Shown here piece after piece: positions 1-55,602 of a stretch of 55,602 nucleotides of DNA (position 1 is its first letter; each line of letters starts with the position of its first letter). Position numbers and translations under genes: made by a program. Under the pieces are notes generated by a model. It did not search any database. It was not told the DNA's origin and saw nothing but the letters and a program-made list of their open reading frames with translations. Origin of the DNA: a virus (lineage: Duplodnaviria > Caudoviricetes); the IMG/VR virus record IMGVR_UViG_3300042288_000346, positions 1 to 55,602 of that record. One strand, written 5' to 3'.

Positions 1-187
1 ACCGCGCTCCGGAAGGAGCCTTCTGCCGGCCCCACAACTGCAGAAGCGCAACCGACCCCGGTGGCACCTGTTGGAGAACCCGCAGCCACAGCCGAAACAA
101 CTACTGTTTCACAGCCTAGCACAACTGTTGTTTCTGACGCGCAAGCTGCAGCACCGACTGTTGAGCCTGCTGGAACAGCTGTTACCC
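1..187. repeat. Terminal direct repeat (circular assembly overlap), copy 1
   Basis: 1-187 matches 55416-55602 except position 60 (G) versus 55475 (A). The repeat lies inside one continuous ORF. Confidence 0.97.
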
Positions 188-3100
188 CTGTCGTTACGGA
201 TCAAGGGGTTACGGCTCCGGCTCTTGCTGTTGCCGCTGCACCAGTAACAGCTGCTCCCGCAGAGACAGAGGGTGCGGGAATTATCTCGACTGCAGACCTC
301 AAGCAGCAGCTCGTCGAGATCGATGCCGAAGCTGCCGCCCGTGCTGCAGAACAGGCTCTGGCCACGACTGAGCTGCCCGAAGGCCTTACTGTGGATAACT
401 CCGTCACCGAAAACTTCGGGCCGGATGACACACGCTTCGCCGCCTTCGAGTCGCCTACCGACAAGGAGCTGTATGTCCTTGGCAAGCTGAATCGTCGCCC
501 TGCAAAGACGCCTGAGCTGACGGAGACGGCGCGTCAGCTGACTTCCAAGGTATCTGAGGCTCTGGGTATCCCCGTCGAGGAAGTCGCCCAGAGGGCGGAG
601 GCGACCCGTGTGGCGACACAGAACGGGTTGTCCGGCGTCCAAGCTGGGGCGGTGTATCGAGTCCCGACAGGGATCACTACGCCTCCCGTCAGCCCCCTAA
701 TGCAGCTTGCGAGCGACCAGATCGGGGAAAAGTTTAGCCTCCCAGAAGGGGAGAAGGTTGTCATCCCCGAAGCGCCGGTTGACCCGGTGCGCACTAAGAT
801 CGCCTCCGTCATCAAGGATGCGTTCGGGGTGGACGTGGTGTGGGCCAGCCTGCCGAAGGGCGGCAAGGTCAAGACCAACAAGGGCCGCGAGCTGGTCGCC
901 ATCAACGGCGCACGCATTGCCGGCACGAATGCCATCCTGCTCGACGCCAACAACTACAGCTTCCTGAACACGCTGGGCCACGAGCTGACCCACGTTCTGG
1001 AGACTCAGTACCCGCAGCTTTATCAGCAGCTGATAACACTCGCCAAGGCGAAGGTCAGCAAGAAGTTCCAGAACCAGCTTCGCAAGGAAGTTGCTAACGA
1101 TGCTGAGTTCAACTCAGAGCTGGTGGCTGAGATGGTCGGCGAGCAATCGACTGATCCGAAGTTCTGGCAGGAAGTGTTCGACGCAGCTGGCGATCAGACT
1201 TCCGCTCAGGGATTCCTCGATGCGCTGAACAAGATCATCGACCGTATCCTGAGTGCGCTTCAGGGCTACCAGCCGATGGTCGTCCAGAGCCGCAAGGATG
1301 CACTGGCCGTGCGTCAGGCTGCTCAGCAAGCGTTCCAGCAGTGGATCACGGCACGACAACAGGCTGCTCAGCAGGTCGCCGCAGACCAGCAAGCCGCAGT
1401 GCAGGCTGCCGCAGCCGTTACTCGCCCAGCGCCAGCGGTCAATCCGTTCTTGGTCGGCACATCACTAGACCCAAATGCACCCAAACCGGCGGAGCTTGGC
1501 CCACCGAAGGTTCCACCTTCACGGCAGGCTCAGGTCAACATTGGCCAGAAGGGCCGCCGCTTTGTCACCTTTGCCGCTGACCTCGACAAGGATCTGTTCG
1601 AGCTTGGCGCTAAGCTGAAGAAGGCCGCAAAAACGCTGAGCAAGTCTGACCGTGAATCAGCCGACGCTCGTCTCGTTCGGTTTATGGCCGTCACCGGCCT
1701 GCCCCGCGCAGAGATGATCGATGTCGCAAAGAACTATCGAGATGCTGTCGTCAAGGCAGCGGGTGCTGTTCAGGAGGACGGCACCTACGAAGCCCCGGCA
1801 ACCAACATAGGAGAGCGTCGTGCCGTTGAAGAAAGGAAAGTCGAAGAGCGTCGTGAGCCGCAACGTGAGCGAGCTGATGAACAAGTACGAGAAGTCCGGC
1901 AAGATCGGGAGCAGCCGCCCGTCGAGCAAGCCGAAGGCGCAGAAGCAGGCGGTCGCGATCGCGCTGCAGAAGGCAGGCCGCAGCCGGAAGAAGTAGCCGC
2001 TGAGGAAGAAGTCGTAAGGGAGCTGCCGCAGTTCTCGCGTAAGCGTCCTGCGGTAGACCCCGACTTCGCCGACAGTGTTGCTGAAGATGTTGGCCTCAAC
2101 GCAGAACTATCTGAGGCCACGTCTCTCAAGTACCAGACCGGCAAGTCCGGCGAGGATCAGTTCAACACACCAGTTGTTGGCGGACTGACCAACACTGTTC
2201 TTGAGATTGAGCGTGCCCGTCGAGAAGGCACTCTTGGGCAGCTCGACCTCGACAGCGAGAGCGATCGCAATACTGTTGCGAAGATGCTTGCCGCCGAAGT
2301 TGTTGCTGCTGTTCGTGCCGGCGGTGGCGCTAAGGAGTGGTATGACAAGACCATCCGTCGCACTCTCGCTATGGCATCGCTCAAGTTTCCTGAGCTTTCC
2401 ACCGACAAGGAAGCGCAGACCGCATTCCGTCTGTCTGTTGCCATCACTTCGCAAGGCCTGAACGTAGAGGACAACCTCAAGTTCGCCATGCAGGTGTACG
2501 GTGAGTACAGAAAGAGCGGCACCTTCCCGCTCAAGGGGCAGGGCAAGAACGGCGGCGCGATGGTGAGCAACTTCCAGCTTGCCAATACGCTCATGGAAAA
2601 GATGGGCATGGAGCGATTCTCTCGCTTCCTTGAGACTGACTTCGTTGCGTCTGAGTTGAATGCAGTCGGCTTCAACATCGACGAACTTGCTGACGAGAAG
2701 ATCCTTGGCTCGTCTGTGTTCGGCCCGAAGATCGGCTTCGGCTTCTACTCGAATCTCTCTGGCAACTTCGAGCCTGTCACGATCGACATGTGGTTCATGC
2801 GAACCATTGGCCGCTTGATAGGCAAGCTTCGCGCTTTCGACGCCAAGCTGTTTGCCTCGCAGCGAGACAAGTTCCGTGCAGCGTTTGCTGTTGAAGGCGT
2901 CAACGGCATCTTCATCAATTCCCGCAACATGTCTGGCAGCCGTCTGTTCAGTGCAGACCTTGTGCAGAACGCGGCAACAGACGATGACGCAGCTGTTACT
3001 TTGGCCCGACTTGTTACCCGTGCGCACGAGCGTGACTTCAAAGTCAATCGCAAGGCCTACGACAACAAGACTCGCGTCAAGTCATCGCTAGTCAATAACG

Positions 3101-6100
3101 CGGCCAACATGCTAAAGTCCCTCGACAAGCCGAAGGATGCACCTTCGAGCGGGTCTGAGAGGCGCAACCTACGTGACATTGTTCGTCAGACAGTCTCCCT
3201 TGTTGAGGGTGTTGTCGGCGAGCGTATCCCGCCGGCTTCTATGCAGGCTCTTGTCTGGTATCCAGAGCAGGAGTTGTACAAGTCGTTTGGCGTGAAGCTT
3301 CGTGTAACGAGCCAAGACTATGCCGGTGCAATCCGTAAAATCCTTGAGAAGGAGGGATACAGTGGAAGAGAACTCAGCGCAGCAGCCGAATCTGGATCAA
3401 GAGGCGCACAACGAGTGGCTGGCCAGCCTCTCGAAGCCGAAGATGCTGGAGTTGTCGGACAAGTTGAACAGCCTGATGCTGCAGAAAGAGCAGGCCGCCA
3501 GCTCACCGCAAGAGAGCGTGAGCGACTCCTCGTCTCCGAAGTCATTAAGCGGTATCGACAGAGCAGTGCAGAGGCACAAGGGTCTTACAAGATCCGAAGC
3601 GCAGGAGATGGCCGACGCATTCGGGTTCTGAGTAATGACGCCAAGGCTGAATACAAGCCGGTCATTACTTTCAAGAATGCACTTGGAGCCGTAGGCAAGC
3701 CGGCTCCCACCATGTACGAGCTGGATGGCGGAGCGCCCTTGTTCCGTCAGGCCATCCAAGACTCGAAGAACAACAGCAAGTTTGGTGCTGCGGTCTACGT
3801 CTACGACGAGGCCGACTACGCCAACATGCGCCTGTTCATCTCTGATGACGGCAAGTCAGGCTTCGCCCTCAAGGGCAATGACATTGTCTCTGTGTTTAGC
3901 GGACAGAAGGGATCTGCCAACGCCATGCTGCAGCTTGCTGTGGATCAGGGCGGACAGCGGCTTGATGCCTTCGACACTGTTCTTCCTGAGCTGTATGCAG
4001 ACAACGGCTTCAAGGTTGTTGCTCGCGTTAAATGGAATGACGAGTACAGCCCTGAAGGCTGGGACAAGGCGACGTTCGCCAAGTACAACAACGGCGAGCC
4101 TGATGTCGTGTTCATGGTCTATGACCCGGCCAACGCTTCTGAGCTTGGCGGCAAGACCATTGAGAACTACGACGATGGCGTAGCTGCGCAGGAAGATGCG
4201 ATCGGCAAGCAGACTATCCAGTTCTCCCGTGTTCGCAGCGAGACAAATGCTGACGGCAAGCAGATTGCCAGCACGCCTGAATTCATCCAGAACTTCTGGA
4301 ACTGGTTCGGCGACAGCAAGATCGTAGACCGCCGTGGCCGCCCAAAGGTCATGTATCACGGCACGATTCCGCCCACTGTTGGCGCTGAAGAGTTTATCGA
4401 CCAAGGCATCAGCGTGTTCCGCCGCGGCACTGGTGGCGCGATCTTCGTGTCACCTGACGAGCGAGTTGCGAACACGTACGCTGGGCCGGGTGGATCTGTG
4501 TATCCATTGTATATACGCGCTGAGAATCCGTTCGACTTCGAGAATCCTGATCACGTCAAGCGAGTTCTGGATATCTGGGAGTCCAATAACGTCGGTATCC
4601 GCGAGACTCGTGAGCAGGCCATTGCCAAAGGCAAGTGGCAGATGATCGAGAACGTCGAGATCCAAGACGCCATCAAGCTTGCCGGCTTCGACAGCTACTA
4701 CGTGAAGGAGACTGGGGCCAAGAACCTCGCGCTGTACGACCCATCACAGTTGAAGTCAGCTGTTGGGAATGTTGGCGAGTTCTCGCCTGAGCGTCCTGAG
4801 ATCCAGTTCTCGAAGGTGCGTCAGGGCCGCAAGTACTGGCTGCCTGAGTTCGGTCGACTGCAGCGTTTGCTGCGTGGCGTGCAAAACGAAGTGCTTGCCA
4901 CTGCTCGTGCGCAAAGGGCTGTTGCTGCTCAGGGTGGCGTGCTGACTGACTCGACAGAGATCGAGTCGGCAATGCATCGCATGTATGGCCGCGCCGGAAA
5001 CCGTCTCGATCGCTTCCGCAAGGACGTAGTCGAGCAGATCCTCAAGCGTGCTTCTGACATGAACGTCAGCCTTGCAGACGTTGAGCTGTACTTGTACGCC
5101 AACCATGCCAAGGAAGCGAACCGTCGCATTGCTTCGATCAATCCGCAGATGCCAGATGGCGGCTCAGGCATGACGAATGCTGAAGCTGATCAGGTTATGG
5201 CAACGCTGCGGCAGGACATGCCACAGTTCCTGCGCACGAAGTCCATCGCAGATGAGATTCAGAACATCACAAAGATGACTCAGGCTGCGCTGGTCAATGG
5301 CGACATTGTCAGCCCTGCTGATTTGGCCGCTTGGAACGCCACGTACAACTACTACGTTCCGCTCAAGACATTCGAGCAGGCTGACGATCTTGGCCGGGTG
5401 ACTGGCAATGGCCGGTTTGACCTTGCCAATGCATTCTCGAAGCGTCGACTTGGTCGCAGCAGCAAAGCCGGCGCGATCGTCGAGAACATCTTGGCGGACT
5501 ACGAGGAAGCTGTTGTCGCTGTTGAGCGAAACAATGTACGCAAGGCGTGGCTGCAGTTTATCCTGAGCAACAAGGACAGCGAACTGTGGCAGGTCAACAA
5601 GCCTGTCATGCAGCGTGCGTTCTACAAGAACCCTGTCGAGGAAGTTCGATACCGCCTGACTATCCAGAAGGATGCGGAGACTCTCCCAGTCCGTGTGGGT
5701 GGCGAGGTGTATCACATGGTCATCAAAGACCCTGAGATCCTCGAAGAACTGCAGATGACGAGTGTCCTGTCGCAGTTCCCGGATACGATCAAGTCAATCC
5801 TTGGCGGCATGAATACGTTTGGCCGCACGCTATCCAAGCTGTGGACTGTGCTGTCGCCGCCGTTCGTGCTGATCAACGCATCTCGCGACATTCAGACATC
5901 GCTGATCAACACCGGCATCGACCAAGGGCTGTGGAGTTCCGCGAAGCTGTTGGCAACACTGCCGAAGGCTGCTTACACAGTGTGGCGTGCTGAGCGTAAC
6001 AACGCTTGGACTGGCGACCTGAAACAGTACTACGACATGTATCGTGCTGATGGCGGCAAGACTGGTGCGCTTGATCTGAGGCAGATCGAAGACCGCCACA

Positions 6101-7494
6101 GTGATCTGATGTCCATGTATCGCAACGCACAGGCGTCGATAGGTAAGCCACTGACGTACCACCGCCTGACCATGCGGTATCTGAAGGGCGTAGAAAACTT
6201 CATGATGGACATCAACGGTGCCATCGAAGGCGCTGCTCGTGTTGCCGCATACAAGGTCGCAATGGAGAACGGTAAGTCGCGCATCCAAGCGACTAACATT
6301 GCGAAGGAAATCACGGTCAACTTCAACCGTCGCGGCAAGTGGACTCCGGTGCTGAGCGGAATGTACCTGTTCTTCAACCCTGCAGTTCAGGGTGCAAAGC
6401 GCACGGTGAGCGCTGTGTTCAGCAAGCGTGGCGCTGCTGTCGCAACTGGGCTTGCAACCCTTGGATACTTCATTGCAGAGATGGCGGCCTCCGCTGTCGG
6501 TGACGATGAGGAGCCGTACTGGGATAAGCCATCAATGCGCCAGACTAAGCTGAAGAACCTTGTGTTCTTCGGGCCGAATGGCGAGACCTACAATGTCCCG
6601 CTGCCGTATGGCTTTGGCTTCTTCGTGAACCTTGGCTATGCGCTTCGTGACCTGAAGAATGGCGCAGACCCGTTAAAGGTCGGTGCGTTTATGCGAGATT
6701 CCGCATCGCTTCATTTCTCGCCGCTTGGCTCGATGGACAACATGGCGACCTTCCTGTCTCCGACGCTCATCGATCCGGCGATGGTTCTCATCACTGGCGA
6801 GAAGGAGACTGGCCTGCCGCTTATGCCGGAAGACTTCACTGGAGTCACCCCGGACAGCGAGCGGTACTGGAACAACACTCGCGATACGATGTTCCAGAAC
6901 GTAACTGCTGCTCTGTATGAGATGACCGGCGGTGGCGCTGGCGGAAAGATGGCTATCGACGTGTCGCCTGAGTCTGTCGAGTACATCACGTCGTTCCTGA
7001 CAGGCGGTGCTGGTACGTTTGTGAAGGATGTCATCAAGACATTCGATGCGATGGCCAACACCGGCACTGCGTCGGCCACTGAGCAGAACCTGATCCCGAT
7101 CTTGAAGGCCGTTCACAGGCAGCCCGACGGTCGGTATGACTCCAGCGCGTTCTACGAGAATGCCAAGGAGGCAAAGGAAGCCGCTCGTGACTTCAATGCG
7201 ATCATGGAGTCAGAGACCGAAGTGTCCGAAGAGAAGCTTGCCTACGCAGACTCTGTTGCTGGCATGGCCGCACTATCGCGGTTTGCAGACAAGCAGAAGC
7301 GAGCCATCTCAAACCTGCGCCAGCAGGACTTGGACATCCAGCAGGATGAAACTTTAACTAGGGAAGAGAAATATGGACTTCGTAAAGAAATTGCTGAGCA
7401 GATTCGTCAAACCCAAGTTGAGTTCAACGTCGCCTTCTACGCCGAGCGTCGAGCCGCCGAAGCAGAAGAAGCAGAAGGTCAAGCTGAAGAATAA
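1..7494 (+). CDS. Giant polyvalent virion ejection protein, C-terminal part (gene starts at 54495 and crosses the join; ~2,804 aa in total)
   Basis: Frame +1 is open from base 1 and continuous with the ORF from ATG 54495. It contains a zincin HELTH motif, a VTIDMWFMR/QALVW module, a GNAT-like LDAFDTVLPELYADNGF module, an ART-like YHGT...NPFD...YDPSQLKS module and an LPD38-like C-terminus. It is the last gene of the structural operon. Confidence 0.85.
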   Translation, partial: TALRKEPSAGPTTAEAQPTPVAPVGEPAATAETTTVSQPSTTVVSDAQAAAPTVEPAGTAVTPVVTDQGVTAPALAVAAAPVTAAPAETEGAGIISTADLKQQLVEIDAEAAARAAEQALATTELPEGLTVDNSVTENFGPDDTRFAAFESPTDKELYVLGKLNRRPAKTPELTETARQLTSKVSEALGIPVEEVAQRAEATRVATQNGLSGVQAGAVYRVPTGITTPPVSPLMQLASDQIGEKFSLPEGEKVVIPEAPVDPVRTKIASVIKDAFGVDVVWASLPKGGKVKTNKGRELVAINGARIAGTNAILLDANNYSFLNTLGHELTHVLETQYPQLYQQLITLAKAKVSKKFQNQLRKEVANDAEFNSELVAEMVGEQSTDPKFWQEVFDAAGDQTSAQGFLDALNKIIDRILSALQGYQPMVVQSRKDALAVRQAAQQAFQQWITARQQAAQQVAADQQAAVQAAAAVTRPAPAVNPFLVGTSLDPNAPKPAELGPPKVPPSRQAQVNIGQKGRRFVTFAADLDKDLFELGAKLKKAAKTLSKSDRESADARLVRFMAVTGLPRAEMIDVAKNYRDAVVKAAGAVQEDGTYEAPATNIGERRAVEERKVEERREPQRERADEQVREVRQDREQPPVEQAEGAEAGGRDRAAEGRPQPEEVAAEEEVVRELPQFSRKRPAVDPDFADSVAEDVGLNAELSEATSLKYQTGKSGEDQFNTPVVGGLTNTVLEIERARREGTLGQLDLDSESDRNTVAKMLAAEVVAAVRAGGGAKEWYDKTIRRTLAMASLKFPELSTDKEAQTAFRLSVAITSQGLNVEDNLKFAMQVYGEYRKSGTFPLKGQGKNGGAMVSNFQLANTLMEKMGMERFSRFLETDFVASELNAVGFNIDELADEKILGSSVFGPKIGFGFYSNLSGNFEPVTIDMWFMRTIGRLIGKLRAFDAKLFASQRDKFRAAFAVEGVNGIFINSRNMSGSRLFSADLVQNAATDDDAAVTLARLVTRAHERDFKVNRKAYDNKTRVKSSLVNNAANMLKSLDKPKDAPSSGSERRNLRDIVRQTVSLVEGVVGERIPPASMQALVWYPEQELYKSFGVKLRVTSQDYAGAIRKILEKEGYSGRELSAAAESGSRGAQRVAGQPLEAEDAGVVGQVEQPDAAERAGRQLTARERERLLVSEVIKRYRQSSAEAQGSYKIRSAGDGRRIRVLSNDAKAEYKPVITFKNALGAVGKPAPTMYELDGGAPLFRQAIQDSKNNSKFGAAVYVYDEADYANMRLFISDDGKSGFALKGNDIVSVFSGQKGSANAMLQLAVDQGGQRLDAFDTVLPELYADNGFKVVARVKWNDEYSPEGWDKATFAKYNNGEPDVVFMVYDPANASELGGKTIENYDDGVAAQEDAIGKQTIQFSRVRSETNADGKQIASTPEFIQNFWNWFGDSKIVDRRGRPKVMYHGTIPPTVGAEEFIDQGISVFRRGTGGAIFVSPDERVANTYAGPGGSVYPLYIRAENPFDFENPDHVKRVLDIWESNNVGIRETREQAIAKGKWQMIENVEIQDAIKLAGFDSYYVKETGAKNLALYDPSQLKSAVGNVGEFSPERPEIQFSKVRQGRKYWLPEFGRLQRLLRGVQNEVLATARAQRAVAAQGGVLTDSTEIESAMHRMYGRAGNRLDRFRKDVVEQILKRASDMNVSLADVELYLYANHAKEANRRIASINPQMPDGGSGMTNAEADQVMATLRQDMPQFLRTKSIADEIQNITKMTQAALVNGDIVSPADLAAWNATYNYYVPLKTFEQADDLGRVTGNGRFDLANAFSKRRLGRSSKAGAIVENILADYEEAVVAVERNNVRKAWLQFILSNKDSELWQVNKPVMQRAFYKNPVEEVRYRLTIQKDAETLPVRVGGEVYHMVIKDPEILEELQMTSVLSQFPDTIKSILGGMNTFGRTLSKLWTVLSPPFVLINASRDIQTSLINTGIDQGLWSSAKLLATLPKAAYTVWRAERNNAWTGDLKQYYDMYRADGGKTGALDLRQIEDRHSDLMSMYRNAQASIGKPLTYHRLTMRYLKGVENFMMDINGAIEGAARVAAYKVAMENGKSRIQATNIAKEITVNFNRRGKWTPVLSGMYLFFNPAVQGAKRTVSAVFSKRGAAVATGLATLGYFIAEMAASAVGDDEEPYWDKPSMRQTKLKNLVFFGPNGETYNVPLPYGFGFFVNLGYALRDLKNGADPLKVGAFMRDSASLHFSPLGSMDNMATFLSPTLIDPAMVLITGEKETGLPLMPEDFTGVTPDSERYWNNTRDTMFQNVTAALYEMTGGGAGGKMAIDVSPESVEYITSFLTGGAGTFVKDVIKTFDAMANTGTASATEQNLIPILKAVHRQPDGRYDSSAFYENAKEAKEAARDFNAIMESETEVSEEKLAYADSVAGMAALSRFADKQKRAISNLRQQDLDIQQDETLTREEKYGLRKEIAEQIRQTQVEFNVAFYAERRAAEAEEAEGQAEE

Positions 7495-7504
7495 GCGCAA
7501 GTAA

Positions 7505-7669
7505 TCAGAGGTAGTCGCGCCCTCCCCTCCTGCACCGCCAGTTGGGGGGAGGGACTTGCCTCCACATCTCGTGTCGCATGCGGTCTGTGTGTCGCTTCAT
7601 CTTGATGTAGCCAAAGACAAGTGGCGGCAGAATGATTAGCGCCATGATTGCTATTGCCATTTGTTCCAT
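7505..7669 (-). CDS. Small membrane-anchored hypothetical protein (54 aa)
   Basis: Manually translated as MEQMAIAIMALIILPPLVFGYIK...VPPPNWRCRRGGRDYL. It overlaps the upstream ORF. Confidence 0.55.
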   Translation of the reverse strand: MEQMAIAIMALIILPPLVFGYIKMKRHTDRMRHEMWRQVPPPNWRCRRGGRDYL

Positions 7670-7815
7670 CTGATTTCCATCTCCTGTATGACGGTTTCAA
7701 GGAACTCCACTTTCTTCTGAAGCTCCTCAATGACACGGGCCTGCTCTTCAATCGTTCTGCTAAGCTCCTCTCGCTTAGCATCAGACAGGGCACCGAAGTT
7801 TAGTTCGTCGGTCAT
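7651..7815 (-). CDS. Small coiled-coil hypothetical protein (54 aa)
   Basis: Manually translated as MTDELNFGALSDAKREELSRTIEEQARVIEELQKKVEFLE... It is ATGA-coupled to the upstream ORF. Confidence 0.6.
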   Translation of the reverse strand: MTDELNFGALSDAKREELSRTIEEQARVIEELQKKVEFLETVIQEMEIRWNKWQ

Positions 7816-7973
7816 CTGAATAAAAAGTTAAACAGCAGAACAACTGTTGTTGCAACGCCGACAACGTAGAAGAACACCGTTGAAAGCAGGAACACCGCAA
7901 TGCCTGTGGCTATCCTTCTTTGTTCCCTGTAAACCCGATCCGGGTCACGGGACTGATCTCTATTCCTCTTCAT
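7812..7973 (-). CDS. Small membrane protein
   Basis: MKRNRDQ... with a C-terminal hydrophobic helix, a GGAGG RBS and an ATGA overlap. Confidence 0.6.
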   Translation of the reverse strand: MKRNRDQSRDPDRVYREQRRIATGIAVFLLSTVFFYVVGVATTVVLLFNFLFR

Positions 7974-8224
7974 GCCGCCTCCTCTGCGGTCAATGATGGC
8001 ACCCCCTCCCATTTCTCGCGCACCCAATATCCGCTCGCGTTTACAACCATACCGCGAGCATCCATCTCTTCAACGGTAAGGCACCTGCGGGGGATCTTCT
8101 TGCGCACTCCATCTACCATCACATTCCCGATTCGATGTTCATCGAAAGCGCCGACACTGTTGAAGTAGTGTCCGCACCCGCTGCATCTGCACCGGCTCAT
8201 CCCAACTGTTAGTTTCTCATTCAT
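7970..8224 (-). CDS. Zinc-binding protein (phage FDXHR-like)
   Basis: CSGCGHYFNSVGAFDEHR...RRC motif. Confidence 0.7.
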   Translation of the reverse strand: MNEKLTVGMSRCRCSGCGHYFNSVGAFDEHRIGNVMVDGVRKKIPRRCLTVEEMDARGMVVNASGYWVREKWEGVPSLTAEEAA

Positions 8225-8360
8225 CCCAGTGAACCCTCCCGCCAAACCTGCGAGCGTCTGACTCTATACGCCTGCGGACATCGTCAATACTGTAGTACCC
8301 AGTCCACAGCCACCACCAAAACCTACTGACCTTCTGTGTAAAAGTCGAAAGATAAGTCAC
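8217..8360 (-). CDS. Hypothetical protein
   Basis: GTG start after GAGGA; fills the gap in a tightly packed operon. Confidence 0.45.
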   Translation of the reverse strand: MTYLSTFTQKVSRFWWWLWTGYYSIDDVRRRIESDARRFGGRVHWDE

Positions 8361-8643
8361 GGCTTTCCTCCTCGAAGTCGACGCGCTTTTCCAGCGCACG
8401 TCTTGAAAACAGTTTGCCGGTAAGGCTCTTCCTGCCGGAGCGGCTCATGCATCGCATGCGAATTTTCTCCGCATCGAGATCCAGCATGTCGCAGATCCAG
8501 CGCAGCGAACCAGCCTCTTGGGAGTCGCTGTTTATCCAACGCGCCGCCTGCGCACGCACGACCCTGTCTCCTCGAAGGTCAATATCGCAGATGGCTTGGC
8601 TGATAACACTAGCCCACAGCTGTCTTATACCCTGATCATTCAC
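8323..8643 (-). CDS. Hypothetical phage protein
   Basis: LWASVISQAICD...SLRWICDMLDLD pattern typical of phage early proteins; GGAG RBS. Confidence 0.65.
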   Translation of the reverse strand: MNDQGIRQLWASVISQAICDIDLRGDRVVRAQAARWINSDSQEAGSLRWICDMLDLDAEKIRMRCMSRSGRKSLTGKLFSRRALEKRVDFEEESRDLSFDFYTEGQ

Positions 8644-8983
8644 CGATCTTCTCCAGCGCATCTGCTGCGCGGTTGCAGTACCAAGCGGCCTTGCGAATGC
8701 TCTGCGAAAACTTGCCCTTCGTCGGCCTACTCACGTACTTCAGAACGTTTCCTACGCAGTGCGCGACTATGCCCGGTACTTTCTTAAAGTAGTCCTGAGC
8801 AAGTACCGCTTCTATGTAGTCGATGGTCTCGATGCCACCGGGCATCTGGTAATGCGGTGGCTTGTTAACCATGTCGGGGGGCGAGGCATGACTCTCGATC
8901 TTGGTTTGAAATCCGCCCTCCTGCTTCAGCCTATCCATGACGCTTCGGATTTCATCCTCGTTCCTACCAAGTTCATAAGACAT
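8636..8983 (-). CDS. DUF3310-family protein
   Basis: DMVNKPPHY...GIETIDYI...GNVLKYVSR...KAAWY signature. Confidence 0.8.
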   Translation of the reverse strand: MSYELGRNEDEIRSVMDRLKQEGGFQTKIESHASPPDMVNKPPHYQMPGGIETIDYIEAVLAQDYFKKVPGIVAHCVGNVLKYVSRPTKGKFSQSIRKAAWYCNRAADALEKIGE

Positions 8984-8998
8984 ACCCCGCCCCCTTAC

Positions 8999-9208
8999 TT
9001 ATCGAGCCTGCTTGATGCCGGCCTTCTCTGCCTTTTCAGAGATTTCCCCTGCAGCAAGCAGTCCGGCGTGAAGGATCTTGTAGGCCTCAACCATTGCGAC
9101 CAGCAACACGCGAGACACCTGAGTTTCTGGGGAGAGATCTTCCTCCAGACGAACCTCTGCCTTCTTCTTCGCGCTCTTCGTCTTCTTTGTTTTTGACCGG
9201 GACATCAT
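8999..9208 (-). CDS. Hypothetical protein
   Basis: ORF within the operon, with a basic N-terminus. Confidence 0.5.
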   Translation of the reverse strand: MMSRSKTKKTKSAKKKAEVRLEEDLSPETQVSRVLLVAMVEAYKILHAGLLAAGEISEKAEKAGIKQAR

Positions 9209-9350
9209 CGTTAACAATCTCCGTTGTTTGAAAACTAGTCATGCAGTTCATGCAGCGGCGTTTGCGAATCGTCATTGGGTGACCGCTGCCGCTGTAACTG
9301 ATCCTCGTATCGAAGATCAACGTCTTCGAGTTGCAAGATGGACAGCGCAT
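9087..9350 (-). CDS. NrdR-like N-terminal zinc-ribbon protein
   Basis: MRCPSC...DTR...RKRRCMNC..F.T.E matches the NrdR zinc ribbon. No ATP cone is present. Confidence 0.75.
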   Translation of the reverse strand: MRCPSCNSKTLIFDTRISYSGSGHPMTIRKRRCMNCMTSFQTTEIVNDDVPVKNKEDEEREEEGRGSSGGRSLPRNSGVSRVAGRNG

Positions 9351-9358
9351 CAGTTACC

Positions 9359-10204
9359 TCAGAATGGAACGCTTTGCCAGACTGGGCACCCGTGAGAGAC
9401 GCTGCAGTAATTGGCACAGCGCTTGTACTCACCGCGACGGTGAACCACTGAGTGTCCATTGCCTGCAGAATCTGCCGCAGAGTTCGCCTCCATCTCGCTG
9501 CTGAACAGCTTGACGGCTGACTTCCTGCCCTCCTTCATCAGCGCCCACACGTCACTCGTCTTCCACCGCTCCTCGTCGGTGCAAGGCTCAGGACGCGCAG
9601 CCTGATGCAGCCTAACCCGCTCGTTCAGGAAGTTGTCCTGCTCTTCCGCCGTCCACAGAGGGACAGGGATCACAGCAACCTGAGACTCCGGGTAGTCATC
9701 ACCGGCAAGCGTCTTGCTCTGCACCCAGTCGCGGAAGATGGCAATGATCTGAATGCGGTTGACGTTGAACCTGACATCGCCGGTCTCCGCCATCTGTCGA
9801 CGGCACAGCGCGGCCAGTAGATTCAACTGCTGTTCCCACTCAGGCTTGCCCTTGCGCGACCACACTGACGTGACCTTGAAGTCCATCAGGGTGCCGGCTT
9901 CGAGGACGTCCATCTGTCCGCTGACAGACCAGCCCTCAACAGTCGTGAACAGTCGAGTCTCGACAACTGCGTCTGTAGTTCCCTCCGGGTAGGCTCGCTC
10001 AAGCACCGTGTGTACGGACTGCCCAAGCAGAGACCAGATCCGATCGGCGACATCCTCCTGCGGCTCAACAGTCTCCCGCAATTTCCGTTGGAACGGCGGG
10101 GAGATCAGCTGAGTGACGCTGATGTCAGACTTGCCGCGGCTGTACCCATCGTTGGTGACAGCAGCGACAATCGAGCGCGGCAGGTTCAGTTTGTTTGTGA
10201 GCAT
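9359..10204 (-). CDS. PD-(D/E)XK (Cas4/RecB-like) exonuclease
   Basis: SVTQL, GQSVH, GQMD...DFKVTS, EQQLN motifs and a C-terminal Cys cluster (C...RCANYC...C). Confidence 0.8.
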   Translation of the reverse strand: MLTNKLNLPRSIVAAVTNDGYSRGKSDISVTQLISPPFQRKLRETVEPQEDVADRIWSLLGQSVHTVLERAYPEGTTDAVVETRLFTTVEGWSVSGQMDVLEAGTLMDFKVTSVWSRKGKPEWEQQLNLLAALCRRQMAETGDVRFNVNRIQIIAIFRDWVQSKTLAGDDYPESQVAVIPVPLWTAEEQDNFLNERVRLHQAARPEPCTDEERWKTSDVWALMKEGRKSAVKLFSSEMEANSAADSAGNGHSVVHRRGEYKRCANYCSVSHGCPVWQSVPF

Positions 10205-10551
10205 TGGCCTTCCCTCACGAATGAAGATGCAACCAAGACACGTTGCGTACTGCCCGAAGAGATCCGCTTGCGTCTCCCGCTGTCAACGATCAGCCCCTTC
10301 TTGATCAAAGGGGCGAACCGTGGGGTGATGCTGTTGCTCTTGATGTCCGGCATCAACTGCACGACATCGTCTGCCGCACAGCCTGCCGAACCAAACGAAC
10401 GGATCTTCTCGTAGACCATCTCCTCAAGACGGGCAGTACTGATCTTGGCGGCAGCGACATGGCTGGTGTCCGGATCTGACGATCTGGCCAGACCACGGCT
10501 GCCGAACAAGTCATTCGTCCTGAAGTCGAACAAGTCTTTCATGGCTTCCAT
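10186..10551 (-). CDS. Winged-helix-like DNA-binding protein
   Basis: ARSSDPDTSH motif followed by SITPRFAPLIKKGLIVDSGRR. Confidence 0.65.
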   Translation of the reverse strand: MEAMKDLFDFRTNDLFGSRGLARSSDPDTSHVAAAKISTARLEEMVYEKIRSFGSAGCAADDVVQLMPDIKSNSITPRFAPLIKKGLIVDSGRRKRISSGSTQRVLVASSFVREGQCSQTN

Positions 10552-10555
10552 AAAC

Positions 10556-11275
10556 TTAGAAAGGGATGTCATCGTTCAACTCTTCAACGCCACCGTTTGA
10601 GAGTTCAACGCGATCCTTTGTTGCGACGGCCCGTGAGTATTCAGGCGACTTCTGGATGGCTTCCTGCAGACCCTTGGAGAGGGACGAGAAGGCAGCCGCA
10701 TCGAAGTTGTCGAGAGAGAAGATCATGCTCTCGTTGACCTGCGGACTTGCCTTCATGCCCGGAAGCAGCGGCATGATCGATGCGATGTTCGCGTAGACCT
10801 TGCCGTTGTTGTTGGCGTGAACGATGTTGACCACGCAGGGCGCACCGATGATGTTCTTCATATCGAACCGCGCCTCTTCCTCCTTGGTGAACTGGCGACC
10901 GCGCCAACTCTCAAGGACAGAGCGAAGCTTGCTCTTCTCACCAATGCTTGCAGTGAACCGCTCGCTGACAGAGAACGGCTTGCCGGCCAACTTGCCGTCA
11001 GGGATCACAGCATCCGGCAGTTCCCAACTGATGAGAACCTTGCGCTGCTTCTTCTCGCTGCCCTTCCAGACAGAAGTCTGGGTTCCAAGGTCGATGATCC
11101 GGTAGCACCGGGCCACATGCGAACCAGCCGGCGGGGGAGCAAAGTCACTACCACCGCCACTGTTGTTTGCTGAAACGATAAAACTCATCTTCGCCTCCTT
11201 CTCGTGAAAAAACCTTTCGGCCATCGAGACCTGCTCGTGATAGGCCTGCGATCCGTCGTCTAGTTGGTCATCCAT
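10556..11275 (-). CDS. Single-stranded DNA-binding / recombination protein (alternative in-frame start at 11188)
   Basis: PPAGSHVARCYRIIDLGTQ OB-type pattern and acidic C-terminal DDIPF tail; adjacent to the exonuclease. Confidence 0.75.
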   Translation of the reverse strand: MDDQLDDGSQAYHEQVSMAERFFHEKEAKMSFIVSANNSGGGSDFAPPPAGSHVARCYRIIDLGTQTSVWKGSEKKQRKVLISWELPDAVIPDGKLAGKPFSVSERFTASIGEKSKLRSVLESWRGRQFTKEEEARFDMKNIIGAPCVVNIVHANNNGKVYANIASIMPLLPGMKASPQVNESMIFSLDNFDAAAFSSLSKGLQEAIQKSPEYSRAVATKDRVELSNGGVEELNDDIPF

Positions 11276-11302
11276 TGGGTGCCTCCCTAGTGACTAGACG
11301 TG

Positions 11303-11348
11303 AGTGTACCCCCTGCCATTTGAACGTGTCAACACCCCCGTGTACACT
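11303..11348. promoter_or_regulatory. Overlapping divergent sigma70-like promoters
   Basis: Minus strand: TTGACA-18 nt-TACACT (11332 to 11303). Plus strand: TTGAAC-17 nt-TACACT (11320-11348). Confidence 0.65.
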
Positions 11349-11374
11349 GCAGTCTGGACTCAAATGGAGGCTTT

Positions 11375-11674
11375 ATGACGCTGATCGAATACATCAAGGG
11401 ATTGAACCTGCGCGAGCGCGAGGATCTGGGCCGGCTGGGCGGAACGACCGGGGCGTACATCACGTCCATGATCTACCGCAACGCATCCACGACCTCCTTG
11501 GCCGTAGCCGTGGCTATGGACAAGCACAGCGGGGGCAAGCTGGACTTCCGAACGCTGATGAACCGGGCTGAGGACGTGGACTGGGACTACATCAAGTCTG
11601 CCCTGAACAGCCGCAACAAAATCATGTTTGTGACTGAGACGGTCGAGGCAAAAGAAAGCTTGACGGCTGCCTGA
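11375..11674 (+). CDS. Cro/YdaS-like HTH regulator
   Basis: First gene of the rightward operon, with an HTH-like LGRLGGTTGAYITSMIY...LAVAMDKHSGGKL segment and a GGAGG RBS. Confidence 0.65.
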   Translation: MTLIEYIKGLNLREREDLGRLGGTTGAYITSMIYRNASTTSLAVAVAMDKHSGGKLDFRTLMNRAEDVDWDYIKSALNSRNKIMFVTETVEAKESLTAA

Positions 11675-11691
11675 CCTGCTAGTAAAAAGGC

Positions 11692-11915
11692 AACCCCCGC
11701 GCATCGTCGGTGACAACGACAGGGTGCGCGGGGTTATACCGGTACTGTGGGATAGCTTGAAACACCGGGCGGGGCGGCGAGGCTAGCACCCCAGAGCGAC
11801 AAGGCTGGCGGGTCATGCGACCGACGGGTCAGCGTGTGAAGGCAGATCTAGGATGGGCTAGGTCTGCTCACTCAGGGTCAGATCACGAGGCCTCAGTAGT
11901 ATCCTTCTGGCCTCA
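11692..11915 (+). ncRNA. Candidate structured non-coding element upstream of the replication genes
   Basis: About 300 nt without a credible ORF. Hairpins include CCCGCGCA...TGCGCGGG, GCAGATCTAG-GATGGG-CTAGGTCTGC and GAGGCC...GGCCTC. Confidence 0.45.
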
Positions 11916-11941
11916 TACTCAAAAAGAATTCAAACAGAGTA

Positions 11942-11971
11942 TTGACACCTGTTGAACCTTCCATGTAACTT
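11942..11971 (+). promoter_or_regulatory. Putative sigma70 promoter
   Basis: TTGACA-18 nt-TAACTT just upstream of the GAGGAGG RBS of the gene at 11990. Confidence 0.45.
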
Positions 11972-11989
11972 CTCGCTTGAGGAGGACGC

Positions 11990-12421
11990 ATGGAACTCAA
12001 TCACTTCCCGATCAAGATTTCGGTCAACCGCGAGGCGCGGGTGGCCTGTGTCACGCAGATCGTCCCCAACGGGGAACCGCAGAAGCTTTTCATTCACGCC
12101 GATCAGGCTCTGGAGATTGCTGACTTCCTGAGCAAGGAGTTCAAGCGCAGGGGCAAAGGCGTACCTGAAGGGGCGGACGCAGACTTTGAGCGGTTCTGGT
12201 CTGCCTACCCTGTCAAGACATCCAAGGCTGGTGCGCTGTCCTCTTGGAAGCGCAGCCATGCCAATAAGCACGTTGAAAAGATCCTCGCCCATGTCGAAGC
12301 GATGAAGGCCAGCGACCAGTGGAAGCGCGGATTCATTCCGCATGCGACCACGTACCTGAACCAGCGTCGGTACGAGGACGAGCAGAAGCAGGCTGAGAAC
12401 CCTTGGGACAATGCAATATGA
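11990..12421 (+). CDS. Replication initiator / replisome organiser, C-terminal-domain-like protein
   Basis: FERFWSAYP.K..KAGA...W and FIPHATTYLNQRRYED motifs typical of phage replication proteins; upstream of the helicase. Confidence 0.7.
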   Translation: MELNHFPIKISVNREARVACVTQIVPNGEPQKLFIHADQALEIADFLSKEFKRRGKGVPEGADADFERFWSAYPVKTSKAGALSSWKRSHANKHVEKILAHVEAMKASDQWKRGFIPHATTYLNQRRYEDEQKQAENPWDNAI

Positions 12422-12618
12422 AATTCCAAAAGGTCGCGCTCACGTACGATCAGTACAAGATCCTGCTTGACCGCAAGCAAAAGGCGAATGGCCGAAGCGT
12501 GAAGTACCGCGACTTGATCAAGCAGTGGGGTGTTCCGCACTACCACCTATCAACCGCCGTGTACCGCGGCATCAAGCAATACGACTACAGGATTTGGAAG
12601 GAGGAGCAACCGAAATGA
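12418..12618 (+). CDS. Small HTH-like hypothetical protein
   Basis: ATGA coupling; KYRDLIKQWGVPHYHLSTAVYRG segment. Confidence 0.55.
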   Translation: MKFQKVALTYDQYKILLDRKQKANGRSVKYRDLIKQWGVPHYHLSTAVYRGIKQYDYRIWKEEQPK

Positions 12619-12791
12619 AACTCTACGACGTACCGCGAAACAGCCGGATCTCTTTGGTCACAGGCAAGGAACTAAACTTCAAGCGCATCGACGGCATGTA
12701 TTCGTACTGCACCGACGATGAGGGCAACGTTTGGCACATTCCCGCAACGACTGAGGTGTTGTTGCTGCCAAAACAGGAGCAACCGCGATGA
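12615..12791 (+). CDS. Hypothetical protein
   Basis: MKLYDVPRNSRI...; GGAG RBS and ATGA coupling. Confidence 0.6.
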   Translation: MKLYDVPRNSRISLVTGKELNFKRIDGMYSYCTDDEGNVWHIPATTEVLLLPKQEQPR

Positions 12792-12997
12792 CCGAATTAC
12801 AGCTAGGCGACATTGTGCAGATCAATCCGTCGGTGGATGGGTTTGGCGGGTGTCTGGCAGTGGTAAACGAAATAAAGAGCGATGACCGTCTTATGGTGTA
12901 TGTGCAAAACGCAGGGCAACAGGGCCAAGCGTATATCTACTTGAACAAGGACAAGTACGAACCAACAGGTGGCCGTGCTGTATGGGTGGTGTCATGA
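12788..12997 (+). CDS. Hypothetical protein (KOW/SH3-like)
   Basis: LQLGDIVQINP motif; RBS and coupled start/stop. Confidence 0.6.
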   Translation: MTELQLGDIVQINPSVDGFGGCLAVVNEIKSDDRLMVYVQNAGQQGQAYIYLNKDKYEPTGGRAVWVVS

Positions 12998-13245
12998 CCC
13001 GCGACGACATCATCCGCATGTCGCAGGAAGCGGGATTTGAAATTGAGAAAACGCTTTACGGGCCTGTCCCTTGTGTCGATGGTCGCGGCATCGACGACCG
13101 TCTTGAACGCTTCGCCGCCCTCGTTGCCGCCCATGAGCGCGAGGCGTGTGCGAGGGTGTGTGAGGCGCGGCACATGGGCGACAACAACCGGGAAGATGCA
13201 GAGGCGAGGCGTTGCGCCGCCGCGATTCGGGCGAGGGGTGGGTGA
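12994..13245 (+). CDS. Hypothetical phage protein
   Basis: MTRDDIIRM.QEAG...LERFAALVAAHEREACA...AAAIRARG pattern, common in phages. Confidence 0.7.
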   Translation: MTRDDIIRMSQEAGFEIEKTLYGPVPCVDGRGIDDRLERFAALVAAHEREACARVCEARHMGDNNREDAEARRCAAAIRARGG

Positions 13246-13704
13246 ATGAAACTCCCGCAGAACGCAGATCGAATCCTGAGTGTGCGCATGAAGGGCTTGA
13301 TATACAACGACACGCTTATCGTTTCGTTCTACGACAAGCCGCGCATCTCGTACGACCCGGTGGTGTACGCGAGGCCGGAGGAGACATACGACTGGCGCTT
13401 TGCTGCTCGCATGACAACGTGCATCGTTTGCCCGATTGGCATGTCGAGTTTCGAGCGCCATGCAATTGAACTACTCAAGCATGTTGCTAGGCCTCTGCTT
13501 TACTATCACCCGGATGCTGAGCAGGGCGGCTCGCTGTACTACTTCCCGACAGCGGATTCCATCGATGCATGGGTACAGGGGAAGATAGCCAAGACTCAAT
13601 GGAAGTGGGCCTTGGACAACGAGTACTGGATGGATTTCCAAAACAATCAATTCCAAAAATTCTTATCGGAAGTCGCCTGTGAAACTGATCCCAGATACCA
13701 TTAA
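13246..13704 (+). CDS. Hypothetical protein
   Basis: 152-aa ORF directly upstream of the helicase. Confidence 0.65.
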   Translation: MKLPQNADRILSVRMKGLIYNDTLIVSFYDKPRISYDPVVYARPEETYDWRFAARMTTCIVCPIGMSSFERHAIELLKHVARPLLYYHPDAEQGGSLYYFPTADSIDAWVQGKIAKTQWKWALDNEYWMDFQNNQFQKFLSEVACETDPRYH

Positions 13705-14665
13705 CTTCAAAGAGTACCTAGACTACGCTGAAGGCAGCGAGAAGGTAGTCCCTGCTTCAAAGTTCCTTGATGCAGTCATCGACCGGATACACGGCGAGAG
13801 CGCGAACAACTCTCCCGTCACGCCGTGGCAGCGCATCGGAGACAACTTTCAGATGCGCCCCGGCGAGGTCACTCTGTGGGCCGGCATCAATGGACACGGC
13901 AAGACCTTGGTGACCAGTCAGGTCGCGCTGCATCTTATGGTGCAGAACAAGAAGGTCTGCATCGCGTCATTCGAGATGAAGGCTGAGGCCACGATGGCTC
14001 GCATGGTCAAGCAGTCTGCCGCGAACGGCTTGCCGCAGCATGATTACATCCGCCGCTTCCATCTATGGACTGACGACCTGCTGTGGATCTACGACCAGCA
14101 AGGCATCGTCGACCCGGACACACTGCGCGGCGTCATGCTGTATGCGAGAAACAAACTTGGCATCGATCACTTCTTCATCGACTCAATGATGAAGGTCGTG
14201 CGCGGCGACGATGACTACAACGGCCAGAAGGACTTCGTGAACAGTGTGTGCGCGATCGCTCAGGACACCGGCATGCACGTCCACTTGATCGCCCACGTAC
14301 GCAAACGTGAAGACGAGTTCAGCATGCCGAACAAGTTCGACGTGAAGGGCAGCGGCTCGATCACTGACTTGGTCGACAACGTCTGCATCGTGTGGCGCAA
14401 CCGCTCTAAGGAGCGAAAGCTGATGGACAAACAACTGTCGGCTGTTGAGATGGAGGACACGAAGAAGTTGCCTGATTGCGTACTGCAGTGGGGCAAGCAG
14501 CGTCACTTCGAGTGGGAGGGGAAGGCTGCGCTGTGGCTGACTCAGGGGGCGCAGAGTTTCTCTGACCAGCAGGGCGCATCGCCTTATCGGTGGGAGCCGC
14601 CTGCTCGTGTCAAACCAATGCCGTCACTGATCGTTGAGGATCTTGGCGATGAAGTATTCGACTGA
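13679..14665 (+). CDS. SF4 (DnaB/T7 gp4-like) replicative helicase, RecA-like domain only
   Basis: Walker A GINGHGKT, SFEM, Walker B FFIDS, HLIAHVRK, KGSGSITDLVDN and KQR motifs. Confidence 0.88.
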   Translation: MKLIPDTINFKEYLDYAEGSEKVVPASKFLDAVIDRIHGESANNSPVTPWQRIGDNFQMRPGEVTLWAGINGHGKTLVTSQVALHLMVQNKKVCIASFEMKAEATMARMVKQSAANGLPQHDYIRRFHLWTDDLLWIYDQQGIVDPDTLRGVMLYARNKLGIDHFFIDSMMKVVRGDDDYNGQKDFVNSVCAIAQDTGMHVHLIAHVRKREDEFSMPNKFDVKGSGSITDLVDNVCIVWRNRSKERKLMDKQLSAVEMEDTKKLPDCVLQWGKQRHFEWEGKAALWLTQGAQSFSDQQGASPYRWEPPARVKPMPSLIVEDLGDEVFD

Positions 14666-14921
14666 GCAGGTCGCGGCGCTGAAGGCCGCAAGACAGAACA
14701 ACCCGGACATCGCTGAGTTTACCGACGCAGTCAGGCATGTATTCCCGTCGGCAAAACTTGCACGACTTGAGTCGGCTGAGATTACAGTCGGCGAGGTGTG
14801 GCCTGAAGGCGTATCGGGCGCGGAGTATCGCGCCGGGTTCTACATTGAAGAGCCGAAGGTTAAGAAGGGCAAAAAGCTAACAGCAAAACAGTTGGTGAGA
14901 CAGTCGACAAGATACAAGTGA
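14649..14921 (+). CDS. Hypothetical protein
   Basis: ORF overlapping the helicase end; GAGGA RBS. Confidence 0.55.
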   Translation: MKYSTEQVAALKAARQNNPDIAEFTDAVRHVFPSAKLARLESAEITVGEVWPEGVSGAEYRAGFYIEEPKVKKGKKLTAKQLVRQSTRYK

Positions 14922-14930
14922 GGAGGATGT

Positions 14931-15368
14931 ATGGACGAAACTCAGATTGTGTTTCATGGGGAGATCATGCTGCTTGGCTGGGCAGACAGCAGCACACGGG
15001 GCAGGACGGTGACGTTCCTGCTGGCTGAGGATTCAGACTCGCACCCGTTCAAGGACTTCACGATCAAGGCCGGCAAGCGATCGGGCCAGCGCTTCATGTG
15101 CGCACTGGCGGAGATCGGAGATGACGAGCAGCCGGTCAGGCAGGAACAGCGCAACTCACAGTTGGCCTATCTGTGGTGCAACGATCCCGACTTCCTGTTC
15201 TGGGCGAAGGCCAATGACGCAGGCGAGGCTCGTGAGCGAATGCTCAAGGCCTGTAGAGTGAACAGCCGCGGACAGTTGGATACAGGCGATGCGGCTGTTG
15301 CCTTCGAGCAGAAGATTAAGAAGCCGTACATCAAGTGGCGCAGCGAGAAGAACGCCGTCTCGCTATGA
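14931..15368 (+). CDS. Hypothetical phage protein
   Basis: GAGGAGG RBS; 145 aa. Confidence 0.7.
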   Translation: MDETQIVFHGEIMLLGWADSSTRGRTVTFLLAEDSDSHPFKDFTIKAGKRSGQRFMCALAEIGDDEQPVRQEQRNSQLAYLWCNDPDFLFWAKANDAGEARERMLKACRVNSRGQLDTGDAAVAFEQKIKKPYIKWRSEKNAVSL

Positions 15369-15667
15369 CCTACCGGAATCGAAGGCTGCTCGATGTAGCG
15401 CGTCACGCTACAGAGTGCATGATGTGCGACAGACACAACTGCGGAACAGTTGTCGCGGCACACAGCAACCAGCAACGTGATGGCAAGGGCATCGGGCACA
15501 AGGCTGCCGACTATCGTGTCGCCTTCCTGTGCTACGACTGCCACATGGAAATCGACCAGCGCAATCGCATGACGAGGACTGAAAAGCTTGAGCAGTGGGA
15601 GGCCGCGCATCGGAAGACGATCGGCTGGCTGTTCGATAACGGTTATCTGGATGTGAGGCGTGAGTAG
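15365..15667 (+). CDS. DUF1364/YbcO-like putative His-Me nuclease
   Basis: C..C...TVVAAHSN...GKGIGHKA.D...AFLC..CH..ID signature. Confidence 0.8.
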   Translation: MTYRNRRLLDVARHATECMMCDRHNCGTVVAAHSNQQRDGKGIGHKAADYRVAFLCYDCHMEIDQRNRMTRTEKLEQWEAAHRKTIGWLFDNGYLDVRRE

Positions 15668-16037
15668 AAAGCGATGCCCGATATGCGGGATGGAGAACAC
15701 CGGAGGGATACCCCACTCCTACCATAATCTGCAGAAGCGCAGAGGCATAGACATCGACAACGTTTTCGTCGACCACTACTCGTCAGTCAGGGTGGCAATG
15801 AATGTCGCAAACGCAATGATCGATGGGTTAGCAGAATACGAGAGGAGGAAGAAAGATGGGAAAGAGGCAACGCCAACGAGGCGCAGAGACAGAGCGCGAA
15901 GTCGCAAACTTTCTAAGCGAACAACTTGGGATGGAGATCAAACGCAAACTGGGGCAGGCGAGGGATTCGGGGGAAGATATAAGCGTCTATCCCTACCGCA
16001 TCGAGGTGAAGCGAAGAAAGAAACTGGCGGTGACTGA
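15660..16037 (+). CDS. Hypothetical protein
   Basis: CPIC N-terminus. The long 3' overlap with the next gene lowers confidence. Confidence 0.4.
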   Translation: MSRKRCPICGMENTGGIPHSYHNLQKRRGIDIDNVFVDHYSSVRVAMNVANAMIDGLAEYERRKKDGKEATPTRRRDRARSRKLSKRTTWDGDQTQTGAGEGFGGRYKRLSLPHRGEAKKETGGD

Positions 16038-16188
16038 GTTCATCGAGCAGTGCGAGACCGGTGTGCAGCCGGGTGAGATTCCGATTGTGATCATGCGTGT
16101 CGATGGAGACACTCGACCGCTGGTCATGCTGAGACTTGAGCATTTCATTGAAACCATGAAAGACAAAATACAACGAGGTGTTCCATGA
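15856..16188 (+). CDS. Holliday junction resolvase-like PD-(D/E)XK nuclease
   Basis: RGAETEREVA...D...IEVKRR...PIVIMR pattern (Hjc-type). Confidence 0.75.
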   Translation: MGKRQRQRGAETEREVANFLSEQLGMEIKRKLGQARDSGEDISVYPYRIEVKRRKKLAVTEFIEQCETGVQPGEIPIVIMRVDGDTRPLVMLRLEHFIETMKDKIQRGVP

Positions 16189-16457
16189 TTACTCTTTACG
16201 GATTCGACAACGCGATAGTTGGCACGGCATCTGCGTGTTGCGCAGACGGCCATGTGCATCGAGCAATCTATGACGGAAGCAAGATCGTTGAGATACTGAT
16301 GGACAGCAGCAGGATGTCTCGCGAGGAAGCGGAGGAGTACATCAGTTACAACATCATCGGACTTTGCATTGGCGATGACGCGCCTCTCGTGATGTGGCCA
16401 AAGCCTGACGACACCTTGGTCATAGAGTTCATCGAGGAACTATCCAATGCCAAGTAA
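16185..16457 (+). CDS. Hypothetical phage protein
   Basis: GFDNAIVG...YD...EEAEEYISYNIIG pattern. Confidence 0.7.
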   Translation: MITLYGFDNAIVGTASACCADGHVHRAIYDGSKIVEILMDSSRMSREEAEEYISYNIIGLCIGDDAPLVMWPKPDDTLVIEFIEELSNAK

Positions 16458-16986
16458 CGAGCGCATCGGCACCGCGCTGAATTCCAAAAACCTGAAGAGC
16501 GACGAGACGCACTTCGATGCCGATCTCGTTGCCGCACTGGCGCATGCCTCGAAACTTGGGGCCACCCTGCAGATGCTGATCAGTGGCGGGTTCGCTGAAG
16601 AACTGCGGCCAGCATCGGACGAACTGGCTAGGGTGCTAAAGAAGGCATGCCGGCGCAGGAACTGGGGCATCGGCTGGCAGGCCGCCCAGAGGGCGTCGAG
16701 GCAGGGGCTGATCGAATGGATGATGAAGGCCTGCCGCGGGTGCAACGGCACCGGCAAGACGCTTCTGAACTACGGGCTAGACTCAGCAGACCAGAAGGAG
16801 CAGGACTGTCCGCTGTGTGAGGGGGTGGGGGAGTTTGTCCCTGAGTGGCACTGGCGTAGCCAGCAGATGGGACTTGGGCCTGATGACTCTCAGGCTTGGT
16901 GGACTAAGCGGGTGGACTTAGCCAAGGAGATTGCCGGCGATGCTTTCCACACTGCCCGGAGGCAGGTGAACCGGCAACTTGAGTGA
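16447..16986 (+). CDS. Antiterminator Q-like / late regulator with zinc finger
   Basis: CRGCNGTG...CPLCEGVG zinc finger; last gene of the rightward early operon. Confidence 0.6.
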   Translation: MPSNERIGTALNSKNLKSDETHFDADLVAALAHASKLGATLQMLISGGFAEELRPASDELARVLKKACRRRNWGIGWQAAQRASRQGLIEWMMKACRGCNGTGKTLLNYGLDSADQKEQDCPLCEGVGEFVPEWHWRSQQMGLGPDDSQAWWTKRVDLAKEIAGDAFHTARRQVNRQLE

Positions 16987-17024
16987 CCGCTAGATGGTCG
17001 ATGCATCAAGTCGACCCAAGAAAC

Positions 17025-17054
17025 TTGCAAGTGCCCTAGTCAAGGGATTAGAAT
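17025..17054 (+). promoter_or_regulatory. Putative promoter downstream of the Q-like gene (pR'-like position)
   Basis: TTGCAA-18 nt-TAGAAT. Confidence 0.4.
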
Positions 17055-17117
17055 CTGTGGTAGGTGCATTCCAACTATAACTATATTGCGCACCGACAGC
17101 GGGGAAGCCTTGTCCTT

Positions 17118-17141
17118 AAAAAAGGGGGGCCGAAGCCCCCC
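17118..17141 (-). terminator. Intrinsic terminator of the minus-strand early operon
   Basis: Minus strand reads GGGGGGC-UUCG-GCCCCCC followed by U6. Confidence 0.9.
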
Positions 17142-17146
17142 GCAAG

Positions 17147-19126
17147 TTAGGCTACCCGCCGGGTGTCACCGGCCTTCAACTGCTCGATCACCTTACGCAG
17201 AGCGATTGAGTGCAGGTCGCCAGCGTGGCGTACCGCCGCACCAAACTCGTACGCCTGACTGAGCAGGTCATTCGACGTGCCGATGCCGAAGGCGATGACC
17301 TCGACATCGAACATCGCCTTGCTGCAGCGCGTCATCTGCAGCACCTTCTGGGACTCGCCGAAGCCGTCGGTGATAACGATCACCAGACGCCGGCCCGACT
17401 TACGCTGCGACAGTTGTTGAACAACTGCGCGTAGGCAGGTGTAGTCCGGGGTGCCGCCGCTCGCGATCTGTCCCATCCTCACGAAGTGATGAGGGACTTG
17501 GCCAGCACGATCCTCGAAGCGCTTGGCGACCACGAGGACGCCGGCACGGGACGAGTCTCTATCATTGCCGCCCAGCAGATTCCCGAACATGTCGCGACCG
17601 CCGCCGTACTGGACGTGGTCGTAGGTGCTGGGTGATCGGAAGCCAACCACCTCACACTCAGCGCCAGCCGTCTCTGCGGCCTGAGCGATCGTCCAAGCAA
17701 GTTGGGCGGCGTTCTTGGCGTTCTGTCCGGCCATCGAGCCAGACATGTCGACCATGATGGACACCGAAGTCTCGATGCCCTCGCTGACCCAGCGGCGCTT
17801 GAAGACCGACTCGCTACCGCTCAGCATGCGCGGCGCACGGCGGCCATCGAACCGGCCACTGACCGACCCGCTGTCCCAGCCGCAACGCTCAGGAGCCTTG
17901 AGGATCTGGTACAGACGCGATTTCAGCGCCGGCAACACCGTCTTCGACAGCGTACGCGCTGCTCGACGCAGTCCGGCATCGTCCTTCTGCATCGATGTCC
18001 AGCGGCGCATTTCACTGCGGCCCGGAGGCGGGGCAGACGCCAACGAGATCGGCACCATCGTGCGCTCACGGATACGCTTGAACACGTCATCGATGTCAGG
18101 CTCAGGCGACTTGCACAACTGTTCGTCGTACTGTTCCTGCCTGTCCTCGTACGGCTCATCGCCGCCGTTGTTGGTGACAGCCTCGCCGTCCTCGCCTTCG
18201 TCGTCTCCGGACTCGATAGGCATAGGAGCGCTGTCGGCCTCGCCGGCTTCAGTCGTCTCAGACATCTCAGCCTCAGCCTGAGCGAGTTCAGCAGCATCGC
18301 TGTCGCCGTCTTCGGAACCGAACGACTCGTCGGAGTCTCCCGACTCAGAGTCGTCGTCTTCCGACTGTTGTGGCTGTTGTGACTGTTGCTGCTCCCACGG
18401 CTGCCGGCTGTCGGCACTCTGGTCGACAGGCTCGATGGCCTTCCAGCCTTCGAGGAACTGCATCGCCAGCCCCAGCGCTTGGCCAGTGCCGTCGCGATCC
18501 AGCGACAGGCTTGGCATCGCGTCAGCGACCGCCTTGTACAGGCTGCGCTTCGGCTCCGGGATTCGGTCGAGCAGTTTCTTGGCGAAACCGTTGCCGTCAC
18601 CCAGCGCGGCCCGACTGATCAGCGCGAGCGCGAATGGCGCACTGTTGATCGATGTCGGGTTGAACTTGTCATCGAGTTTGGACGTGAACTGCGACATCAG
18701 TCGCTTGAACCCAGACCGCGCACCGTTTGCGCGACCGGACGCAATCACCGCATGCTCGATGCGACCGTCCTCGATTCCGTTCCACAGATTCCGCAGCAGA
18801 GAATACTCCGGGCCTGAGTACCGGAGTAGGCTGCTTTGGTCGGTGTACGCGACGTGCCCGACCTCGTGGCTGGTGTAGGCCGCGATCAGGTCTGCCTCGA
18901 TGCGCGACACGAACGAGTTGTCGGGCATGCTGGGGTAGTTGATGCGGTAGGTCATCACCCTGCTACGGTCGGAAGTGAGCGCCCACTGGGCGAAGGCAAT
19001 CTCGCCGCCGAAGGTGACAGTGCCGGCCCCTGAGAACACGGCATCGCTGCCCAGCAGCGCTCGCAGTTGCTTCTGCGAGTGGACAAGTGCCGCGGCCTTG
19101 ACGGTCGCCGATTTAATCTTTTGCAT
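17147..19126 (-). CDS. CobT-like protein: N-terminal HEXXH metallopeptidase-like domain, acidic linker, C-terminal vWA domain
   Basis: HEVGH...NGIEDGRIE; D/E-rich linker; MIDAS motifs DMSGS, GGTP and ITDG. Confidence 0.85.
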   Translation of the reverse strand: MQKIKSATVKAAALVHSQKQLRALLGSDAVFSGAGTVTFGGEIAFAQWALTSDRSRVMTYRINYPSMPDNSFVSRIEADLIAAYTSHEVGHVAYTDQSSLLRYSGPEYSLLRNLWNGIEDGRIEHAVIASGRANGARSGFKRLMSQFTSKLDDKFNPTSINSAPFALALISRAALGDGNGFAKKLLDRIPEPKRSLYKAVADAMPSLSLDRDGTGQALGLAMQFLEGWKAIEPVDQSADSRQPWEQQQSQQPQQSEDDDSESGDSDESFGSEDGDSDAAELAQAEAEMSETTEAGEADSAPMPIESGDDEGEDGEAVTNNGGDEPYEDRQEQYDEQLCKSPEPDIDDVFKRIRERTMVPISLASAPPPGRSEMRRWTSMQKDDAGLRRAARTLSKTVLPALKSRLYQILKAPERCGWDSGSVSGRFDGRRAPRMLSGSESVFKRRWVSEGIETSVSIMVDMSGSMAGQNAKNAAQLAWTIAQAAETAGAECEVVGFRSPSTYDHVQYGGGRDMFGNLLGGNDRDSSRAGVLVVAKRFEDRAGQVPHHFVRMGQIASGGTPDYTCLRAVVQQLSQRKSGRRLVIVITDGFGESQKVLQMTRCSKAMFDVEVIAFGIGTSNDLLSQAYEFGAAVRHAGDLHSIALRKVIEQLKAGDTRRVA

Positions 19127-19135
19127 GACGATTCC

Positions 19136-20353
19136 TCACGCCGCTTCGGGCGCATTTGGGGAGTTGACATCGACCACGTCGGGCGTGACGACAGGCGGCG
19201 CGAGACCAGCCATCGCGGCCTCGATACCAGCGTCCGACATGTTCGCTTTCCATATCTGCTGCAGGACTTCACGCGATTCAGGCGATGCTCGATTGACCAT
19301 CGTCTGCTCGAATGCCAGTCGCGGCGGCACCTTGTCGGCCAGCGCCTCAGCAAGGTAGAACGCCTCGCGCAGCGTCGGGACATGGTCGAGTTGGCTAGAC
19401 TGACCAGCCTGCCGCATGACCGACAGCATGCTCACGATCAGCGTCGACAGGTTGCTGTGGACGCCAGTGCGGCTGCTGATGACCTGCGCTTCGTCCGCCG
19501 ATTGCAGGTAACTGAACTCGATCGTGCGAGCGAAGCGGTTGACGAACGCGACGTTCATCTCGCGCACCCCGGCGTACATGCCGGTGTAGTCGCCGCGACC
19601 GTTCGAGTTGTCCGCAGCCATGAACACCACGCCCGGAGCCTTGCGAATCACCTCGCCAGTCTCAGGCACCGTGACCACGCCCTCCGGCTCCAGCGGCGCA
19701 TGCAGCGCCGACAGGTACTCAGGTCGAGCGAACGACACCTCGTCGAGCAGGATGACTGCACCGGGGCGCACGAAACCGCGCAGGATGATGCCGTGCTGGT
19801 AGACGGTCGAGCCGTTCTTGACACGCTCGCCGCCGATGAACTCGTAGCGCTCAGCACCGCTGTCGAACGACACGCGGACGAAGGCGCGACCAAGGCCAGC
19901 GCACAGGTTGCGCACGAACTCCGTCTTGCCGGTGCCGGCAGGGCCAGCCAGCCACACGTTGCGGCCACGGGCAACAGCCGTCACAGCAGTGAACAGTTGC
20001 TCCGCGTTGAACTTGTACAACGGGTCGAGCGCGGGGGCTGCAGGGTCGTTGTAAACATCGACCTCGTACGCACCGTGCTTGCCGCGGATGCCGAAGACCT
20101 CGCGCAGCGACTTGCGAGCGACCACCTCGACGTTGGGCACCTCGACCGCCGCAGAAGGCGTAGGAGCCGCGATCGGTGCGAGGGAGCCTGAGATCAGGCC
20201 CATCGAGGAAATCGCCTCAGCGACCTTCTCCTGCGGCAGAGCGGCCACTTGCTCGATGAAGTCCTGCTTGGACTTGCGAGCGTAGTCGCCAGCGGAGCCG
20301 GACACCCGGCGAACCAACTCGACGAGTTGGGCCTTGGACATTTGGTTGATCAT
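19136..20353 (-). CDS. MoxR/CbbQ/CobS-type AAA+ ATPase
   Basis: Walker A GPAGTGKT, Walker B ILLDE, AADN, NRF and PTLRE motifs. Start placed at MINQ (20353), after the GAGG RBS. Confidence 0.88.
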   Translation of the reverse strand: MINQMSKAQLVELVRRVSGSAGDYARKSKQDFIEQVAALPQEKVAEAISSMGLISGSLAPIAAPTPSAAVEVPNVEVVARKSLREVFGIRGKHGAYEVDVYNDPAAPALDPLYKFNAEQLFTAVTAVARGRNVWLAGPAGTGKTEFVRNLCAGLGRAFVRVSFDSGAERYEFIGGERVKNGSTVYQHGIILRGFVRPGAVILLDEVSFARPEYLSALHAPLEPEGVVTVPETGEVIRKAPGVVFMAADNSNGRGDYTGMYAGVREMNVAFVNRFARTIEFSYLQSADEAQVISSRTGVHSNLSTLIVSMLSVMRQAGQSSQLDHVPTLREAFYLAEALADKVPPRLAFEQTMVNRASPESREVLQQIWKANMSDAGIEAAMAGLAPPVVTPDVVDVNSPNAPEAA

Positions 20354-20382
20354 GGGAGCCTCACAGTTGTTGTTGATTGTCT

Positions 20383-20445
20383 GACCATCGTCAGGCAGCG
20401 CATCACGCTGCGACAGGGACGCCTCACGGCGAGCCTGTTTCGGTC
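20383..20445 (-). ncRNA. Type II hammerhead ribozyme (HH2)
   Basis: Minus strand: GACC-GAAA-CAGG..CGCC(GUGA)GGCG..CCUG-UC^-GCAGCG(UGAUG)CGCUGC-CUGACGA-U-GGUC. Core complete with three stems; predicted cut between 20412 and 20411. Confidence 0.88.
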
Positions 20446-20624
20446 TATCGGGCCATCTCCTTGATGCCCTTGATCCGGCCATCGAAGTGGCCGAGTTGGT
20501 AGACGTAGGTGATCTGCGATCGAACGCAGGATTCAGACACCACGTAGCCATCTTTCGATGCCTGCTCGATGTACTTGAACAGTCGCTCGACAATCCGATC
20601 GACTTCTTCGTTTTCGTGTTTCAT
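20445..20624 (-). CDS. Hypothetical protein (59 aa)
   Basis: Manually translated as MKHENEEVDRIVERLFKYIEQ...KEMAR, with a GAGGAGG RBS. The stop codon abuts HH2. Confidence 0.7.
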   Translation of the reverse strand: MKHENEEVDRIVERLFKYIEQASKDGYVVSESCVRSQITYVYQLGHFDGRIKGIKEMAR

Positions 20625-20728
20625 TGCGAATCCTCCTCATCCAGCCAACCGAAAGCGATGTATCCGGCCAGTGCGAACACGGCCAGTGCGAGCGCCATGC
20701 GTGGCGCGTAGAACAGGAATGCGTCCAT
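20621..20728 (-). CDS. Small membrane peptide (35 aa)
   Basis: MDAFLFYAPRMALALAVFALAGYIAFGWLDEEDSQ; GAGGTG RBS and ATGA coupling. Confidence 0.6.
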   Translation of the reverse strand: MDAFLFYAPRMALALAVFALAGYIAFGWLDEEDSQ

Positions 20729-20736
20729 CGATCACC

Positions 20737-20991
20737 TCACAGGTCGAACAGCGAGACGCTGGTGGAGCGCACTTCCGACACGACTTCGGCGAGTTGCTCG
20801 TCGGTCAGAATCTTGCGCACCTTGGTCGAATCGATTCGGCTCGAAGCGCGTTCAGAGACGACGGCGCGGAAGACCTCGCCGCGGTACTCGCCAGCGCCAG
20901 AGTCGCGCAGGATTTTCTTGATGGCCTCAGCCTGCTGGTTGAGGGCGGAGATTTGTGCGTTGAGCGCACCCAGTTGGTCGACGATCTGCAT
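20737..20991 (-). CDS. Hypothetical phage protein (84 aa)
   Basis: VDQLGALNAQI...G.YRGEVFRAVV pattern; GAGG RBS. Confidence 0.75.
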   Translation of the reverse strand: MQIVDQLGALNAQISALNQQAEAIKKILRDSGAGEYRGEVFRAVVSERASSRIDSTKVRKILTDEQLAEVVSEVRSTSVSLFDL

Positions 20992-21019
20992 ATAGCCTCA
21001 CAGTTGTGTTGATGTTGTT

Positions 21020-21071
21020 GGTCTCGTCAGTGGCAGCATCACTGCCAGACCGGCTCACGCCGGTTTCGACC
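21020..21071 (-). ncRNA. Type II hammerhead ribozyme (HH1)
   Basis: Minus strand: GGUC-GAAA-CCGGC(GUGA)GCCGG-UC^-UGGCAG(UGAUG)CUGCCA-CUGACGA-GACC. Canonical core; predicted cut between 21048 and 21047. Confidence 0.92.
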
Positions 21072-21073
21072 TG

Positions 21074-21388
21074 TCAGAAGTTGTAGTCGTAGAACTTGAC
21101 CGGCTCGTCGGACAGGCCATAGCGCCGCTTCGCGGCATCCTTCCAGCCGTGCTTGCCAAGGCGGATGCGGACAACGCGACCGTCCGGGTCGCTCTTGATC
21201 AGCCACTGCTGGCTGCTCTGGTTGACCACCGTGCCGAAGAAGCCGCCGGGGACAAAGTCAGGCTTCCACGAGGGGTCGCGCTCAGCCTTCATGGCGCGTA
21301 TTTCGAGCGTCTTGTCGCTCACGCGCCGCACGATCTCGAAAGGGTTCACGTCGCTGTAGCCGTAGTGGTTGGCGTAGTTCATGTTCAT
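21074..21388 (-). CDS. Hypothetical phage early protein (104 aa)
   Basis: First ORF after the early leader; GGAG RBS; ends FYDYNF. Confidence 0.75.
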   Translation of the reverse strand: MNMNYANHYGYSDVNPFEIVRRVSDKTLEIRAMKAERDPSWKPDFVPGGFFGTVVNQSSQQWLIKSDPDGRVVRIRLGKHGWKDAAKRRYGLSDEPVKFYDYNF

Positions 21389-21411
21389 CTCCAGTTGTTG
21401 TTAACAGTTGT

Positions 21412-21647
21412 GACTCAGTGCAGCGTCCTAAGCGAGGGCGCTCTACTCAGTCGCGAGATTGATTCTCCGGTTCGTTGGGCATCGTCAGACTTTCGGGCGG
21501 CTGCTGTACTTGCAGGTCATTGCCTTCAACCCTACGGCTTCACCGATGCTTTAGGCCGGACTCCGTCTCAGGGAGCCGCCGGGCTGCTTGCGCTCATCCG
21601 GCACCAGAACCTTTGTTTGGGTGGCCCGTCTGGGAGGCCAGTGGTGC
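21412..21647 (-). ncRNA. Long structured 5' leader / candidate ncRNA of the early operon
   Basis: Serial helices: GCACCA...UGGUGC, CCGG..GC(GCAA)GC..CCGG, CUCC(CUGAGAC)GGAG, GCAUCG...CGAUGC, and an 18-bp imperfect hairpin at 21412-21452. Confidence 0.5.
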
Positions 21648-21649
21648 GT

Positions 21650-21678
21650 ATCCTGAACAGTTCCACAGTTGTTGTCAA
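21650..21678 (-). promoter_or_regulatory. Putative sigma70 early promoter
   Basis: TTGACA-17 nt-CAGGAT; the spacer contains the ACAACTGTG motif. Confidence 0.55.
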
Positions 21679-21738
21679 CACTTGTTTCTGACAAATGTCG
21701 AAATAGGTGATTTCCCCTAGGAAAATAGGAGTTCCGAG

Positions 21739-21933
21739 ATGATGAAGGGCAAAATGCACGGCAAGAAGCACGGTTCGAAGCACGGGCGCAGCGAGATGCG
21801 AGCGCTGAAGCGTGGCGGTGCGAGCAAGGCTGTTGTGGCCGAAGAGGCCGCGGAGTACGGCATGAAGCATGGCGGCATGGTCGGCAGCGGCTGCGGTGGA
21901 TACCGCGGCAAGCAGGACTACGGCAAGCGCTGA
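21739..21933 (+). CDS. Small basic Gly/Lys-rich protein
   Basis: AGGAG RBS; MKHGGMV motif; first gene of the late operon. Confidence 0.7.
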   Translation: MMKGKMHGKKHGSKHGRSEMRALKRGGASKAVVAEEAAEYGMKHGGMVGSGCGGYRGKQDYGKR

Positions 21934-22082
21934 TGCCCGGACTGTACGAGAACATTTGGAAAAAGCGCCGCCGCATCGCCGCAGGAAGCGGGGAATCGAT
22001 GCGCAAGCCCGGAACTAAGAGCGCACCCAGCGCTGCAGACTTCCGGAAGGCCTCTAAGACAGCGAAGCGCGGCAAGAAGTGA
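21933..22082 (+). CDS. Small basic protein (49 aa)
   Basis: Manually translated as MPGLYENIWKKRRRIAAGSGESMRKPGTKSAPSAADFRKASKTAKRGKK; coupled at both ends. Confidence 0.7.
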   Translation: MPGLYENIWKKRRRIAAGSGESMRKPGTKSAPSAADFRKASKTAKRGKK

Positions 22083-22699
22083 GCGAGGGTGAGGCAGTGA
22101 GTCAGACCAAGCGTGAGGAAAAACGCCGCGCCGCAAGGGAGCGGAAGGACGCGATCCAGCAGCAGGAGTTGTCCATCGAGAGGGAGAGAGAGCAGGCAGC
22201 CTTCAAGGCACTGCAGGAGTCCAGACAGAAGGGAATCATGGGGAGACCCAGTTCCTACACAGACGAGAGGGCAGACGAACTCTGCACATGGATCGCACAG
22301 GGGAACAGCCTGCGCAGTTTCTGCAAGATCCACGGGATGGAAGCCCAGACGGTGTACCGGTGGATGCGGGAGCGCCCCGACTTCCAGCAACGCTACGCCC
22401 GCGCACACGAGGATCGTGCCGACAGTCTGGCCGACGAGATGTGCGACATCGCCGACGAGGTGGCCGCCAACGGGGGCAGCATCGAGGCCGTACAGGCCGC
22501 CCGACTGCGGATCGACACCCGCAAGTGGATTGCCGCCAAGTTGCGACCGGGCAGGTGGGGGGAGGTGCAGGCACCCAAGGCGCAGACCGCCGTCACGTTC
22601 AAGATCGGACTGCCCCTCATGGACAGGGGTGGGGGTGGAATCACAATAGACGCTACCCCTGTTGCTGAGGCGCTCCCAGACGGGGCAGAGGCGGCCTAA
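22079..22699 (+). CDS. terS: Terminase small subunit (Sf6 gp1-like)
   Basis: GRPSSYT...I..G.SLR..C...TVYRW...ARLRIDTRKW.AAKL.P pattern. Confidence 0.85.
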   Translation: MSEGEAVSQTKREEKRRAARERKDAIQQQELSIEREREQAAFKALQESRQKGIMGRPSSYTDERADELCTWIAQGNSLRSFCKIHGMEAQTVYRWMRERPDFQQRYARAHEDRADSLADEMCDIADEVAANGGSIEAVQAARLRIDTRKWIAAKLRPGRWGEVQAPKAQTAVTFKIGLPLMDRGGGGITIDATPVAEALPDGAEAA

Positions 22700-23053
22700 T
22701 AGCGGATCGCGCACTCCTTTAATGGCATGGCAGACCCCCCTCCGGCCTGCCGTCCAGCGGCGGCATCCGGCCCCCGCCAGCGGCCCATCGAGCGCGACGG
22801 GGGGTGGCTTTGGTTCCACCACACATACCTACTCACACGCACTGGTCGACTCCGGTCGTGACCCCCTGCTGGCCACTGAGCTGCAGGCCGGGGGGCTATG
22901 TTGGCCGGCTACAAAATTTTTTTGCGGCTGCCCTTTAGGCGGTCGATGTACCCAATCGGTCACTGGGCACCCTCCTCATCGCCCAAAGTCAGGTCGCCTC
23001 CCCTGACGGTAGTGACGCGGGATGTCGTAACCCGCACTTACTAGGGGGTTCGC

Positions 23054-23356
23054 ATGATTCCGAAAGAGTTCTCGATCATGGGCTGCACGGTGACTGTCGA
23101 GATCCTCAGTGACGAGGAGTGGCAGCACGAGGGGGCGGTCGGGTTGTATGACCCGTCCCGTCACAGCATCAAGCTGTTGAAGTCAAATCAGCAGATGATG
23201 GAACACACGTACTTTCATGAGCTGGTGCATTGCATCCTGCATACGATCGGCAGAACAAAGCTGTCTGATGATGAGGAGCTGGTGGACATGGTCGCAGGAC
23301 TGTTACATCAGTCTGTTAAGACAGCTGTGTATCCGAACAACAAAAAGGGCAAATGA
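23054..23356 (+). CDS. Small HEXXH zincin-like metallopeptidase
   Basis: GLYD...I.L...TYFHELVHCILH...EELVD motif. Confidence 0.75.
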   Translation: MIPKEFSIMGCTVTVEILSDEEWQHEGAVGLYDPSRHSIKLLKSNQQMMEHTYFHELVHCILHTIGRTKLSDDEELVDMVAGLLHQSVKTAVYPNNKKGK

Positions 23357-23359
23357 GGC

Positions 23360-24436
23360 ATGGTTAGAAAATTTAGTGATGAGGAGCTGTTGGCTTCTCT
23401 TGAGCGCAACCGGTATGTGAGATCTGAGACTGCTCTTGAGCTGGGGATCTCTGTCAGGAACCTGATCATGCATATCGGCAGGCTGAAGGCGGCTGGGGTA
23501 AAAATCCCTGACACGTCTTACCCGATCGGGCATCAGACCCGCAGCTTCGAGGACAAGAAGCAGCAGTTCGAGATCAAGGAGCTGCCGGACGACGACGTCT
23601 CCGTCGAGGAGCTGGTTCAGATCCGCAAGCGGCAGTTCGCTGCCAAGAAGAGCCATGAAGAGGCGGCCAAGCTCATCCCGGTCAAGATCAAGATTGATGG
23701 CGCTGTAGGCCTCCTGCACTTCGGTGACCCGCACGTCGACGACGACGGCACGGACATTGCCGCCTTGGAGCGCCACACCAAGCTGGTGTCGGACACGCCG
23801 GGGTTGTTTGCCTGCAACGTGGGCGACACCCTGAACAACTGGACGGGCCGGTTGGCCCGGTTGTACGGCGAGCAGGCTACGTCAGCGGCGCAGGCATGGC
23901 GTCTGGCGGAATGGTTCGTCGGACGCTGCGACTGGCTGTACATGATTGGGGGAAACCACGACCTGTGGTCTGGCGCTGGAGACCCGCTGAAGTGGATCGC
24001 AAAGCAGCAAAACGCCTTGTACAAATCCTCAGAGGCACGCATAGCCTTGAGGTTTCCAAATGGGCAAGAGGTGCGTGTGAACGCACGCCACGATCATGTC
24101 GGCTCCTCGATATGGAACCCAGCCCACGGGCCGATGAAGGCCGCGATCATGGGCACGCGAGATCACCTGTACGTCGCCGGACATAAACACGAGTCGGCGT
24201 ACTCAGTGCTGAAAGACCCCATCAGCGGGATCACGATGCATGCACTGAAGGTTTCGAGCTACAAGATCTACGACCGTTTCGCAAAGGAGCGCGGGTTCAG
24301 GGACAATACGCTCAGTCCTTGTGCGCTGACTGTGATTAACCCATCCCTTCCGAATTCGCACCCAGACCTGATCAAGGTCTTCTGGGAACCGGAGGAAGGC
24401 GTCAACTATCTTAACTTCTTGCGGAAGAAGAAATAA
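23360..24436 (+). CDS. Fis-like HTH fused to a calcineurin-like metallophosphoesterase
   Basis: RSETALELGISVRNL HTH; GDPH, VGD, GNHD, RH and GHKH motifs. Confidence 0.82.
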   Translation: MVRKFSDEELLASLERNRYVRSETALELGISVRNLIMHIGRLKAAGVKIPDTSYPIGHQTRSFEDKKQQFEIKELPDDDVSVEELVQIRKRQFAAKKSHEEAAKLIPVKIKIDGAVGLLHFGDPHVDDDGTDIAALERHTKLVSDTPGLFACNVGDTLNNWTGRLARLYGEQATSAAQAWRLAEWFVGRCDWLYMIGGNHDLWSGAGDPLKWIAKQQNALYKSSEARIALRFPNGQEVRVNARHDHVGSSIWNPAHGPMKAAIMGTRDHLYVAGHKHESAYSVLKDPISGITMHALKVSSYKIYDRFAKERGFRDNTLSPCALTVINPSLPNSHPDLIKVFWEPEEGVNYLNFLRKKK

Positions 24437-24669
24437 TGGAACTTCAAGCTGTCTTTAACGTAGTCCTTGGCCTGTCAGCAACAGGCTTGGGATGGTTCGC
24501 TAGAGAACTCTGGTCTGCGGTAAGTGGTCTTAAATCGGACATCGCGAAACTGAGGGAAGACATCCCAAGATATTACGTCTCGAAAGATGACTACCGCGAA
24601 GACATCCGTGAATTGAAAGGCATGTTAGAAAAGATCTTCGACCGGCTAGAGAACAAGGCAGACAAGTGA
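24436..24669 (+). CDS. Holin-like / single-TM coiled-coil protein
   Basis: N-terminal TM helix, then YVSKDDY...IFDRLENKADK; within the lysis cluster. Confidence 0.6.
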   Translation: MELQAVFNVVLGLSATGLGWFARELWSAVSGLKSDIAKLREDIPRYYVSKDDYREDIRELKGMLEKIFDRLENKADK

Positions 24670-24676
24670 GGCAATC

Positions 24677-25090
24677 ATGAGCGAGGCAAGCGAAATTGAA
24701 ATGTTCAAGGCAAAGGTTCAGGCAGAACTGAATCGCCTTGAAGCTGGCTCTTCTGCAAAAGATGTGGCAGGCAAGGCTATTGGAAAGGATGGCCTGAAAT
24801 ACATAACGGTCATTGTTGTGATCGGAGTTGTATCTAGCCTTGCATTGGACTCCGACAAGATCGCCGCCGTAATGGGACTTCTTGGCGCTTCCCTTACCGC
24901 ATTGATTTCAATGCTGAATGGGATTGCAGGCGCGAATGAAAAAGAAGAGAAGCCTGAGTTTGGCGTTATCAAAGAGCTGATATCGAAGCTTGATAAGCTG
25001 GATCGCAAAGAGATGCCAATGCGTGTTGACGTGGAAGGCGATCATGTGACCGTCACCAAAGGCGAAGATGTAGTGAGGGCAAGCAAATGA
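24677..25090 (+). CDS. Two-TM membrane protein (lysis cluster)
   Basis: Two hydrophobic helices. Confidence 0.6.
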   Translation: MSEASEIEMFKAKVQAELNRLEAGSSAKDVAGKAIGKDGLKYITVIVVIGVVSSLALDSDKIAAVMGLLGASLTALISMLNGIAGANEKEEKPEFGVIKELISKLDKLDRKEMPMRVDVEGDHVTVTKGEDVVRASK

Positions 25091-25572
25091 TGACTCTGAT
25101 TTCTACGCTGACTTCGTTCTTGGCCGGCGGCCTTCCGAAGTTGCTGGCCATTTTCCAAGATCGTCAGGACAAGAAGCACGAGCTTGCGATGATGAACGCT
25201 CAGAAAGAGAAAGAGCTTGCGCTTGTCGAGCGCGGGTATCTTGCTCAGGCAAAGGTCGAGGAGATCAAGCTTGAGCAAGTCTCTCTTCAGACTGCGATGG
25301 AAGAGCGCAGTGCGCTTTACCAGCACGACATGGAGATCGGCAAGGGAGCCTCGCAGTGGGTGATCAACCTGCGTGCGAGTGTTCGACCCGTGATTACTTA
25401 CGGGATGTTCTTGCTGCTTGTGTTCGTTGACATCGCTGGCTTTGTGTACGCATGGCGTATGGGCACTGACTTCCAGATCATGCTCGACTACATGTGGGAC
25501 GAAGACACCCAGATCATCTGGTCTAGCGTGATTGCATTCTGGTTCGGCACGCAAGCTTTCTCCAAGAAGTAA
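25087..25572 (+). CDS. Putative holin (3TM-type)
   Basis: LRASVRPVITY...IAFWFG motif upstream of the lysozyme. Confidence 0.65.
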   Translation: MMTLISTLTSFLAGGLPKLLAIFQDRQDKKHELAMMNAQKEKELALVERGYLAQAKVEEIKLEQVSLQTAMEERSALYQHDMEIGKGASQWVINLRASVRPVITYGMFLLLVFVDIAGFVYAWRMGTDFQIMLDYMWDEDTQIIWSSVIAFWFGTQAFSKK

Positions 25573-25660
25573 CGATGCACCTCCTCCTTCTGATATGGCT
25601 GCTGCCATACTTCGAGGATTCCGACTCTGAGATCTCTGAAGAAGTCTGGAAGGACTGGCA

Positions 25661-26176
25661 ATGAAGATCGGCCCAGCCGCAATTAAAGTCATCAAGCACC
25701 ACGAGGGCGTAAAGTACAGACCGTACCTATGCCCCGCGCACTTGTGGACTGTCGGCGTTGGCCATCTCTTGTATCCGCAGCAGACTAAGCTTCCGATGCT
25801 CAGAACGCCGGAGAACGCCGCAATGATTCTGCGTAAGGAATTTTCCTTACTGCCGGAGGACAATCGTGTCTGGAGTGCTGCTGAAGTGGACGATCTCCTC
25901 TCTCAAGACCTTATGCGTTTTGAGCGTGGAGTGGCCCGTCTTTGCCCTAACTCTCTTAGCAATCAAGGACGGTTTGAAAGTCTTGTCTCTTTTGCATTCA
26001 ATGTAGGATTAGGCAATCTTCAGCGAAGTGGGCTTCGCATGAAGAATAATCGTGGGGACTTTGAGGGGGCCGCTGAAGAGTTCATGAAATGGACTAAAGG
26101 CGGTGGTCGCGTGTTACCGGGACTTCTGAAGAGGCGCAGAGACGAACAGGCTTTGTACCTCTCATGTCCAAGCTAG
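25661..26176 (+). CDS. Endolysin, GH24 lysozyme
   Basis: HEG...YLCPAHLWTVGVG catalytic region; LVSFAFNVG and LPGLLKRR..E motifs. Confidence 0.92.
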   Translation: MKIGPAAIKVIKHHEGVKYRPYLCPAHLWTVGVGHLLYPQQTKLPMLRTPENAAMILRKEFSLLPEDNRVWSAAEVDDLLSQDLMRFERGVARLCPNSLSNQGRFESLVSFAFNVGLGNLQRSGLRMKNNRGDFEGAAEEFMKWTKGGGRVLPGLLKRRRDEQALYLSCPS

Positions 26177-26751
26177 ATAAGATCGCAGAGGCGGCCAACG
26201 CCGTATCGAACCCTCTCTCCGCCGCGAAGACTACGGTGGAGTCTGCTCGTGGCTTGATGAACGAGACCTATGGTCTTGTTGAAGACGCCCGTGCTATTGC
26301 CGCGAAAGAAGCTGCCGTAAGGCAGAAGAAGCGCGACGAAGCAGCGCTGAAGCCGCAGCTCACAAAAGATCGTGTTACGAAAGTCGTTACAACCCGCGAA
26401 GTCAATTCGGCTGTAATCGACTACAACACAAAGACAAGCGCCGCGACTGCTGCAATGAAAGCAGCTCTCATCCGCGAGAAGCAGCGCGAAGAAGAGCATG
26501 CTATGTACTGGTCTATGTCCCAGTCTGAGCGTGCAGAATACGACCGCGCACGCAAAGAGCAGAATGAGAAGATCAAGCAAGAGCAGCTAAGAATCGTTCG
26601 AGAGAAGCGTAAGAAAGACGAAAGGAACGAAGTTATTCTTGCTGTTGTCGTGTCACTGATTATTTTCGTAGGCGGAGTTTACGGGATGCTTGCTTGGTTA
26701 GCTTATGCTTCCAACAACCAGCCCTTGAAGCAAGCACTTGGCCTTGGGTAA
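26164..26751 (+). CDS. Coiled-coil protein with C-terminal TM helix
   Basis: Charged helix followed by VILAVVVSLIIFVGGVYGMLAWL. Confidence 0.6.
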   Translation: MSKLDKIAEAANAVSNPLSAAKTTVESARGLMNETYGLVEDARAIAAKEAAVRQKKRDEAALKPQLTKDRVTKVVTTREVNSAVIDYNTKTSAATAAMKAALIREKQREEEHAMYWSMSQSERAEYDRARKEQNEKIKQEQLRIVREKRKKDERNEVILAVVVSLIIFVGGVYGMLAWLAYASNNQPLKQALGLG

Positions 26752-26772
26752 CGCTTTAATAAGGAGGCACTT

Positions 26773-27084
26773 ATGAAAGCCAGCGATGTGAAAAGAGAGG
26801 ATGGCAAGATTGTTTATAGGGGTTACAAGTTCCCCGGATTCAACAAGCCGATCAATGCTCCTGCTGGAGCCAAAGAGAAGAAGATGGTTCTGGCCAAGAA
26901 AGGCGAGGACGTGAAGCTTGTTCGCTTTGGCCTTCGTGGCATGCAGGACTACACGCAGCACGGCAGTGAGAAGCGACGGGATAACTACCGCGCACGCTCT
27001 GCCGGCATCCGCGACAAGTCTGGCAACCTGACCAAGGACGACAAGTTCTCAGCGAACTACTGGGCACGAAAAGTACTCTGGTAA
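26773..27084 (+). CDS. Conserved viral basic protein (DUF5754-like)
   Basis: VRFG..GMQDYTQH...RR.NYRAR...SANYWARKVLW pattern. Confidence 0.7.
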   Translation: MKASDVKREDGKIVYRGYKFPGFNKPINAPAGAKEKKMVLAKKGEDVKLVRFGLRGMQDYTQHGSEKRRDNYRARSAGIRDKSGNLTKDDKFSANYWARKVLW

Positions 27085-28526
27085 TGGAAGTCCAGTACTA
27101 CCCGCCGGGGCCGGCGTGTGAGTCCTTCCATCTGGATGGCTCATTCGTACGCGGCCTTATGGGGCCAGTAGGCTCTGGCAAGTCCACCGCATGCTGCTAC
27201 GAGATCCTCATCCGCGGCGTGCAACAGCAACCGGGGCCGGACAAGATCCGCCGCTCACGATGGGCTGCGCTGCGTAACACGTATCCTGAACTCAAGTCGA
27301 CCACGATCAAAACGTGGATGGACTGGATGAAGGATATTGCTGTGATGAAGTGGGACACGCCGATCACCTCAACGATCGCCATCGACAACATCGGTGACGG
27401 CACTGGGGTTGAGATCGAAGTTCTCTTCATCGCTATCGACAGACCTGAAGACGTGAACAAGCTTCGGTCGCTCGAACTCACAGGCGCGTGGATCAACGAA
27501 GCCTCTGAGATGGACAAGTCAGTCCTCGACATGTGTACGCAGCGTATTGGTCGTTACCCGTCCAAGCGCGTCGGCGGCCCGTCATGGACTGGCGTGATCA
27601 TGGATACCAACCCACCGGACGATGATTCTTGGTGGTATAAGCTGGCAGAAGAAGACAGGCCGAAGGGCTACAAATTCTTCCGCCAGCCGGGAGGCCTCAT
27701 GCAGGATCTGGACGAAAAGTCCGATACCCACATGGAGTACATCCCAAACCCAAGAGCGGAGAACATCCAGAACCATAGCCTTGGTTACCAGTACTACCTG
27801 AATCAGGTGGCTGGCAAAACCGAAGACTGGATCAAGGTCTTCCTGCTTGGGGATTACGGCACTACGATGGACGGTAAGCCCGTCTATCCGGAGTGGAACG
27901 ACAAGGATCACTTTAGTAGCAATTCGCTTATGCCGGTCGATGGTATGCCGGTAATCCTGTCGTTTGACTTTGGCTTGACCCCTGCATGTGTGTTCTTGCA
28001 GATGTCTCCGAAGGGACAGCTTCTCATCCTTGATGAGCTAGTCTCTGAGGACATGGGCATCCGCCAGTTCTACTCAGAAGTTGTCAGGCCTTTCATTCTT
28101 CAGAAGTACTCTCGCCATCGGATCGAGGCTGTGGGTGATCCGGCGGGAAACATTCGCGCACAGACTGACGAGAAGACCTGCATGCAGGAGCTTCTCTCAA
28201 TGGGACTGATCTGCGAACCAGCGCCGACAAACGAGTTTTTGGCCAGACGCGAAAGCGTGGCCTTTTTTCTTCAGCGTCTCTCTTCCAGTGGGCCGGGGTT
28301 TATTCTTGGCCCTGACTGCAAGATGCTGAGAAAAGGATTCAATGGCGGCTATCGGTACGAGCGCATTCGTGCGTCAGGCACAACGAAGTTCAAGGATCGT
28401 CCGGTTAAGGACAAGTTTTCTCACGTTCACGACGCCCTGCAATACGGATGTCTGCACATGAGGCACGAGATGAACCCCGTTCGACGCAAACCTATCAGAG
28501 AAGCAAGCACAGGCGGTTGGGTATAA
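27084..28526 (+). CDS. terL: Terminase large subunit
   Basis: GPVGSGKS, WINEASE, DTNPP, DFGLTP, GDPAG and SHVHDALQY motifs. Confidence 0.93.
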   Translation: MEVQYYPPGPACESFHLDGSFVRGLMGPVGSGKSTACCYEILIRGVQQQPGPDKIRRSRWAALRNTYPELKSTTIKTWMDWMKDIAVMKWDTPITSTIAIDNIGDGTGVEIEVLFIAIDRPEDVNKLRSLELTGAWINEASEMDKSVLDMCTQRIGRYPSKRVGGPSWTGVIMDTNPPDDDSWWYKLAEEDRPKGYKFFRQPGGLMQDLDEKSDTHMEYIPNPRAENIQNHSLGYQYYLNQVAGKTEDWIKVFLLGDYGTTMDGKPVYPEWNDKDHFSSNSLMPVDGMPVILSFDFGLTPACVFLQMSPKGQLLILDELVSEDMGIRQFYSEVVRPFILQKYSRHRIEAVGDPAGNIRAQTDEKTCMQELLSMGLICEPAPTNEFLARRESVAFFLQRLSSSGPGFILGPDCKMLRKGFNGGYRYERIRASGTTKFKDRPVKDKFSHVHDALQYGCLHMRHEMNPVRRKPIREASTGGWV

Positions 28527-28529
28527 AAC

Positions 28530-30467
28530 ATGGCACTTAAATCGGTCAAGTTACAAAAAGCGCAAGAGGACTCGGTCATCCTTGAGGAGCCGGTCGTGTT
28601 GTCGCTTTCAGCCTACGTCCGTCGTTGCTATGAGGAAGCAAAGACCGCGAAGTCTGACGTGACGGAGCGCTTGCTCCGCGCAGAGCGTCAGCGCCGTGGC
28701 GTGTACGATCCTGACAAGCTCGCAATGATCCGCGATACCGGCGGCTCAGATATCTTTATGATGCTCACGGACATCAAGTGCCGTGCTGCTGAGAGCTGGA
28801 TCAAGGACGTCATGCTTTCGACTGGCGAGAAGTCGTGGAGCCTCAAGCCCACTGCTGAGCCTGAAGTTCCGGATGTCCTGCGTAACGAGATCATCGAGGC
28901 CGTCACTATCGAGGCCGATCAGGTTCAGAGCGCCGGCATTGGCGTGAACCCGCAGAGCATCGAGAAGCGCATGGAAGAGATCCATGCGGAAGTGAAGAAG
29001 CGCCTGATGGAACATGCCAAGGACGCTTCGATGAAGATGGAGCGCCGCATCCTCGACAAGATGCAGGACGCCAAGTTCGACAGCACGCTCAGCGAGATCA
29101 TCTACGACTTCGTTACGTTCCCGTGCGCCTTCATCAAAGGCCCGATGATTCGTACGAAGAAGGTCATGAAGTGGGGTTCCAACTGGACGCCCAAGGTCGA
29201 GGAGACGATCGTCGAGGACTTCGAGCGCGTCTCGCCCTACGACATCTTCCCCTCGCCGAACGCGACAACCTGCCAAGACGGCTACCTGATCCATCGCCAT
29301 CAGATGACTCGTGCGGACATCGAAGTGCTGCGTAGTACTCCTTCGTTCGATCAGGGTGCCATTGATGAAGTCCTGCGCCTGTATGGCCGCTCAGGACTTC
29401 GCGAGCTGGTGCAGTCAGACACTGAGCGCAACCTGCTCGAAGGTCGCAACAACACGCTGGTCGGTACTGAGCTGATCGAAGGCGTGGAGTTCTGGGGGTC
29501 TGTCTCCGGCTACATGCTCCGCGAGTGGGGCATGTCCGATGTTGAAGATCACCGCGAGTATGAAGTCAACGTGTGGATGGTCGGCAGCTATGTGATCAAG
29601 TGCGTCAAGAACCCTGACCCGCTTGACCGTCGCCCGTACTCGAAGGCGTCTTGGGAGTCGATCCCCGGAGCGTTCTGGGGTCTGGCCCTGCCTGAAATGA
29701 TGACCGACATCCAGACTGTGTGTAACGCCGCCGCTCGTGCGCTGGCGAACAACATGGGCATTGCCTCCGGGCCGCAGGTCGAGATCTCTGTCGACCGCCT
29801 GCCTGACGGCGAAGACCTGACCAAGATGTACCCGTGGAAGATTTGGCAGACGACGTCAGACAGAACCGGTGGCGGTCAGCCGGCTGTCCGCTTCTACCAG
29901 CCCAGCATGAATGCGGATGCATTGCTTGCGGTGTACCAGTACTTCCAGCGCATCGCTGACGAAGTGACTGGCGTGCCGAACTACATCTACGGAAGTGGTC
30001 AGGCTTCTGGCGCAGGACGCACTGCGTCTGGCCTTTCGATGCTGATGGAAAATGCCGCGAAGGGAATCAAGCAGGCTATCCTATCGCTCGATGCTGCGAC
30101 CACTGATGTCATCCATCGCCTGTACGATCACCTGATGATCTACGACGACGACAACTCGATTAAGGGTGACATGCAGATTGTTCCTGCCGGTGTGGTCGGA
30201 ACTCTGCTCAAGGAGTCTGTCCAGCAGCGCCGGAACGAATTCCTGCAGCTGACATCCAACCCGGTAGACATTCAGATCATGGGGCCAAGTGGACGCGCAA
30301 TGCTGCTCCGCGAGGCGGCCAAGGCTCTGAACATGGATGTCGACAAGATCATCCCTGACCCTGAGAAGATCATGGAAGCCCAGAAGATGCTGAGCGAGAT
30401 GGCTGCGCAGCAGCAGCCTGAGCCTGCCCAGCCCGAACAACTCCCACCCCAAGGAATGATGCAATGA
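28530..30467 (+). CDS. Portal protein
   Basis: 645 aa directly after terL; RVSPYDIFPSP, DEVTGVP and RTASGLSMLM motifs typical of podovirus portals. Confidence 0.88.
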   Translation: MALKSVKLQKAQEDSVILEEPVVLSLSAYVRRCYEEAKTAKSDVTERLLRAERQRRGVYDPDKLAMIRDTGGSDIFMMLTDIKCRAAESWIKDVMLSTGEKSWSLKPTAEPEVPDVLRNEIIEAVTIEADQVQSAGIGVNPQSIEKRMEEIHAEVKKRLMEHAKDASMKMERRILDKMQDAKFDSTLSEIIYDFVTFPCAFIKGPMIRTKKVMKWGSNWTPKVEETIVEDFERVSPYDIFPSPNATTCQDGYLIHRHQMTRADIEVLRSTPSFDQGAIDEVLRLYGRSGLRELVQSDTERNLLEGRNNTLVGTELIEGVEFWGSVSGYMLREWGMSDVEDHREYEVNVWMVGSYVIKCVKNPDPLDRRPYSKASWESIPGAFWGLALPEMMTDIQTVCNAAARALANNMGIASGPQVEISVDRLPDGEDLTKMYPWKIWQTTSDRTGGGQPAVRFYQPSMNADALLAVYQYFQRIADEVTGVPNYIYGSGQASGAGRTASGLSMLMENAAKGIKQAILSLDAATTDVIHRLYDHLMIYDDDNSIKGDMQIVPAGVVGTLLKESVQQRRNEFLQLTSNPVDIQIMGPSGRAMLLREAAKALNMDVDKIIPDPEKIMEAQKMLSEMAAQQQPEPAQPEQLPPQGMMQ

Positions 30468-30835
30468 GTAAAGCAGGAAATTTCGCCGCAGGTTTGCTTG
30501 GCGGCTACGTTGGTTACAAGCAGCAGAAAGAAGCGCAGGAAGAGCGCAAAGCTGACCGCGAGATGATGCAGGCCATCCTTGGAAAGAAGAAGGATGACAG
30601 CGCAAACCAGCCTGCTGCTGTCGCCAAGACCGCGATGGCGGAAGGCGCTGCTGCTGCGGATGCAGTCTCCGTCTCTGGCGGGAAAGGCGCTGACGTGCTT
30701 GGCAATGTTGGCGTGAAAAACCCTATTGATGATCAAGCACTGGCCAACGGCGGCATGATCGGCGAGATGCCGAAGCAGTACGACCGCTTTGGCTGGCAGC
30801 GTCAGTCCTTCAAGAAGGGCACGCCCAGCTTCTAA
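30464..30835 (+). CDS. Hypothetical virion-associated protein
   Basis: Located between portal and scaffold; LANGGMI motif. Confidence 0.6.
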   Translation: MSKAGNFAAGLLGGYVGYKQQKEAQEERKADREMMQAILGKKKDDSANQPAAVAKTAMAEGAAAADAVSVSGGKGADVLGNVGVKNPIDDQALANGGMIGEMPKQYDRFGWQRQSFKKGTPSF

Positions 30836-31035
30836 TGGATCAAAGAACTAGAGAGGCGCTGAACCGTCTGAGTGCCGACTCAGACTTTCAGCTTTTCGTT
30901 TCGCATCTAACGGGATTGCGCGATGCGCGGCTTGTTGAACTGGAAGACGCTACGGTGGCGCTCCAGTCTCACAAGCTGCAAGGCTACTGCCAAGCATTGC
31001 GTGATGTCGTGCAGATGTGTGCTAGGAAACCCTAG
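30835..31035 (+). CDS. Small head-region protein (Bbp19-like position)
   Basis: DFQLFV...LQG..QAL pattern, just before the scaffold. Confidence 0.6.
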   Translation: MDQRTREALNRLSADSDFQLFVSHLTGLRDARLVELEDATVALQSHKLQGYCQALRDVVQMCARKP

Positions 31036-31075
31036 CGCACCGGAACCGGAGGAATCCGGATTGTTAGTAACAGCC

Positions 31076-31134
31076 TGAATACCAGATCGTAGGCAGAGAA
31101 TACCGATAGGCTCTCTTGCGCGAAGGTTGGCTCA
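31076..31134 (+). promoter_or_regulatory. Hairpin with a duplicated internal loop in the scaffold 5' UTR
   Basis: The GA-AUA-CC / GG-C-UC module occurs twice, nested. The hairpin ends 1 nt before the GGAG RBS. Confidence 0.55.
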
Positions 31135-31145
31135 TGGAGTGTTAA

Positions 31146-32111
31146 ATGGCTCGCGTTAATAGGAATGCTGAAAAGCAAGCGCAACTTGCAGATGAGATGT
31201 ACAACAAGGTCTATGGGAACACCGGTACGCCGGCTCCCGAAAACAAAGATCCGCCTCCGCAGGAAACTGCAGAAGCTCCAGTCACGGAACCGGTTACTGA
31301 TCAAGCCGCTCCCATTGACGAGGCACCAGCCGAAGTCAAAAAGGAAAACGACGAGAATCAGCCCAAGCCCAAGTTCCCTGATGCAGACCCGAACGATAAA
31401 AGTTGGGAGCAGCGGTACAAAGTTCTCGCGAACAAGTACTCAGCTGAAGTCCCACGCTATGCGGCTGAGATCCGTTCTCTGAAAGCAGAGATCGCGGAAC
31501 TCAAGAAGTCTGCAGAAGCAAAGCCGGAACCAGCCAAACAGGTTGACACTCTCGTCAAGCCTGAAGAAGTTGCTGAGTACGGTGAGAAGTTCGTCGACTT
31601 CGTGAAGCGTGCAGCCAAAGAGGTTGTACCTAACGATGTCAGCGAGCTGCGTTCAACGGTCGAGGAGCTTCGCAAGACAAACTCCCAGCTGGAGCGAAAG
31701 CGGTTCTTTGAAGAGCTTGTCGGCCTCTCCCCAACATGGGAGTCGCTGAATACGGACAAGGAGTTTCTTGACTGGCTTGGGGAGCTTGATCCCTACACCG
31801 GTCAGCAGCGCCAGTCTCTGTTCGACGACGCTTATGCAAAGTTAGACGCTTGGCGTGTCGCCAACTTCTTCAACTCCTATAACGATGGCCTTGAGAAAAA
31901 GGAACCTCCTGCGCAAAAGCCTAACCTTGCGGATCAGGTCACGCCTAAGACAACTGGCAAGACCGCACCCCCGCAAGGAAAGAAGCTTTACACGAATGCA
32001 GAAGTCGCTCGTTTTTACGACGAACTGCGCCGTGGAAAGATCACACAGGAAGATGCGCGGAGGATTGAGCAAGATATCTTCGCTGCTCAGGCAGAAGGAC
32101 GCTTTCGATAA
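31146..32111 (+). CDS. Capsid scaffolding protein
   Basis: Acidic/Pro-rich N-terminus, WEQRYK..KY.AEVP coiled coil, C-terminal AQAEGR; precedes the capsid gene. Confidence 0.8.
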   Translation: MARVNRNAEKQAQLADEMYNKVYGNTGTPAPENKDPPPQETAEAPVTEPVTDQAAPIDEAPAEVKKENDENQPKPKFPDADPNDKSWEQRYKVLANKYSAEVPRYAAEIRSLKAEIAELKKSAEAKPEPAKQVDTLVKPEEVAEYGEKFVDFVKRAAKEVVPNDVSELRSTVEELRKTNSQLERKRFFEELVGLSPTWESLNTDKEFLDWLGELDPYTGQQRQSLFDDAYAKLDAWRVANFFNSYNDGLEKKEPPAQKPNLADQVTPKTTGKTAPPQGKKLYTNAEVARFYDELRRGKITQEDARRIEQDIFAAQAEGRFR

Positions 32112-32148
32112 GCCCCTGCCCAGTGAAGTCAACTAAAGGAAGTTCAAT

Positions 32149-33123
32149 ATGTCTCTCGCAGTAAGTGGTAACTACTATGGTGCCGGTTCGGGCGTTGATG
32201 CCTACACTGGCAAGTTCATCCCTGAGATTTGGTCTGGCAAGCTTCAGGTCAAGTTCTATCAGACGACCGTGTTGTCTGATATCACGAACAACGACTGGGA
32301 AGGTGAGATCAAGGATCAGGGCGACAAGGTCGAGATCCGCACGGTTCCGTCGATCACTATCAACAACTACCTCAAGGGCCAGACGCTTGCCGCGCAGGTT
32401 CCGACGAACGACGTTCTTGAGTTGTTGATCGACAAGGGCAAGTACTTCTCCGTCGTCGTTGATGACGTGGATGACGTGCAGTCGGATCTCAAGCTCATGG
32501 ACATCTTCACGAACGACGCTGCTCAGCAGATGAAGATTGCCGTGGACACCGACGTGCTTGGCGCGTTGGTTGGCGCTTCGGTCGCGGCCAACGAGGGCGC
32601 GACTGCCGGTGCGATCTCTGGCGACATCAACCTCGGCGTGTCGGTCGGTGGCTCGAAGGCTGCCCGTAAGGTCACCTCGACCAACGTGATCGACTACCTG
32701 ATCGCGATGGGCCAGTGCTTGGACGAGCAGAACGCTCCGGAAGATGGCCGTTGGGTCGTCATCCCGGCGTGGATGGCGTCGAAGATCAAGACGTCCGACC
32801 TCAAGGACGCCTCGATCACGAACGACTCCATGTCGCCGCTGCGTAATGGCCGCCTTGGCATGATCGATCGTTTCACCCTGTATGTCAGCAACCTGCTCCC
32901 GTCGCAGACTGGCATCACTGGTGAGGGTGCGGACGCCAGCGTTAAGGCGTTCAGCTGCTTCGCTGGTACCCGTGATGCGATCACGTTCGCGTCTCAGATC
33001 ACGAAGATGGAGTCGCTCCGTAGCACGACTACGTTCGGCAACATCGTCCGTGGCCTGAACGTGTACGGCTACAAGGTCGTGAAGCCGGAGGCTCTCGTCG
33101 AGGGCTTCTTCTACAAGGGCTAA
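32149..33123 (+). CDS. Major capsid protein
   Basis: FIPEIWSGKL...EGEIKDQGDKVEI...GLNVYGYKVVKPEAL; strongly biased codon usage. Confidence 0.9.
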   Translation: MSLAVSGNYYGAGSGVDAYTGKFIPEIWSGKLQVKFYQTTVLSDITNNDWEGEIKDQGDKVEIRTVPSITINNYLKGQTLAAQVPTNDVLELLIDKGKYFSVVVDDVDDVQSDLKLMDIFTNDAAQQMKIAVDTDVLGALVGASVAANEGATAGAISGDINLGVSVGGSKAARKVTSTNVIDYLIAMGQCLDEQNAPEDGRWVVIPAWMASKIKTSDLKDASITNDSMSPLRNGRLGMIDRFTLYVSNLLPSQTGITGEGADASVKAFSCFAGTRDAITFASQITKMESLRSTTTFGNIVRGLNVYGYKVVKPEALVEGFFYKG

Positions 33124-33139
33124 TCCCTAGTAGGTAACA

Positions 33140-33178
33140 GGGAGGGTGGTTGGGGATTCCCGGCCACCCTCTCTTCTT
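33140..33178 (+). terminator. Post-capsid stem-loop (weak terminator or mRNA stabiliser)
   Basis: GGGAGGGUGGUUGGG-GAUU-CCCGGCCACCCUCUC followed by UUCUU. Confidence 0.6.
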
Positions 33179-33190
33179 GAGGAGGAAGGC

Positions 33191-33385
33191 ATGCTTTTAC
33201 GAAACAAGCGGACAGGGTTTGTATACTCGTACTCGAAGGTTCTCGCGAACGATCCAGAGTTCGAGTTGTTTGAGGAACAGCCTGTTGCGACTGTTTCGCA
33301 AGAGCATACTGAGACGGTGACAGTTCCTGTAAGGAAGAGAAAGTCAAAGAAGTCTGGAGAATCTAATGGCACTAACGCCCAATAG
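33191..33385 (+). CDS. Small hypothetical virion protein
   Basis: GAGGAGG RBS; MLLRNKRTG... Confidence 0.65.
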   Translation: MLLRNKRTGFVYSYSKVLANDPEFELFEEQPVATVSQEHTETVTVPVRKRKSKKSGESNGTNAQ

Positions 33386-34067
33386 TCTTTTCGATCGTGT
33401 ACGCGATCTGATTCAGGACGTAGGTAAAGTCCGCTGGACTGACACCGAACTTCTGAACTATCTGAACGATGGCCGGCGCGACCTCGCTGCCGCACGTCCA
33501 GATCTCTACGCGGAGACGACGAACCACGCCCTTGTTGCCGGCACACGCCAGACAATTCCGTCAGACGGAACACGGCTGATCGATGCCATCCGAAACGTGA
33601 CTTCTGCCAACGTGATTGGCCGCGCAGTCAGGATCGTCGAGCGCGAGATTCTGGATGCGCATTCGCCTGACTGGCACACGGAGCCGGCATCAACCTCAAT
33701 CAAGAACTTCATGTACGACGAGCGCGAGCCGAAGACGTTCTACGTCTACCCGCCTGCCGCCTCTGGTCACAAGATGACCATCGTCTACTCTAAGGCTCCT
33801 GCGGAGCTTATCTCTGCCGACCTCGTTTCCTCTTCAGCCCTTGAGAAGGAAGACATCTTCATCAGTGCGCTGGTGGACTATATCGTCTACCGCTGCCTGA
33901 GCAAGGATGCTGAGTTCGCCGGCAATGCCCAGCGTGCGGTTATGCACTATCAGGCATTTGCCAACCTAGTCGGCATTGGCAACAAGAAGCGGCTCACGAA
34001 CTCACCCAACTTGAACAACGTCGGCGGCGCAGTCCCGCGGGTCGCTACAGTGGAGGCTGGAGGTTAA
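33366..34067 (+). CDS. Head-tail adaptor (DUF6682-like)
   Basis: RWTDTELLNYLNDG...FYVYPP...ALVDYIVYR..SKD pattern. Confidence 0.78.
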   Translation: MALTPNSLFDRVRDLIQDVGKVRWTDTELLNYLNDGRRDLAAARPDLYAETTNHALVAGTRQTIPSDGTRLIDAIRNVTSANVIGRAVRIVEREILDAHSPDWHTEPASTSIKNFMYDEREPKTFYVYPPAASGHKMTIVYSKAPAELISADLVSSSALEKEDIFISALVDYIVYRCLSKDAEFAGNAQRAVMHYQAFANLVGIGNKKRLTNSPNLNNVGGAVPRVATVEAGG

Positions 34068-34070
34068 GTC

Positions 34071-34721
34071 ATGGCAACTCTCACCAGCTTCTACCCGTAC
34101 GTCCTGCCGGACGTCCCCGGCTGCCCTGAGATCTCCGTTGATCTCGCTTTGAAGGCATCGCTTATCGAGTTTTGCGAGAAGTCCCTGATCCTGCAGCGCG
34201 ACCACGACCCGCTTACAGTTGTTGCGGGTGTTGTGGATTACGACTTCGAGCCGCCCACCGGCAGCCTCGTAGTCAAGATCATGAAGGCTTGGTACAAGAC
34301 CAAGGAGCTTCAGCCCGTCGCCCCTGATGAGATTGACAGGGCTGAGCTGTACAACCGCACCTTCGTCGGCGCAAGCACGGACGGCGCTGAGCCGCAGTAC
34401 ATCCTGCAGAAGGACGAGCGCACCTTCTCGCTGTTCCCCATCCCGAAAGACACGGTCGCGAACGCCCTGACGATGCGCGTTGCCTACAAGCCGACCAGAA
34501 CCGCGAACACCGTTGATGACGTCCTGTTCGAGGACTACGCGGAAACGATCGCTCACGGTGCCAAAGCGCGGCTGTTTATGTCACCGGGAAAGACGTACAC
34601 GAACCCGCAGCTTGCTGTTGCGGCGATGGATCAATTCGGTCGCGGCGTGAATACCGCCCGTCAGCGAGCCGTTCGAGGGCATGTGCGGTCTGACTTGTCC
34701 GTCCAGATGCGGAGACTCTAA
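34071..34721 (+). CDS. Adaptor / tail connector protein
   Basis: PYVLPDVPGCP...EFCEKS...IAHGAKARL..PG pattern; gene position. Confidence 0.7.
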   Translation: MATLTSFYPYVLPDVPGCPEISVDLALKASLIEFCEKSLILQRDHDPLTVVAGVVDYDFEPPTGSLVVKIMKAWYKTKELQPVAPDEIDRAELYNRTFVGASTDGAEPQYILQKDERTFSLFPIPKDTVANALTMRVAYKPTRTANTVDDVLFEDYAETIAHGAKARLFMSPGKTYTNPQLAVAAMDQFGRGVNTARQRAVRGHVRSDLSVQMRRL

Positions 34722-35092
34722 TGGCCTACAGCACTACTATCCCGCTGGTTGAGGGAGACACTCTCCCGATCCTGTACATGAACCTGAAGGACAGCAACGA
34801 GGCCGCCGTCGGCCAGACGCTGGACTCGACAAACCCGGCTACGTGGGCACCGATCAATCTGGCTGATGCGACTGTGCGGCTGAAGATCCGCGCTGTTGGC
34901 TCCAGCGCGATCAAGGCGACGATCACTGGGTCAGTCACTGACGCAGCCAACGGGCGTGTGGCATTTCAGTGGTCATCCGGTGCGCTCGATACCGCAGGCA
35001 CTTACGAAGCAGAGGTCGAGGTCACTTACCTCAACGGCACCATCCAGACCGTGTACGACCTTCTGAAGCTGAAGGTCAGAGCTGACTTCTAA
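34721..35092 (+). CDS. BppU-like Ig-fold structural protein
   Basis: GDTLP...DAANGRV.F.W...DTAGTYEAEVEVT pattern. Confidence 0.7.
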   Translation: MAYSTTIPLVEGDTLPILYMNLKDSNEAAVGQTLDSTNPATWAPINLADATVRLKIRAVGSSAIKATITGSVTDAANGRVAFQWSSGALDTAGTYEAEVEVTYLNGTIQTVYDLLKLKVRADF

Positions 35093-36060
35093 TGATTCGC
35101 GCAATCTTCGAGGTTGCGAGTCCAAGCCCTAGCATCCAGATAGCCGAAGCTGCGGCGGATGTTTCGTACAAGAACGTCCGCGCCCAGAGTGACTGGGTAG
35201 CACTTGGGCTAGACCCTGAATATGTAGAGCTGAAGGGACAGCTGAGCTACGTCAACCTTGTTGGCGAGCTGAGGTACATCAACCTTCAGGCCGCGAATGT
35301 CTACGCAGATCCGACCCCGCCTGACCGCTGGGTCAACGACATTCAGATCACGGTCGATAGCGTATTCATTACCTTCGAGAAGGTTCCTGCAGACATCGTA
35401 ACGACGTCTGACAGGCGGACGTTTGTCTTCTTTAAGGGCAACGCCGACAGCTTCTCGACCGTCGATTCCTCTAGGTTCAGCTTCGGCAAGAGATCGACTG
35501 ACTCTCAGGCTGTATCCGATCAGATACAGTCGAAGGACTTCGGCAAGGGGCTGTCTGATCTTCAGGCCGCAGCTGATGCGGTTCAGAAAAGCATGTCGCT
35601 TGCGAAGGCTGACTTCTTTTCGGCTAATGACACAAGTCGCTACAACCTATCGAAGCCGCTGAGCGATGACTTCTCTACGCTAGACAGCAGCGTATTCACA
35701 TTCTTTGCTGCAAAGGATGATTCTGTATCTACATCAGATACAACGTCTAGCTTCTTCAGCAAGCTGCTTGCAGATGTTGCGCTTGCAGATGACAGGTTCA
35801 GCATTGAAGACGAGCTGCAGCAGACAATCGGAAAATCTCTTTCTGATTCGTTTGATGTCTCAGACTCGCTGTCTTATGCCGTAAACTTCAACAGAAGCTT
35901 TTCGGAAACTGAGTACGCTATCGACTCCCAGAACCTATCGTTCTTTAAGGGTCTTAGCGACTCTAAATCAACATCAGACTCCGGCGCTTTGCGGATGACC
36001 GACTATGCGGACATCTCCTATTTCGCCGAAGACTATGTCGGCGTTTCACGCACTTTCTAA
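35092..36060 (+). CDS. Ser/Asp-rich repetitive tail-associated protein
   Basis: About 19-aa K.L.D...D repeats; C-terminal YADISYFAEDYVG. Confidence 0.65.
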   Translation: MIRAIFEVASPSPSIQIAEAAADVSYKNVRAQSDWVALGLDPEYVELKGQLSYVNLVGELRYINLQAANVYADPTPPDRWVNDIQITVDSVFITFEKVPADIVTTSDRRTFVFFKGNADSFSTVDSSRFSFGKRSTDSQAVSDQIQSKDFGKGLSDLQAAADAVQKSMSLAKADFFSANDTSRYNLSKPLSDDFSTLDSSVFTFFAAKDDSVSTSDTTSSFFSKLLADVALADDRFSIEDELQQTIGKSLSDSFDVSDSLSYAVNFNRSFSETEYAIDSQNLSFFKGLSDSKSTSDSGALRMTDYADISYFAEDYVGVSRTF

Positions 36061-36076
36061 AACTGAGGTTCAGTAA

Positions 36077-36520
36077 ATGAAACTTGTAGAAGACATCAAG
36101 GCCACCGGCAAGCTTCAGATCCGGCTGTTCGACGAGAACGGCGGTTTGAAGGAAGAGCTGGAGTTCAACAACCTCGTCGTCACTGTCGGCAAGGACTTCA
36201 TCGCTTCGCGCATGGTTGGAACCGCCTCTGCCGTTATGAGCCACATGGCGATCGGCGAAGGCTCAACCAGCCCTGTCGTTGGCAACACGACGCTTGGCAA
36301 CGAACTTGGCCGCGTTGCGCTTACGAGCGGCACGGCGAGCGGCTCTGTTGTGACGTACTTCGCGACCTTCGGTGCAGGCACTGGCACTGGCCCCATCACT
36401 GAGGCCGGCGTGTTCAATGCTGGCGCTGCTGGGACTATGCTTTGCCGCACTACGTTTGCGGTTGTGAACAAAGGCGCAGCCGACAGCATGGCGGTGACTT
36501 GGACTGTAACGATCTCCTAA
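36077..36520 (+). CDS. Tail fibre attachment / structural protein
   Basis: NLVVTVGK...MAIG.G...ELGR...ITEAGVFNA pattern. Confidence 0.7.
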   Translation: MKLVEDIKATGKLQIRLFDENGGLKEELEFNNLVVTVGKDFIASRMVGTASAVMSHMAIGEGSTSPVVGNTTLGNELGRVALTSGTASGSVVTYFATFGAGTGTGPITEAGVFNAGAAGTMLCRTTFAVVNKGAADSMAVTWTVTIS

Positions 36521-36532
36521 TAGGGGCAAGGC

Positions 36533-39500
36533 ATGTCGAATCTTACGACTCGCGCAGGAAAGGGAAGTCCACTCACCAACAATGAGCTGGACGCCAACTT
36601 CACTAACCTCAATGCAGACAAGGTTGAGGTTGGCGGAGACCTTTCCGGAACTTCGTCTGCTCCCAACGTAGCTAAGATCCAAGGCCGTGCCGTCTCGACT
36701 GACGCCCCGGCTGCAGGGGAGAAGCTCGTCTGGAGCGGTACGGCGTGGGAACCGTCAGTAGATCCTACCGGCGAGCCTATTGGCCATGCCGATAAGACGC
36801 AGTCCGCGATTTCATTCAATAGCGGCACTCGTACATTTACGATTGCTCCTGTTGCGTCTGAATTCGTAGTCTGGTGCAAGGGCGTAAAGTACACCTATAC
36901 GTCCGCCCAGACTGTCGTTATTCCAAACACGACTGGACTGCACTACATCTACTTCAGCTCATCTGGCGTCCTCTCGACCCAGATGTCGTTTTTCTCTTGG
37001 GCAGAACATGCTCCTACGGCATACATCTATTGGAACGCGACTACGTCGACGGCTGTCTACTTTGGCGACGAACGCCATGGTGTTGTCCTCGACTGGCAGA
37101 CTCACGAGTATTTGCACCGCACACGCGGCGCTGCTATCGCGAATGGTTTCTTGGCTAGTGGCTATACGCTGAACAACTCAGCTACCAACGCGGCTACGCA
37201 GATTGCAATTGAGTCTGGTACGTTCTTTGACGAGGACATGAAGATCGACATCGTGTCGACTGCTACGCCTACCGCTGGTACATACCAACAGAACTTGTTG
37301 TTCCCCGCAAAGATTCCAGTCTTGCACCTGCAAGGCACTTCGTGGGTTATGGACGCCCCCACAGATTTCCCATTTAAGCAGGGCACATCCAGACCACAGT
37401 ACAACTCAGTCTCAGGTGGTGTTTGGAGTACGGCGGACGTTGGCAACAACCAACACGCTACGACATGGATTCTGGCCACAAACAATTTAACGTACCCCGT
37501 TATTGCAATCATCGGTCAATCTGCTACCGATAATTTGGGCGAGGCTGAAGCGTTTTCCTTTGCTGATTTAACGCTCACAGGGTTCCCATCAGTTGAGTTT
37601 AGGCCGCTGTACAAACTGATTTATAAAGCTTCAGACGGCTACGCAAATAGCGTGAACGCCCAACTCGTCAGTATTGTCGATTTGCGTTCGATCTCCGCAG
37701 TTGGCTCCGTCGCAAACCCTGCTACTGACCACGGTAACTTGTCTGGTTTGTCTGACGACGATCACGCCCAGTACCTGCATGTCTCTGAAGTCCGCAGCCC
37801 GACTCAGGCTGTTAAGAACAGCTTTCTGCCTTCGCAGACCAGCAACACTGGAAAGTATCTCAGCACTGATGGCACTAATCCGTCTTGGGTCGCCATTCCG
37901 TCTGGCTCTCTGGACTTCACAGGCGATGTCACGGGAACTGGCACGACTGGCTCGCCTGTCGCCCTGACGCTCGCCAACAGCGGCGTTACGACCGGTACGT
38001 ACTCTAAGGTCACCGTTGACGCCAAGGGTCGCGTCACAAGCGGTGCGAACATTGCCTCTAGCGATGTTACGACTGCTCTTGGCTTCACCCCTGAGAATGT
38101 TGCCAACAAGGCTGTTGCGAATGGCTATGCGTCACTCGACAGCTCTGGCAAGGTTCCATCAAACCAGCTTCCGTCTTACGTGGACGACGTTATCGAAGTT
38201 GCGAACTATGCAGCGCTTCCCGGTACTGGCGAAACTGGCAAGATCTATATCACGATATCTGACTCAAAGACCTACCGCTGGTCTGGGTCTGCGTATGTAG
38301 AGATTACAGCGTCACCCGGAAGCACTGACGCCGTTCCTGAAGGCAGCACTAACCTGTACTTCACGAATGCTCGTGCTAGAGCGGCTGTTAGTGCGTCAGG
38401 ATCTTTGAGCTACAGCACACTGACTGGCGTGTTTTCATATACGCAGCCGACAAATGTCAGTACGTTTACGAACGACAGCGGATACCTGACTGGCATCACT
38501 GGCGCACAGGTAACGACCGCTCTCGGGTATACGCCTCCGCAACCTAACGGAACTGGGGCGAGCGGCACATGGAACATTTCCATCAGTGGTAATGCCGCAA
38601 CCGTCAGCAGCATTACTAGCGGTCAGGTAACTACGGCGCTTGGCTATACGCCGTACAACGCGACTAACCCTGCTGGTTACACGACCAATGTTGGAACGGT
38701 CACCTCTGTAAGCGGAACTGGAACTGTTTCTGGGCTGACTCTTACTGGGTCTGTCACAAGCAGCGGCAGTCTGACCCTTGGCGGAACGCTGACGCTGACT
38801 TCTGGTCAGGTGACTACAGCTCTTGGTTATACGCCGTACAACAGCACGAACCCTAGCGGGTACATCACAAGCTCATCGCTGTCGAGCTATCTGCCGTTAA
38901 GCGGCGGGACTCTGACCGGAGACCTCCGCATAGATTCGAATTGGGGGTCTGGCACGTTTAACGAGCAGTTAATCATCTACGGGACTTATCCGTCGATGAC
39001 GTTCCGCAGCACGACGAGCGATACAGGCTGGCTTGTTCACACGCAGAGCGACGGTGGGCTTACGTACTACAGCATCGCCGGAGCATCAACCAACAACTGG
39101 ACGCAGCAAATGACGCTGCTGACAAATGGTGAGCTTCGCAAAGGCGGCGCTTCCGGTAATCTGTACATTCACACCGGAAACGTCGGCACCTACGCTCTGC
39201 CGTTGAGCGGCGGCACAATCTCCGGAACACTGTCCGTCTCCTCTGCGTACGGCACAATGGCTGCAGTCAAGGGCAGCTATTTCGGATACTCAGCAAGTTA
39301 CGGCGCAATTATTCTTGGTTCGACCGCATCGAATCAGACGACTTGCATCGGCGTTGATCCGATCGGAAATGCCAGCGGATCGTTTAGCGGGGTCGGTGGC
39401 GAGGTGATGTTCCGAAATGACGTGCGATTCATCACGCCGAACAGCTCAAACAACGGGTATCACTTAAACGTCATAGCCATGTCCGGCGGTAACGTCGGTA

Positions 39501-42157
39501 TTGGTCAAGCGGCGGATGCCGGTCACCGGCTTATTGTAAGCGGAAACATCTACGCAAACTCTGGAAATATCTACGCAGAGAATCGAGTTTACTCACGTCA
39601 CGGCACAGGAACTTTCTACGAATCCCTGACAGCCGGAAACTACACTGATTACGCCCCGACAAAGACGGGTGGCTACGCCAGCGGTACGTGGTCAATCAAC
39701 GTCACCGGCAATGCGGCGACGGTAGCAAACCTCGCCCCGGCGCAGTTCTTCAATAACATGGGGAACAACCACAGCACGTACACAGACTTTAACAACGTGC
39801 CGGGATTCGGCGCGTACTACGTACAGCAAGGCGGCAACAGCCCAACCGGAACGGCAAGTCACCAGTGGTATGGCTTCACGCTTGGTCTCGGTAACGACTA
39901 CGCGCTTTCGTCGTACGGCTCGCAGATGTACTACCCGCGACGCGCACAGAACAGCGACACGTACATCTATGTGCGAGACAGGGAGGGGGGTAGCTGGACT
40001 TCGTGGACGAAGATTAAAGCTGGATACGCAGACTCCGCTGGCACGGCAGATCAGATCGACGGCTGGGGTTTTGTAAACACCGGATCGAACGCTAGCGTAA
40101 ATGCAGACAATATCGATAGTAACGGCATCTCCTACTACACCGCTGGTGTTCCGAATTTCTCTGGCAACGCTTCAGACGGTGCTTTGTACTCTCAAGCGTA
40201 TAGCGGCTCATGGCAGCACCAGATAGCAGGTGATTACCGCTCAGGGCAGATCGCGATTCGCGGAAAGAACGCCGGCAACTGGCAGGCGTGGCGTACTGTT
40301 CTCGATAGCTCGAACGTCGGCTCGTACGCCCTCGCGAACGGCGCTGGCGGCGTTACGATCGGAAATGGCAGCGCCAGTGAAGTAGATGTTGCCTACAATT
40401 CTGCCAACGGAAATTGGCAGGTAGGCGTTAATAACTACTACGGCACTAACGCATTTTTCTGGTATAGGGACGGCACAAGCTACCGTGCGGCGCTAACACA
40501 AGAAGCTCACATGTTGATCGAGGGATCGTCCCGTGCGCCTATCTTCTACGACTATAACAACACTGGCTATTACACAGACCCGGCAAGCACAAGTCGCCTT
40601 AACGATCTCCGTCCGATAAAAATAACCCGCGCTGCTCACGCAGAGGGATTCCTTGAAGGCTCCTACAACAATGTCGGCGGCAATTCCGCATACACGAACC
40701 CAATCTACACAATCGGCTCTTCGTATAACCCGACGGATAGCTCGCTTTCAAACATGTACGGAATCGGCTACGCGCACCCAAATCTTTGGGGTGGCGGGAA
40801 CAGAACGTCAGACTGGGGGCTTTATGTAGCGGCAGCCGGTTCAATTAAGGCAACGCTCGGTGCAGGATCGATTACTGCGTGGTTTGAGAACATAGCATTC
40901 GCCGACGGAAGCTTCAGATCGCCGATTTTCTATGACAGCAACAATACGGCGTACTACACAGACCCGACAAGCGTATCCCGCTTAAATGAAGTTCAGTCGG
41001 ATCGCACGTACGGCTTTACCGACATTCGATCGCCGATTTATTACGACTACAACAACACCGGGTACTACATCGACGCGGCTAGTACATCAGTTCTGAACCG
41101 TATTAGCACGGTCAGGGCTGATAACTGGCTATATCTCGACAACAACTACGGTCACAGCGTCGTCGGCGTTTACGCGTCTACTCGCCTGCAAGGCGTGTGG
41201 GCAATGGGCGACTCTTACAAGCTTGCGGCAGACGGCACAAGCGGCGGGTCGCTTTATGGCATTGCGTGGTCGCACCCGAACGCTGGCGGTGTCGCGGCAA
41301 ACCTCGCTTCGCACGGAATGCTCATACTTGAAAACGGATCGTTCAAGGGAGCTTGGGGTGGCGGAAGTCTTAGGACTCCGGGCGATGTTCGCGGAACAAT
41401 CTTTTACGACTGGGATAACACTGGTTACTACTGCAATCCAGATGGAAATAGCTACTTATACAGCCTGACCTTGGCTGGCGGGGCGTACTTCCGACCTTCG
41501 ACTTGGATTCAGATGGACGGGTCATACGGAATTTATTGGCCCAATCACTATGGTGTGCATTTTTATCCGAATGCTAGCTCCACTTACACTCAGCTACAGA
41601 TAGACGGTAGCAAAAACTCGTATAGCGGCATGTACATTTCCCATAGCGCCGTCAACGGGATGATGTACGACAGCGGTGGTAACGGCGGCGTTTACCGCGA
41701 AGCTAATGGGCGTTGGTATTTCTACTACCTCGTCGGCAATACTTGCATGGGTATCAACACGTCAACAACGTCGTCCTCTTATGGGCTGTACGTTTCTGGC
41801 GGTATCTACTCGACAGGCAACGTGGTCGCGTACTCGGACGCTCGACGCAAGGCGAATGTTGTCACCGTTGGTGGCGCACTCGATAAGGTGGCGCAACTGC
41901 GCGGCGTGTACTACACCCGCATCCCCGGTGAAGACGACGAAAAGACCGACCCGAATCGCCGCGAGATCGGCGTGATCGCTCAGGAGGTCAATGAGATACT
42001 GCCTGAAGTTGTCACCTACGCGGCGGACATCGATGAGTACGGTGTACAGTACGGCAACTTCGCTGGTCTGTTCATCGAGGCAATAAAGGAACTGAAGTCA
42101 CAGGTGGCTACGCTGAACGCGGAAGTCGCCGAGCTTCGCGGGAGGACTTTACAGTGA
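36533..42157 (+). CDS. Long tail fibre with C-terminal intramolecular chaperone (peptidase S74)
   Basis: G/S/T-rich repeats (VTTALGYTP; PIFYD.NNTGYY.D); C-terminal YSDARRK...GVIAQEV..ILPEVV. Confidence 0.88.
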   Translation: MSNLTTRAGKGSPLTNNELDANFTNLNADKVEVGGDLSGTSSAPNVAKIQGRAVSTDAPAAGEKLVWSGTAWEPSVDPTGEPIGHADKTQSAISFNSGTRTFTIAPVASEFVVWCKGVKYTYTSAQTVVIPNTTGLHYIYFSSSGVLSTQMSFFSWAEHAPTAYIYWNATTSTAVYFGDERHGVVLDWQTHEYLHRTRGAAIANGFLASGYTLNNSATNAATQIAIESGTFFDEDMKIDIVSTATPTAGTYQQNLLFPAKIPVLHLQGTSWVMDAPTDFPFKQGTSRPQYNSVSGGVWSTADVGNNQHATTWILATNNLTYPVIAIIGQSATDNLGEAEAFSFADLTLTGFPSVEFRPLYKLIYKASDGYANSVNAQLVSIVDLRSISAVGSVANPATDHGNLSGLSDDDHAQYLHVSEVRSPTQAVKNSFLPSQTSNTGKYLSTDGTNPSWVAIPSGSLDFTGDVTGTGTTGSPVALTLANSGVTTGTYSKVTVDAKGRVTSGANIASSDVTTALGFTPENVANKAVANGYASLDSSGKVPSNQLPSYVDDVIEVANYAALPGTGETGKIYITISDSKTYRWSGSAYVEITASPGSTDAVPEGSTNLYFTNARARAAVSASGSLSYSTLTGVFSYTQPTNVSTFTNDSGYLTGITGAQVTTALGYTPPQPNGTGASGTWNISISGNAATVSSITSGQVTTALGYTPYNATNPAGYTTNVGTVTSVSGTGTVSGLTLTGSVTSSGSLTLGGTLTLTSGQVTTALGYTPYNSTNPSGYITSSSLSSYLPLSGGTLTGDLRIDSNWGSGTFNEQLIIYGTYPSMTFRSTTSDTGWLVHTQSDGGLTYYSIAGASTNNWTQQMTLLTNGELRKGGASGNLYIHTGNVGTYALPLSGGTISGTLSVSSAYGTMAAVKGSYFGYSASYGAIILGSTASNQTTCIGVDPIGNASGSFSGVGGEVMFRNDVRFITPNSSNNGYHLNVIAMSGGNVGIGQAADAGHRLIVSGNIYANSGNIYAENRVYSRHGTGTFYESLTAGNYTDYAPTKTGGYASGTWSINVTGNAATVANLAPAQFFNNMGNNHSTYTDFNNVPGFGAYYVQQGGNSPTGTASHQWYGFTLGLGNDYALSSYGSQMYYPRRAQNSDTYIYVRDREGGSWTSWTKIKAGYADSAGTADQIDGWGFVNTGSNASVNADNIDSNGISYYTAGVPNFSGNASDGALYSQAYSGSWQHQIAGDYRSGQIAIRGKNAGNWQAWRTVLDSSNVGSYALANGAGGVTIGNGSASEVDVAYNSANGNWQVGVNNYYGTNAFFWYRDGTSYRAALTQEAHMLIEGSSRAPIFYDYNNTGYYTDPASTSRLNDLRPIKITRAAHAEGFLEGSYNNVGGNSAYTNPIYTIGSSYNPTDSSLSNMYGIGYAHPNLWGGGNRTSDWGLYVAAAGSIKATLGAGSITAWFENIAFADGSFRSPIFYDSNNTAYYTDPTSVSRLNEVQSDRTYGFTDIRSPIYYDYNNTGYYIDAASTSVLNRISTVRADNWLYLDNNYGHSVVGVYASTRLQGVWAMGDSYKLAADGTSGGSLYGIAWSHPNAGGVAANLASHGMLILENGSFKGAWGGGSLRTPGDVRGTIFYDWDNTGYYCNPDGNSYLYSLTLAGGAYFRPSTWIQMDGSYGIYWPNHYGVHFYPNASSTYTQLQIDGSKNSYSGMYISHSAVNGMMYDSGGNGGVYREANGRWYFYYLVGNTCMGINTSTTSSSYGLYVSGGIYSTGNVVAYSDARRKANVVTVGGALDKVAQLRGVYYTRIPGEDDEKTDPNRREIGVIAQEVNEILPEVVTYAADIDEYGVQYGNFAGLFIEAIKELKSQVATLNAEVAELRGRTLQ

Positions 42158-42495
42158 GCATCGCTTACCACTTTGCTATTCGACAGACGAACAAGACGAA
42201 TGTCGGGTCATTGTCTGGCGTGGTGACGCACATCCACTTTGACTACGTTGGCACAAGTCAAAGTGGACGCACTGTGATTTGTCAGGGCGTTGTGCCGTTC
42301 ACGGTCGCAGACAGGACAATCGACACGGCTGATGGAGAGAAGGTCATTAAGGGCGATCTAAATCCGAATAGTTTTATACCAGCGCCTGAAGTTACCGAGT
42401 CCGTCCTGCTTTCGTGGATCGAAGAACGAGTCCCTGCTGCAACGATTCAACTTTTTCAGAAACACATATCTGAGCGACTTGCTGACGAGGAGTAA
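42154..42495 (+). CDS. Tail-fibre-associated small protein, paralog 1
   Basis: L..VV...F.P...TE...L.WI pattern shared with the next two genes. Confidence 0.65.
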   Translation: MSIAYHFAIRQTNKTNVGSLSGVVTHIHFDYVGTSQSGRTVICQGVVPFTVADRTIDTADGEKVIKGDLNPNSFIPAPEVTESVLLSWIEERVPAATIQLFQKHISERLADEE

Positions 42496-42498
42496 AAA

Positions 42499-42873
42499 AT
42501 GTCTATGACTTATACGTGGAAAGTGACCGGCATCAAGGTCAAGGACGAGGTTAACGCTCAGGGCGTAACTCTTCCGCAGGCCGTATGCCAGACATACTGG
42601 GTGAAGACCGGCGTGGATGCGAACGGGAACGAAGGCTCCTTCGCCGGGGCGACCCCGTTTACCGCGCAGACCGTGCCGTCTGACCAGTTTGTCCCGTTTA
42701 ACCAGCTTACCGAAGAGGTTGTCCTCGGCTGGATCAAGGCTGTTGTGGTCGGTCATTACGAGCAACATGTCAATGATGCTATCGCCGAAAGCATCCGAAT
42801 CAAATCTGTTACGGAACCCGCTATGCCGTGGGCGGCTCCGCAGTCCGAGCCAAACACGCCGCCTGCTGAGTAA
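42499..42873 (+). CDS. Tail-fibre-associated small protein, paralog 2
   Basis: TYTWKVTG...FVPFNQLTEEVVLGWIK...PW. Confidence 0.7.
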   Translation: MSMTYTWKVTGIKVKDEVNAQGVTLPQAVCQTYWVKTGVDANGNEGSFAGATPFTAQTVPSDQFVPFNQLTEEVVLGWIKAVVVGHYEQHVNDAIAESIRIKSVTEPAMPWAAPQSEPNTPPAE

Positions 42874-42885
42874 TCGGAGCAGGGA

Positions 42886-43206
42886 ATGGCTGTCACATAT
42901 ACCTACGCTATCAACGGGCTTCGCGTCTCTACTCAGGGCGGACTCTCCGATGTGGTACGTGAGATCGATGTGAACGTATGGGGCTATGACGGAGACTTCG
43001 CGTTTCACATGCCGGTTACTGTCCGGCTGCCTGCGGCTAATCCGGATAGCTTCACGGCATTCGATTCGCTTTCTGAGGCACAAGCAGTCGCGTGGATTGA
43101 CGCGAGTACTTCGACAGCTCACGCAAAGAACCACATTGCAAATGTTCTTTCTCGCATGATTGAGGATGCGGCAATGCAGGCCAAGCCGCTTCCGTGGGGG
43201 CGGTAA
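42886..43206 (+). CDS. Tail-fibre-associated small protein, paralog 3
   Basis: TYTYAI..LSDVV...FTAFDSLSEAQAVAWI...LPW. Confidence 0.7.
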   Translation: MAVTYTYAINGLRVSTQGGLSDVVREIDVNVWGYDGDFAFHMPVTVRLPAANPDSFTAFDSLSEAQAVAWIDASTSTAHAKNHIANVLSRMIEDAAMQAKPLPWGR

Positions 43207-43209
43207 GGC

Positions 43210-44145
43210 ATGCCATTACAGTCGTCTGGCGAGATCAGCATGTCGCAGATCAACGCGGAGTTTGGTCGCGGCAATGACTTGAACTCGTATCGCGGGACAT
43301 CGCACGCCAGCGGTACATTCCCAAGTGGGACGATTGCGTTCAGTGATTTCTATGGCAAAAGCGTCCCGCCGTCAGGCGGTACGTTTAGCCCTGACGGCAG
43401 CACGTCATCCAGCAGCCGTGTTTTGGTTCAGGATTATTTCTATGGAGAAGCAGGCGGCACAGCGCAAGCCTCCATTTCATGCACCCAGTCCGCTTCATGG
43501 ACATGGACCAGAGTCGCTGGCTCATTTGGAGCCGGTCAGGTTGACGGAAGCACTCTAGTTGCATCCGGCAGCGGGACAGGCAATACGGCGAACTTCGTCC
43601 TAGGCACTGGGTTTAATGCATATCGAATAGCCGAGTTCGAGGTCAACGCGACGTCGGGTAGTAACACCCGGTATTGGCGCGTTTACCTTGAGACCGAGTA
43701 CACGGGATGCCCGTTCTGCTGTTTCACGCCTGACACCCTCATCCTGATGGGCGATGGGTCACTCAAGGCGATCGGCGAGGTGCGGGTCGGCGACTTCATC
43801 CTCACGTACAGCGAGGAGCTGAAGATCAATGTCGCCGTGCCGGTAACTGAGGTCATCGTTCGCGCCGACCGCCCGATGTACCAGTACACCTTTGAGGACG
43901 GCTCTACGCTCAAGGCGTCCGAGGAACACCCGCTGTATATCCTCGGCAAGGGGTATGCGTCCCTCGTCCCGGTCCCTGAGTACAAGGACATGGGTCTCGC
44001 GAAGGTCGTCGAGCTTGGGGACAGCGTTGTGAACGAGCTTGGCAGCCCTAAAAAGATCGAGAAGATCGAACGCATCTCATACGCCGGGGCTGTTTACACG
44101 TTCGGCAACACGCGGTTCTACGCCAACGGCATTTTGGTGTACTAA
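43210..44145 (+). CDS. Fibre-tip/adhesin-like protein with C-terminal Hint domain
   Basis: N-terminal MPLQSSG.IS.SQIN.EFG...FSDFYGK (gp38-like N-terminus); Hint CFTPDTLILMGDG...SEEHP...FYANGILVY. Confidence 0.8.
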   Translation: MPLQSSGEISMSQINAEFGRGNDLNSYRGTSHASGTFPSGTIAFSDFYGKSVPPSGGTFSPDGSTSSSSRVLVQDYFYGEAGGTAQASISCTQSASWTWTRVAGSFGAGQVDGSTLVASGSGTGNTANFVLGTGFNAYRIAEFEVNATSGSNTRYWRVYLETEYTGCPFCCFTPDTLILMGDGSLKAIGEVRVGDFILTYSEELKINVAVPVTEVIVRADRPMYQYTFEDGSTLKASEEHPLYILGKGYASLVPVPEYKDMGLAKVVELGDSVVNELGSPKKIEKIERISYAGAVYTFGNTRFYANGILVY

Positions 44146-44196
44146 GTCTTATAATGTTAACTGTTTGTATTTGCTTGGATTAAACAGGAGATGACG

Positions 44197-44364
44197 ATGA
44201 ATAGCTTGAAGTTTGAAGTGTCGATGGAGGAAGCGAACCTGTTGATCGCGGCCCTTGCCAAGCAGCCTTTCGAGGCGGTGGCTGGCCTGATCCAGAAGCT
44301 GCAGGGGCAGGCCCAGTCGCAGATGTCGCAGGCTCCTTCCGTCGAAGAGGCTCCCAAGGCCTAA
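44197..44364 (+). CDS. Small helical protein (55 aa)
   Basis: Manually translated as MNSLKFEVSMEEANLLIAALAKQPFEAVAGLIQKLQGQA...; AGGAG RBS. Confidence 0.7.
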   Translation: MNSLKFEVSMEEANLLIAALAKQPFEAVAGLIQKLQGQAQSQMSQAPSVEEAPKA

Positions 44365-44371
44365 AATGTAT

Positions 44372-44397
44372 GGGGGCAGAAATGCCCCCGTCTTTTT
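44372..44397 (+). terminator. Intrinsic terminator-like hairpin
   Basis: GGGGGCA-GAAA-UGCCCCC followed by GUCUUUUU. Confidence 0.7.
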
Positions 44398-44431
44398 AGG
44401 AGGCCCACCTATTCTCATCTAGGAAGAAAAC

Positions 44432-47071
44432 ATGGCAGGTTTCGTGATTCGAGGATTTCGCGGCATGCGTCCGATCCTCGACCCAAAGCTCCTTGATTCC
44501 TCTGAGGCACAAGAAGCCAAAGACGTTCGCCTTTTCTCCGGCAACATCGAGCCTGTCGAGAGCAACACCACCGTCACTGCGCTCAAGACCGTTTCAGGCA
44601 CTGTGCAGACAATCTTCCGCGCCAGAGACAACGTCGACGAATCCCTGAACTGGTTTGAGTTTACGGCGGACGTGGACATCGCACGATCGCCCATCACGCA
44701 GGACAGCTACGGCAGGACGTATTGGACTGGCGAGGACTACCCTCGCTACGCCCCTGAGTCTGTGGCGTTTTCCTCTGGCTCATCTGCCTACCCGCGCAAC
44801 TCGTATCGCCTTGGCATCCCGAAGCCGATAGTTGTTCCGCTTGTGACTGGCGTTCCGGTGACTGAGGCCGACACTGTCGAGCGCACCTACGTCCTGACGT
44901 ACATCAACACCGACGGAAGCAAGGAGTCCGCTCCCAGCGCTGAGGTGAAGGTCAAGGCGCTTTCTGCGAACGTCGATACCGGCGTCATTCTGGTTACCGG
45001 GTTCACCTACGAGAGCGGCACGTCCTACGTAGTGACCTGCTCTGCCTCGCACAACCTTGCCGTCAAGGACTACATCGGCGTCACCGGCTCGACTGAGGCC
45101 GGCTGGAACGACACTTGGGAAGTCTCCGCGGTCGTTGACTCCAAGGTGTTCAAGGTCAAGAACACGCAGGCATTCCCTGCTCAGCCACCGGCTGGCCCGT
45201 ATGTCGTCAAGCGCCGATACCCGCCGAAAGTGAAGCTGTTTAGTCTGCCGACAGATAACAATGGTAACTTGGACATAACCAGCAAGCGCATCTACCGCAA
45301 GGTGAGCGGCACGTTCCGCCTCGTGGATACCGTCCCACTGAGCGATGCAGAGTACATCGACCTGCATACGGATGCGGATCTGGCCGCGGGTGCGCCTCTG
45401 GCTTCCGGCGTCGAGAACCGCCCGACCCGTCCGATCACACCGCCGGTTGCGGTCATCCCGTTTACTGACACTACGGTGACTCCGGGTGCAACTACGGTGG
45501 CCAACGTCTACGCGACCGCTTTCGTGACCGCCGCCAACGTCGAGGGCACCCTCAGCAAGTCGTCTGGCGTGGTCAAGGTCATAGACGGCGTGACATCTGT
45601 CAATATCACCCACAACGAGGTGGTAGCCAGCGATGTCACCAAGAAGCGCATCTACCGCCAGACCGTCACCTACAGCGGGACGGGCACCTACACAGTGACG
45701 GACTCCGCCTATCGGCTGGTTGTCGAAGTGCCGGTGTCCCAATCCTCGTACACGGACACGGCCTCAAGCTCCGGCATCTCAGGCAACGCTGCCCCTGCCG
45801 TCCAGAATGGCATCGACGAGCCGCCGGGTGGAGCCGTGGCGGCGTTTGGCGCGGTGGGGGCACTTCCGGCCAAGGTCACCGCTGAGAGCCGCGTATACGT
45901 CTACACGTACGTCTCTGAGTACGGTGAGGAGGGGCCGCCTTCCGCTCCGTCCACCCTGATCGACGTCAACCCCAACGAGGGGGTTCTAGTCGTGACCGGG
46001 GGTGCGCCGACCGGAAGCTACAACATCACCAAGAAGTACATCTACCGCACGTCTAGTGGCTCAAGCGCAACAGATTACCAGTTCGTTGCTGAGGTTGCCG
46101 TCGGTACCACCAGCTACACGGACTACAAGAAGCAGACTGAGCTGGGCGAGATCATGCCGTCGCTCGACTGGGAGCAGCCGCCGACCAACCTGAAGGGCTT
46201 GAAGGTCATGGCCAATGGCATCTTCACGGCCTTCTCTGGGAAGGATTTGTGCTTCTCAGAGCCGTTCATGCCGCATGCGTGGTCGAGCAAGAACTTCCTG
46301 CCTGTAGACGCCACGATCATCGGCCTTGGGACGTTCGGCCAGTCGGTCGCTGTACTGACTGACTCCTTCCCGTACATCGCTACAGGCATCGACCCGTCTG
46401 CCATGACGCTCGTAAAGACGTCCTTTCAGCAGGCGTGCGTCTCAAAGCGGTCTATCGTGGATGCTGGCGACTCAGTCATCTATGCATCGCCGGACGGCCT
46501 TGCTCAGATCGGCCTGAACGGCGTCAGCCTGCTCACCGCAAAGATGCTGTCGCAGAAGCAGTGGCAGGAATACAACCCTTCGTCCATCCATGCCTACATT
46601 CACGAGGGGCGGTACTACGCCTTCTACACGAAGACGGACAACTCCAAGGGGCTGCTCGTCTTCAACTTAGTGGGCAACGATGCGCCGTTCACGATCGGCA
46701 CGCAGACGACCACAGCTGGCCATGTTGTAGCTACGTCGGACTCTTTGCACATCGTCGAGTCGAACAACATCGTCAAGATGGACAAGTCCTCGACCAAGCG
46801 CAATTACCTCTGGAAGTCGAAGGTTTTTGAGTCTGCTCAGGAGACCAACTTCGGCGTGGCTCAGGTTTTCTGCTCTACATACACGAACAACTGTACGCTT
46901 AAAATATACGCCGATGGCGTACTCAAGCTGACAAAGGTGGTAGCGAGTGCAGACCCGTTCCGCCTCCCAGCTGGGTACTTGGCACGCAACTGGTACGTGA
47001 CTGTTGAGGGACAAGATCCTGTGCAGATGATCGCTGTGGCCCAGTCTACCGCTGAGTTGAAAGGCGCATGA
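44432..47071 (+). CDS. Tail nozzle / stabilisation protein with repeated Ig/FN3-like inserts
   Basis: 879 aa; LCFSEPFMPHAW and YASPDGL motifs; three Y..T....E...S...K.IYR repeats. Confidence 0.75.
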   Translation: MAGFVIRGFRGMRPILDPKLLDSSEAQEAKDVRLFSGNIEPVESNTTVTALKTVSGTVQTIFRARDNVDESLNWFEFTADVDIARSPITQDSYGRTYWTGEDYPRYAPESVAFSSGSSAYPRNSYRLGIPKPIVVPLVTGVPVTEADTVERTYVLTYINTDGSKESAPSAEVKVKALSANVDTGVILVTGFTYESGTSYVVTCSASHNLAVKDYIGVTGSTEAGWNDTWEVSAVVDSKVFKVKNTQAFPAQPPAGPYVVKRRYPPKVKLFSLPTDNNGNLDITSKRIYRKVSGTFRLVDTVPLSDAEYIDLHTDADLAAGAPLASGVENRPTRPITPPVAVIPFTDTTVTPGATTVANVYATAFVTAANVEGTLSKSSGVVKVIDGVTSVNITHNEVVASDVTKKRIYRQTVTYSGTGTYTVTDSAYRLVVEVPVSQSSYTDTASSSGISGNAAPAVQNGIDEPPGGAVAAFGAVGALPAKVTAESRVYVYTYVSEYGEEGPPSAPSTLIDVNPNEGVLVVTGGAPTGSYNITKKYIYRTSSGSSATDYQFVAEVAVGTTSYTDYKKQTELGEIMPSLDWEQPPTNLKGLKVMANGIFTAFSGKDLCFSEPFMPHAWSSKNFLPVDATIIGLGTFGQSVAVLTDSFPYIATGIDPSAMTLVKTSFQQACVSKRSIVDAGDSVIYASPDGLAQIGLNGVSLLTAKMLSQKQWQEYNPSSIHAYIHEGRYYAFYTKTDNSKGLLVFNLVGNDAPFTIGTQTTTAGHVVATSDSLHIVESNNIVKMDKSSTKRNYLWKSKVFESAQETNFGVAQVFCSTYTNNCTLKIYADGVLKLTKVVASADPFRLPAGYLARNWYVTVEGQDPVQMIAVAQSTAELKGA

Positions 47072-50000
47072 GCGCAGAGACGAAAGTTCCGTCAATTCCT
47101 GACGTTGGCACTGGCTCCGTTGAGTACATTCTCAATTCGGTCAAGATGCTTCTCGACGTCAGAGAGGGCGTCTCTGGCAACAAGCTTGACGCCAATGTCA
47201 CCTATCGCGATCTCGTCAACCTTGGGATGGCGAAGGACGCTACTGGAGCTTACTCCGCGTCATCTGCTGCGAAGCTTAGCCTGCCGATATTCCCGCCGAA
47301 CGCAGACCCTGACGGATACGTTCCCTCTGAAGACCTGACTCCGCCGCCAGCTCCTGAGAATGTTGAGGCGTTTGGCTCGATCGGAATCATCTTCATTACT
47401 TGGGATCAGCCGTTCTACAAGAATCACCAGTACGCCGAAGTGTGGCGTGCTGAGAGCGATGACATTGGCGCAGCCACTCTGCTTGGAACCAGCGCGGCGC
47501 AGGGCTACATGGACAGCCCAAGGGCGAAAGAATTCACCTACTACTACTGGGTTCGGTTCGTATCCAAAGCTGACGTCAATGGCCCGTACAGCCAAGAGTC
47601 TGCATCCGCTCAGGCGTCGACTGACCCTGCTGAGCTGATCAAGATCCTTGAGGAAGAGATCCTCAGCCTCGATCTGGTCAAGGATCTTTCAAGCAGGATT
47701 CAGCTGATCGACGGGCCTACTGAGCTGGTCAACTCAGTGAACTACCGCATGAAGCAGGAGTTCACCGCTCGTGTTGCGGCAATCAATGCGGAGGCTGCGA
47801 CTCGTGCGCAGGCCTTGCTTGATGAGGCCGCGGCTCGTGGCACCGCTATCACTAATGAGCAGATTGCCAGACAGAACGCTGACGGCGCATTGGCTCAGGA
47901 CATCACGACTTTAACGGCTACCGTTAATGGCAACAACTCGACGCTGACTGCAGCCATTCAGGCTGAGGCTACAGCGCGAGCCAACGCAGACTCTGCTGAG
48001 GCTACTGAGCGAAACACGCTCGCCACTCAGATGCGCGGTGGCTATACCGGAAGTGATCTAGGTCAGCTCACCACGGGACTGATCTTCCAAGAGCGGCAGG
48101 CCAGATCCTCTCAGGACTCCGCCCTTGCTCAGCAGATCTCGCTGCTGACTGCCGGCGTGTCTGGCGGCTTTGATCCGTACGACACATTCCACTTCGACAG
48201 CTCTGTTGATGGATGGTCTGGGTCTAACTGCACGCTGTCTGTTGGTAACGGATACGTTACCCTAACTCCGACAGGCGCTGATCCTTCAATCAGCCTGTCT
48301 GCAGACTTCAACCCCGGCTTCAGTGGTGCTTCGTACCGCATCGTGAAAGTGCGTTTCAAGCGAGTTGCAGGCACTGGCTGGGTCGGCAAGCTGCGATGGA
48401 AGACGTCAGGCCACGGATTCTCTGCGTCATACGAGAAGACGATTGCAGATCCGGGTATCGGTGTAGGCGCGACAACGATCGTCGACTTCGATGTTGACGG
48501 CATTGCTGACTGGACTGGCGGCGCGATACTCAACATCCAGCTTCTTCTTGGAACCAGCTCAGATACGTTCGACATCGACTGGATCTCGATTGGCCGCAAT
48601 GCGCCTGCCGCGTCACAAGCGGCCATCCTTGAAGAGGCCGTTGCAAGAGCCGCTGCTGACTCTGCTGAAGCCACAGCAAGGCAGCTGCTTTCGACGTCAG
48701 TCATCGGGGTCACAGATCCTACTGGCGTCACGCTTTCAACGGTGGGCGGACTGATCGGCAGTGAGCGCACTGCTCGAACTAACGCAGACAGCAGCGAGGT
48801 CACGCAGCGAGAGCTTCTGTCGACGACGCTCACTGGGCAGTCAACAGCTTCCGGCCTGAATCTCAACAACATCTCAGGAATCATTGGCGAAGAGAGAACG
48901 GCTCGCGTCAATGCTGACAGCTCTCAAACTACGGTAACCACTGGCCTTCAGTCTCAGGTAAACCTGAAGACGAAGGTTTATCAGCAGGCCGCACAGCCGA
49001 CATCTCCTCCGTCCCCGCTAACATCATTCACTGTCGGCGATCTTTGGATCGACACAGACGACAGCAATAAGATGTACCGCTGGACTGGCAGCGCTTGGGT
49101 TGAGACTACTGACGGAAGAATTGGGACACTGACTGGAAACGTCAGCACACTTCAGGAGACCTACAGCAGCTTAGACACTGCTGTAAACGGGCCGACTGGT
49201 CTTGCCACGAGGATGAGCGCGGTCGAGACCGTTGCCGCCAGCAAGAACAAAACCTTCCGTCAAACAACAGCGCCAACAGGTGCGCTTGTAACTGGCGATA
49301 TTTGGTTCAACACGGCCAGTAACAACGCTGCTTACAGATGGGACGGATCAGCTTGGGTTCTCACTGAGGACTCAAGAATTCCTCAGACTGCTGCAGCCGT
49401 GGTCAACGTCGAGCAGACGAAGATCGGCTACGCAACACTCTCGAATGGCGAGGTGTTCGACAACAACGGCGCTATCCGCAACGCGACTGACGTCGCCACA
49501 TGGAACGCCGCCAACCCCAGCAATCCTGCCACATGGAACGTAGGCATCCCGTTTGCCTCCGCCGTGAAGCAGGTGCGCATCTCTGACGGCCTGTCGTCTG
49601 TTGCTCTTGAGCAGCGGTTCACTGCGCAGCGCGGCACGAACAACACGCTTCTTGGGCAGTACTCAGTCAAGATCGACAACAACGGGCACGTATCTGGCTT
49701 TGGCCTGTCAAGCACGGAAGTCAACGGCACACCGACATCTGCGTTCATTATCCGCGCAGACAAGTTCGCGATCGTTGATCCGGCAAGTGGTGCCAATAAC
49801 CTAACGAACTCGCCGTCTGCTGACACAGTTCCGTTTGCTGTTGATGGTGGGGCTGTCTACATCAAGACCGCGTTCATCAAGGACGCGACTATATCGTCCG
49901 CTAAGATTGCCTCGCTCGTTGCCAACAAGATTACTGCCGGATACATCAACGCAGTTGTTGGTATCAATGGTGCTAAGACTTACGGCACTGAGTTGTATGC

Positions 50001-51090
50001 TGGCGGAAGCACCAGCGTGCAGACTGATGGTTTAGGCAATGTCATAGGGTTTACTGCGCAGAATCCGACGCTATCTATTGTCAATGGCATAGCAACGTTT
50101 GTTGCGTCGTCATTCCGCATTGCGAACTCCGCATCCGGAACGCCGACAAACTCGTTCCCGTTTATTGTTGAAGGCGGGGTTACATACCTAAATACAGCCA
50201 TCATAAAAAACGGCACGATTACGACTGCGCAAATTGAAAACGCGACAATCAGTAACGCGCAAATTACTAGCCTTTCCGCAGACAAGATCACTAGCGGAAC
50301 AATCTCTACGTCTCGTCTTGCGATTGACACGAACACACTGACTTCTAGCGGCGGACTGCTGACCATCAGCGGCGGCGCTATCACGAACCAGCTTATTGCC
50401 ACCAACGCCAACATCGATGGCGCGAAGATTGCGAACCTTTCAGTCAACACCCTGAAGATTGCAGGCAATGCAATCACGCAGCCACAGGTATACACGGCTG
50501 CAGACGTTTACGTGCCTAATGCATCTGCAATTCAGATGACGAGCAGCGGCGTTTCTGAGAACTACAACTACGTCGGAACAAATAACGGCGACTACATTTT
50601 CATTCAGTACTACGATTTCTATACTGGCAATCTCATCGAGTACTACGAGTTCGTCGGCACAGGCAATGGCGACTACACGAGAACAGTTGTCTACGGGCCG
50701 CCGACTTTCCTGAACGAAATTCTGGTTATTGAGACTCCTGTCGTTACGGTTGGCGTGGACGCTACTGCCGCTGTGCAGATCGTGTACTACGCAACGCACG
50801 ACGGCTCTATCTACACCTACAACGATTCCGGCCAACATCTTTTCATGCTTCTCGATACCGGATCTGGGTATCGCCTTGTGGCGCAGCAGCAAGTAGGACT
50901 TCGCACTGACAGCAGTGCAGACACTATGGCATCTCTCCCGATTGCCATGACGTTCACGGCAAAAGACATTACGACAGCTAGGGTGAAGATCCTAACTGGC
51001 AGCCGGCGTGTTGACCTTCCGATGGGCAATGGCAGTAACCCTTGCTGGCTGCGTAACAGCACAATCTCACTGCTGGGGGCAAAGCGATGA
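47068..51090 (+). CDS. Tail tip / host-specificity protein (J-like, DUF1983-like segment)
   Basis: FN3-like YYYWVRFV, coiled-coil ARANADS repeats, two GD.W..T...YRW.GSAWV repeats, YSVKIDNNGHVSGFGL...ADKFAI. Confidence 0.78.
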   Translation: MSAETKVPSIPDVGTGSVEYILNSVKMLLDVREGVSGNKLDANVTYRDLVNLGMAKDATGAYSASSAAKLSLPIFPPNADPDGYVPSEDLTPPPAPENVEAFGSIGIIFITWDQPFYKNHQYAEVWRAESDDIGAATLLGTSAAQGYMDSPRAKEFTYYYWVRFVSKADVNGPYSQESASAQASTDPAELIKILEEEILSLDLVKDLSSRIQLIDGPTELVNSVNYRMKQEFTARVAAINAEAATRAQALLDEAAARGTAITNEQIARQNADGALAQDITTLTATVNGNNSTLTAAIQAEATARANADSAEATERNTLATQMRGGYTGSDLGQLTTGLIFQERQARSSQDSALAQQISLLTAGVSGGFDPYDTFHFDSSVDGWSGSNCTLSVGNGYVTLTPTGADPSISLSADFNPGFSGASYRIVKVRFKRVAGTGWVGKLRWKTSGHGFSASYEKTIADPGIGVGATTIVDFDVDGIADWTGGAILNIQLLLGTSSDTFDIDWISIGRNAPAASQAAILEEAVARAAADSAEATARQLLSTSVIGVTDPTGVTLSTVGGLIGSERTARTNADSSEVTQRELLSTTLTGQSTASGLNLNNISGIIGEERTARVNADSSQTTVTTGLQSQVNLKTKVYQQAAQPTSPPSPLTSFTVGDLWIDTDDSNKMYRWTGSAWVETTDGRIGTLTGNVSTLQETYSSLDTAVNGPTGLATRMSAVETVAASKNKTFRQTTAPTGALVTGDIWFNTASNNAAYRWDGSAWVLTEDSRIPQTAAAVVNVEQTKIGYATLSNGEVFDNNGAIRNATDVATWNAANPSNPATWNVGIPFASAVKQVRISDGLSSVALEQRFTAQRGTNNTLLGQYSVKIDNNGHVSGFGLSSTEVNGTPTSAFIIRADKFAIVDPASGANNLTNSPSADTVPFAVDGGAVYIKTAFIKDATISSAKIASLVANKITAGYINAVVGINGAKTYGTELYAGGSTSVQTDGLGNVIGFTAQNPTLSIVNGIATFVASSFRIANSASGTPTNSFPFIVEGGVTYLNTAIIKNGTITTAQIENATISNAQITSLSADKITSGTISTSRLAIDTNTLTSSGGLLTISGGAITNQLIATNANIDGAKIANLSVNTLKIAGNAITQPQVYTAADVYVPNASAIQMTSSGVSENYNYVGTNNGDYIFIQYYDFYTGNLIEYYEFVGTGNGDYTRTVVYGPPTFLNEILVIETPVVTVGVDATAAVQIVYYATHDGSIYTYNDSGQHLFMLLDTGSGYRLVAQQQVGLRTDSSADTMASLPIAMTFTAKDITTARVKILTGSRRVDLPMGNGSNPCWLRNSTISLLGAKR

Positions 51091-51458
51091 GTTTCATGGC
51101 TGTCTTTGATGTCGACGGTCGGTGCAAGTACGTCCTTGATGGAACCCCTGATTCAGTTGCCGTCAGAGACGAGGCTGCCGTCGCTTACAGCGAAGAGCCT
51201 ATAAACCCAAACATGGTTTGGTATGACCACGAGGCAGGGAAAATGATGCCTCGCACGCCATTCCGTGTTTCGGTCACGAACAACCGGATAGAGCGCGTTC
51301 CTGTCGGAACCAAGGTCTACGTCGGGGCAGATTCTGCTGTCGTAAACGAAGGGTCTATAGACTTCGATGTTTCGTACGCACAGACAATTGTTGTGACTAT
51401 GATGCACATACGTCACATAGACAAAGTCTTGGAGGTTCGCTGTGAAGTTCCGGGTTAA
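51087..51458 (+). CDS. Tail-associated hypothetical protein
   Basis: Coupled to the tail tip gene. Confidence 0.6.
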   Translation: MSFMAVFDVDGRCKYVLDGTPDSVAVRDEAAVAYSEEPINPNMVWYDHEAGKMMPRTPFRVSVTNNRIERVPVGTKVYVGADSAVVNEGSIDFDVSYAQTIVVTMMHIRHIDKVLEVRCEVPG

Positions 51459-51618
51459 TCAGGACTACGCAGAGCTTCGCCGCTCCGAATACCCGCCGAT
51501 AGGCGATCAGCTGGATGCACTGTGGAAGGGGGGCGCTGTCCTTGAGGAGATGGCTCGCAAGGTTGCCGCCGTGAAGGAGAAATACCCTAAGCCGCCGCCG
51601 TCTGGTGAGCAGCCGTGA
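51442..51618 (+). CDS. Tail fibre assembly-like small protein (58 aa)
   Basis: Manually translated; YAELRRSEYPPIGDQLDALW...VKEKYPKP motif. Confidence 0.7.
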   Translation: MKFRVNQDYAELRRSEYPPIGDQLDALWKGGAVLEEMARKVAAVKEKYPKPPPSGEQP

Positions 51619-52208
51619 ACATTCTGAGGCAGATCCTTGAGCGCAACATAGGCAACGTCCTCACTGAGGAGCTTGCGCTTGGCATCCTGTTATCGGTATC
51701 CGGTAACAGCGATGAGTACATCAATATCGCGGACATCCCCCCTGAAGATTATGGGGATGCAGTTATCAACGTCGAGTTCCTGAAGGACTGCTTGGATGAG
51801 ATCAAGCCAGTCCATGCCCAGCACTGGGCAGAGACGGAATCCTATCGACACGGAATCGCTCTCAATCCTAACTACGAGTACATGTGCAACGCTGAGGCGC
51901 AGGGCCGCTTCATGCTGTTCACTGTGCGAGTTGCTGGCCGGTTGGTTGGCAACTGCATGATGTACTTGTCGAAGAGTACTCACACCCAGAAGTGGGTTGC
52001 TGAGGAAGACACCATTTTCATTCTGCCCGAATACCGCAAAGGTCGGCTCGGGATTCGCCTCATCCGCTACGTTGAAGATGTTCTCTTGAACATGGGGGTG
52101 ACGGAGATACGTGTGACAGTCAAGGAAGTCAACGAAGTTGGCAGGCTGTTGCAACACCTTGGCTATGACCACACTGGCAATCAATTAACTAAGATCCTTC
52201 AGGAGTAA
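51615..52208 (+). CDS. GNAT-family acetyltransferase
   Basis: FILPEYRKGRLGIRLIRYVE acetyl-CoA motif A and LLQHLGY; precedes the ejection genes. Confidence 0.82.
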   Translation: MNILRQILERNIGNVLTEELALGILLSVSGNSDEYINIADIPPEDYGDAVINVEFLKDCLDEIKPVHAQHWAETESYRHGIALNPNYEYMCNAEAQGRFMLFTVRVAGRLVGNCMMYLSKSTHTQKWVAEEDTIFILPEYRKGRLGIRLIRYVEDVLLNMGVTEIRVTVKEVNEVGRLLQHLGYDHTGNQLTKILQE

Positions 52209-52211
52209 CAC

Positions 52212-53288
52212 ATGTGCAGTGACGCGCCCCCGCCGCCGGACTTCACGCCGCTTGCAAACGCGATGCGTGATGTCGGTGACAAAATGGCAGCACTTGGCCA
52301 GCAGCAGCTTGCCTTCGGTCAGCAGCGGTATCAGGAAACGATGCCGCTATACCAGCAGCTCGTATCCTCCAACCTGCAGGGACAGCAGCTTGCGATGGAC
52401 ATGGCGAAGGATGCCGCTAAGGAGCGCCTGAAGTACCGCGCCCTTGAGGACAGCCTCGTTGAGGAAGCGCAGCGTGCTTCTGCAATGGATCGCGGCGACA
52501 TCTTTGCAGGCCGCGCTGCTGCCGATGTCGAGCAATCGCTCGCTCAGCAGAGAAGCGCCGCAGTGCGGAATCTGACGCGCATGGGTGTGAACCCGAATGC
52601 CGCTCGATTCGCCGCACTGAACGACGAGTTCGCGATTCGCGGAGCCGCTGCAACTGCTGGTGCCAAGACCGCCGGTCGCATGGCTGGCGAAGAGTACTCC
52701 ACCCGCCTGCGGTACAACGCAGCAGCGATGGGGCGCGGCCTTCCTGCTCAGCAGCTGTCGGCGATCGGCACTGGAATACAGGCCGGCGGCGCAACGGGTG
52801 CGCTTGTGCAGCAGCAGAACGCCCCGATGTATGCTGGCTTCCAAGGTGCGATGGGCGGACTGCAGGGTCAGATGGGCGGCATCCAAGGTGCCGGCAACCT
52901 TCTGAATCAGGGCTACCAGAACCAGCTCGCCTACAGTCAGCAAAACGCTGGATTGGCCGGCGCACTTGGCCAGCTTGGCGGTATGGCTATGGGGTACTTC
53001 ATGCCCGGAGCTGCCGACGGCGGTCAGGTTGACGATGTGATCAGTGACGCCAGTAAGAACGAGTACGGCTCAGGCGGAAAGATCTCTGGCCCCGGCACTG
53101 GAACGTCGGACAGCGTTCAGGCTCTGAATACTTCTGACGGCACGCCAATCAAGCTGAGCAATGGCGAGTACATCATCCCCGCCGATGTTGTTCGCGAGAA
53201 GGGCAAAGAGTTCTTCGACAACATGGTTCAGAAGTACCACACGCCCGTACGCAAAGGGCGTCGGCGCAAAGCTCTGAGGAAGGGTTAA
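52212..53288 (+). CDS. Internal virion / ejection (pilot) protein
   Basis: Ala/Gly/Gln-rich; C-terminal GPGTGTSDS...LSNGEYIIPADVV module. Confidence 0.72.
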   Translation: MCSDAPPPPDFTPLANAMRDVGDKMAALGQQQLAFGQQRYQETMPLYQQLVSSNLQGQQLAMDMAKDAAKERLKYRALEDSLVEEAQRASAMDRGDIFAGRAAADVEQSLAQQRSAAVRNLTRMGVNPNAARFAALNDEFAIRGAAATAGAKTAGRMAGEEYSTRLRYNAAAMGRGLPAQQLSAIGTGIQAGGATGALVQQQNAPMYAGFQGAMGGLQGQMGGIQGAGNLLNQGYQNQLAYSQQNAGLAGALGQLGGMAMGYFMPGAADGGQVDDVISDASKNEYGSGGKISGPGTGTSDSVQALNTSDGTPIKLSNGEYIIPADVVREKGKEFFDNMVQKYHTPVRKGRRRKALRKG

Positions 53289-53290
53289 TC

Positions 53291-54481
53291 ATGGCAAGCT
53301 TCGCAGAAGGTCTCGTCAAGGGTCTCCAGCAGCAGCAGGAGCTTAACCTCCGCCGATCTGAGCAGAAAAGACAGCAGGCTATCAGCATGTCGCAGCTTGC
53401 CTCTGCAGAAGAGGAGCGTCAGTACAGGCGCGAGCAGCGTGATAAGCAGGAAAAGGCGGCTGGAGAAATCCGGCAGCTGATGGATGGCGTTTTCGGTTAC
53501 GACGAAACGCTGCCTGCTCAGGCTGTTCCGGGTCAAGCCGCTCCTGCGCAGACTGTCAGAAAGCAGTACGACATTTATGACAGCTCCCCCGAAGGCCGCG
53601 AGCGTCAACTGCGGTATCACTCTGGGTACACCCGCATTCTCATGAACAACGGCCTGATGTCGCCTACCGACATGAAGGCGTCTGCGGAATACGCCGGGTA
53701 TCTTGATAAGTCTGGTGTCTCTGATGCGGCTCTTAACCTGTTCCTGACTGACGGTCGAGATGCAAAGTCTCTTGGCTTCCTTGCCAAGAAGCTCAACCTT
53801 GATCCAAACAGCGTCAAGATCACCGGCTCACTCGTGGACAACTCCGCGAAGATTGATGCAAAAAGTTTGGGCGGCGAGTCCTTCTCACGTCCGCTTGGGG
53901 ACATTTTCTCCGCGCTTGGCATCAATGCGTTTGAGAACATTCAGAAGGCCAAGCGTGAAGAGAAGGTCACTACTGCAACTCTTGAAAACCTTGAGGCAAA
54001 AACCAGTCTTGTTCGCGGCCAGACAAGACTTGCCGGCTCACGCGCTGCTGCGCTTGATGCTGGATCGCAAGAGGTGAAGTTGAAGGATCTTCCTAAGCTT
54101 TACTCCACCATGAAGGGGCCAACTGATACAAACGCCCCTGTTATGCCGCAAGGTCAAGAGATCCTCCGCAATGCTGTTGACGGCGCTAGGGGCGCTGGAG
54201 CTAACGGCAAGCAGGCGACTGACTTTGCCATCTCACTTGTATCCTCTCTTCGCACAGATCCTGCGTTTGTTCAGGCCATGCGAAATGCTGCTAAAGATCA
54301 GGGTGTAAACATTCGACAGCCGAATCTTTACAATCTGTTCGAGCAGCAGTTCTTGGCAGAAAAGGTTCGCGAATTTGTGAACTCAGACGCAGGCCAAGCT
54401 CAGCTGCGATCGCAGTTTGGTCGAGGCGCTGCAGAAAGATCGTCTGCAATGGATACGACTCAAGACGCTTCAGCTGAATAA
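53291..54481 (+). CDS. Internal virion / ejection protein
   Basis: 396-aa helical protein between the pilot and giant proteins. Confidence 0.65.
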   Translation: MASFAEGLVKGLQQQQELNLRRSEQKRQQAISMSQLASAEEERQYRREQRDKQEKAAGEIRQLMDGVFGYDETLPAQAVPGQAAPAQTVRKQYDIYDSSPEGRERQLRYHSGYTRILMNNGLMSPTDMKASAEYAGYLDKSGVSDAALNLFLTDGRDAKSLGFLAKKLNLDPNSVKITGSLVDNSAKIDAKSLGGESFSRPLGDIFSALGINAFENIQKAKREEKVTTATLENLEAKTSLVRGQTRLAGSRAAALDAGSQEVKLKDLPKLYSTMKGPTDTNAPVMPQGQEILRNAVDGARGAGANGKQATDFAISLVSSLRTDPAFVQAMRNAAKDQGVNIRQPNLYNLFEQQFLAEKVREFVNSDAGQAQLRSQFGRGAAERSSAMDTTQDASAE

Positions 54482-54494
54482 TCCGGAGGCTTAG

Positions 54495-55415
54495 ATGGCC
54501 ATTGATACTTCATTCCTGTTTAAGCAGACCGGATCGACTCAGCCTGAGAAACGAGCCGCTGCGATACAGGATGCCGCCGCACAGCAGGATGACCAGCTGA
54601 TCACGGGCACTCAGCCGTCGTCTATCGACACTAGCTTCCTGTTCAAGGCTCCCGCTCGCGCCGCTATTCCGCCTGAGACAACACCTGAAGAAGTTGCCGC
54701 TGAGCAACCCGGCACGTCTAACCCGCTTTATGGTGCTGCCGCTAGAACAGCAACCATTGCTGGCGAAACTGTCGAGGCCACGAAGCGCGTTGGAGAAGCT
54801 GCTCCTGTATCAGCCTTCCAGCCGGGTATCTCCGGACTTGGCGCTGGGATTAAGCTTGTCGCCCCAACTCTACAGAAGTGGGCAGACGGTCTTCGAGGCT
54901 GGGGAGAGAGCATTGGCTACTCTCCTAGCACTCAGCTAAAAAACATAAGCGACAATCCATTAACTCTTATTCCGTTTATCGCGGAAAGAGTTATCACATC
55001 TGTTCCCGATATGGCTGCTGCAGCTTTGGCTACTCCCGTGTATGCCGCTGCTCGCACAAACGAAGTGCTTAACGAGCGCCTCAAGAACGATCAGAAAACT
55101 CTTGAGGATGCCACGGTTGGTGACGTTGCCACCGCCGCTGGCGTTGCCGCTGTCGAAACTATGTTCGAGCGTTTTGCCACTAACCGCATCTTCAAGAAAC
55201 TTCCTGAAGGCGAGGGCTTGTCGATTCCGCGAACCCTCCAAGAGACTGGCGTTCAGGCTGGAACTGAGGGCGTAGAAGAAGCCGCTGCGTACCTTGGCGG
55301 AACAGCTGGCACCAAGGCTGGCGTAAACGTCAACGACCTTGCGGCTAACGTACTTGAGGGCATGATCGTTGGCGGCGGACTTGGCGCAACAACTCAGGCT
55401 GTTAGGGAGATTGCC
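54495..55415 (+). CDS. Giant polyvalent ejection protein, N-terminal 307 aa (continues at base 1)
   Basis: GGAGG RBS, then MAIDTSFLFK...; IDTSFLFK occurs twice. No stop codon before the join, and in frame with base 1. Confidence 0.88.
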
Positions 55416-55602
55416 ACCGCGCTCCGGAAGGAGCCTTCTGCCGGCCCCACAACTGCAGAAGCGCAACCGACCCCAGTGGCACCTGTTGGAGAACCCGCAG
55501 CCACAGCCGAAACAACTACTGTTTCACAGCCTAGCACAACTGTTGTTTCTGACGCGCAAGCTGCAGCACCGACTGTTGAGCCTGCTGGAACAGCTGTTAC
55601 CC
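55416..55602. repeat. Terminal direct repeat, copy 2
   Basis: Matches bases 1-187 with one mismatch. Confidence 0.97.

Follow-up and report, generated by a model that had tools for sequence, protein, structure and literature searches.

The window analyzed here is the whole stretch of DNA of virus record IMGVR_UViG_3300042288_000346, 55,602 nucleotides in length. Its minus strand contains a leftward operon of six genes, which diverges from the gene for the terminase small subunit. The operon includes four small ORFs, the genes for a CobS-like ATPase and a CobT-like vWA protein, and, at its end, a terminator. Two hammerhead ribozymes, herein referred to as HH1 and HH2, are located between the genes. 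The features of this region are listed below in the order of transcription.

21389-21445, minus strand: leader of gene A, which aligns with post-hammerhead leaders in loci L009 and L085
21074-21388, minus strand: gene A, 104 aa, phrog_19789, the first gene of the operon
21020-21071, minus strand: HH1, type II hammerhead ribozyme, identified by sequence, descriptor, own model R1, Rfam, and fold
20992-21019, minus strand: C/A-rich leader after HH1, with the Shine-Dalgarno sequence (SD) GAGG at 20999-20996, up to the ATG of gene B (20991)
20737-20991, minus strand: gene B, 84 aa, no family match
20621-20728, minus strand: gene C, 35 aa, hydrophobic, no family match
20445-20624, minus strand: gene D, 59 aa, no family match; its TAG stop codon overlaps the first base of HH2
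20383-20445, minus strand: HH2, type II hammerhead ribozyme, identified by sequence, descriptor, own model R1, Rfam, and fold
20354-20382, minus strand: C/A-rich leader after HH2, with SD GAGG at 20362-20359, up to the ATG of the ATPase gene (20353)
19136-20353, minus strand: AAA_5 / CobS-like ATPase, 405 aa (PF07728, E 4.4e-15; phrog_249, E 1e-48)
17147-19126, minus strand: vWA / CobT-like protein, 659 aa (PF11775 CobT_C, E 4.3e-06; phrog_1576, E 9.3e-28)
17124-17141, minus strand: intrinsic-terminator-like hairpin of 7 G-C pairs followed by a T run, which closes the operon

On the minus strand, HH1 reads GGUC-GAAA-CCGGC(GUGA)GCCGG-UC^-UGGCAG(UGAUG)CUGCCA-CUGACGA-GACC and HH2 reads GACC-GAAA-CAGG..GCC(GUGA)GGC..CCUG-UC^-GCAGCG(UGAUG)CGCUGC-CUGACGA-U-GGUC. 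In both sequences, the elements follow in the order stem II strand, GAAA, stem III hairpin, UC^, stem I hairpin, CUGANGA, and stem II strand. This permutation, with capped stems I and III and an open stem II of 4 bp, is that of type II hammerheads. The CUGACGA and GAAA cores correspond to C3-U4-G5-A6-N7-G8-A9 and G12-A13-A14, and the GUC cleavage triplet corresponds to N-U-H with the A15.1-U16.1 pair. The predicted cuts are located between 21048 and 21047 in HH1 and between 20412 and 20411 in HH2, with 21047 and 20411 being the first bases of the 3' products. HH1 begins 2 nt past the TGA of the upstream gene (21076-21074), and the upstream TAG (20447-20445) ends in the G with which HH2 begins. 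The leaders that follow are 28 nt (HH1) and 29 nt (HH2) long, with a C+A fraction of 0.68-0.69 and a GAGG in each. Thus, the sequence-only reading of this region was reproduced in its description of two complete cores (CUGACGA, GAAA, and GUC) on the coding strand, each starting within 3 nt of a stop codon or overlapping it and ending before a C/A-rich leader with a ribosome-binding site, and the 5' ends that it predicted are the same two positions.

HH2 is flanked by A at 20446 and A at 20382; the conserved A at 21072 and A at 21019, which flank HH1, are probably part of it. The two copies differ in several details. Stem III of HH2 carries a 2x2 internal loop. HH2 also has an extra U (20387) between A9 and G10.1, whereas in HH1 the G10.1-C11.1 pair directly adjoins A9. 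An HH2 allele lacking the extra U was found in L004, L005, L007, L009, and L085. An extra base at the A9/G10.1 position was reportedly described in a viroid hammerhead by De la Pena and Flores in 2001.

With our own descriptor, two sites were found in the window, compared with a mean of 0.03 in 200 dinucleotide shuffles (194 with no site and 6 with one site). Over 86 related loci (444,630 bases, partly redundant), this descriptor found 36 sites on the sense strand and none on the antisense strand. Scores with model R1 were 71.6 bits for HH1 and 68.7 bits for HH2. This model gave matches in 28 of the 80 viral loci seeded with a 17-nt 3' motif and no matches among the 80 bacterial or archaeal loci listed for the same motif (576,226 bases). 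A comparison with the Rfam hammerhead models, proposed together with the sequence-only reading, had a divided outcome. The best family for both copies was RF02276 (Hammerhead_II), but in a search of 1.5 kb HH1 scored 26.7 bits (E 0.0081) and HH2 20.6 bits (E 0.33), both below the gathering threshold of 37 bits for this family. Neither copy was listed in Rfam scans of the whole window, and routine annotation misses both because of these low scores. In six related loci, RF02276 gave eight matches at 27.1-35.8 bits, none of them reaching 37 bits. For isolated HH1 and HH2, the minimum-energy structure is exactly the three-way junction (z -3.75 and -3.07, respectively); for the HH1 precursor with flanks added, the minimum-energy fold differs from the hammerhead.

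No other ribozyme classes were found in the window (E up to 0.5), and 12 loci with distant ATPase homologues gave none either (E up to 1). A candidate at 15062-15116 on the plus strand of the window (16.2 bits with our own model, 9.2 bits with Rfam) was rejected, being located within an ORF and having no CUGANGA core. Weak model matches (12-14 bits) in L010 (6034-6052), L076, L082, and L084 were rejected as well.

Pairing of the three stems is kept among relatives. In 10 distinct close relatives, 97.5% of the stem cells are paired, and 11 of the 16 pairs have changed on both sides, none on one side only. In 42 distinct sequences from 28 phage loci, 98.5% of the cells are paired (32-46% in a partner-sliding control), 12 of the 16 pairs are doubly changed, and doubly changed cells number 197 vs. 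56 in shuffles; these counts partly reflect the choice of sequences with a pairing-aware descriptor and model. Compensatory changes are also seen between orthologous copies, C-G to U-A in stem I of HH2 in L085 and A-U to G-C in stem I of HH1 in L010. The A15.1-U16.1 pair is A-U in 10 of 10 close relatives and in 41 of the 42 sequences of the wider set, where N7 is C in 22, U in 19, and A in 1. The cleavage triplet is GUC in at least 36 and GUA in 2 of these 42, the other 4 being unread by a fixed-offset script. The sequence-only reading had taken stems that differ but remain paired, together with shared loops, as a sign of selection for function. The compensatory changes bear out the part on stems. 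The shared GUGA loop has to be set aside as evidence of a specific function, since it is a GNRA-type cap that is exchanged in relatives for GCGA, UUCG, GGGA, or long inserts. As judged by sequence comparison, HH1 and HH2 are type II hammerheads, and selection on their fold is demonstrated by these alignments.

The low Rfam scores, the extra core base of HH2, and the occurrence of relics in this phage group are the features expected if HH1 and HH2 were decayed or inactive look-alikes without present function. We consider this very improbable. The cores of both copies are intact, the stems are paired to the extent given above with many compensatory changes, and the placement is kept; moreover, true relics look clearly different, having a broken core and having lost stem III and GAAA.

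According to Perreault et al. (2011; PMC3088659), a pseudoknot is present in the majority, but not all, of type II hammerheads. A pseudoknot between loop I and the 3' tail is unsupported in the group analyzed here: only 7 of the 42 relatives reach at least 4 bp, and complementarity to the own tail is no higher than to swapped tails (111 vs. 116 ± 4.7; 447 of 500 permutations equal or higher). In the two copies of the window, 5 bp and 4 bp are possible between loop I and tail (shuffle p 0.06 and 0.21, respectively). Such a pseudoknot is probably not what stabilizes HH1 and HH2. The tertiary stabilization is probably provided by the classic contact between loop 1 (UNmYN) and loop 2 (RNnA), with loop 2 opened. 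In natural hammerheads, this motif includes a U-A reverse Hoogsteen pair (Dufour et al., 2009; PMC2632901). At the sequence level, the group conforms to it. All 42 sequences have A at position -1 and a purine at +1, although the seed pattern dictated position +1 for one copy at each locus. Loop I starts with U in 40 of the sequences and has a pyrimidine as its next-to-last base in 29. Like other hammerheads with this motif, HH1 and HH2 have U at the 5' end of loop 1 and a pyrimidine at its penultimate position, as well as a 5' purine and a 3' A at the loop 2 positions. In natural hammerheads, loop 2 is closed, whereas here its first residue directly follows the open stem II and its last residue directly precedes it. 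The UGGUG pentaloop of the CarSV minus strand, given as conforming in PMC2632901, resembles the UGAUG found here.

Hammerheads were found in 11 of 62 related loci. In all 11 contigs with an ATPase identity of at least 78% and available upstream DNA, a hammerhead is located 25-29 nt before the ATPase start. In total, 44 ribozyme contexts were analyzed in phage contigs. The stop codon of an upstream ORF (at least 40 codons) ends within -2 to +1 of the ribozyme in 33 of them, and an SD with a start codon no more than 90 nt past the ribozyme was found in 41 (median 26 nt); the mean C+A fraction of the leaders is 0.72. At the sequence level, the layout of stop codon, ribozyme, leader, SD, and AUG seen in the window is therefore evident in other phages as well. 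Conservation of ribozyme position in related phages, suggested as a check of the sequence-only reading, held before the ATPase gene in these 11 contigs but not at the A-B junction or in more distant contigs. The A-B junction has no hammerhead in L008, L009, and L010, each with a spacer of 14 nt, or in L021. None of the 12 contigs with an ATPase identity of 66-70% gave a ribozyme match; in these, the start of the ATPase gene is tightly coupled to the ORF before it. To judge from these genomes, the ribozymes are dispensable in relatives. Among cultured phages that share gene A, the nearest is Pseudomonas phage Itty13 (53% protein identity), and no hammerhead was found in an 8-kb region of its genome.

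This distribution also bears on the possibility that the hammerhead, the C/A leader, and the SD form a portable cassette or recombination module, that is, a mobile or shuffling boundary element. Such a cassette would move between junctions or mark the joints of exchanged modules and would persist through mobility or exchange rather than through a benefit to the flanking genes; cleavage would be either needed for its spread or incidental. Presence and absence vary among phages with flanking genes that are 89-100% identical, and L149 and L161 have 5 or 6 copies within 3-4 kb. One HH1-type cassette, whose leader is identical as far as the ATG, is located before gene B in the window and before gene A in L010, and the join to gene A seen in L010 was also found in a contig from RNA run X2. 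The similarity of a contig from RNA run X1 stops at 21066, inside the 5' edge of HH1. Additionally, relics are present at 1299-1334 of L085 and in the window upstream of gene A. At the latter site, a broken core-like stretch with no R1 match precedes the leader of gene A (21389-21445), which is probably the relic of a third cassette and not a ribozyme. Against mobility as the explanation, the surroundings of the cassettes showed no terminal repeats, target duplications, or transposition machinery, and all 11 close relatives have retained the copy before the ATPase gene. The catalytic core and the three stems are under strong purifying selection, which shows that the ribozyme itself is used and argues against mere mobility. 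We regard this explanation as unlikely; it is in any case compatible with a processing role and not exclusive of it.

The close contact between stop codons and ribozymes can be read in another way. Rather than constitutive processors, HH1 and HH2 could be tuned switches, whose conditional cleavage uncouples or destabilizes one side of the transcript, for example limiting or timing the expression of the ATPase and the vWA protein, with folding dependent on ionic conditions or on ribosomes that terminate at the overlapping stop codon. The stop codon abuts or overlaps the ribozyme in 33 contexts out of 44, and where it abuts (UAA) or overlaps (UAG), it supplies the invariant A at -1; HH2 is one such case. 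A terminating ribosome would consequently cover stem II, GAAA, and part of stem III. Two natural HH2 alleles, with and without the extra core U, coexist, and regulated cutting of phage hammerheads was raised by Perreault et al. (2011; PMC3088659). We nevertheless give this reading a low probability. Since cleavage is irreversible, occlusion can only delay it. Aptamer-like insertions are absent, the hairpin-capped products look suited to stability rather than decay, and the tight spacing between stop codon and ribozyme may just reflect the compactness of phage genomes.

It is also conceivable, if distinctly unlikely, that the unit of stop codon, hammerhead, C/A leader, and SD serves as a portable expression cassette gated by translation, moving between junctions as a self-insulating 5' UTR. 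In abutting and overlapping contexts, the invariant A of the probable tertiary contact belongs to the upstream stop codon, so that a ribosome or release factor there would hold the ribozyme unfolded. If such gating is true, cleavage would report the translation of the upstream cistron; if the 5' UTR is portable and self-insulating, phages could swap genes regardless of upstream context.

The best explanation for HH1 and HH2 is intercistronic mRNA processing, already proposed for phage hammerheads by Perreault et al. (2011; PMC3088659), according to whom clustered hammerheads cut long phage transcripts into mRNAs of operon or gene length. We consider it probable that both copies are functional self-cleaving ribozymes that split the operon into A, B-C-D, and ATPase plus vWA with the terminator. 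Each ribozyme would fold during transcription of the polycistronic RNA and cut after GUC. The upstream fragment would end with GAAA, the stem III hairpin, and UC carrying a 2',3'-cyclic phosphate, 23 to 36 nt past the stop codon. The downstream fragment would start with a 5'-OH flush on the stem I hairpin of 6-7 bp, followed by the unstructured C/A-rich leader, the GAGG Shine-Dalgarno sequence, and the start codon. The operon would thus be converted to hairpin-capped units, with a standard 5' UTR and insulated from upstream sequence, and the stability and translation of these units would be free to differ from each other. In predicted folds of the products, the downstream RNA has a flush 5' hairpin and the upstream RNA a 3' hairpin, an anatomy consistent with the idea of processing and stabilization. 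Cleavage itself, the chemistry of the ends in vivo, and an influence on stability or translation are inferred.

Several published observations are relevant to this proposal. In Desulfovibrio vulgaris, three type II hammerheads in a prophage context cleave in vivo (PMC8782182). Haloviruses HF1 and HF2 have a hammerhead 13 nt before the start codon of an early gene, with a mapped 5' end no more than 3 nt from the cleavage site (PMC3088659). A 2019 review repeats the mRNA-processing proposal, calling the purpose undefined and more work needed (PMC6765202). Among the open-access full texts searched, none was found to report an experiment on the function of intercistronic hammerheads in a phage operon. 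The four RNA runs compared here contain fragments of diverged relatives, in the form of assembled Logan contigs covering 0.11-0.16 of the sampled words; such contigs hold no end information, and gaps in their cover are meaningless. In run X2, one contig, which comes from a diverged relative, extends across the HH2 site (19816-20492) and represents either uncleaved RNA or DNA carry-over. This contig counts against the proposal, as do the relatives lacking ribozymes, the extra core U of HH2, the minimum-energy fold of the flanked HH1 precursor, and the Rfam scores below the cut-off.

Cleavage at both sites would release a B-C-D segment of 636 nt (21047 to 20412), which might be circularized or re-ligated by the ribozyme or by an RtcB-type ligase. 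Ligases of this type join 5'-OH and 2',3'-cyclic phosphate ends, the very chemistry of the doubly cut segment. The possibility of circular RNA was mentioned by Perreault et al., but these authors reported that spliced or circular products could not be detected (PMC3088659). A hybrid of the 5' half of HH2 and the 3' half of HH1 would have no stem II, because GACC would face GACC. No back-splice joint between 20412 and 21047 was found in the RNA-run contigs compared; the sole joint seen in them, 21379 to 20989, corresponds to a different gene order in a relative. We consider the formation of such RNA exceedingly improbable.

Intercistronic processing by HH1 and HH2 can be compared with known systems. 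In T7 early mRNA, host RNase III cuts intercistronically, leaving 5'-phosphate and 3'-OH ends. In both cases, intercistronic cuts would divide a polycistronic phage transcript into units with structured ends. Unlike T7 RNA, which is cut by a host protein enzyme, HH1 and HH2 RNA would cut itself, leaving 5'-OH and 2',3'-cyclic phosphate ends. RiboJ is an engineered satellite-RNA hammerhead with an added hairpin. Like RiboJ, HH1 and HH2 are self-cleaving ribozymes before a ribosome-binding site that would remove the upstream context and leave a hairpin at the new 5' end; unlike RiboJ, they are natural and of type II, and the stem I hairpin itself would become the 5' cap. Higher expression of the insulated genes was reported for RiboJ-type insulators (PMC6206723; see PMC8383906). 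The hammerhead of HF1 and HF2, which precedes an early helicase gene, likewise belongs to a polycistronic unit and lies only a few nucleotides before a start codon. It is, however, an archaeal virus ribozyme with a variant core tuned to high salt, occurs in a single copy, and is not a member of the present sequence group.

With the type II hammerheads described by Perreault et al. (2011; PMC3088659; RF02276), the present group shares the core, the circular permutation, the phage gene context, the presence of several copies flanking single genes or short gene blocks, and the mRNA-processing hypothesis. It differs from the published type II consensus in the unsupported loop I-3' tail pseudoknot and from RF02276 members at the cut-off in that all tested copies score below 37 bits. 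Its own features are a 5-nt U-N-A-Y-G loop I on a 6-bp stem and a fixed 4-bp stem II between an invariant A and a purine. Some sequences of this group may already be included in the supplementary alignments of PMC3088659. The arrangement to which HH1 and HH2 clearly add a new example was first described in 2011. Because this compact, pseudoknot-free subfamily lies below the Rfam cut-off, routine annotation will under-count ribozymes in phage genomes.

The role of self-cleaving ribozymes in phages and bacteria has been a question since 2011 (PMC6765202). The present phage group offers a natural test bed for it, with the ATPase-vWA gene pair found with a ribozyme in 11 contigs and without it in 12, the A-B junction found with and without HH1, and HH2 alleles differing by one core base. 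The uniform layout of stop codon, ribozyme, C/A leader, and SD, with predictable hairpin-capped products, adds to its value. As to the wider occurrence of such ribozymes, the cultured Streptomyces phage Tefunt has five complete type II hammerhead matches, plus a sixth truncated by the end of the locus, distributed over a single block of small genes. Our own model found no hammerhead in Ralstonia phage record L177, and a 23-nt stretch of HH1 is common to Ralstonia phage records.

The operon is transcribed leftward and is divergent from the terminase small-subunit gene (22079-22699, plus strand). The window record (55,602 bases) is complete, with a CheckV completeness estimate of 100%. The following elements were found, in operon order:

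21388-21074, minus strand, gene A (phrog_19789, function unknown)
21071-21020, minus strand, hammerhead HH1: GGUC / GAAA / CCGGC-GUGA-GCCGG / UC^ / UGGCAG-UGAUG-CUGCCA / CUGACGA / GACC
between HH1 and HH2, minus strand, three genes without a family match: B (84 aa), C (35 aa), and D (59 aa)
20445-20383, minus strand, hammerhead HH2: GACC / GAAA / stem III / UC^ / GCAGCG-UGAUG-CGCUGC / CUGACGA / U / GGUC
20353-19136, minus strand, AAA_5 / CobS-like ATPase
19126-17147, minus strand, vWA / CobT-like protein
17141-17124, minus strand, strong terminator-like hairpin, the last element

A perfect TTGACA hexamer followed by CAACAACUGUGG was found in the divergent intergenic region (21673-21678, minus strand), about 290 nt upstream of gene A. 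This hexamer could serve as the -35 element of the operon; a consensus promoter scan found no full promoter at this site.

Comparative analysis indicates that HH1 and HH2 are genuine type II hammerheads under selection. The sequence-only reading had reported two complete cores on the coding strand, and all conserved nucleotides were indeed found in both copies, in type II order. The first bases of the predicted 3' products, 21047 for HH1 and 20411 for HH2, agree exactly with the cut positions proposed in that reading. Stem III of HH2 (10 bp) is capped by GUGA and interrupted by a 2x2 internal loop. HH2 also contains one additional U between A9 and G10.1, which is a natural polymorphism, because independent assemblies with this U (the window and the related loci L006, L008, and L010) and without it (L004, L005, L007, L009, and L085) both occur.

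A descriptor combining the core words with minimum stem lengths (3 bp for II and III, 4 bp for I) matched two sites in the window; among 200 dinucleotide shuffles, 194 had no site and 6 had one. Across 86 related loci (444,630 bases, partly redundant), all 36 descriptor sites were in the gene-sense orientation, with none antisense. The minimum-energy structure of each isolated ribozyme is the three-way junction (z -3.75 for HH1 and -3.07 for HH2); with flanks added, the minimum-energy prediction for HH1 is an alternative structure. The Rfam search suggested earlier returned Hammerhead_II (RF02276) as the top family for both copies, but the scores (26.7 bits for HH1 and 20.6 bits for HH2) are under the cut-off of 37, and whole-window Rfam scans listed neither. 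The family assignment thus rests on the core, the topology, and the comparative data.

Protein probes for gene A and the ATPase yielded 62 and 24 related viral loci, respectively. With a covariance model seeded from 8 distinct hammerhead copies, 11 gene A loci were found to contain a total of 19 copies, and the ATPase loci yielded 17 strong copies; three copies were found in L085. A 17-letter motif (3' core plus tail) was used as a seed for 80 further IMG/VR loci, 28 of which contained strong model matches (51 in total), and most of the extra copies per locus lack the seed motif. As a control, the same motif was used in bacterial and archaeal genomes, with no model matches among the 80 loci listed (576,226 bases). 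Pairing reached 97.5% in 10 distinct close-relative sequences and 98.5% in a wider alignment of 42 distinct rows (including one weak 23.8-bit match from L139), percentages inflated by ascertainment because the descriptor and the model both reward pairing; double substitutions between orthologous copies are unaffected. In the close relatives, 11 of 16 pairs are doubly changed and none is changed on a single side. Stem I of HH2 has C-G replaced by U-A in the orthologous copy of L085, stem I of HH1 has A-U replaced by G-C in that of L010, and stem III was rebuilt with a UUCG cap in L085 and L009. The wider alignment has 197 doubly changed cells vs. 56 ± 5 in shuffles, and sliding the partners lowers pairing to 32-46%.

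The layout of stop codon, ribozyme, C/A-rich leader, and ribosome-binding site, noted previously for the window, is common to a sizeable group of uncultured phages. In 44 distinct contexts, the end of an upstream ORF (40 codons or more) falls at -12 to +3 of the ribozyme in 36 and at -2 to +1 in 33. A Shine-Dalgarno-like word with a start codon (of an ORF of at least 30 codons) lies within 90 nt 3' of the ribozyme in 41 contexts, the ribozyme-to-start distance having a median of 26 nt (range 15-80). Mean C+A content of the leaders is 72%. The window copies conform: HH1 follows TGA after 2 nt, a TAG overlaps the first base of HH2, and the leaders of 28 and 29 nt, respectively, have the 3' ends CAACUGUGAGGCU. 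The stop-codon overlap would fit gating of cleavage by translation, an alternative of low probability.

Locus L141 (2951-4021) has three hammerheads whose downstream leaders are long and near-pure C + A, e.g., repeated AACCC units. No recognizable Shine-Dalgarno sequence was found before AUG in these leaders, which suggests SD-independent initiation on cleaved, unstructured leaders.

Conservation of position in related phages, raised as a check in the sequence-only reading, holds for the ATPase-side copy in close relatives and is looser for the A-B junction copy. A hammerhead precedes the ATPase gene in all 11 contigs with ATPase identity of at least 78% and upstream DNA available. None of the 12 contigs at 66-70% identity had a ribozyme, whether searched with our model or with Rfam (E up to 1), and their upstream ORF shows tight coupling to the start of the ATPase gene. 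The HH1 site varies more. HH1 occupies the A-B junction in the window and L004-L007, and in L018, L019, and L085 HH1-type copies precede gene B, either 0.26-0.3 kb past gene A or with different upstream surroundings. The A-B interval contains no hammerhead in L008-L010 (spacer of 14 nt) and L021; an HH1-type cassette is located before gene A in L010 and about 190 nt upstream of gene A, ahead of a small ORF, in L009. A relic hammerhead was found in L085 (1299-1334). The region upstream of gene A in the window is probably a relic cassette as well: the gene A leader can be aligned with leaders located 3' of intact hammerheads in other loci, but the window core is broken. Identical cassettes at different gene junctions, together with the relics and with homology that stops at the edge of a cassette, would also fit mobile or modularly exchanged elements, a reading to which we assign a low probability.

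Also in the gene A 5' UTR, the stretch at 21476-21492 (minus strand), GAAA-GUC-UGACGAUG with a CCCAAC-type tail, resembles a hammerhead minus stems I and III and may be a chance match or a collapsed relic.

The published type II consensus, as presented in PMC3088659, includes a pseudoknot in which loop I pairs with the 3' tail. HH1 and HH2 could form 5 and 4 such pairs, but only 7 of the 42 relatives reach 4 bp, complementarity to the own tail is no higher than that to the tails of others (111 vs. 116 ± 4.7), and the altered loop in HH2 of L085 has no matching change in the tail. In contrast, the base before stem II (-1) is A in 42/42, also outside stop codons, and the base after it (+1) is a purine in 42/42, being fixed by the seed pattern in one copy per locus. 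The loop I consensus is U (40/42)-N-A (33/42)-Y (29/42)-G (37/42). Hammerhead numbering places +1 at the start and -1 at the end of loop 2. These patterns point to the UNmYN / RNnA loop-loop motif, which includes a U-A reverse Hoogsteen pair and has been described for the majority of natural hammerheads (PMC2632901). Judging from these alignments, the group probably uses this contact with loop 2 cut open, replacing the pseudoknot; if so, good activity at low Mg2+ is predicted.

In the proposed processing, each ribozyme would cut the polycistronic transcript during its synthesis. The upstream product would terminate in the stem III hairpin plus one base, and the downstream product would have the stem I hairpin flush at its 5' end, with a G-poor leader and an accessible SD after it. 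Folds of the predicted products have the flush 5' stem I hairpin and the 3' stem III hairpin. A 5'-OH and a 5'-terminal hairpin each impede 5'-end-dependent attack by RNase E, and 3' hairpins impede 3' exonucleases. To our knowledge, the type II permutation is the sole hammerhead topology with hairpins on both new ends. With these hairpins and the 5'-OH, cleavage would yield hairpin-capped mRNA units insulated from their context.

This proposal agrees with the idea in the sequence-only reading and with operon- or gene-length cutting of phage transcripts by hammerheads, put forward as a hypothesis in PMC3088659 and repeated in PMC6765202; earlier cases of in vivo activity in comparable settings are described in PMC8782182 and PMC3088659. 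Counting against it are the dispensability of the ribozymes in close and more distant relatives, the extra core base of HH2, the non-hammerhead minimum-energy fold of HH1 with flanks, and one RNA-library contig of a relative that spans the HH2 site. For the B-C-D segment, circularization is unlikely: the neighboring ribozyme halves are unable to pair in stem II, and such products went undetected in the 2011 study (PMC3088659).

Both the type II hammerhead kind and the proposed processing role are already known. Added here are the uniform architecture, the probable opened loop-loop motif where a pseudoknot was expected, natural contrasts in ribozyme presence and in alleles that lend themselves to experiments, and a whole subgroup (tested copies) that falls under the Rfam threshold and is hence missed.

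Denser arrays were found in the uncultured phage contigs L161 (974-4178, up to 6 hammerheads) and L149 (1345-3984, 5 hammerheads), each within 3-4 kb and with a spacing of about 0.4-1.1 kb. Nearly every small gene there has its own ribozyme and C/A leader, and a palindromic GGCC stem II recurs in several copies. The cultured Streptomyces phage Tefunt (L178, NC_054665.1) has five complete type II matches and a sixth cut at the locus end (1567-1622, 1967-2024, 2617-2673, 3607-3662, 4597-4657, and 5596-5643; our model, 29.6-36.8 bits). These copies, in which stem II is short and loop I is longer, lie within one block of small hypothetical genes near the right end of the genome, mostly between annotated genes. 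Tefunt is thus a possible laboratory model for punctuated operons.

Elsewhere in the window, a 2,477-aa ORF (61-7494, plus strand) resembles giant phage proteins of unknown function in its C-terminal 850 residues (phrog_14770, E 2.2e-113; phrog_616; phrog_10691). A full-length match to the Rfam Betaproteobacteria-1 RNA (RF02932; 11696-11813, plus strand; 90.2 bits, E 1.8e-15, cut-off 49.4) lies between two minus-strand ORFs (10556-11275 and 11930-12343) and hints that the host is a betaproteobacterium.
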